A stretch of 29,630 bases of DNA from Acidobacteriota bacterium (GTDB lineage Bacteria; Acidobacteriota; Blastocatellia; Pyrinomonadales; Pyrinomonadaceae): the NCBI GenBank assembly GCA_039931085.1, contig JBDTSO010000001.1, forward strand, positions 1 to 29,630, given 5' to 3'. Made by a program: the position numbers and the translations under genes. The notes beneath the pieces were generated by a model. The model worked only from the letters and a program-made list of their open reading frames with translations. It had not been told where the DNA came from and did not search any database. Positions 1-29,630 of the stretch are shown piece by piece (the stretch's first letter is position 1; each line of letters starts with the position of its first letter).

Positions 1-2
1 TT

Positions 3-341
3 ACGCGCAATCCGCTTTATTTGGGAAGTTTTATTTTGGGCGTGGGGTTTACGATTGCGTCCGGCGTGTGGTGGCTCGGACTCGTCTTTATCGCCTTATT
101 TTTAGGCATCTATTTGCCGGTGATGCGCGTCGAAGCGAGAGAATTGACCGAGATTTTCGGCGCGGATTATAAAGAATATGCCGGAAAAGTTCCGCTTTTC
201 TTTCCGCGTTTTACGGCTTACGAAGCGTCTGAAACAAAGTTTGATATGGGTTTATATCTGCGTTACCGCGAATACCGCGCCGCTTTGGGTTTACTTTTCG
301 CGTGGTCGGTTTTGTTGGTCAAAGCGATATTTCTCAGATAA
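3..341 (+). CDS. Isoprenylcysteine carboxylmethyltransferase / PEMT-family membrane protein, 5'-truncated by the window edge
   Basis: The frame is open from base 3 and reads TRNPLYLGSF, the RNPxY motif of the ICMT/PEMT family. Hydrophobic helices follow, then the typical tail E..L...FG..Y..Y...VP.FFP. The TTG at 21 in the ORF track is internal. Confidence 0.8.
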   Translation, partial: TRNPLYLGSFILGVGFTIASGVWWLGLVFIALFLGIYLPVMRVEARELTEIFGADYKEYAGKVPLFFPRFTAYEASETKFDMGLYLRYREYRAALGLLFAWSVLLVKAIFLR

Positions 342-414
342 TTTTTCACAAAATAAGCTGAATTTGTGATAAATTTAGGCGCGGTATTAAGATTTACGAA
401 TAAAAGATTCACGA

Positions 415-1227
415 ATGAAAAAGTTACTTTACTCTCTTCTAATGATTTGCTGTCTTGCCTATGTTTCGGTTTTCGCGCAAAAATCCGCCAAAGCCGAATC
501 GTTCAGAGCCGGTGAAAGTTTGGTTTATGAAGGCAAGTTCAGCAAATTGCTGCTGCGCGGCATCGAAGTCGCTGACCTTAGTTTTACCGTCGAAAACATT
601 TCCAACAGCAAAAATTATCTCGTTAAAGCCGAAGCCAAATCAAAAGGCACAATTGCCAAACTGTTCGGTCTGAATTTTGAACAGAATATTCAATCAATCG
701 TCAGCGGTGAAAATTTTGCGATTTTAAATACCGCCAAACGCGACGAACAGGGCGACCGCGTGCGCGAAAGCGAAGCCGTTTTTGATTACGCCGCGAAAAA
801 AGTAACTTACGTCGAAACCGATCCGAATGATGTGGCGCGACCTCCGCGCCGCGTCGCTTCACCGATTCAAAAAGACACGCAGGATATAATTTCGGGAATC
901 TATTCAATCAGGCGACTGCCGCTCGCCGTCGGTAAAACTTTTGACATCAGCGTTAGCGATTCCGGTTTGGTTTATAAAATTCCCGTCCGCGTCGCCGCCC
1001 GCGAACAGCAAAAAAGTATTTTGGGAAAAACCTGGTGTTTCCGCGTCGAACCGCAAGTTTTCGGTAAAGACCGGCTGATTGAAAAAGACGGCGGTATGAT
1101 CGTGTGGATTACGGACGATGCCCGCCGTCTGCCCGTCCGCGCGCAAATTGACCTCGACATCGGAAAGGTCGAAGTAAAACTCAAACAAATTAATTACAAA
1201 CCGTCCGCAGTCGTCAAATTAAAATAA
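415..1227 (+). CDS. DUF3108-family exported protein
   Basis: It has an N-terminal signal peptide (MKKLLYSLLMICCLAYVSVFAQ). DUF3108-like motifs are GESLVY, DIISGIYSIR and the C-terminal WITDDARRLPVRAQIDLDIGKVEVKL. Confidence 0.7.
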   Translation: MKKLLYSLLMICCLAYVSVFAQKSAKAESFRAGESLVYEGKFSKLLLRGIEVADLSFTVENISNSKNYLVKAEAKSKGTIAKLFGLNFEQNIQSIVSGENFAILNTAKRDEQGDRVRESEAVFDYAAKKVTYVETDPNDVARPPRRVASPIQKDTQDIISGIYSIRRLPLAVGKTFDISVSDSGLVYKIPVRVAAREQQKSILGKTWCFRVEPQVFGKDRLIEKDGGMIVWITDDARRLPVRAQIDLDIGKVEVKLKQINYKPSAVVKLK

Positions 1228-1307
1228 TCGCAAAAATGTCTTTGCCCTTGTTTTTTTCTCAAAAGTCCGCATAATCTTTCATAATCTTTAACTTTTTATA
1301 GAATTTT

Positions 1308-2396
1308 ATGAACGACCACGACAGTGAAAAAGAACTAAACGAATCCGAAAATTTAGAAGACGGCGCGGATGTCAGAGAATTTGCGTTTGATGGCGATAAA
1401 CTAAACTCGATTTCATCGGCGGAAACAGCGAAACAGCTTTTCGTTGATGAAGACGATATTCTTCCGTTGAACGCGCTGCCGCCAAAAATCCAAAATGAAC
1501 CCGAATTGACCGGAAAATTAAACGAATCGGACGAGGTTGAAGACCCGATTTTTGCAGAATTATCAGAGCCGAAACTGCCTGAAATCCCGAAAGAAAATCG
1601 CGCCCGTCTGCAAATGCAGTCTCCGACTCGGCTGAATTTTTATTGGTCAATCAAAACAAATCCGTTCAAAACTTTGAACCGCGCATTTGGCGGGAAAACC
1701 GGCAGTTACACATTGGTCGTCAAACTCGTCAATCAAAAAAACGGACGCGAAGAATTTTTTCCCGTCGAAGCTGAAGGCTCGTGGTGGTTCAATGTTGACG
1801 CGGATACCAAATATCAAGCCGAAATAGGTTTTTACGCCACAAATCGTCCGTTTGTCCGAGTAATGTTTTCCAACACAGTCGAAACGCCGCGCAAAAATCC
1901 TTCGCCGCGCTACGATTATTCGGCTGATTTTGCCGTTTCCGCCAACCAATTTGCCCAAGTTTTAGACGTTTCCGGTTTTCCGCAAGACGCTTTTGAAGTG
2001 GCGTTGGCGGGCGATGATTTTGAGCGTTCGGAAAACGCGACAAACAAGGCTTTTTCGCAATTCGTCGGACAGGAAAAAGACGATTTTTCAAGCGATGAAA
2101 TTCGTTTTGCGCTCCTCGCGCTGGCTTCCGGTTACGCGCTGGAAAATCTGCGCGAACAAATCAGCACGAGTCTTTTTGCGGCTTTGAAAGAAAACATTGA
2201 AAAACTAACTGCGGAAAATGCGCTGGCTTCTTTACAGGAAAATTTCGATATATTTTCGGACGAAATCGAAGAAGAATTTTTATTGCCGACGGTTTTCGGC
2301 GCGAGTTTGATAAACTTTCCGCGAACTTTGAAGAGAAAGAGGTTTTTGCCGAAATTCGTGCCGGTCAGTTCTTTTCGCTTTGTGTCTAGCAGATAA
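1308..2396 (+). CDS. DUF4912 domain protein
   Basis: An acidic, disordered N-terminus precedes the core ENRARLQMQSPTRLNFYWSI ... SWWFNV...YQAEIG...SNTVETPRKNPSP. It sits directly upstream of a GH57/DUF1957 gene, the usual context for DUF4912. Confidence 0.75.
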   Translation: MNDHDSEKELNESENLEDGADVREFAFDGDKLNSISSAETAKQLFVDEDDILPLNALPPKIQNEPELTGKLNESDEVEDPIFAELSEPKLPEIPKENRARLQMQSPTRLNFYWSIKTNPFKTLNRAFGGKTGSYTLVVKLVNQKNGREEFFPVEAEGSWWFNVDADTKYQAEIGFYATNRPFVRVMFSNTVETPRKNPSPRYDYSADFAVSANQFAQVLDVSGFPQDAFEVALAGDDFERSENATNKAFSQFVGQEKDDFSSDEIRFALLALASGYALENLREQISTSLFAALKENIEKLTAENALASLQENFDIFSDEIEEEFLLPTVFGASLINFPRTLKRKRFLPKFVPVSSFRFVSSR

Positions 2397-2400
2397 AATT

Positions 2401-2458
2401 GCGGAAGTCTGCACGAAGTAAGGACGAGAAATAACTTTAACTTCGTGCGTGTTCCCGC
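2401..2458. repeat. Intergenic imperfect inverted repeat (stem-loop)
   Basis: GCACGAAGT (2411-2419) and ACTTCGTGC (2440-2448) form a perfect 9-bp inverted repeat. Outer arms GCGGAA and TTCCCGC can extend it. Confidence 0.55.
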
Positions 2459-2489
2459 GTAAACAGGTTTGTATATCTAAAATCGAATT

Positions 2490-4085
2490 ATGCCAATCGG
2501 TTATTTCAGTTTAATTTTACACGCGCATCTGCCGTTTGTGCGTCATCCCGAATATCCTGAATTTCTGGAAGAAGATTGGCTTTACGAAGCCATTACGGAA
2601 GTTTATCTGCCGCTGATCTTTATTTTTCAAAATCTGCATGAAGCCGGAATGAAGCCGCGTCTGGCGATGAATATCTCGCCGCCGTTGTGCGAAATGCTGG
2701 CGGATAAACTGCTTGAAACGCGCTACACGCGGCATCTCGAAAATCTGCTCGAACTCGCCCGCAAAGAAGTTGACAGAACGCGGAAAGACGCGCCCGAATT
2801 TTATGATGTCGCGCAAATGTATGTCAGAAATTTGAGCGCGTCGCTCGATTTGTGGAACAATAAATACCAGCGAAATTTGATAAACGCCTTTCGTCATTTG
2901 CAGGAAGAAGGCGTTTTGGAAATCATCACCTGCGGCGCGACGCACGGATTTCTACCTTTAATTTCAACGCCGGAATCACGACGCGCTCAAGTACAAATTG
3001 CGGTAAATAATTACAAAAAACATTTCGGCAGACAGCCGCGCGGCATCTGGCTGCCCGAATGCGCTTACGAACACGGCATCGAAAATCTTTTGAAAGATGC
3101 CGGAATCGAATATTTTATCGGCGATTCGCACGCGCTTCTTTACGGCGAACCGCGCCCGCGTTTCGGCGTTCATGCGCCGGTGAAATGTCCGAACGGCGTG
3201 GCGGTTTTCGCCCGCGACGTGGAAACTTCGCAGCAGGTTTGGAGCGCGGAAGTCGGTTATCCGGGCAACGCTTTATACCGCGAATTTTACCGTGACATCG
3301 GTTGGGATTTGCCGCTCGATTATCTAAAACCGTATCTGCACAAAGACGCGGCGCGGCGGCATCTCGGTTTGAAATATCATCGTATTTCCGGGCGCGACGT
3401 TTCGGGCGATAGAAAAGAGCCGTATATTCCAAAACTGGCGCGGGCGAAAACCGCCGAAGATGCCGCCGATTTTGTCGGCAAACGCATCAAACAAGCGTAT
3501 AAACTGCGAGAAACTTTCGCCGGACATCCGCCGCTCGTTGTCGCGCCTTACGATGCCGAACTTTACGGGCATTGGTGGTTTGAAGGTCCGCAGTTTTTAA
3601 ATTTTACATTCCGCGAACTTCACTACAAAAACGATCAAGTCCGCGCCATCACACCCGGTGATTTTCTCGACTCCGGTTTGCCGATTCAAACGCAGCAGCC
3701 GTCCGCGTCTTCGTGGGGCGAAAACGGTTATTACAAAGTCTGGCTCAACGAAAATAATTCGTGGATGTACCCGTATCAGCACGACGCGGAACGAAAAATG
3801 ACCGAATTTGCCAATAAATATCACACGCCCGACGAACTTGAACGCCGCGTTTTAAATCAACTGGCGCGTGAACTGCTGCTCGCGCAATCGAGCGATTGGG
3901 CGTTTCAAATTTATCAGGGAACAACCGTGCAGTATTCAACAAATCGCTTCAAATCGCATATCCAACGCTTCAATTTACTGGCGCAAATGCTCGAAAAAAA
4001 CGAATTTAACGAAGCGATGCTTACTGAAATCGAAAACCGCGACAACATTTTTCAGGAACTTGATTATCGAATTTATCGAAGTTAG
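2490..4085 (+). CDS. GH57 1,4-alpha-glucan branching enzyme with C-terminal DUF1957
   Basis: It contains LHAHLPFVRHP, CGATHGFLPL, GIWLPECAY (nucleophile Glu), YDAELYGHWWFEG (acid/base Asp) and ARELLLAQSSDWAF. Length is 531 aa. Confidence 0.92.
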   Translation: MPIGYFSLILHAHLPFVRHPEYPEFLEEDWLYEAITEVYLPLIFIFQNLHEAGMKPRLAMNISPPLCEMLADKLLETRYTRHLENLLELARKEVDRTRKDAPEFYDVAQMYVRNLSASLDLWNNKYQRNLINAFRHLQEEGVLEIITCGATHGFLPLISTPESRRAQVQIAVNNYKKHFGRQPRGIWLPECAYEHGIENLLKDAGIEYFIGDSHALLYGEPRPRFGVHAPVKCPNGVAVFARDVETSQQVWSAEVGYPGNALYREFYRDIGWDLPLDYLKPYLHKDAARRHLGLKYHRISGRDVSGDRKEPYIPKLARAKTAEDAADFVGKRIKQAYKLRETFAGHPPLVVAPYDAELYGHWWFEGPQFLNFTFRELHYKNDQVRAITPGDFLDSGLPIQTQQPSASSWGENGYYKVWLNENNSWMYPYQHDAERKMTEFANKYHTPDELERRVLNQLARELLLAQSSDWAFQIYQGTTVQYSTNRFKSHIQRFNLLAQMLEKNEFNEAMLTEIENRDNIFQELDYRIYRS

Positions 4086-4106
4086 AAACCAAAAATTAAA
4101 AAATAA

Positions 4107-4721
4107 ATGGTCAATTTAATTCCTTCGCCGGAATCGGTAATGCAGATTTTGTATAAAACAAACGCTTACCGTTACGGGCATTTTGTCAGTCAAAGCGGAC
4201 GGCATTCATCGCATTACTTCAAAGTTCCGATGGCGTTTCACATTTCTGACAACGCGCGGATTTTAGCCGTTGGGTTGAGCCGGAAATTTCGGATGGATAG
4301 AAACACGGCGGGTCTTTTGCCGCACATCGCCGTTGTCAGTCCGAGCGCGGACGGAATTCCGGTCGCTTTCAGCATCCGCGACGCGCTCAACGGCGAGCAA
4401 ATTTACTGGGCGACGCGCGAAAACGGGCGACGACAGTTTCCCGATTACATAAAAAATTTCAAAATAAAACCGTGTATCATCGTTGACGATATCGTGCGTT
4501 CCGGTTCGACGCTGCTTGAAACTCATCGATTGCTGAAGGATTTAGGCGCGACGGTCATCGGTTTCGGCACAATCGTCAAATTTAAAACCGCGCCGAAGGA
4601 AATAGAAAGCATCGAAATCAAATCGCTGGTCGAATTCGATTCTCCGATTTTCGACACGCTTGCCGAATGGCAAACGGCGGATGGAAACGACGCGCCCGAA
4701 GAAAAAATTATTGAATTTTAA
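4107..4721 (+). CDS. Type I phosphoribosyltransferase, divergent orotate PRTase (PyrE)-like
   Basis: The N-terminal GHFVSQSGRHSSHY resembles the PyrE GHF.L.SG.HS..Y motif. The PRPP-binding loop is IIVDDIVRSGST. Confidence 0.7.
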   Translation: MVNLIPSPESVMQILYKTNAYRYGHFVSQSGRHSSHYFKVPMAFHISDNARILAVGLSRKFRMDRNTAGLLPHIAVVSPSADGIPVAFSIRDALNGEQIYWATRENGRRQFPDYIKNFKIKPCIIVDDIVRSGSTLLETHRLLKDLGATVIGFGTIVKFKTAPKEIESIEIKSLVEFDSPIFDTLAEWQTADGNDAPEEKIIEF

Positions 4722-4792
4722 TTAATTATTTTAGCTTTTTCGCTCGATTGTTGACCACAAGTTGCAAAATTTGAAAACATTAACACACTGAT

Positions 4793-4821
4793 TTGCGAGA
4801 AAAATAACTTTCCACTAAACT
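4793..4821 (+). promoter_or_regulatory. Putative sigma70-type promoter of the tRNA gene
   Basis: TTGCGA (4793-4798), a 17-bp spacer and TAAACT (4816-4821) end 11 nt before the tRNA. Confidence 0.5.
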
Positions 4822-4832
4822 ATAAATCTTAC

Positions 4833-4904
4833 GCCCTTGTAGCTCAACGGTAGAGCGCGCGGCTCATAATCGCTCGGTTGCAGGTTCGAATCCTGCCGAG
4901 GGCA
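4833..4904 (+). tRNA. tRNA with anticodon CAU, most likely tRNA-Ile2 (lysidine-modified); elongator Met not excluded
   Basis: The cloverleaf folds as: acceptor GCCCTTG/CGAGGGC, D arm GCTC-AACGGTA-GAGC, anticodon loop CTCATAA (CAT at 4865-4867), T arm GCAGG-TTCGAAT-CCTGC, discriminator A, no encoded CCA. It is not an initiator because G1-C72 is paired. The CGG-CTCATAA-TCG arm resembles known Ile2 tRNAs. Confidence 0.9.
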
Positions 4905-4918
4905 TTCATCAATTTATT

Positions 4919-4965
4919 AAAAGCCTTGTTTTTATTACACATTTGAATAAAAATAAGGCTTTTTT
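4919..4965. terminator. Bidirectional intrinsic terminator between the tRNA and the cyclophilin gene
   Basis: AAAAGCCTTGTTTTTATT (4919-4936) and AATAAAAATAAGGCTTTT (4946-4963) form an 18-bp stem with one G-U pair and a 9-nt loop. A/T tracts lie on both sides, between convergent genes. Confidence 0.75.
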
Positions 4966-4984
4966 CCGGGATTTTGAAATTATT

Positions 4985-5671
4985 TTAAGGTTTTTCCTGA
5001 GTTTGACACGGCTCGACGGTCGCTTTCGTGATGCGGACGGGATTTTTCGGCTTATCACCTTCAACCGGCATTTTGTTAATTGCATCAACTGTTTCCATTC
5101 CTTTTGTAACGCGCCCGAAAGCGGCGAAAGTTCCGTCGAGATGCGGCGCACTGCCGACGAGAATAAAAAAGTTGGTCGTCGCGCTGTGCGGCTCGTCGGC
5201 GCGTGCCATTGAAAGAATGCCGCGTTCGTGTTTGATCTGGCTCGGTTCGTCGGGAAGTGTTTTTCGGGCGCGATTGCCGAGTTCTGCCGTCATCTTTTCC
5301 CGGCGCGTGTAAAGGTCGCCGCCTTGCACGATGAAATCGGGAACGACGCGGCTGAAAGTCGTCGTGTCAAACGCGCCGGTTGCCGTCAGATTGAGAAAAC
5401 TTCGCACTGATTCGGGCGCACTTTCGGGAAACATTTCCATCTCGATAGTGCCGGCTTCGGTTTCAAATTTGACGCATTGCTTTGCCATTGTTTCAACCGT
5501 CGCTTTGTCAAACGGCTCGGCTTTTGACGGTTCGACAACCGGACGCTGATTGGCTTTTTTGACGATTTTTTTAACTTCCGTTTCGGCTGGCTTTTCCTGT
5601 GCGGCAATGTCAAAAGAAAACATCGCCGGACAAAAAACTAAAATCAAGGCAAACTTAAATAGTGATTTCAT
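4985..5671 (-). CDS. Exported cyclophilin-type peptidyl-prolyl cis-trans isomerase
   Basis: A signal peptide is followed by FSRVVPDFIVQGGD, RGILSMAR, ATTNFFI and HLDGTFAAFGRV. Confidence 0.92.
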   Translation of the reverse strand: MKSLFKFALILVFCPAMFSFDIAAQEKPAETEVKKIVKKANQRPVVEPSKAEPFDKATVETMAKQCVKFETEAGTIEMEMFPESAPESVRSFLNLTATGAFDTTTFSRVVPDFIVQGGDLYTRREKMTAELGNRARKTLPDEPSQIKHERGILSMARADEPHSATTNFFILVGSAPHLDGTFAAFGRVTKGMETVDAINKMPVEGDKPKNPVRITKATVEPCQTQEKP

Positions 5672-5730
5672 TTCTATAAGATAGCAAAATTCAGAGATTT
5701 TAAAAAATAATTTCCTAATTTCAAACTCGC

Positions 5731-6129
5731 TTATTCCAATATCATCAGCACCGCTTCGCCTTTGACGAGTTTTTCACCTTTTTGATTTTCGCAAACGGTT
5801 TGAATCGTTACGATTGGTTTATCTTCGCGGATGTTGCTGACGGTCGCATAAACCGTGACGGTATCGCCGATAAAGACGGGCGCGACAAACCTTAATGTTT
5901 GGCTCAGATAAACTACTTTGCGGACGCTGAATCCGTAGCCTAAAACGCCGGAAATAAACGCGCCGCTCAACATTCCGTGGGCGATGCGTTTGCCGAATTG
6001 CGTTTCTCTTGCAAATTCTTCGTCTAAATGAATCGGGTTGTAATCACCGGAAATATCGGCAAATTGTTTGATAAGTTCGTCCGTTACTTCGCGGCTTTTT
6101 GAAAATGTGTCGCCAACTTTTAAGTTCAT
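5731..6129 (-). CDS. MaoC-family (R)-specific enoyl-CoA hydratase / dehydratase
   Basis: It carries the hydratase-2 motif FADISGDYNPIHLD...FGKRIAHGML. Length is 132 aa, as expected for a hotdog fold. Confidence 0.92.
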   Translation of the reverse strand: MNLKVGDTFSKSREVTDELIKQFADISGDYNPIHLDEEFARETQFGKRIAHGMLSGAFISGVLGYGFSVRKVVYLSQTLRFVAPVFIGDTVTVYATVSNIREDKPIVTIQTVCENQKGEKLVKGEAVLMILE

Positions 6130-6468
6130 AATTTTTGTTTGTTATTTTTTTAGCTATTGTGTCGAAATGCGTCTAAAACCGCAAAACTTAAATTACTTTT
6201 AGTAAATTTTTACACATAATTTGAAATAAAAAGGCAAATTTTACAATCGGGTTTCGTCAAGTTCACGCACAATCTAATTTTAAATTATGAGAAAGGGGAA
6301 AGTGGTAAAAGATCAAACAAAACAGTCGGTCAACAAGGGCAAACCTCTTGAAATAAAAGTAATCACTCCGGCAAAAATCGAATAAAAATATGCAAACCGT
6401 TTTTTGATTATATCCGGTCTTCTGTTTACTATTTATTATTTTCGATTTATATTTATCCCTAAAAAATT

Positions 6469-7821
6469 ATGAGCAAATATCGCAAAATCGTCTGGAACGA
6501 AGGGATGCTTTTGACTCCGCATCATTTTCAGCAATGGGATAATTATTACGAAGAACTTTTGAGTTCGCGTCTGCGGGCGGTAATGCCTTATGAATACGGT
6601 GTTTTGGATTTGCAGGTAAATAATGAAGCCGTTGCCAACGGAAATTTTCAGATTACAAACTGTTACGCCGTGCTGCCCGACGGATTGCTGATTAATGTTC
6701 CCGATACGGAAGCCGTTCCCGATCTGCGTCCCGTCGGCAATCATTTTCATCCCGAACAGGAAAAACTCGGCGTTCATCTGGCGATTCCGGCGAAAAAAAT
6801 CGGTGAGGCAAATTATCAGGCGAACGGCGCGAAAGCCAACATAAATATACGGTTTTTACAGGAAGGCGCGCTCGTCAGAGATGAAACTACCGGAACTAAC
6901 GAACAGCCGCTGGCACTTGCGAAAAGCAATCTGCGGATAATTTTTGACGACGAGCTGCGCGACGGTTTTACATCAATAAAAATCGCTGAACTTGAAAGAA
7001 CGCCAACCGGACAATTGAAGATTTCCGAAGAATATATTCCGCCGCTTTTAAAAGTTTCCGCGTCCGTCTGGCTGGTAAATATGCTTCGCCAACTGGTCGA
7101 AATTTTGATTACGAAAAGCGGCAGTTTAGGCGAACAGCGGCGGCAGAGAAACGCTTCATTGGCGGATTTTACGACTTCGGAAGTGGCGATTTTTTGGCTG
7201 CTGCACACAATCAATAATTCGATACCGACGCTGGCGCATTATTTTCGTTCGCCATTGCTTCACCCGGAACCGCTTTATCTGGAAATGGCGCGGCTGGTTG
7301 GTCAGTTGATGACGTTTGCGACGGAATTTCATCCGAAAGACATTGTAAAATATGAACACGACGATTTGTATTTTACGTTCAGCAATCTTTCGGCGATGTT
7401 GAAGGAATTGCTCGAAATCGTTATTCCGAGCCGGTGTGTTCCGATTCCACTTGAAAAAACGCGCGAAACGCTGTATGTCGGGCGCGTCGAAGATGAAAGA
7501 TTATTAAAAGAAGCCGGATTTTATTTGGCTGTTCGCGCACAAATGCCGGAATCGAAATTGATTGAAGGCGTGCCGCGCGTCGTCAAAATCGCCTCGCGCG
7601 ACGTGATTGATTCGGTCATCGGTTCGGCACTTCCGGGCGTGGTTTTGACACATTCCAATCCGCCGCCCGCGCCGATTCCGGCTCGCGTCGGTTTCCGGTA
7701 TTTTATGCTCGACACCATCGGACCGTATTGGAACGGCATCAAAGGTTCAAAAGTTATCGCCGTTTATGTGCCGGACGAAATTCCCGATGAGAAGTTGGAA
7801 ATGTATGCGGTGAAACCCTAA
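6469..7821 (+). CDS. tssK: T6SS baseplate subunit TssK
   Basis: The N-terminus reads WNEGMLLTPHHFQQWD, with YIPPLL and HPEPLY further in. It is 450 aa and is the first gene of the cluster. Confidence 0.93.
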   Translation: MSKYRKIVWNEGMLLTPHHFQQWDNYYEELLSSRLRAVMPYEYGVLDLQVNNEAVANGNFQITNCYAVLPDGLLINVPDTEAVPDLRPVGNHFHPEQEKLGVHLAIPAKKIGEANYQANGAKANINIRFLQEGALVRDETTGTNEQPLALAKSNLRIIFDDELRDGFTSIKIAELERTPTGQLKISEEYIPPLLKVSASVWLVNMLRQLVEILITKSGSLGEQRRQRNASLADFTTSEVAIFWLLHTINNSIPTLAHYFRSPLLHPEPLYLEMARLVGQLMTFATEFHPKDIVKYEHDDLYFTFSNLSAMLKELLEIVIPSRCVPIPLEKTRETLYVGRVEDERLLKEAGFYLAVRAQMPESKLIEGVPRVVKIASRDVIDSVIGSALPGVVLTHSNPPPAPIPARVGFRYFMLDTIGPYWNGIKGSKVIAVYVPDEIPDEKLEMYAVKP

Positions 7822-7879
7822 CAAGTCGAGAGTCAGGAGTCAAAAGTCGAGAGAAAAATCTTCTTGACTCCCGACTCTC
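7821..7879. repeat. Heptamer-repeat stem-loop between tssK and tssL
   Basis: Tandem 7-mers ACAAGTC-GAGAGTC-AGGAGTC-AAAAGTC span 7821-7848. GAGAGTCAGGAGTCAA (7828-7843) pairs with TTGACTCCCGACTCTC (7864-7879) at 15 of 16 positions. Confidence 0.75.
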
Positions 7880-7890
7880 AACCAAATATT

Positions 7891-8568
7891 ATGAGCGAAA
7901 GAAGTAATAAAAACGATTTGGTGGCATTTGCCGGACCTGTTTTCGATTTGATTTTGCGTCTGAAAGCCGGAATTGTCGCGCCTTCAAATGAACTGCGTCC
8001 GCAGATCGCGGCGATGTTGATGGATTTTGAAAAACGTGCTGAACGCTATCGTTTTAATCATAAAATTATTCAGGTTGCGAAATTCGCGCTCGCTTCGTTT
8101 GTTGACGAAACGGTTTTAACCAATAATTTTCCGTTGCGCGATGAATGGGAAAAATATCCTTTGCAGCTCGAATATTTCGGCGAACAACTTGCGGGCAATA
8201 AGTTTTTTGAAAAACTCAGCGCGATGATTAAACAAATCGAGCAGACGGCGGACGCGGTGGAAATTTATTACGTTTGTATGCTGCTCGGTTTTAAAGGCAG
8301 ATACGGCGTTTACGAACAGGAAAAACTGCTGGCGATTATGCAAAGCACGGCAAATGCGCTGGTTAAAGTCGGAAAAATAAAGCCCGTCGAACTTTCACCG
8401 AATTGGCTGGCGAACGATCAGCCGAAACCGCCTGAAGAGCGCGGAATGCCGGTTTGGGCAAAAATCAGCGCGTTTAGCGGTCTAGGTTTAGCCCTGATTA
8501 TTTATTTAACAATGTTTTTGATGACTGCGAACTTCTTGAAGGGTGCTATTGATAAATTACAACTTTAG
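7891..8568 (+). CDS. tssL: T6SS membrane subunit TssL (DotU family), no OmpA domain
   Basis: Motifs are FALASFVDETVL, WEKYPLQLEYFGEQLAGNKFF and YYVCMLLGFKGRY, with one C-terminal TM helix. I place the start at ATG 7891 because the TTG at 7864 lies inside the intergenic hairpin. Confidence 0.9.
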   Translation: MSERSNKNDLVAFAGPVFDLILRLKAGIVAPSNELRPQIAAMLMDFEKRAERYRFNHKIIQVAKFALASFVDETVLTNNFPLRDEWEKYPLQLEYFGEQLAGNKFFEKLSAMIKQIEQTADAVEIYYVCMLLGFKGRYGVYEQEKLLAIMQSTANALVKVGKIKPVELSPNWLANDQPKPPEERGMPVWAKISAFSGLGLALIIYLTMFLMTANFLKGAIDKLQL

Positions 8569-8615
8569 CGGTTTTGATCGGCAATTTACAGATAATGTGT
8601 AAATTGCCAGCCGCT
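8567..8615. repeat. Stem-loop between tssL and tssM
   Basis: A perfect 11-bp stem, GGCAATTTACA (8580-8590) with TGTAAATTGCC (8598-8608), closes the loop GATAATG. Outer arms are AGCGG and CCGCT. Confidence 0.7.
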
Positions 8616-8629
8616 CCATCATTGAAATT

Positions 8630-11600
8630 ATGGCTTCGTGGCAAGTTAATCAACTTAAATATGCTTTTGGTATCGGTGGATTGATGTCTTTTTACGGCAT
8701 CGTTTCAATGATTACGTGGTTGGCTGGCGACCGATTCGGTTATACTTATACTCAAAGAATCGTAATTATCGTTCTTGTTTTGCTGACTCTGCCGATTGCC
8801 CTCGTTACGGGCTACGCGGCAAAACGGCGAAGTAAAAAGAAAGAAGTCAAAGAAGCGGAAGCTAAAGTTGAAGAAAAATCAACCGATGACAAAGCGCAAA
8901 AACTCGCTGTGCCGACGGGAAATTATGACGATTTATCAAAGAGTTCAGAAGAAGTAATTCAGTTTTTGAAAAGTTCAAATCTCGGCGAAAACGGTAAAGA
9001 AGCCGTTTATTCTCTGCCGTGGTATGTCGTCGCGGGATTGCCGAAAAGCGGCAAGTCTTCGCTCGTTTTGGGTTCAAATCTGGATTTCCAAAATTTGCCG
9101 AGCCAGCGCGAGTCGGAGCAAAAATTTATTCGCTCGACGCGAAACATTGATTGGCGCGTAACCAGTGATGCGGTTTTCGTTGACACGGCAGGACGTTATC
9201 AAACCGAAGGCATTGACGGCGACGAATGGGCGGCTCTGCTCGAGGTAATCAAAAAATCCCGTCCGAAACGTCCGCTTGACGGATTTTTGCTCGCCATCAA
9301 CGCGAACAAAATTTTAAGTTCAAATGAACAGGAAATTGAACAAAATGCTAAGATTCTGCGGACGCGGCTCGACGAAGCGATGCAGCGATTAAAGGTGCGT
9401 TTTCCGGTTTATCTGGTTTTTACAAACGCCGATTCGATTGAAGGCTTCCGCGATTCGTTTTCGACTTCCAAAAACGAAGGCAAAAACTTAGTTTGGGGCG
9501 CGACGATTCCGCTCGAAAAAAGCGAAAACGCGCAGACGATGTTCGACGGGGAATACGAAATACTGCACAATTCGCTGATGAAACGCCGCCTGATGCGCCT
9601 TTCCGCGCCGTTTCCGCCGGTTCGTCAACTGCGTATTTTTAATTTTCCGCTTCATTTCGGTTCGGCGCGGCGCAAAATCGGCGCGTTTGTTTCGACGCTG
9701 TTTCGCCCGAATCCGTTTAGCGAAAGTCCTTTTTTGCGCGGTTTTTATTTCACCGCCGCGCCGTCAAAAAGTCCGCCCGTCAAACCCGGACAAACTTTGG
9801 CAAACGTGCCGCAAACTCTCGGCAATACTTATTTTACCGAAAGATTTTTCCGCGATGTGCTGCTGCGCGACAAAGATATAGTCCGCACTTTTCAGCAGCA
9901 AAAACAAAAACCGCCGATTTTGGGTTGGGTTTTAACTTCAATCGGAGCGTTGCTGGTTTTCGGATTTCTGGTGATGGCGGGCGTTTCGCTTTACAAAAAC
10001 AAACAACTGCTCGACGAAGCAGAAACCAAAGGCGAGGCGGTTTTGAACATCGTCAAATCCGATGCGGGGAAAAATCCGCTTGAAAAACAGAAAGATGATG
10101 TTATTCGGGAAATGAATGCGACGAATGATTTGCGCGAAGTGATGACAAAGATTGACGATTACGACCACAACGGCGTGCCTCTTGATATGCGCTTCGGAAT
10201 GTATTCGGGAAATCGCGTTTATAATGAGGGACTTTTGCCGATTTATTTCAGCGTCATCGAACAGCGATACAGAAATCCGACGGTCGAGCGTTTGAAAAAG
10301 GAACTGGAAAAGTTTGCTAACACTCCACAAACTGCAAATCCGGCGCAATTGACCGCGCAGGAAGAAGAAAATCTGGGTAAAAATTACGATTTGTTAAAGG
10401 CATATTTGATGCTGACGAGCGATTACAAAGACAAAGCCGAGCCTTCGCATATTTCAAATACGCTCAAAGATTACTGGGTTTCGGAGGCGAAAGTTCCCGC
10501 CGGAATGGAACTCATCGCGCAACAGCAGCTCGATTTTTGGGCGAAACAGGTTCCGCGTCAGGATGCGATTGGAAATATGACCAGCGTTCAGATGGACAAG
10601 CCTCTGGTCGAAGCTGTTCGCAAAAAACTTCAGGCATTTCCGCCGGTTTTTCGTTATTACAAAGAAAAAGTTACGGAAATTTCCAAACAGGTTGATGAAA
10701 ACGTCGGACAGACGACGGTTCAGGGAATTTTGACCAGAAGCGGCGCGAACTTCCCCACTTATATGGACGGAACTTATACAATTCCGAGCGCATACACGCT
10801 TGAAGGCTATAAGTTGATGAAAACCGCGATTGACGAAGCCGACACGAAATTGAATTCGGAAAATTGGGTAATGGGCGATCAAAATAAAAGTTCCGTTACA
10901 CAAACTACCGACGCGGGAACGCTCGAACAACGCTACCTGCGCGATTATTCGGACAACTGGAAAAAACTTATTCAGGGAACAAGCGTCAAATTTGATAAAG
11001 CGAATGCCGCCGAAGCGTTGCAGGCGTTTTCGTCCGCCAATTCGCCGATGAAAATTTTGATGATGCAGATTGCCCGCAACACGAATTTTTCCGCCAAACC
11101 GACGGAAGACGGCTGGTGGGAATGGATAAAAAGTTTTTTCAGTAAAAAAGTGTCAACCGAAACAGGCGGCAGTACGCAGGTTGAAAAAGATTTTCTGCCG
11201 CTTTTCACATTTGTCGGAAAAGAAGAGAAAACCAAAGCTCCGCTTGACGATTATCAAAGCGCAATCGGGGCGGTTTCAAATAAATACAGCAGTTTTTCAG
11301 CCGCTGACATAAATCAACTTTCAGTGGATTTGGCGAAAGATGACAATAAAAAGTTTACTGAATTAAAATCTGCCGAAACAAAAATTAACGGTTTGTTAAA
11401 CGGTTTTAATACGACTTCGGCAGGACAGGAATTAGCCAGTCTTTTGAAAGAACCGATTGATAATTTGAATTCTTTGCTCGGCACCGGACTGAAAGAACAG
11501 CTTGACAAAGCGTGGAGAGATCAGCTTTTGCCGTCGGCGAAAGAAGCCGAAAAAGGTTTTCCGTTTGAAGACGCGGACGCGGAAACCGATCTGCCGAAGT

Positions 11601-12298
11601 TGACGGCTTATCTAAATCCGGTTGACGGCAAATTATCGAAATTCTACGACGACCGTTTGAAGAAATATTTTGACGGAAATCCGGGCAGCTTAAAGCTCAA
11701 AGAAACCAACGATGTTAAATTCAGCGACGAATTTGTCAATTATTTAAATAGCGCGTTTCAACTGCGCGAAGCCTTATACGGCAAAAACGCCGCGCCGAAT
11801 TTCAGTTATCAATTCACGTTGAAACCTGTTGACAAAGCAATTATCGAAGGCACGATTGACGGACAATCAATAACTTCGGAAGGGACGGAAGCGAGTAAAT
11901 TGCTCAAATTCCCCGCCGATACGAGCGCGAGCGGCATCGGCGTTTATCTGAAATTAATCGGTTCGGGCGACGCGAATTCCACTCTAGGAAGTTCTTTGGC
12001 AAATACTTCCGCGCCAAACGTCAACTCTGCAAGCAACACGAACTCCGCGCCAAGCAAAAATTTACAAAACAGCACCAATAGTTCTTCAAACGCGGTGCTG
12101 CAAAATACGGGAACTTGGGGTTTGTTTAAGTTTTTTAACTCCGCTTCGTCAAATAAAGAACCGAGCGGTGAATATGTTTTGAACTTCAAAATCGGCGGCA
12201 AAACCGCGACGGCAATTATTAAACCGGGCGGCGGCGATTTATTTAACAAAGATTTATTCAAATCGGTGCGTGCGCCGGAGAAGTTATTAAAGCCGTGA
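8630..12298 (+). CDS. tssM: T6SS membrane subunit TssM (IcmF family)
   Basis: It is 1222 aa with two N-terminal TM helices, LPWYVVAG, Walker A GLPKSGKS, FVDTAGRY, RFPVYLVFT, LRGFYFT and a third TM before a long periplasmic region. Confidence 0.93.
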   Translation: MASWQVNQLKYAFGIGGLMSFYGIVSMITWLAGDRFGYTYTQRIVIIVLVLLTLPIALVTGYAAKRRSKKKEVKEAEAKVEEKSTDDKAQKLAVPTGNYDDLSKSSEEVIQFLKSSNLGENGKEAVYSLPWYVVAGLPKSGKSSLVLGSNLDFQNLPSQRESEQKFIRSTRNIDWRVTSDAVFVDTAGRYQTEGIDGDEWAALLEVIKKSRPKRPLDGFLLAINANKILSSNEQEIEQNAKILRTRLDEAMQRLKVRFPVYLVFTNADSIEGFRDSFSTSKNEGKNLVWGATIPLEKSENAQTMFDGEYEILHNSLMKRRLMRLSAPFPPVRQLRIFNFPLHFGSARRKIGAFVSTLFRPNPFSESPFLRGFYFTAAPSKSPPVKPGQTLANVPQTLGNTYFTERFFRDVLLRDKDIVRTFQQQKQKPPILGWVLTSIGALLVFGFLVMAGVSLYKNKQLLDEAETKGEAVLNIVKSDAGKNPLEKQKDDVIREMNATNDLREVMTKIDDYDHNGVPLDMRFGMYSGNRVYNEGLLPIYFSVIEQRYRNPTVERLKKELEKFANTPQTANPAQLTAQEEENLGKNYDLLKAYLMLTSDYKDKAEPSHISNTLKDYWVSEAKVPAGMELIAQQQLDFWAKQVPRQDAIGNMTSVQMDKPLVEAVRKKLQAFPPVFRYYKEKVTEISKQVDENVGQTTVQGILTRSGANFPTYMDGTYTIPSAYTLEGYKLMKTAIDEADTKLNSENWVMGDQNKSSVTQTTDAGTLEQRYLRDYSDNWKKLIQGTSVKFDKANAAEALQAFSSANSPMKILMMQIARNTNFSAKPTEDGWWEWIKSFFSKKVSTETGGSTQVEKDFLPLFTFVGKEEKTKAPLDDYQSAIGAVSNKYSSFSAADINQLSVDLAKDDNKKFTELKSAETKINGLLNGFNTTSAGQELASLLKEPIDNLNSLLGTGLKEQLDKAWRDQLLPSAKEAEKGFPFEDADAETDLPKLTAYLNPVDGKLSKFYDDRLKKYFDGNPGSLKLKETNDVKFSDEFVNYLNSAFQLREALYGKNAAPNFSYQFTLKPVDKAIIEGTIDGQSITSEGTEASKLLKFPADTSASGIGVYLKLIGSGDANSTLGSSLANTSAPNVNSASNTNSAPSKNLQNSTNSSSNAVLQNTGTWGLFKFFNSASSNKEPSGEYVLNFKIGGKTATAIIKPGGGDLFNKDLFKSVRAPEKLLKP

Positions 12299-12350
12299 AT
12301 CGCTATGTCTATGAAACTGCAATTTACGATTCACGATTTACGACCAAAGA
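12294..12350. repeat. Heptamer-repeat stem-loop between tssM and tagJ
   Basis: Tandem TTTACGA-TTCACGA-TTTACGA spans 12323-12343. CGTGAATCG (12294-12302) is the perfect complement of CGATTCACG (12327-12335). Confidence 0.65.
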
Positions 12351-12353
12351 AAT

Positions 12354-13154
12354 ATGAATGAAGCAAAAACACAACTCGACGCGGGAAATTTGAATGGCGC
12401 GATGGAAGCAGCTCTGCAAATGGTCAAGGCAAATCCGACGGACGCAGCGGCGCGGACATTTCTTTTTGAACTTTCGTGTTTTGCGGGAAACTGGGATCGC
12501 GCCGAAAAACAACTGGAAGTTATCGGTCATCAAGATGTCAAGGCGATAATCGGCGCACAGATTTTTAAGCAGAATCTTGGCGCGGAACGAGATCGTCTGC
12601 GTCATTTTGCCGATGGTTTGATGCCCGAATGTTTGATGACACCGCCGAAATATGTCGAAGATTTGCTCGTCGCCAATAACCGTCTGCGCGAAGGCAAAAT
12701 CGCCGAAGCGCGGCAGGTTTTAGATAAAATAGAGGAAGAAAGACCGGCTTTTGCCTGTAAAATTAACGGTGAAGAATACAGCGATTTCCGCGATTACAAT
12801 GATTTTACCTGTTGCATTTTTGAAACAATCGTCAAGGATTCTTACGCCTGGATTCCGTTCGAACAAGTCAAAAAAGTTGAATTTGAAGAGCCGAAGAGTC
12901 TGCGCGATCTTTTTTGGGTGCAAACAAAAGTTGAAATGATAAACGGCACGACGGGCGAAATGTTTTTCCCCGCGCTTTACGTCAATTCGTGGAAAAGCGA
13001 TAACGATCAGGTGCGTCTGGGCAGAATGACCGATTGGCAGGATTTGGGCGACGATTTATACATCGGTGAAGGATTGCGCGTTTTTTGGTTTGACGGACAG
13101 GAAAAGGCAATTCTCGGACTGCGTGAAATTGAATTTTTTCATTCGGAAGAATAA
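12354..13154 (+). CDS. tagJ: T6SS accessory protein TagJ (ImpE/SciE family)
   Basis: The TPR-like N-terminus reads RTFLFELSCFAGNWDRAEKQL. The ImpE region reads FRDYNDF...YAWIPF...PKSLRDLFW...PALY...RLGRMTDW. Confidence 0.9.
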   Translation: MNEAKTQLDAGNLNGAMEAALQMVKANPTDAAARTFLFELSCFAGNWDRAEKQLEVIGHQDVKAIIGAQIFKQNLGAERDRLRHFADGLMPECLMTPPKYVEDLLVANNRLREGKIAEARQVLDKIEEERPAFACKINGEEYSDFRDYNDFTCCIFETIVKDSYAWIPFEQVKKVEFEEPKSLRDLFWVQTKVEMINGTTGEMFFPALYVNSWKSDNDQVRLGRMTDWQDLGDDLYIGEGLRVFWFDGQEKAILGLREIEFFHSEE

Positions 13155-13224
13155 ACTGAGCGAAATAATTTTTTCCGCCGACAAACGACTAAGCAAAATA
13201 AAATTAGCAGATTAAAAAACATTT

Positions 13225-14370
13225 ATGACCGTTGAACCATTACCCCCGGTAATTAACTTAGAAGTGATACTGTCGCCGATCTCGGAAGAAAATCCTGCGG
13301 GAGAAAGCACGCGCTACTCCGGGCTTTACGACGAAATCAACGAAGCGCGGCGGGCAGATGAAGATTTGGCATTAGGAGCGTGGAAAACCGACTTAAAAGT
13401 TGCCGATTTTCGCAAAGTGATTGAATTGGCGAGACCTGCGCTGGAAAAAGAAACCAAAGATTTACAAATTGCCGTGTGGTTTTCCGAAGCACTTGTTAAA
13501 GAATACGGATTTGTCGGTCTGCGCGACAGTTTGAAAATGGTCAGCGGTTTGCAGGACAAATTTTGGGAAACAATGTTTCCTGAAATTGACGACGGCGATC
13601 AGGAAGGTCGCGCCAACGCCATTTCGTGGATGGATACGCAAACCGCGTTTACCATTAAGGAAGCAACAATAACACAGGGCGACGGATACAGTTTTTTTGA
13701 TTTTGAAGATTCAAAACGCTTTGATATTCCCGACAATATCGAAACATTAGGTTCCGCCGATCAGGAAATTTATCAAAAGCTGAGAGCGCAAGCCGAAACT
13801 GAAAAAAAAGTTACGTCCGATTTGTGGCGCAAGGCGAAATCCGAATCGCGCCGTGCTTTTTACGAAGAACTTTCGCTCGTTATCGAAGAATGTTGGACGG
13901 AATACGCTGATCTTAACCGCGTCATCGAAGAAAAATTTGATCGCAATCAAGCTCCCGGACTCAGCAATTTAAAAAAATCGCTGGAAGACGTTCAAAATCA
14001 AGTTAAAAAACTTTTGGAAGAAAAACGCGCCGAAGAACCCGACGAGATTGAAGAAGGAATTGACGAAGAAAAAAGTGGTGGAAATGAAGCAAGTTCGACG
14101 GACAAAGGCGGAATTGTCGTTTCAAGCGTCGGCGGAACAATTCAAAATCGGAAAGACGCGCTTCGGAGGCTTTCCAATCTTGCCGAATTTTTCCAAAAAA
14201 CCGAGCCGCACAGTCCGGTTTCATATCTCGTGCAGCGTGCCGTCAAATGGGGAAATATGCCGCTTGAAACGTGGCTTCAGGATGTTATCAAAGACGAATC
14301 CATTCTCTCGCAACTGCGGCAAACACTCGGCTTTAACACAAACATAACGGATTCGCCGGAATCCCAATAG
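13225..14370 (+). CDS. tssA: T6SS TssA, short TssA1 type
   Basis: An ImpA_N domain (LSPISEENPAGES, KDLQIAVW) is paired with the C-terminal FFQKTEPHSPVSYLVQRAVKWG (EPxSP motif). Length is 381 aa. Confidence 0.92.
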   Translation: MTVEPLPPVINLEVILSPISEENPAGESTRYSGLYDEINEARRADEDLALGAWKTDLKVADFRKVIELARPALEKETKDLQIAVWFSEALVKEYGFVGLRDSLKMVSGLQDKFWETMFPEIDDGDQEGRANAISWMDTQTAFTIKEATITQGDGYSFFDFEDSKRFDIPDNIETLGSADQEIYQKLRAQAETEKKVTSDLWRKAKSESRRAFYEELSLVIEECWTEYADLNRVIEEKFDRNQAPGLSNLKKSLEDVQNQVKKLLEEKRAEEPDEIEEGIDEEKSGGNEASSTDKGGIVVSSVGGTIQNRKDALRRLSNLAEFFQKTEPHSPVSYLVQRAVKWGNMPLETWLQDVIKDESILSQLRQTLGFNTNITDSPESQ

Positions 14371-14424
14371 ATTGTCTGAAGTTTATTTATAAATTAAAAA
14401 CCAATAAAGATAAGGAGAAAAATT

Positions 14425-14943
14425 ATGCCAAAAAAAGAAAGTCTGCAACATAGAATTGATCGCGTGCGTCCGCCGCGTATTCAAATTACATACGATGTCG
14501 AAGTCGGCGGAGCAATCGAGTTAAAGGAATTGCCGTTTGTCGTCGGAGTAATGGGCGATTTTGTCGGCAAACCGGAAGAAATGCTGCCCGCGCTCAAAAA
14601 TCGCAAATTTGTTGAAGTTGACCGCGACAATTTTGATCAGGTATTGTCCGGTATGAAGCCGCGTCTGGCTTACAGCGTCGAGAATAAATTGCAAAACGAC
14701 GGCAGCAAGCTGGGTATCGAACTAAAATTCAACAGTATCGAAGATTTTGAGCCTGACAATGTTGTCCAGCAGGTTGAACCGCTTCGCAAACTCGTCGAAG
14801 CGCGTAAAAAACTTTCCGATTTGCGTTCAAAAATGGACGGTAACGAAAAGTTGGAAAATATTCTTAACGATATTATTTCAAATACCGATAAACAACAGCA
14901 ATTAAGCGATGCGCTCGGCATCGAAGGTGGAAAGGAGGAATAA
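14425..14943 (+). CDS. tssB: T6SS contractile sheath small subunit TssB
   Basis: It contains RVRPPRIQITYDVE...KELPFVVGVMGDF and FNSIEDFEPDNVVQQVEPL, with an AAGGAG RBS upstream. Confidence 0.96.
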   Translation: MPKKESLQHRIDRVRPPRIQITYDVEVGGAIELKELPFVVGVMGDFVGKPEEMLPALKNRKFVEVDRDNFDQVLSGMKPRLAYSVENKLQNDGSKLGIELKFNSIEDFEPDNVVQQVEPLRKLVEARKKLSDLRSKMDGNEKLENILNDIISNTDKQQQLSDALGIEGGKEE

Positions 14944-14946
14944 ATT

Positions 14947-16434
14947 ATGGCTGATAAAGCAAAACAAAAAGAAGTTGAAGTGCAGGAGCAGGAAGTTCAG
15001 GAAACCAGTCTGCTCGACCAGATTTTGACCGAGGGCAGAATGGCGCGGGACGAATTTCAAAAGGAAAGTGCCAAAGATATGATCGGCGAATTTGTTTCCC
15101 AGGTGATGTCGGGTCAATTAACAATGTCCAAAAATATGGATGTGGCAATTAATTCCCGAATTGCCGAGATTGATCGCCTGCTGACCGAGCAGATGAATGA
15201 AATTATGCACCACGCAGATTTCCAAAAGTTAGAAGGCTCGTGGCGCGGACTTCATCATCTGGTGATGAACAGTCTTACCAGCACACAGCTTAAAATCCGT
15301 GTGATGAGCGTCAACAAAAAAGATTTGTTGAAGGATTTTGAACGCGCGGTCGAATTCGACCAATCGGCATTATTCAAAAAAGTTTATGAAGATGAATACG
15401 GCACTTTCGGCGGCGCACCGTTCGGCGCGTTGATCGGCGATTACGAGTTCGGCAATCATCCGCAGGATATGGCTTTACTTGAAAAATTGTCGGGTGTCGC
15501 GGCGACGGCGCACGCGCCTTTTTTAAGCGCGGCATCACCGGAATTATTCGGTTGGGACGAATATTCGAATATGACTGAAGTACGCGATGTTTCAAAGATT
15601 TTTGACCGCACGGAATATATGAAGTGGCGCAGTTTCCGCGAATCGGAAGATTCGCGCTACGTCGGTTTGACGCTTCCGCGCGTTCTCGGACGAGAACCTT
15701 ACGGCGCGGCGACCAGACCGATTGAGACGTTTAATTTTGAAGAAGAAGTTACCGGCAAAGACCACTCCAAATATTTGTGGAGCAATGCCGCTTACGCTTT
15801 GGGCGTTCGTCTGACTGAGGCTTTTTCGATGCACGGCTGGTGCGTGGCGATTCGCGGCGTGGAAGGCGGCGGCTTGGTTGACGGACTACCGACGCATACG
15901 TTTGAAACCGACGAGGGCGAAATAGCGATGAAATGTCCGACGGAAGTTGCCATCACCGACCGCCGCGAAAAGGAATTTGCCGACAACGGATTTATTCCGC
16001 TCGTTCACTGTAAAAACACCGATTACGCGGCATTTTTCGCCACCCAATCGGCGAACAAAGCGAAGAAATACGATACTGATTCAGCCAATGCCAACGCGCG
16101 GCTTTCAACTCAGCTTCAATACATTTTCGCCGTTTCACGTTTCGCTCATTATTTGAAATCAATGATGCGAGACAAAATCGGCAGCTTTATGTCGCGTGAA
16201 GAGGCGGAAAAATTCTTAAATCGGTGGATAAGCAATTACATTCTGGATAGCGATACCGCGTCGCAAAATGCCAAAGCATCACGTCCGCTGCGCGAAGCTC
16301 GAATTGACGTTGCTGAAATTCCTGGAAAACCCGGCTGCTACAAAGCAGTTGCCTTTTTACGACCGCATTTCCAGCTTGACGAACTCTCGGTTTCATTAAG
16401 ATTAGTCGCGGAATTACCCGCTCAAGTTAAATAA
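14947..16434 (+). CDS. tssC: T6SS contractile sheath large subunit TssC
   Basis: It contains FQKLEGSWRGL, YEDEYGTFGGAPFG, CPTEVAITDRRE and FLRPHFQLDEL. Length is 495 aa. Confidence 0.97.
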   Translation: MADKAKQKEVEVQEQEVQETSLLDQILTEGRMARDEFQKESAKDMIGEFVSQVMSGQLTMSKNMDVAINSRIAEIDRLLTEQMNEIMHHADFQKLEGSWRGLHHLVMNSLTSTQLKIRVMSVNKKDLLKDFERAVEFDQSALFKKVYEDEYGTFGGAPFGALIGDYEFGNHPQDMALLEKLSGVAATAHAPFLSAASPELFGWDEYSNMTEVRDVSKIFDRTEYMKWRSFRESEDSRYVGLTLPRVLGREPYGAATRPIETFNFEEEVTGKDHSKYLWSNAAYALGVRLTEAFSMHGWCVAIRGVEGGGLVDGLPTHTFETDEGEIAMKCPTEVAITDRREKEFADNGFIPLVHCKNTDYAAFFATQSANKAKKYDTDSANANARLSTQLQYIFAVSRFAHYLKSMMRDKIGSFMSREEAEKFLNRWISNYILDSDTASQNAKASRPLREARIDVAEIPGKPGCYKAVAFLRPHFQLDELSVSLRLVAELPAQVK

Positions 16435-16438
16435 ATAA

Positions 16439-16485
16439 AACAGCAAATTATTTTTAGCCATTTATGCAAAAGATAATTTGCTGTT
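16439..16485. repeat. Long stem-loop immediately after the tssC stop
   Basis: AACAGCAAATTAT (16439-16451) and ATAATTTGCTGTT (16473-16485) form a perfect 13-bp stem that extends inward by four more pairs, one of them U-G. No U tract follows. Confidence 0.7.
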
Positions 16486-16525
16486 CGTCAGTTATTTATG
16501 GGATCAAAACTTAATAAACTTTAAG

Positions 16526-16557
16526 TAGCCCAGATAATAAACTCGGCTGTTTTTTTT
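16526..16557 (+). terminator. Weak terminator-like hairpin upstream of hcp
   Basis: TAGCCCAG-ATAATAAA-CTCGGCTG forms an imperfect stem and is followed by T8. Confidence 0.4.
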
Positions 16558-16608
16558 AACAATCGGGTTGGTCAGATAATAAAAATGGTTTAAGGAGAAT
16601 AAAAGAAT

Positions 16609-17097
16609 ATGGCTAACATCTTTATGAAATTGGATTCTTTACAAGGAGAATCTAAACAACAAGACTTTGATGGTTGGATCGAGGTTGAACACGTAAATTA
16701 CAGTGTCCATTCTCCGTCATCAGTCGGAACCGGAACGGGAAGCGGTGTAGGAAAAGCAGAACCGTCACCTATTACTGTCGTCGCCTATCAGGGAGCGCAC
16801 ACGCCTGAGATATCAAAGCGTCAATACGAGGGAATGCATTGGAAGGATGTAACTATCACTTTTTTGAAGCAGACAGGCGCGACATCATCAAAAAACGATA
16901 AGTATTTAGAAATAAAATTGAAGGAAGTATTTTTGGTAGGATTTCAGCCCCAATTAGGAGGAAATGAAAAGCCGCTCGAAACATTTACTTTTACTTATAA
17001 TGATATTGAAATCGAGTATTTCAAACAAAATGATGACGGATCAAATGTTTCGGTAGGTAAGACCGGATATAACACGAAGACAAATGTCGCTCGCTAG
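16609..17097 (+). CDS. hcp: T6SS tube protein Hcp (TssD)
   Basis: It contains IFMKLDSLQGESK...DGWIEV, YLEIKLKEV and PLETFTFTYNDIEIEY. It is 162 aa, has a TAAGGAG RBS and follows tssC. Confidence 0.92.
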   Translation: MANIFMKLDSLQGESKQQDFDGWIEVEHVNYSVHSPSSVGTGTGSGVGKAEPSPITVVAYQGAHTPEISKRQYEGMHWKDVTITFLKQTGATSSKNDKYLEIKLKEVFLVGFQPQLGGNEKPLETFTFTYNDIEIEYFKQNDDGSNVSVGKTGYNTKTNVAR

Positions 17098-17161
17098 GAT
17101 GTTTGAAACTTTTTGTAAAACTTCTCTCTGATTTGAGAAATCTCTTGATTTGAAGAATTTC

Positions 17162-17216
17162 TACGGATTCTGATAGGTTGTATGAAGTTTTCAATCTATT
17201 AGAATCTGTATTTTCT
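17162..17216 (+). terminator. Long hairpin after hcp (terminator or mRNA-stabilising element)
   Basis: TACGGATTCTGATAGGTTG (17162-17180) pairs with CAATCTATTAGAATCTGTA (17192-17210) as a 19-bp stem. All three non-Watson-Crick positions are G-U on the + strand RNA. TTTTCT follows. Confidence 0.65.
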
Positions 17217-17354
17217 GCGACAAAATTTTACTAATCTTTTTAGTTAGAATTCTAACAAAATTTGAAAATCAACAGATAATTCATACAACTGAGCCGTTTT
17301 CAGAATTATTAGTAAAAAGTTACCTTGAGAAAAGGATAAAACAGGCGGAATTTT

Positions 17355-17840
17355 ATGTTTGGCTTACCAGCGTGGGCATTTCGTCCTTTGGCATCAACGT
17401 GGACATTTACAACTTCAGAATCCGGTGAATTTGACGCACTAATCTTTGCCGCCGGTAAAGGATCATTCTATGTAACAGACAGCAGAGATCCAGATGAAAT
17501 CGTTCATGAAATATTATATGTTGGAGCCGGAGTCACCAAAAGTAAGGGTCCTATTCCATTTGGGGTTGGCGGTGCTTTTTCAACACCCGATATGCCAAGC
17601 TCCGGTGTCGGACCAATTATGATGGGATCATCAAAATCTTCTCTGGAATTAAGTGATTTCGAGGGATCGGGAATCATCTTTTCGGCAGCCGCCGGTATCG
17701 GTAAAGGAAAAGATTATGCAATTATTCTTTTCGGGTTACCGCCTTTTACTGTTGCCGGAGGACGAATGGAAGGCATTCAGTATATGGCTCCCGGATTTGG
17801 CTTTACCGCGATGCCTTGCTATTTTACAGTTGATCCCTGA
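17355..17840 (+). CDS. Hypothetical Gly-rich protein (orf161) inside the T6SS core; candidate Hcp-associated effector
   Basis: This 161-aa ORF has an AGGCGG RBS 6 nt before the ATG and an in-frame stop just upstream. It fills the hcp-tssE gap. I do not recognise the family. Confidence 0.75.
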   Translation: MFGLPAWAFRPLASTWTFTTSESGEFDALIFAAGKGSFYVTDSRDPDEIVHEILYVGAGVTKSKGPIPFGVGGAFSTPDMPSSGVGPIMMGSSKSSLELSDFEGSGIIFSAAAGIGKGKDYAIILFGLPPFTVAGGRMEGIQYMAPGFGFTAMPCYFTVDP

Positions 17841-17906
17841 GCAATCTATTAATTTTAACAAACTTTCTAGTTTGTTTATCTCAGAAACCGTTTGTAAACT
17901 CGGAGA

Positions 17907-18395
17907 ATGAAATTGCGGGATAATGAAATCAGGATAACTCCGTCAATCGTTGATCGTCTGCTTGATTTTGAGCCGAAAGTTTCTACTGAAGCACCGAAAT
18001 CGCGCTCGAGAAGTTTGAGCGAATTGAAGCAAGCGGTCAGGCGCGATCTGGAATGGCTTTTGAACACCCGTCATTCTCCGATTGAAATTCCCGAAGGTTT
18101 GGAAGAAATCAACAAATCTATGGCAATTTACGGATTACCGGATTTTACGGGTTTGAGTTCAAAAAATCACGACGACCGAAAAAATTTGATTCACAGCATC
18201 GAAACGGCTCTGCGAATTTTTGAACCGCGCTTTACGAACTTAAAGGTAATACTTGAAGAAATTGACAGTGTTGAAAGAGGCGTTAAATTTCGGATTCAGG
18301 CAACTTTAAAAGTTGAGCCGACACCCGAACCCGTCGTTTTTGATACGTTTCTGCAAGTAGGAAGCGGCGGATTTGAAGTCAAGGAAACCAGTTAA
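17907..18395 (+). CDS. tssE: T6SS baseplate subunit TssE (gp25-like)
   Basis: It contains PSIVDRLLD, RRDLEWLLNTR, YGLPD and FEPRF. Confidence 0.94.
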   Translation: MKLRDNEIRITPSIVDRLLDFEPKVSTEAPKSRSRSLSELKQAVRRDLEWLLNTRHSPIEIPEGLEEINKSMAIYGLPDFTGLSSKNHDDRKNLIHSIETALRIFEPRFTNLKVILEEIDSVERGVKFRIQATLKVEPTPEPVVFDTFLQVGSGGFEVKETS

Positions 18396-18409
18396 AATTT
18401 TCATTTTCA

Positions 18410-20299
18410 ATGCGCGACGAACTTTTAGATTATTACGAACGTGAACTGATTTTTATTCGCCGAATGGGTGCGGATTTTGCACGAAAATATCCGAAGGTCG
18501 CCGCGCGTCTGCTGATTGACGAAGAAAAGATCGAAGACCCGCACGTCGAGCGAATGATTGAGGCTTTCGCTTTTTTAGCCGGACGAATCAATCTGAAACT
18601 TGATGATGAACTGCCGGAAATTACCGAGGCATTTCTGAATGTTATCTATCCTCATTATCTATCGCCGATTCCTTCAATGGCGATTTCGCAGTTTCTCCTC
18701 GGCTCTCCGAAAAATAAAATTACCGCTATTCAGAAAATCGAACGCGGAGCAAAACTTTACTCGCGCCCGATTGACGGTTCGCCTTGTAATTTTAAGACTT
18801 GTTATGACACTCAACTTGTTCCGGTAGAAGTTCTCTACGCTAATTTGGAATCCGTCGCCCCGCCGAACGCGCAGGGAAAACTCACCGATTGCCAGATTCG
18901 CATCAGCCTGAAATGCTTCGGCGACACGATGTTTTCCGAACTGAAAGATGCTGAAACGAGCGAACCGTTGAAGTTTTTGCGCTTTTATCTGAACGGCGAC
19001 CCGCAACTTGTTTTTCCGCTTTACGAATTGATTTTTAATCATTCATCAGCCGTCGAAATTCAGCCGAAAGAAACGCCGATTACCAATAAAACTTCACTCT
19101 CAATGAGTAATATTCAGCTTAAATTACCTGATCCGGTAGTGTTGCCGAAGGAGTCAATCCGCGAAGTCGGTTATTCGATTGACGAGGGAATGCTGCCGTA
19201 TTCAAAAAATTCTTTCGTCGGTTATCGTTTGTTGACGGAATATTTTACATTTCCGCATAAATTTTTGTTTTTTGATATATATGGTCTTGACGAGGCGGCG
19301 CGAAAGAAATTTGGTAATCATTTTGATATTGTAATTCATCTGAAAAATGTTACTCCGCCGCGCGCGCCCATCACATCTGATTCGTTTTTACTCGGTTGTT
19401 CGCCGATTATTAATCTGTTTTCGCTGATTGCCGATCCGATTTATCTTTCGCAGCAAAAATACGAATATCAGATAATTGCCGATATTCATCGTCAGTCTGC
19501 AACGGAAATTTATTCGACCGACGAAGTTTTTACAACTGACCCGCGCACCGGAATTACACGCGAATTTTCTCCGTTTTATTCGTTGAAACACGCTCACGGC
19601 AACCAGAAAGAAAAGGTTTTCTGGTATGCCAATCGCCGCGCGTCGCAAAGACCGAATGACGATGGAACAGAAGTTTTTCTAACTCTGGTGGACAAAAATT
19701 TTAATCCGCGCGTTCCGGCTGAAGAAGTCATTACCGTGAGAAATACCTGCACAAATCGTGATTTACCGGCACGGCTTCCCTTCGGCAGCAAAGAAGGTGA
19801 TTTTGAAATTGAAGGCACGGCTTTGATTTCACGAATTCGCTGTTTGACCAAACCGACGGAAACGATTCGCCCGCCGCAACGCAGGGCTTTGCAGTGGCGT
19901 TTGATTTCACATTTAAATTTAAATTTTTTGTCGCTTGTCGAAAATCAGAATGGCGTTCCCGAAGCCTTGCAAGAGATATTGCAGCTTTATAATTTCAATG
20001 ATTCGGCAGTCAATCACAAACAAATTCTGGGAATCACGGGCATTGAAAGCAGAAAAATCGTGCGGCAAATCGGTAATCGCACCGGCGCGGGATTTGTGCG
20101 CGGAGTTGAAACGACGCTCGAATTTGACGAAGATCAATTCGTCGGCAGCGGATTGTTTGTTTTCGCCAGCGTTCTCGAAAGATTTTTGGGCATTTATACT
20201 TCGCTAAATTCTTTTAACCAATTAGTTATCAAGACAAAGCAGCGCGAAGAAATCGTCAAAAGGTGGATGCCGCGAGCAGGCGATCAGGCGTTATTGTAG
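18410..20299 (+). CDS. tssF: T6SS baseplate subunit TssF
   Basis: It contains LLDYYEREL, EDPHVERMIEAFAFL, GYRLLTEYFTFPHKFLF and the C-terminal LERFLGIYTSLNSF. Length is 629 aa. Confidence 0.96.
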   Translation: MRDELLDYYERELIFIRRMGADFARKYPKVAARLLIDEEKIEDPHVERMIEAFAFLAGRINLKLDDELPEITEAFLNVIYPHYLSPIPSMAISQFLLGSPKNKITAIQKIERGAKLYSRPIDGSPCNFKTCYDTQLVPVEVLYANLESVAPPNAQGKLTDCQIRISLKCFGDTMFSELKDAETSEPLKFLRFYLNGDPQLVFPLYELIFNHSSAVEIQPKETPITNKTSLSMSNIQLKLPDPVVLPKESIREVGYSIDEGMLPYSKNSFVGYRLLTEYFTFPHKFLFFDIYGLDEAARKKFGNHFDIVIHLKNVTPPRAPITSDSFLLGCSPIINLFSLIADPIYLSQQKYEYQIIADIHRQSATEIYSTDEVFTTDPRTGITREFSPFYSLKHAHGNQKEKVFWYANRRASQRPNDDGTEVFLTLVDKNFNPRVPAEEVITVRNTCTNRDLPARLPFGSKEGDFEIEGTALISRIRCLTKPTETIRPPQRRALQWRLISHLNLNFLSLVENQNGVPEALQEILQLYNFNDSAVNHKQILGITGIESRKIVRQIGNRTGAGFVRGVETTLEFDEDQFVGSGLFVFASVLERFLGIYTSLNSFNQLVIKTKQREEIVKRWMPRAGDQALL

Positions 20300-20452
20300 A
20301 TTTCAAATTTATTTCGAGCAGGTCGATATATGTTTTGAAGAACATTTAAAATGCGGAAACACGCTGCGCTCTAAGTGTGTTTTTTTCGCATTATGTTCGA
20401 AACTTCTTCTCATCTGCTCAAAGTAAATAAAAAACTTTAATCTTAAAATTCG

Positions 20453-21460
20453 ATGGAAAAACCTTTAGATCAAGAACTTCTCGACGAGCCGTACAAGTTT
20501 GAATTTTTTCAAGCCGTGCGACTGCTTGAAAGAATGTTTCCCGAAAAAACGGCTGTTGCCCGAAGTGTAACGCCGGAGAAAGAGGTCGTTCGCTTTCGCT
20601 CCAATGCTTCTTTGAGATTTCCGCCGGCTGAAATTTTTGACATAAAGCAGACTGTTGATGATGTATCCGACGAACAAAAACTTGAAATGTTCGTCAGTTT
20701 TATGGGAATGCTCGGAATTGTCGGAGTTTTGCCCGTGCATTATACCGAACTGGTTGTCGAACGCGCCCGATACGGCGACACGGCTCTCTGGGCATTTTTG
20801 GATATTTTCACGCACCGCACCGTTTCGATGTTTTTCCGCGCGTGGGAAAAATATCGTTTTCCCGTTCAATATGAACGCGGCAATGACGATTTTACGGCAT
20901 ATCTGTTTGATATTGTCGGTCTTGGAACTCAAGGCTTGCGCGGTCGCTTAAATTTGGATGATGAAAGTCTTCTGCCCTATTCAGGTTTAATCGTTCAAAA
21001 ACCTCATTCAAAATTCGCGCTTGAGCGATTATTGTCGGATTATTTCGAGGTTAGTGCAAAAATTCATCAGTTTAGCGGTCAATGGTTAACGCTTGATGAA
21101 GAAAGTATCACACGGCTCGGCACGGCAAACAGTGTGCTTGGGGCGACGACCATCATCGGAACGCGCGTTTGGGATTACCAGTCAAAGTTTCGTATCGTTT
21201 TCGGTCCGTTAAAGTTTGTAGAATATCAAGCCTTTCTGCCGAACGGCTCGTCATACAAACCGATGCTTTCGATTGCGCGTTTTATGTCCGGCGACGAGTT
21301 TGATTTTGAAGCGCAGTTAATATTAACGGCGAAAGAAGTTCCGAGTACAATTTTAACGACGCGGGCGATACGCTGTCCGATGCTCGGATGGACATCTTTT
21401 TTAAAAACCAGACCGTTCAAGCGCGACGATGAACAATTGGTATTACAGACAGAAAATTAA
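20453..21460 (+). CDS. tssG: T6SS baseplate subunit TssG
   Basis: It contains EPYKFEFFQAVRLLE, FMGMLG..GVLP.HYTE, FLDIFTHR and FYRAWEKYR-like FFRAWEKYR. Confidence 0.95.
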   Translation: MEKPLDQELLDEPYKFEFFQAVRLLERMFPEKTAVARSVTPEKEVVRFRSNASLRFPPAEIFDIKQTVDDVSDEQKLEMFVSFMGMLGIVGVLPVHYTELVVERARYGDTALWAFLDIFTHRTVSMFFRAWEKYRFPVQYERGNDDFTAYLFDIVGLGTQGLRGRLNLDDESLLPYSGLIVQKPHSKFALERLLSDYFEVSAKIHQFSGQWLTLDEESITRLGTANSVLGATTIIGTRVWDYQSKFRIVFGPLKFVEYQAFLPNGSSYKPMLSIARFMSGDEFDFEAQLILTAKEVPSTILTTRAIRCPMLGWTSFLKTRPFKRDDEQLVLQTEN

Positions 21461-21505
21461 ACAAAACCAAATAAAGATATTGTAATTAAATAATCGGAGG
21501 AAAAT

Positions 21506-24319
21506 ATGGATGTTAATCTGAAATCACTTATCGGAAGGCTGAATGACACTTGCCGGTCGGCACTCGAAGGCGCAGCCGGATTGTGTCTGTCGCGGACTAA
21601 TTACGATGTTGAGATAGAGCATATACTGGCAAAACTGCTCGAAGCAGAAGATACTGATATTTCGCGGATTTTGCGGCATTTTGAAATGAATCCCGACCGA
21701 ATGACAAAAGATGTTTCGGCGGCACTTGAACGCTTAAAAAGCGGCAATTCGCGCACGCCGGGTTTGAGCGAAAGAATTCCGCACTGGATTCAGGACGCTT
21801 GGCTTTTGGCATCCGTCGAATACGGCTCGGCGCGTGTTCGCTCCGGTCATTTAATTTTGGCTCTGATGTCAAATGAAAATTTTGCGAGAATCGCCCGCGA
21901 TATTTCCCGCGAATTTAATGAATTGACCAAACACCACGACACCTTAAAACGCGAATTTACGGATATTGTGTCAGGTTCGGCTGAAGAACGCGAAACGGGC
22001 AGTTTGTCGGAAACAGCGGCGGCGACATCGGACGGTGCGCCGGTAGCGAGCGGCGTTCCCGGAAAAACAAAAGCTCTCGACCAGTACACGGAAGATTTAA
22101 CCGCTAAAGCTCGCGCCGGAAAAATTGATCCGATTCTCGGGCGCGATTTTGAAATTCGGCAGGTAATTGATATTTTAACGCGCCGCCGCCAGAACAATCC
22201 GATTTTGACGGGCGAAGCGGGCGTGGGCAAAACCGCCGTCGTTGAAGGTTTCGCGCTGAAAATTGTCGAAGGCGACGTTCCCGAACCTCTGAGAAATGTT
22301 ATCCTCCGAACTCTCGATTTAGGACTGCTGCAAGCCGGCGCAGGAATCAAAGGTGAATTTGAAAATCGTTTAAAATCCGTAATTGATGAAGTAAAAGCCT
22401 CGCCACAGCCCATTATTCTTTTTATAGACGAAGCGCACACGATGATCGGCGCGGGCGGTCAAGCCGGTCAAAACGACGCGGCTAATCTTCTCAAACCCGC
22501 GCTGGCACGCGGCGAATTGCGGACGATTGCCGCGACTACCTGGGCAGAATATAAGAAATACTTTGAAAAAGACGCGGCTCTCGCGCGTCGCTTTCAGGTT
22601 GTAAAAGTCGAAGAACCGGATGAAGAAAAGGCGATTGCGATGATGCGCGGTTTGACCGAAATAATGGAACATCATCACAATGTTCGCATCCTCGACGAAG
22701 CGGTCGTCGAGTGTGTTAAATTATCACACCGTTATATTACGGGTCGCCAGCTTCCCGATAAATCAGTCAGCGTTTTGGATACAGCCTGCGCTAAAGTTGC
22801 CATCGGACAAGGCGCAACGCCGGGCGCAGTCGAAGATTCGACAAAACACATTCATCAACTCGACAGAGAAATCAGTTCGCTGGAACGCGAACTTGTAACC
22901 GGCGCGGAACACGACGAGCGACTGGCGGAATTAAAAGAACAACGCGATAAAGAACAGAAAAGACTTGATAAATATAACACGCAGTGGACAAAAGAAAAGG
23001 AATTGATTGACCGCATCCGCGAAATCCGCTCGACACTCGAAGAAAATGCCGCGCAGAGCAAAAGTACCCAGCCTTCCTCAAACGGAAACGGCGCGGCGGC
23101 GGCGGCAACCGCAGGCTCTGGAGAATCCGCTTCCGCCAAGGCGGACGAAAACACCGCCAAAACTGCGGCAACCGAAACAAATGTTGCTGAAGACTCCGCC
23201 GCAAATCCCGCGCCGACACAAATAAATGTCGAAGAATTAAAAACCGAGCTTTCACGATTAAATGCGGAATTAAAAGAAGTTCAGGGTGAAACGCCTTTGA
23301 TGCAGCCGGTTGTCAACGGTCAGACAGTTGCCGAAGTTATCTCAGGTTGGACAGGAATTCCGGTTGGCAAAATGGTCTCGGATGAAATCAATGCGGTTTT
23401 GAATCTTGAGCAAACTTTAGCCGAAAGAGTTGTCGGTCAGGACAGCGCGCTGTTGGCGATTGCCGAGCGGATTAAAACTTCACGCGCCGGTTTGACCGAC
23501 CCGAAAAGACCAATCGGCGTGTTTCTTCTGGTCGGAACGAGCGGTGTCGGTAAAACGGAAACCGCACTTGCTCTAGCCGATACGCTTTACGGCGGCGAAC
23601 GCAATCTCGTTTCCATCAATATGAGCGAATATCAGGAAGCGCACACGGTTTCCAGCTTAAAAGGTTCGCCGCCGGGCTATGTCGGTTACGGTGAAGGCGG
23701 TGTTTTAACTGAAGCCGTCAGAAGAAAACCTTATTCGGTCGTCCTGCTCGACGAAGTTGAAAAAGCGCACCCCGACGTGATGGAACTTTTCTATCAGGTT
23801 TTCGACAAAGGGCAATTGGAAGACGGTGAAGGACGCGAAATTGACTTTAAAAACTGCGTTATTTTGCTCACATCAAACGTCGGTACGGACACGATTATGA
23901 AATTGTGCGCTGATCCCGATACGAAACCCGAGCCGGAAGGCTTGATCGAAGCGTTGCGTCCCGAACTCGTCAAAGCCTTCAAACCCGCGCTTTTAGGTCG
24001 TATGACTATCGCTCCGTATTATCCGATCAGCGATGATATTCTTCGCCTGATTGTAAAATTACAGCTTTCAAAAATTGCCCGACGTATTTTTGAAAACCAC
24101 AAAGCGCAATTCACCTACGACGATGCGGTTATAGAAGCCGTAGCCAAACGATGTACCGATGTTGATTCGGGTGCGCGCAACGTTCATAACATTCTGAACG
24201 GAACGCTTCTGCCGGAAATGAGCGGCGAGGTTTTATCGAGAATGGCAAGCGGCGAAGGTATCAAAAAAGTCCACGTTTCTGTCGGTGAAAATGAAAATTT
24301 TGCATATTCGATTAGCTAA
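21506..24319 (+). CDS. tssH: T6SS AAA+ ATPase ClpV (TssH)
   Basis: It contains [29 protein letters not shown] and [11 protein letters not shown], plus the ClpV-type N-terminus ([23 protein letters not shown]). Length is 937 aa. Confidence 0.96.
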
Positions 24320-24340
24320 ATATTTTAAGGGATTATAGAA

Positions 24341-27055
24341 ATGGAAAATTTGACACAAAAAGATCGGGTTATTTCAATCAGATCACCGTTAGGTGAAGAT
24401 GTCTTGCTTCTCAACAAAGTTCGTGCCGAAGAAAAAATTTCCGAACTTTTTACAATTGATGTCGAACTTGTATATCACGAGCGAGAAGACGATAAGTTCG
24501 ATATCAAAATGGTCAATGACAGAGACATTGTCGGTCAAACCGTCAGTATGAAAATCAATCAGGACGACGAAGGCGTGCGAATTATGACCGGTTTGATCAA
24601 TTCATTCAACATTGGAGGTCGCACCCGTCAGTTCACTTACTATTATGCGACGATTGTTCCGCATATTTGGCTGCTGACACATCATTTTCAAAGCAGAATT
24701 TTTCAGCAAAAAACAGTAAAGCAAATTTTGAGAGAAATCTTTGACGGCTTTCAAGTCAAGTTTGAACTGAAAAACGACTATAAACCGCGCAATTATTGTG
24801 TCCAATATCAGGAAACCGACTTTGATTTTGCTTCGCGGCTGATGGAAGAAGAAGGCATTTACTATTATTTTGAACACACGGCTGAAATGGACATACTGAC
24901 GCTGCGCGACGACTTTACAAAGCCTGAAGACTGTCCGCGGAAATGTGTAATCGGTTTTTTAAATGAAAACCTGACGGAGAGCGTGTTTGAAAGCGCGGTG
25001 AAAAAGCTGCAAGTTGATTATAAAATGCAAAGCGGTAAGGTAACACTGTGGGATTATAATTTTGAGCTTCAGCCGAACAAGAAATTAGATGTTGAAAAAA
25101 CAAGCGTATTTGATGTTGGGGAAAATAAAAAACTTGAAGTCTATGAATATCCGGGCGGATACGCCAGAAAATATGACGGAATTGATCCCGGCGGCGGCGA
25201 GCGTTCCGGTGATCTAAACAATATTTTTACGGATAACAAGCGAACGATTAACAACAGAATGTTTGCTCTCGATTCGCAGTATAAAATATTTTCGGGAATA
25301 TCCGATTGCAGCACTCTCACGGTCGGTCATCGTTTTGAACTCAAAAACCATCCGAATTCGGAATACAATAAAAAATATATTATTTTATCGGTCAAACACG
25401 AAGTTGATCAAACTCCAGCGTATGCCGCCGAAGAATATGTTCCGAAGGCATATCGTAATGAGTTTACCTGCATCGAACACGGCGCGGGGAAACCGGAATA
25501 TCGTCCACCGCAGAAAACCCGCAAACCGATTATGTACGGCTGTCAAACGGCGATTGTCGTCGGAGACGGGGGCGAGGAAATTTTTACCGATAAATATGGG
25601 CGCGTCAAAGTGCAGTTTCACTGGGACAGAGAAGGTAAATATAATCCGGACAGTTCGTGCTGGCTGCGCGTCGGAACGAGCATTGCGGGCAACAAATGGG
25701 GAACGATGTTTATTCCGCGCATCGGTCAGGAAGTAATCGTTGATTTTATCGGCGGCAACCCGGATCAACCAATCATCGTCGGTTCGGTCTATAATCCGCA
25801 GACGATGCCGCATTATGACTTGCCGAAATATAAAACTTTGAGTTATTACAAATCGCGTACCACACCCGACGACGGCAAAGGTTTTAACGAATGGCGGTTT
25901 GAAGATAAAAAAGGCAAGGAACAGGTTTTTATTCATTCGCAAAAACGAATGGACGTGCGTGTCCGACAATCGCTTTATGAAACCTGCGGCGGCAACCGCC
26001 ACGAAGTCATCGGCGTTCGCTCAAGCACTTATTCGGGAGAAAATTATCCGGGCGGAAATCTCGCCGTAACGGTTGGCGGAAACTATGATTTGCACGTTCA
26101 GGATTCGATGTATATCGGCATTGACAAGAAACGGTTCGATTATGTCGAAGGCGATGTTACCGAGCAGTTTAAAGGCAAGCGGACGACAAAAGTCAGCAGT
26201 TCCAGCGAATTAAACGCGCAGAAGATAGAACTTCAGGCTTTGACGGAAATAACATTTAAGGTCGGATCAAGTTTTATTATGCTCGATTTGACGGGAATTA
26301 CGATTTCTGGTCCTTTGGTCAAAATAAATTCAGGCGGCGCGGCACCGGATACTGCTCCGTTTCAGATGAAGGGACCGGCGGATGCCGAAGCCGCCGATAC
26401 GGGCGAACCCGGATATTTAGACCGTCCTCATTACGGCGGCGGTCACGGGCGCAAAACTTGGACGGTCAACGGATACAGCGGTCCTGAAATTACGTATGAT
26501 CCGGCAACCGGCGATTACAAAGTAGGCAAAAATATCACAGTCAAAGGCGATGATAAATTTAAAAAGCAAGCTCTTAACGACATTGCCGAAATCAATGACG
26601 CGCCGACGGGCAAGCAATTGATTAACAACATCAATAACGGAAATCACACGGTAACCGTTCAGGAATCGCCGACTGATCCGGTAACGGGCAAGAAATCTAC
26701 TGGTCAAACCATTCCATCCGATGAAGACGACGCGAAAACGCCGGGAGCCGGGAGCGACACAACGATTATTTACAATCCCAACGGAACAAAAGCGAAAGAT
26801 CAGAACGGAAAACCGATTGACATTCCGGGCAAAGAAGTTCTCGGACACGAAATGATTCACGCCGATCACGTTTCGCAGGGAACGAGTTTGATTGACTCGC
26901 CCGATCCGAAAGACCCGAACGGCAATCAGGAAGAATCCAGAACAATCGGCATCAACGATCATGAGAACGAGCCGATTTCGGAAAATAATCTGCTCAAAGA
27001 TTGGGGCGCGGATTATCGGCGCAAAGACCACGACGGAGGTTTCGTGCGAAAATAA
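24341..27055 (+). CDS. vgrG: Evolved VgrG (TssI) with a C-terminal M91/NleD-like zinc metallopeptidase domain
   Basis: The VgrG core shows YCVQYQETDFDFASRLMEEEGIYYYFEH, TDKYGRVKVQFHWDR and PRIGQEVIVDF, and ends at VKINSGG near aa 666. A ~240-aa extension follows, with HEMIH (aa 836-840), EE (864-865), TIG, ISEN and a terminal R..H. Confidence 0.93.
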   Translation: MENLTQKDRVISIRSPLGEDVLLLNKVRAEEKISELFTIDVELVYHEREDDKFDIKMVNDRDIVGQTVSMKINQDDEGVRIMTGLINSFNIGGRTRQFTYYYATIVPHIWLLTHHFQSRIFQQKTVKQILREIFDGFQVKFELKNDYKPRNYCVQYQETDFDFASRLMEEEGIYYYFEHTAEMDILTLRDDFTKPEDCPRKCVIGFLNENLTESVFESAVKKLQVDYKMQSGKVTLWDYNFELQPNKKLDVEKTSVFDVGENKKLEVYEYPGGYARKYDGIDPGGGERSGDLNNIFTDNKRTINNRMFALDSQYKIFSGISDCSTLTVGHRFELKNHPNSEYNKKYIILSVKHEVDQTPAYAAEEYVPKAYRNEFTCIEHGAGKPEYRPPQKTRKPIMYGCQTAIVVGDGGEEIFTDKYGRVKVQFHWDREGKYNPDSSCWLRVGTSIAGNKWGTMFIPRIGQEVIVDFIGGNPDQPIIVGSVYNPQTMPHYDLPKYKTLSYYKSRTTPDDGKGFNEWRFEDKKGKEQVFIHSQKRMDVRVRQSLYETCGGNRHEVIGVRSSTYSGENYPGGNLAVTVGGNYDLHVQDSMYIGIDKKRFDYVEGDVTEQFKGKRTTKVSSSSELNAQKIELQALTEITFKVGSSFIMLDLTGITISGPLVKINSGGAAPDTAPFQMKGPADAEAADTGEPGYLDRPHYGGGHGRKTWTVNGYSGPEITYDPATGDYKVGKNITVKGDDKFKKQALNDIAEINDAPTGKQLINNINNGNHTVTVQESPTDPVTGKKSTGQTIPSDEDDAKTPGAGSDTTIIYNPNGTKAKDQNGKPIDIPGKEVLGHEMIHADHVSQGTSLIDSPDPKDPNGNQEESRTIGINDHENEPISENNLLKDWGADYRRKDHDGGFVRK

Positions 27056-27063
27056 GAGGGAGA

Positions 27064-27753
27064 ATGGCGATGGTATATTTCGCTAAGTTCACGTTTATTT
27101 TTATCATATTGCTGACTCCGTTTTGTGATCGGCAAAAGATAGAACGAGGTATAAAGATGGAAACGGAAGAATCCTTAAATAAATCAGTCAAACTCAGCGG
27201 TAAAGTTGAGCGCAAAGATGGCGTATTGTCAATCAAATACGAGTTGACGAATCAAACGCCGAAAAAAATTTACGTTTACGACTTAATTCCGATTAGAGGA
27301 GAAGACGGAGAAGAAATTAAACACGATCTGGCTTATAGATGTTACGAAGAGCCGGATACGCTTCGGGTGGTTCGGGCAGTTCTGCCGTTGCCGACCGACC
27401 GCGAAGTTTTTATGAAGGAGATACCATACGTTCGCCCCGTCGAGCCGAACAAATCCGTTTCGGGGCAAATCGTTTTACCCGCGCCCGTTTTAGAGTACAA
27501 TCCGTATTATCCGCCGATGAATCTCGAAGATCAAAAAGAAGTTTCGATCAATAAAATTAAATTAATAATCGGCTGGACGGAAGTTCGCAGCGGAATGGAT
27601 ATTACTGATACGAACGTCGGAGGTGAAGAAGTTCAGATGATTCGCGGCGCGTGGGAAGCACCGCTTTATCGTTTGGCGGAAACGACTTTTTCCGCCGATG
27701 CTAAAATGAAAGTCAGAAATGAGCCTTTTGACCGACGACTGCCTGAACATTAA
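27064..27753 (+). CDS. Putative immunity protein, possibly a lipoprotein (orf229)
   Basis: It starts 8 nt after the vgrG stop, behind a GAGGGAG RBS. The N-terminus has Lys, a hydrophobic stretch and Cys21 (AKFTFIFIILLTPF-C). The body is beta-rich (LSIKYELTNQTPKKIYV). An alternative start at ATG 27157 has its own GAGGT RBS. Confidence 0.7.
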   Translation: MAMVYFAKFTFIFIILLTPFCDRQKIERGIKMETEESLNKSVKLSGKVERKDGVLSIKYELTNQTPKKIYVYDLIPIRGEDGEEIKHDLAYRCYEEPDTLRVVRAVLPLPTDREVFMKEIPYVRPVEPNKSVSGQIVLPAPVLEYNPYYPPMNLEDQKEVSINKIKLIIGWTEVRSGMDITDTNVGGEEVQMIRGAWEAPLYRLAETTFSADAKMKVRNEPFDRRLPEH

Positions 27754-27798
27754 ATTTATTTCAAGAAAAACTCAAAGTTTGAGAATCAAGGAGAAATT

Positions 27799-28293
27799 AT
27801 GCCGCCAGCCGCCAGAATAACCGATCCAGTTGCACATCCGCTGCCGCCTGTTCTAACCGGCGGACCGACTGCCGTAACCGTTATCATCGGATTCCTTCCG
27901 GCGTGGCGCGGAATCGGTCCCGCCATTGCCGCCGGTCTCAGCAACGGAAAAATTGAATCTGAAAAAAATATAAAAAAAGCTGAAGCCGAAACCAAACTGG
28001 CTACCGGAACGCCGGGTCAGAGTGCTGCCGAACTCCACGAAAAAAAAGTGAAATTTGAGGAAGCCGCGAAAATGGCGGCAACGATTTTAGCGGCGGCGGC
28101 AATGACAGATATTCATGTTTGTGCAACATTTCCGCCGCTTCCTCCGCACGGTCCTGGAGTAGACATCAAGCCGTCTACAACTGTTTTGGTCGCGGGAATG
28201 CCGGCATCACGGCAAGGCGACGAGATTTTAGAAGCCATCGGACCGCCGAATTTTATTTCGATGGGCTGCCCGACGGTTTTAATCGGTGGTTAA
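27799..28293 (+). CDS. PAAR spike-tip protein with an internal helical insertion
   Basis: The three PAAR repeats are PAARITD, PAWRG and PASRQGD. Likely Zn ligands are His13, His106/Cys108, His117 and Cys157. It ends in GCPTVLIGG and has an AAGGAG RBS. Confidence 0.9.
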   Translation: MPPAARITDPVAHPLPPVLTGGPTAVTVIIGFLPAWRGIGPAIAAGLSNGKIESEKNIKKAEAETKLATGTPGQSAAELHEKKVKFEEAAKMAATILAAAAMTDIHVCATFPPLPPHGPGVDIKPSTTVLVAGMPASRQGDEILEAIGPPNFISMGCPTVLIGG

Positions 28294-28298
28294 GTTTG

Positions 28299-28339
28299 AA
28301 AGGATAAGAAACAATAAAACCATTTCTTATCCTTTTTTT
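28299..28339. terminator. Bidirectional intrinsic terminator between PAAR and fumC
   Basis: AAAGGATAAGAAA (28299-28311) and TTTCTTATCCTTT (28323-28335) form a perfect 13-bp stem, followed by a T tract, between convergent genes. Confidence 0.8.
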
Positions 28340-28348
28340 CGTTTACCA

Positions 28349-29630
28349 TTACGGGTGCGTCATTTCTTCGGGTTTGACTAACTCATCAAATTTATCACCG
28401 TCCAAAATTCCGAGTTCAATTGCTGACTGTTTCAAACTCGTTCCTTTTTTATGCGCGTTTTTCGCAATTTTTGAAGCGTTATCATAACCGATATGCTGAT
28501 TCAACGCCGTCACCAACATTAATGAATCATTGAGATATTCATCAATTTGCGGGCGATTGAGTTCGATGCCGTTGATACAAAACTCGACAAATCCGTAACA
28601 CGCATCGTGAAGCAATCGAACCGAATGCAAAAAATTGTGAATCATCACGGGTTTGAAAACATTCAGTTCAAAATTTCCCTGCGAACCTGCAAAACCGATT
28701 GCCGCATCATTTCCTAAAACTTGCGCGGCGACCATCGTCATCGCTTCCGATTGCGTCGGATTTACTTTTCCCGGCATAATCGAACTTCCCGGTTCATTCT
28801 CCGGCAGAATCAATTCGCCGATGCCGCAGCGCGGACCCGACGCAAGCCAACGAATGTCGTTAGCAATTTTCATCAGCGAAGCCGCGAGAGTTTTCAACGC
28901 GCCGGACGCAAAAACGATTTCGTCGTGCGCCGATAAAGCCGCGAATTTGTTCGGATGCGAGCGAAACGGCAAATCCGTCAATTCGGCGATTTGTTTGGCG
29001 GCGCGTTCCGCAAATTCGGGATGCGAATTCAAACCCGTGCCGACCGCCGTGCCGCCGATTGCCAAATCGTAAAGTCCTTCCAAAGTCATTTTCAATCTAT
29101 CAATATCGCGCTCAATAAGGCTCGCCCAGCCGCCGAATTCCTGTCCGACGGTCAACGGTGTCGCGTCCTGCAAATGCGTTCTGCCGATTTTTACCACATC
29201 GGCAAATTCCCGTGCTTTCGCGTCAATCGCGTCGCGGACTTTCTGCACCTGCGGAATCAAAGCGTTCATCGTTTCAGCGGCGGCAATATACATCGCCGTC
29301 GGAAAAGTGTCATTTGAACTCTGCGACATATTCACGTCATCGTTCGGGTGAATCGGCTTTTTAGAACCGAGTTCGCCGCCTGCGATTTCGATAGCGCGAT
29401 TGGAAATCACTTCGTTCGCGTTCATATTCGTCTGTGTGCCGCTTCCCGTCTGCCAAACGCGCAGCGGAAAATGCGCGTCCAAATCGCCGTCAATCACTTC
29501 ATTCGCCGCCCGCACGATCAAATCCGTTTTATCGAGCGTCATTTTGTCCGATTTCAACTGATGATTGGCAATCGCGGCGGCTTTTTTCAAAATGCCAAGT
29601 GCGCGAATCATCTCACGCGGCATCACATCA
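28349..29630 (-). CDS. fumC: Class II fumarate hydratase, 5'-truncated by the window edge
   Basis: It contains [47 protein letters not shown] and the signature [15 protein letters not shown]. The frame stays open to the window end (…DVMPREMIR). Confidence 0.96.

Follow-up and report, generated by a model that had tools for sequence, protein, structure and literature searches.

Tse4 (PA2774) of Pseudomonas aeruginosa is a 19.2-kDa effector of the H1 type VI secretion system (T6SS) that depends on Hcp1 for its delivery and co-purifies with it, and the known cargo of Hcp1 ranges from 17.7 to 44.4 kDa (PMC8262886). Tse4 forms ion-selective, voltage-sensitive channels that depolarise the target cell, and it is neutralised by Tsi4 (PMC12169545). 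Its site of action is the periplasm. Tse4 within the Hcp1 ring has been resolved by cryo-EM at 2.83 Å, and free Tse4 is described there as an eight-stranded, largely hydrophobic beta-barrel with two alpha-helices (preprint 10.64898/2026.06.15.732508). Here we compare Tse4 and other Gly-rich barrel proteins with the product of a small gene, gene X, that stands directly behind hcp in a T6SS cluster of a soil bacterium of the Acidobacteriota. In P. aeruginosa, tse4-tsi4 is located away from the H1 cluster. We know of only a few effectors that are carried in the Hcp lumen, and to our knowledge Tse4 has so far been without a catalogued family.

The window, the whole stretch of 29,630 nt that was analysed, contains a complete T6SS cluster on the forward strand (6469-28293, +). 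Its genes, those around gene X confirmed by Pfam searches, are tssK, tssL, tssM, tagJ, tssA, tssB and tssC, followed by hcp, gene X, tssE, tssF and tssG, and the 3' part of the cluster consists of clpV, a vgrG-M91 peptidase gene, a 250-aa ORF and a PAAR-like gene. Gene X (17355-17840, +) is flanked by two Pfam-identified T6SS genes. On its 5' side lies hcp (16609-17097, +; T6SS_HCP), which encodes a 162-aa protein that is the presumed carrier of X, and the next core gene on its 3' side is the gp25-like tssE (17907-18395, +). No terminator-like site was found between hcp, gene X and tssE, and Rfam and promoter/terminator scans of the spacers around gene X found nothing. In the P. aeruginosa H1-T6SS, the slot between hcp and tssE is occupied by TagJ. 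X is not TagJ because the ImpE/TPR protein (TagJ) of this cluster is encoded elsewhere, at 12354-13154, and X itself contains no Pfam ImpE domain.

The ORF of gene X has a stop-free translation of 161 aa. A purine-rich AGGCGGA lies about 6 nt 5' of its ATG, and no in-frame start was found further upstream. The product is a protein of 16.8 kDa with a pI of 4.56, in which 14.9% of the residues are Gly and 13.7% aromatic and His and Cys occur once each. No signal peptide could be discerned, since there is no hydrophobic leader and the barrel begins at about residue 12. A sequence-only reading of this DNA had already described a Gly-rich 161-aa ORF between hcp and tssE, with its own ribosome-binding site and no clear signal peptide. 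The translation and the identity of the flanking genes bear this description out, and the four segments that had been singled out (LYVGAGV, FGVGGAFS, FSAAAGIGKG and GFGFTAMP) are all present in the protein.

X has no match in Pfam (E 0.01), and neither X nor profiles of its family match NCBIfam models or PDB sequences. A search of 5.8 billion proteins found homologues of X, 49-87% identical to it, in 30 clusters (90% identity level), none of which carries a Pfam domain or an informative name. The close homologues come from soil and peat metagenomes, from Labrys neptuniae and from a Bryobacteraceae MAG, and in their alignment with X 34 columns are invariant and the C-terminal [TS][VI]DP is conserved. 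Between X and eight homologues dN ranges from 0.12 to 0.48 with dS saturated, and dN/dS, where it could be calculated, is 0.07. The X family is under strong purifying selection. At the DNA level, the hcp-X-tssE stretch is near-identical in metagenomes that several studies obtained from soil, roots and rhizosphere, and contigs of four other studies bridge its junctions, one of them (covering 16427-17926) with zero differences. The arrangement is present in independent metagenome contigs, which rules out an assembly artefact. Searches for RNA or protein evidence of the locus found none, and no RNA data set contains it. Gene X is a real conserved gene, more than a chance ORF.

Comparison with related clusters showed how gene X came to its position. 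In eight clusters of the same bacterial family (tssC 79-85% identical), hcp is followed by tssE after 70-134 nt and X is absent. The nearest clusters with the same Hcp type, L046, L048 and L050, match the window in gene order between tssM and clpV, except that hcp is directly followed by tssE. In blastn, window positions 16406-17245 align with L046 5800-6640 and positions 17896-18498 with L046 6644-7246, and the alignment with L050 gave the same, clean borders. Since the hcp-tssE junctions of the nearest clusters of this Hcp type lack X, gene X arrived as an insertion of about 650 nt. The inserted segment (17246-17895, +) is composed of a 109-nt leader, gene X and a short tail, and X is its only ORF. 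The insertion is surrounded by two copies of the tail of the ancestral hcp-tssE spacer, as seen from repeats and from the spacer alignment with L046 and L050. The left copy spans 17192-17245 (+). The right copy (17842-17906, +) begins one base past the X stop codon and reaches the tssE ribosome-binding site; the duplication is partial. The flanking repeats are an exact 10-nt pair 650 nt apart (D12) and a 22-nt pair of 82% identity (D1). No integrase or insertion sequence was found near the insertion, and the GC content is unremarkable. The DNA similarity of X to other X genes is confined to the coding part and stops there, and no upstream leader common to them was found. Gene X was inserted alone, directly behind hcp, and the insertion is strain-specific.

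The Hcp of the window is of a rare type, with eight clusters among the 5.8 billion proteins. Its identity to the Hcp proteins of same-family genomes is no more than 23-30%, against 52-85% for the other core T6SS genes. In this bacterial family, Hcp seems to have been exchanged or to be evolving at a much higher rate than the other parts of the machine. Because of this low identity a joint replacement of hcp and X as one cassette was first suspected. It was rejected, as clusters with Hcp proteins 86, 67 and 58% identical to that of the window (L046, L048 and L050) lack X and have hcp adjoining tssE. Variable genes were also seen next to tssE in a genome of the same class (L039 2331-6402, G050:C10), where the hcp-tssE slot holds two family-less ORFs of 281 and 298 aa and the tssE-tssF spacer is occupied by the gene of a 541-aa methyltransferase whose C-terminal domain is of the PKMT type. 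The tssE spacers thus act as a landing site for such genes. On the second contig of the closest relative (L047 2071-3961), tssF was called as two ORFs of 181 and 456 aa, a split that points to a frameshift or to an error of assembly.

The structure prediction and Foldseek search that the sequence-only reading had proposed were then carried out. The AlphaFold2 model of X, built from a 26-sequence alignment, is all-beta with a pLDDT of 81.3 and a pTM of 0.78; its weak part is a highly conserved loop, residues 63-80. X is predicted to be an eight-stranded Gly-rich beta-barrel. In the Swiss-Prot part of AFDB, the best reviewed match was Tse4 of P. aeruginosa (Q9I069) at E 1.9e-9, and the next entry followed at E 2e-2. 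Residues 10-158 of X superpose on residues 9-195 of Tse4 with a TM score of 0.74 (query) or 0.62 (hit), both structures being predicted, and the identity in the structural alignment is 19%. An exhaustive structural search of PDB representatives gave the virulence-associated proteins VapB (4cv7, Z 9.8) and VapG (5aeo, Z 9.5) as the best matches, with 105-106 of 110-111 residues aligned at an rmsd of 2.8 and 8-9% identity. The next matches were eight-stranded outer-membrane barrels at Z 5.8, and EipA (5uc0) was reached at Z 4.9. In the AFDB clusters and the ESM Atlas, X matches the C-terminal ~130 residues of many Rhs/PT-VENN proteins (TM 0.45-0.66), and further matches were 'hemolysin' entries and the SYLF and EipA barrels. 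Because one model of X matches Tse4 as well as the Vap proteins, these searches imply that Tse4, Vap and the Gly-rich Rhs tips share one predicted barrel fold. In the literature that was searched, no paper names Tse4 and Rhodococcus equi together.

Other fold assignments were examined in the same searches. A transmembrane OmpA-type barrel was rejected, as such barrels reached only Z 5-6 and the strands of X, read by eye in the sequence, have no consistent lipid-facing pattern. An Eag, DUF4123 or DUF2169 adaptor was likewise rejected, since neither the fold nor Pfam gave a match. The DUF992/EipA resemblance that had been suggested from the Gly pattern came down to a generic likeness among small barrels (Z 4.9, TM 0.56) and has no Pfam match.

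We then compared X with Tse4 at the sequence level through the Tse4 peptides in S2 Data of PMC12169545, which give complete coverage, reading the motifs by eye. Motifs of the X family, S.W.[FY].T.SGG, [FL].Y..G.G.G.G, L...DF.GPC and ILFG..P, were recognised in the Tse4 peptides in the same order. The last of them is followed by a Gly-rich C-terminal hairpin, as in the X superfamily. Tse4 is absent from the matches of the family profile search described below. After ILFGLDPK, Tse4 carries an Ala-rich stretch of about 30 residues, and at the same position X has only LPPFTVAGGR, while relatives of X that are 180-195 aa long have an insertion there. DSSP of the X model found no alpha-helices of the kind that Tse4 has two of. 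Membership of X in a Tse4 family is supported by its predicted fold and its size; the helical segment and the immunity partner are missing.

The wider family is rare, as a profile search of 1.84 billion representatives returned 97 proteins at E ≤ 1e-3. No Pfam or NCBIfam model matched the barrel part of the 58 family members scanned (Pfam to E 1), and no signal peptides were found in the wider family. Fusions occur among the 28 longer members that were scanned: in eight the barrel is preceded by an N-terminal PG_binding_1 domain, and in six it is joined on its C-terminal side, through a Pro-rich linker, to an OmpA-like domain. Leaderless proteins with a peptidoglycan-binding domain need an export route other than Sec, and these fusions would fit periplasmic delivery by such a route. 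Only W16, S21 and G104 are nearly invariant across the wider family. The polar residues E25, D27, D45, D47, H51, E52, K64 and D101, which are invariant in the close clade, are therefore clade-specific and do not form a shared catalytic site. Within the clade, X is 70% identical between Acidobacteriota and an alphaproteobacterium.

The sequence-only reading had proposed to check whether homologues of X always lie beside hcp or vgrG. This is not so: most of the close homologues stand alone among unrelated genes, with no gene of a T6SS closer than 10 kb. Such an orphan position is typical of Hcp cargo genes. Four independent T6SS-linked placements of the family, that of the window included, were found among about 20 contexts examined. 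In Labrys neptuniae (L001 7294-10855), the X homologue lies between a gene for an 838-aa caspase (Peptidase_C14)-Sel1 protein and a 96-aa PAAR gene in convergent orientation, and it has tagF-pppA-ppkA upstream and tssB-C-hcp-tssE downstream. On a metagenome contig (L030), an X-like gene lies 1.5 kb upstream of tssE. In the acidobacterium G101 (L057 4264-6705, C33), hcp is followed by a 158-aa ORF with four transmembrane segments, a Tse4-like gene that is interrupted by a TAA stop or a frame change, and a 184-aa membrane ORF; the locus has the look of an effector-immunity module of this superfamily that is linked to hcp and is either decaying or mis-sequenced. The metagenome contig also encodes, at 574-1131 between the X-like gene and tssE, a 185-aa ORF whose Cys...His pattern (TSCGPASVAM ... 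GGHF) recalls peptidases of the C39 or papain-like kind; it could be a further effector.

We also examined the co-occurrence of the family with a T6SS. Among 401 genomes of a phylum sample, the close clade is present in one, the genome of the window itself (G000), and a second genome, G394, gave a weak match to the clade profile; the wider family was found in three of the 401, G000 included. TssC is encoded in 44 of these 401 genomes (11%), and it was found in all four carrier genomes searched directly (G000, G394, G401 and G402) and also in G101, and in Labrys, tssB, tssC and hcp are part of the locus itself. With carriers that are few and partly related, this co-occurrence is suggestive and falls short of statistical proof.

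No plausible small partner ORF was found within 700 nt of gene X, and more than 12 contexts of the close clade contain no conserved or membrane-protein neighbour. The absence of an immunity partner that had been noted for X from the sequence alone thus extends to the close clade. The picture is different in more distant relatives with helical inserts. In one of them (L052), the gene is followed by one for a 162-aa multi-pass membrane protein. In G394 (L014 9916-11147, C3), a 190-aa Tse4-like gene is accompanied by two tandem paralogous ORFs of 126 and 124 aa, each with a single transmembrane segment, and the module is wedged between genes for large polytopic membrane proteins of 705 and 526 aa. 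On a reading of their translations these flanking genes look like nuoL and nuoM, and the module appears to be an effector with double immunity inserted in a respiratory complex I operon. The membrane-protein partners in L052, in G394 and, as a pair flanking the gene, in G101 look like immunity genes. The immunity gene of X may lie elsewhere in the genome, the MAG being 68% complete; alternatively, the X clade may do no harm to its producer.

Taken together, we consider it somewhat better than an even bet that X belongs to the Tse4 fold family and is a T6SS effector carried by Hcp, with membrane action from the periplasm probable and toxicity putative. X would be transcribed together with hcp and tssE, would occupy the lumen of the Hcp hexamer in the way that Tse4 occupies that of Hcp1, and would be fired into the periplasm of a neighbouring cell. 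The hydrophobic barrel would then partition into the membrane and disturb ion homeostasis, as Tse4 channels do; in the clade of X, the target might instead be missing in the producer, or the role might be non-lethal. The size of X and its lack of a leader are compatible with carriage in the Hcp lumen. The toxic step is the least certain because the clade lacks the helical segment, is acidic and never has an adjoining immunity gene. A small Hcp-carried effector was one of the options of the sequence-only reading, and this part gained support: the Tse4 fold match, the insertion behind hcp and the recurrence at T6SS genes in three other lineages speak for it. In the wider family, the leaderless fusions to PG_binding_1 or OmpA domains and the immunity-like membrane partners speak for periplasmic action and toxicity. 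The other options of that reading, a structural accessory or an orphan immunity protein, were not supported, nor was the EipA likeness.

It is possible, though we hold this only tentatively, that X is carried by the T6SS and is not bactericidal, the Tse4-fold barrel having been re-purposed for metal or lipid binding or for fungal or protist membranes. In that case the producer and its kin would need no immunity protein, and it is in favour of this explanation that no close-clade context holds an immunity gene and that the insertion carried one gene only. The hydrophobic helical insert of Tse4 and of the partner-bearing relatives is missing from the clade, which is acidic, the invariant polar residues listed above are specific to that clade, and 70% identity between two phyla is unusual for a toxin in an arms race. 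However, X matches no known family and shows no known motif for metal or lipid binding, and an immunity gene can sit elsewhere in a genome of this completeness. We would extend the same thought, as a minority view, to the compact, acidic, helix-less clade as a whole, in which the Tse4/Vap pore-toxin fold may have been turned into a T6SS cargo that is harmless to its producer, a metal or lipid binder or an effector against eukaryotic or fungal membranes. If true, X would have spread between phyla as a one-gene cassette because no antidote was needed. An anti-fungal or nutrient-scavenging role of X is speculation, for which the lack of an immunity gene leaves room. A gene unrelated to secretion, encoding a small cytoplasmic or envelope barrel that moves as a lone gene and landed by chance in the hcp-tssE spacer, would explain why most close homologues stand alone beside unrelated housekeeping genes and why the PG-domain fusions are found in housekeeping contexts as well. 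We regard it as unlikely. The four independent T6SS-linked placements, the presence of a T6SS in every carrier genome tested against the 11% background, and the match of the fold to a proven Hcp cargo all argue against it; orphan placement is what is normally seen for Hcp cargo, and the leaderless peptidoglycan-binding relatives need a non-Sec export. Least probable, and in our judgement very improbable, is that X is an accessory of the machine with a structural or regulatory role, or an orphan immunity or decoy protein directed at incoming Tse4-like toxins. Its position among core genes and the fusion of distant relatives to OmpA-like domains would be in keeping with such a role. The nearest relatives, whose clusters are otherwise identical, and the eight same-family clusters lack X, so the machine does not need it, and an adaptor of the Eag, DUF4123 or DUF2169 type is not matched by its fold. 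Tse4-type toxins act from the periplasm, and X has no peptidoglycan-binding domain, transmembrane segment or signal peptide; for orphan immunity there is no positive evidence.

X and its 58 scanned family members lie outside any Pfam or NCBIfam model and represent an uncatalogued family of soil Acidobacteriota and Alphaproteobacteria. Under the effector reading, the X locus is a natural 'minimal' version of a Tse4-like effector, from which the helical segment has been lost and which moves without an immunity gene. If this minimal version is still toxic, the question becomes how the producer protects itself; if it is not, X is an example of the re-use of a pore-toxin scaffold. Labrys neptuniae is cultivable and carries an X homologue in its T6SS cluster, so that these possibilities are directly testable.

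Among the known systems, the EipA/DUF1134 (5uc0) and SYLF/Ysc84 lipid-binding barrels are small and Gly-rich like X and gave a weak fold match (Z 4.9; TM 0.56-0.58). X has no sequence or Pfam match to either, and the fit is far weaker than that to Tse4 or Vap. EipA is a Sec-exported periplasmic protein, whereas X has no signal peptide, and X was rejected as an EipA/DUF1134 member on these grounds. The Vap proteins of Rhodococcus (Prescottella) equi (VapA/B/D/G; R_equi_Vir, PF05526), of which VapA acts on membranes, resemble X more closely, being compact, Gly-rich, eight-stranded barrels. They differ in having a Sec signal and a disordered N-terminal region, neither of which is present in X, and in their Gram-positive host-pathogen setting. 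No match to R_equi_Vir was obtained for X or, at E 1, for any of the 58 family members. X is therefore not assigned to PF05526, in spite of the barrel fold that it is predicted to share. The Gly-rich C-terminal toxin tips of Rhs/PT-VENN proteins, for which Tse5-CT is the studied functional analogue, are alike in predicted fold, with no sequence link shown. They and X would all be delivered by a T6SS, probably to act on membranes. Rhs tips are accompanied by lipoprotein or membrane immunity genes, whereas X stands alone, without an Rhs cocoon or PAAR.

The closest likeness is that to Tse4. Both proteins are small (16.8 and 19.2 kDa), leaderless and linked to hcp and the T6SS, both are predicted to be eight-stranded Gly-rich barrels, and both contain, by eye, the same motifs in the same order. 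Some relatives of X have membrane-protein partners, as would be expected of an effector-immunity pair. X differs from Tse4 in being acidic (pI 4.6) rather than basic (pI 9.5), in lacking the Ala-rich helical segment of about 30 aa and an adjoining immunity gene, and in being encoded inside the core cluster directly after hcp. Through the predicted barrel, this locus ties an uncatalogued family, the Tse4 fold, the Vap barrels of Rhodococcus and the Gly-rich Rhs tips into one rare superfamily.

Follow-up and report, generated by a model that had tools for sequence, protein, structure and literature searches.

A VgrG spike with an M91 (HopH1/NleD-like) protease domain and a candidate immunity partner in an exchangeable cassette of an acidobacterial T6SS locus

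Here, we describe a specialised ('evolved') VgrG from the T6SS locus of an acidobacterium, in which a full gp27/gp5 core and a toxin domain of the M91 protease family are combined in one ORF. We propose, with a probability of roughly 0.7, that this VgrG-borne M91 protease acts on the envelope of a target cell in the periplasm, and that the partner encoded downstream protects the producer and its kin. The strongest new evidence for such an effector-immunity pair is cassette exchange, as related species differ by a swap of the toxin domain along with the partner gene. All positions refer to the window, i.e., the whole stretch of 29,630 nucleotides that was analysed. Its relevant features are the following.

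6469..24319, + strand: T6SS core genes tssK, L, M, tagJ, tssA, B, C, hcp, an unknown ORF, tssE, F, G, and clpV (Pfam scans).
24341..26338, + strand: VgrG core, aa 1-666, with a gp27-like hub, an OB fold, and a gp5-like beta-helix, its last residues being VKINSGG (PF05954 at E 4.5e-73, PF04717, and PF22178; translation).
26339..26479, + strand: linker, aa 667-713, of low model confidence (pLDDT 51-56 over model residues 1-40).
26480..27052, + strand: toxin domain, aa 714-904, of the HopH1/NleD-like family Peptidase_M91, a predicted zinc protease (Pfam, BLAST, and model).
26518..27787, + strand: exchangeable cassette of toxin domain and putative immunity gene, without DNA similarity to the congener G027 (blastn of the window against G027; junction sequences).
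26846..26860, + strand: HEMIH, aa 836-840, with H836 and H840 as predicted zinc ligands and E837 as predicted catalytic residue (invariant in 49 relatives; in alignments it falls on the HExxH of HopH1 and BoNT-like light chains).
26930..26935, + strand: E864-E865 in QEESRTIG, with E865 as the predicted third zinc ligand (E865 invariant and E864 near-invariant in 49 relatives; EE invariant in the HopH1 alignment).
27020..27031, + strand: R894-x-x-H897 (RKDH), the clade's counterpart of the RxxY active-site motif (R and H invariant in 49 relatives).
27070..27753, + strand: candidate immunity protein of 227 aa, with a lipoprotein-like leader up to a Cys and then a predicted all-beta sandwich (gene position, homologues, and model).
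27799..28293, + strand: PAAR tip protein of 164 aa, downstream of the cassette (PF05488; the same 164-aa gene is present in L001, a JGI metagenome contig, in L002, a Chloracidobacterium MAG, and in G027).

The window contains a complete T6SS-i cluster (6469-28293), of which vgrG is the final large gene. After clpV come vgrG, the 227-aa ORF, and PAAR, and beyond PAAR a fumarase gene is found on the opposite strand. A housekeeping GH57 branching enzyme places the host among the acidobacteria, near Pyrinomonadaceae; the assembly is a MAG that is 68% complete. Upon translation, 24341-27055 forms a single unbroken ORF of 904 aa, located right after clpV, in which PF05954, PF04717, PF22178, and PF14891 are all found. 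The initial annotation had described a VgrG fusion, and the Pfam scans indeed place the toxin domain in frame on a complete VgrG within a complete T6SS cluster. Likewise, the motifs that it had located (VKINSGG, HEMIH at 26846-26860, QEESRTIG, ISENNLL, and RKDH) are all recovered in place by translation, and the interval that it had delimited (26340-27055) covers linker plus toxin domain, where model confidence sets the start of the folded part at about aa 714 (nt 26480). VKINSGG corresponds to aa 660-666 (last nt 26338) and is directly followed by the linker, which is rich in Pro, Ala, and Asp. Part of this linker is the motif DAEAADTGEPGYLDRP (aa 681-696, nt 26381-26428), whose Gly columns are near-invariant in an alignment of 49 sequences and which is shared with VgrGs of congeners that bear other toxin domains, for example, the VgrG of G008.

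The C-terminal domain had been assigned to family M91 in the initial annotation, which also suggested a comparison with the PF14891 profile. Searched with the whole protein, this profile matches aa 731-884 at E 2.7e-21 and 77.1 bits, far above its curated gathering cut-off of 25 bits, and the isolated C-terminus and the genome scan yield 80.4 and 80.6 bits, respectively. The assignment is further borne out by BLAST matches to annotated HopH1/M91 genes and by a botulinum-light-chain-like predicted fold. With tblastn against plasmid records, the domain matches genes annotated as 'type III effector HopH1' in Ralstonia and Pseudomonas syringae-group strains and, in Azospirillum, a gene annotated as 'M91 family zinc metallopeptidase'. 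Identity to these annotated genes is 26-30% over 70-80% of the domain (best E 8e-9). The HEMIHAxH, EE, and (S/T)EN motifs co-align with the HopH1 and Azospirillum M91 genes, and HopH1 also reads HEMIH at the aligned zinc-binding motif. In the window protein, ISENNLL contains E881/N882, and its S-E-N (aa 880-882, with N882 near-invariant) corresponds to the [DE]N motif listed for Tox-HopH1 (PMC3482391).

Across 49 related VgrG C-termini, H836, E837, H840, E865, R894, and H897 are invariant, and because of this conservation the domain is predicted to be an active M91 zinc endopeptidase. The last of these residues distinguishes the clade. Of the top 150 representatives, all sequences that could be aligned have a His here, whereas HopH1 and the Azospirillum M91 protein carry a Tyr; RxxH in place of the classic M91/BoNT RxxY is a feature specific to this clade.

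In an AlphaFold2 model built with 49 homologues, everything from aa 714 onward is predicted at a pLDDT of about 97. When this domain model is compared with the PDB by Foldseek, the top matches are solely botulinum-type light chains (best E 5e-7), and a profile search of PDB sequences gives weak matches to BoNT-like light chains with the HExxH motifs aligned. A single-sequence search of the PDB had no relevant match, and Foldseek against Swiss-Prot models returned clostridial toxins, with NleD absent. The fold is, as modelled, a minimal botulinum-light-chain-like zincin core. Since the kinship between M91 and M27 is already in print (PMC6367388; bioRxiv 10.1101/220806), the light-chain-like fold confirms membership and adds nothing new. 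It is hardly credible that such a domain would be an inactive remnant or merely a structural extension of the spike: the catalytic and metal-binding positions are all invariant, the ORF is intact, the model is very confident, and the cassette has been retained with its putative immunity gene and is exchanged between species.

We now turn to this putative immunity gene. Its ATG lies 8 nt past a Shine-Dalgarno sequence (GAGGGAG) that directly adjoins the vgrG stop codon, and the order of VgrG-M91, partner ORF (about 200-240 aa), and 164-aa PAAR is also found in the distant relatives L001 and L002 and in the congener G027. The partner protein has no family match in Pfam. Its homologues form 12 clusters, and of the full-length sequences (n=12), 11 carry a hydrophobic N-terminal leader plus Cys, while one is devoid of the Cys. 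In the Chloracidobacterium MAG, the partner was shortened by the gene caller; a TTG start behind TAGGAGGT, with a strong Shine-Dalgarno site, restores an MK...LTLAC leader, after which comes a Gly/Pro-rich tether. The lipobox of the window partner reads T-P-F-C and is non-canonical, with Phe at -1. For this reason, we describe the partner as exported and probably lipid-anchored, and as lipoprotein-like only.

The partner is modelled as an all-beta sandwich (pLDDT 79), for which the PDB holds no match at E <= 1e-3. Among the AlphaFold clusters it resembles uncharacterised proteins at a TM of 0.6-0.7, and among the weaker matches are the folds of the proteinase inhibitor BsuPI and of the gingipain propeptide (query-side TM below 0.5). 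This latter likeness hints, without amounting to evidence, that the partner may be a protease inhibitor. Scanning genome contigs with the immunity alignment found the Chloracidobacterium locus alone, which was already known from L002. We regard the partner, based on these comparisons, as a candidate member of an immunity family that carries no annotation.

The partner's start codon is of importance for the compartment in which the toxin would act. An internal Met at aa 30 (ATG at 27157) is near-invariant among the homologues, is preceded in the window by a well-spaced GAGGT site, and has been picked as the start by gene callers in several relatives. [quoted passage not shown] Indeed, the upstream starts of the window and L002 have a strong Shine-Dalgarno sequence, whereas in both L001 and L002 the internal Met lacks such a site. 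In addition, leader and Cys are conserved across homologues of 28-72% identity, which is unexpected for an untranslated stretch, and the M91 domain of Salmonella is harmless in the cytoplasm (PMC13556075). The periplasm is favoured as the site of action because of the partner's leader, a GH108 fusion within the same clade (discussed below), and the precedent of Salmonella Dublin. Observations that speak against this main reading include the non-canonical lipobox, the one homologue without Cys, and the possible leaderless form starting at Met30.

The comparison with congeners gives insight into how toxin domain and partner evolve. Window and G027 share 95% DNA identity (blastn) over 21265-26517, which covers clpV and the part of vgrG before about aa 724-726, and 93% over 27788-29630, from the ribosome-binding site of PAAR onward; within 26518-27787, blastn gives no alignment between the two. 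The two VgrGs are near-identical up to the junction and clearly diverged beyond it. In G027, the interval encodes a second M91 variant (PF14891, 61 bits) and a partner that is 28% identical to that of the window, again with a leader to a Cys. In a third congener, G008, DAEAADTGEPGYLDRP is found at the same position, followed by a DUF6782-like HExxH domain, a lipoprotein-like ORF, and PAAR. The locus is thus a polymorphic-toxin site at which toxin domain and partner behave as one unit, and their joint replacement is expected of an effector-immunity pair. From the downstream gene, the initial annotation had taken a hint of antibacterial activity, and this hint has gained weight: the gene keeps its position in relatives, and in the congener both it and the toxin domain have been exchanged for others, which is how a cognate immunity gene would behave.

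Alternatively, the protease could be an anti-eukaryotic effector that cuts a signalling protein in soil protists, fungi, or plant cells, in which case the downstream gene would not confer immunity. Pathogens of animals and plants use the named M91 members as T3SS effectors (PMC9846239), and one survey grouped the Salmonella Tox-HopH1 with anti-eukaryotic effectors (PMC12994826). Nonetheless, we judge this scenario improbable, as a closely linked partner that diverges and swaps with the toxin domain is the self-protection signature of an antibacterial toxin. Moreover, the partner bears an export leader, and the sole T6SS M91 domain that has been tested is antibacterial (PMC13556075). Trans-kingdom activity may come on top of antibacterial activity. 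That the classic M91 members NleD and HopH1 act on eukaryotic proteins is an observation that runs counter to our main reading of a periplasmic antibacterial protease.

Fusions of VgrG with M91 are, as far as sequence databases tell, numerous, chiefly in metagenomes. A word-indexed search yielded 48 clusters (90% identity) of VgrG proteins with PF14891, which are mainly metagenomic, with a few named Chloracidobacterium, Pyrinomonadaceae, and Xanthomonadaceae. A profile search run in full over 1.84 billion representatives returned 2924 matches at E <= 1e-3, of which 798 at E <= 1e-10. Among the long matches that were scanned (n=9), eight are VgrG-M91 and one is RTX-M91; the shorter ones (n=10) include seven PAAR-M91, one GH108-M91, and one VgrG fragment. 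In the window's own genus, the M91 domain is patchy, occurring in 4 of the 33 other species genomes, with a VgrG-sized frame in only one. A single genome of this genus search (G033) is unpublished, and nothing claimed here depends on it. We found no paper describing a VgrG-M91 fusion in the published literature. Still, the toxin had been presented at the outset as a candidate new T6SS toxin, and this label was overstated: M91/Tox-HopH1 domains carried by T6SS were catalogued as early as 2012 (PMC3482391), 2026 brought an experimental test of one of them (PMC13556075), and the many metagenomic VgrG-M91 fusions undercut it further.

The GH108-M91 fusion is of interest as to the substrate, since GH108 is a muramidase and the fusion falls in the same M91 clade. 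Cell-wall enzymes are also frequent among T6SS toxins that act in the periplasm, and the domain might hence be a periplasmic hydrolase of peptidoglycan peptides instead of a protease of folded proteins. We deem this quite improbable, because the characterised enzymes of this fold (BoNT light chains and NleD) all cleave proteins, only a single GH108 fusion was examined, and the window protein has no peptidoglycan-binding module according to Pfam.

Taking the periplasmic protease as our preferred reading, the following course of events can be envisaged. A VgrG trimer would carry three copies of the M91 protease, with the adjacent PAAR protein as cap, and contraction of the T6SS sheath would drive this spike into a Gram-negative neighbour, where the protease would cut an envelope substrate, most likely in the periplasm. 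In producer and sibling cells, the exported beta-sandwich partner would bind and block the incoming protease. Toxin domain and immunity gene would together constitute one exchangeable cassette at a polymorphic locus.

In sum, this is a well-founded, though fairly ordinary, putative antibacterial toxin/antidote pair that reveals no new mechanism. Its value lies in a sharply bounded natural cassette and an unannotated immunity family. As a natural VgrG-M91 toxin and putative immunity pair, with cassette edges defined to a few bases, it would be handy for finding the bacterial substrate of T6SS M91 proteases. To our knowledge, the T6SS effectors of Acidobacteriota have scarcely been studied, and the pair adds evidence that a small light-chain-like zincin core is widely used in the warfare of soil bacteria, Acidobacteriota included. 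A much broader view, possible yet doubtful, is that the RxxH subgroup of M91 represents a large and little-studied family of periplasmic antibacterial proteases, borne by carriers such as VgrG, PAAR, and Rhs, each protease being paired with an unannotated family of beta-sandwich lipoprotein inhibitors, and cleaving a conserved envelope target. If this were true, the NleD/HopH1 effectors, and perhaps the core of the botulinum-type light chains, would descend from interbacterial weapons.

Finally, we compare the window pair with known systems. Regarding the clostridial light chains (M27), identity to the window domain is 17-19%, and the latter is less than half their size. Light chains have substrate-binding insertions that, according to the papers cited above, are absent from M91 proteins, and the window protein has neither a translocation nor a receptor domain. 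Nothing suggests that the window domain cleaves SNAREs or acts on animals. Classification as an M27 light chain was considered and rejected: the domain counts about 190 aa versus about 420 aa, reads RxxH and not RxxY, and is carried by a VgrG, and only the core superposes. NleD and HopH1 (MEROPS M91, PF14891) belong to the same Pfam family as the window domain, with aligned HExxHxxH, EE, and (S/T)EN motifs. However, both are T3SS effectors in stand-alone form, their site of action is the eukaryotic cell, they lack an immunity gene, and they have RxxY where the window clade has RxxH.

VgrG2b of P. aeruginosa with PA0261 (Tpe1-Tpi1 family, PMC6899460) follows the same logic, i.e., a VgrG with a periplasmic HExxH protease and an adjacent periplasm-exposed immunity protein. 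The initial annotation had drawn this parallel, and the functional part of it stands, whereas the families differ: VgrG2b is thermolysin-like, of the Tpe1 family (PMC6899460), and the window domain is M91. PDB sequence searches that admitted matches up to E 10, whether run with one sequence or with a profile, did not recover VgrG2b, nor was it among the top 50 structural matches from Foldseek and VIA-align. It is a functional analogue of the window protein and not a homologue. A statement that VgrG2b bears an M91 domain (PMC8867033) is unsupported by these searches and by the VgrG2b structure paper (PMC6899460).

Closer relatives are found among the M91 domains linked to T6SS, which were listed with this mode of delivery in 2012 as Tox-HopH1 (Zhang et al., PMC3482391) and which rank among the commonest T6SS effectors of Salmonella. 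Bioinformatic descriptions exist for Tpe2 of P. aeruginosa and for Rhs-M91 proteins of both Salmonella and STEC. Tpe2 (PA14_33970; PMC9846239) is, like the window protein, a predicted M91 T6SS effector encoded in a T6SS cluster, but it is a stand-alone cargo for which no immunity gene has been identified, whereas the window toxin is fused to VgrG and has a partner. [quoted passage not shown] Its M91 domain halts the growth of E. coli only when targeted to the periplasm, and a membrane-anchored partner rescues the cells (PMC13556075). By analogy, the window pair would work likewise, as both have a downstream partner that faces, or in the window is proposed to face, the envelope, and the toxicity of SED_RS06335, an antibacterial effector, is confined to the periplasm. 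The two pairs nevertheless differ in carrier (an Rhs cage with PAAR versus a VgrG), in partner (SED_RS06340 is 110 aa with one transmembrane helix, and the window partner is a lipoprotein-like predicted beta-sandwich of about 200 aa), and in host, the one being an enteric pathogen and the other a soil acidobacterium.

The toxin domain of the VgrG encoded in the window is preceded by a linker motif with a Gly run after it, and this arrangement is kept in VgrGs bearing differing toxin domains. The features concerned are as follows.

Window 26381-26428 (aa 681-696): linker motif DAEAADTGEPGYLDRP, followed by the Gly run
L019 (G008:C4:195131-198558) 530-3286, minus strand: VgrG of a congener genome, 918 aa

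The motif may represent a pre-toxin junction element. The recombination breakpoint between the window and G027, the congener in which the cassette of toxin domain and partner gene is replaced, lies after YDPATG, approximately 30 aa beyond the motif. The L019 VgrG also carries the linker motif, followed by an HExxH domain unlike that of the window. This domain is DUF6782-like (26.4 bits, slightly below the cut-off of 27), and the ORF downstream is lipoprotein-like. It looks as though a second type of metallopeptidase is carried by VgrG at this locus.

Three further features belong to the partner (the candidate immunity protein) and to the surrounding cluster.

Window 27157: Met30 of the partner, internal, where the mature domain begins
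Window 17355-17840: ORF of 161 aa between hcp and tssE
Window 27799-28293; L001 5218-5712; L002 7485-7979: PAAR protein, 164 aa (Pfam PAAR)

A second, leaderless partner isoform could possibly start at Met30. This residue is almost invariant across partner homologues and is preceded in the window by a GAGGT site of its own; no Shine-Dalgarno site in L001 (a metagenome contig) or L002 (a Chloracidobacterium MAG) supports such an isoform. Within the cluster, the 161-aa ORF yielded zero matches in a Pfam scan (E ≤ 0.1), and tssJ was not seen among the Pfam-annotated genes (window 6469-12298), the first cluster gene being tssK.

The 164-aa PAAR form downstream of the cassette also occurs in G027 and in distant relatives. 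Its Pfam PAAR match is weak (28 bits) and split in two stretches, in keeping with an Ala-rich insertion of ~65 aa. [quoted passage not shown] The M91 toxin module is common to several delivery formats.
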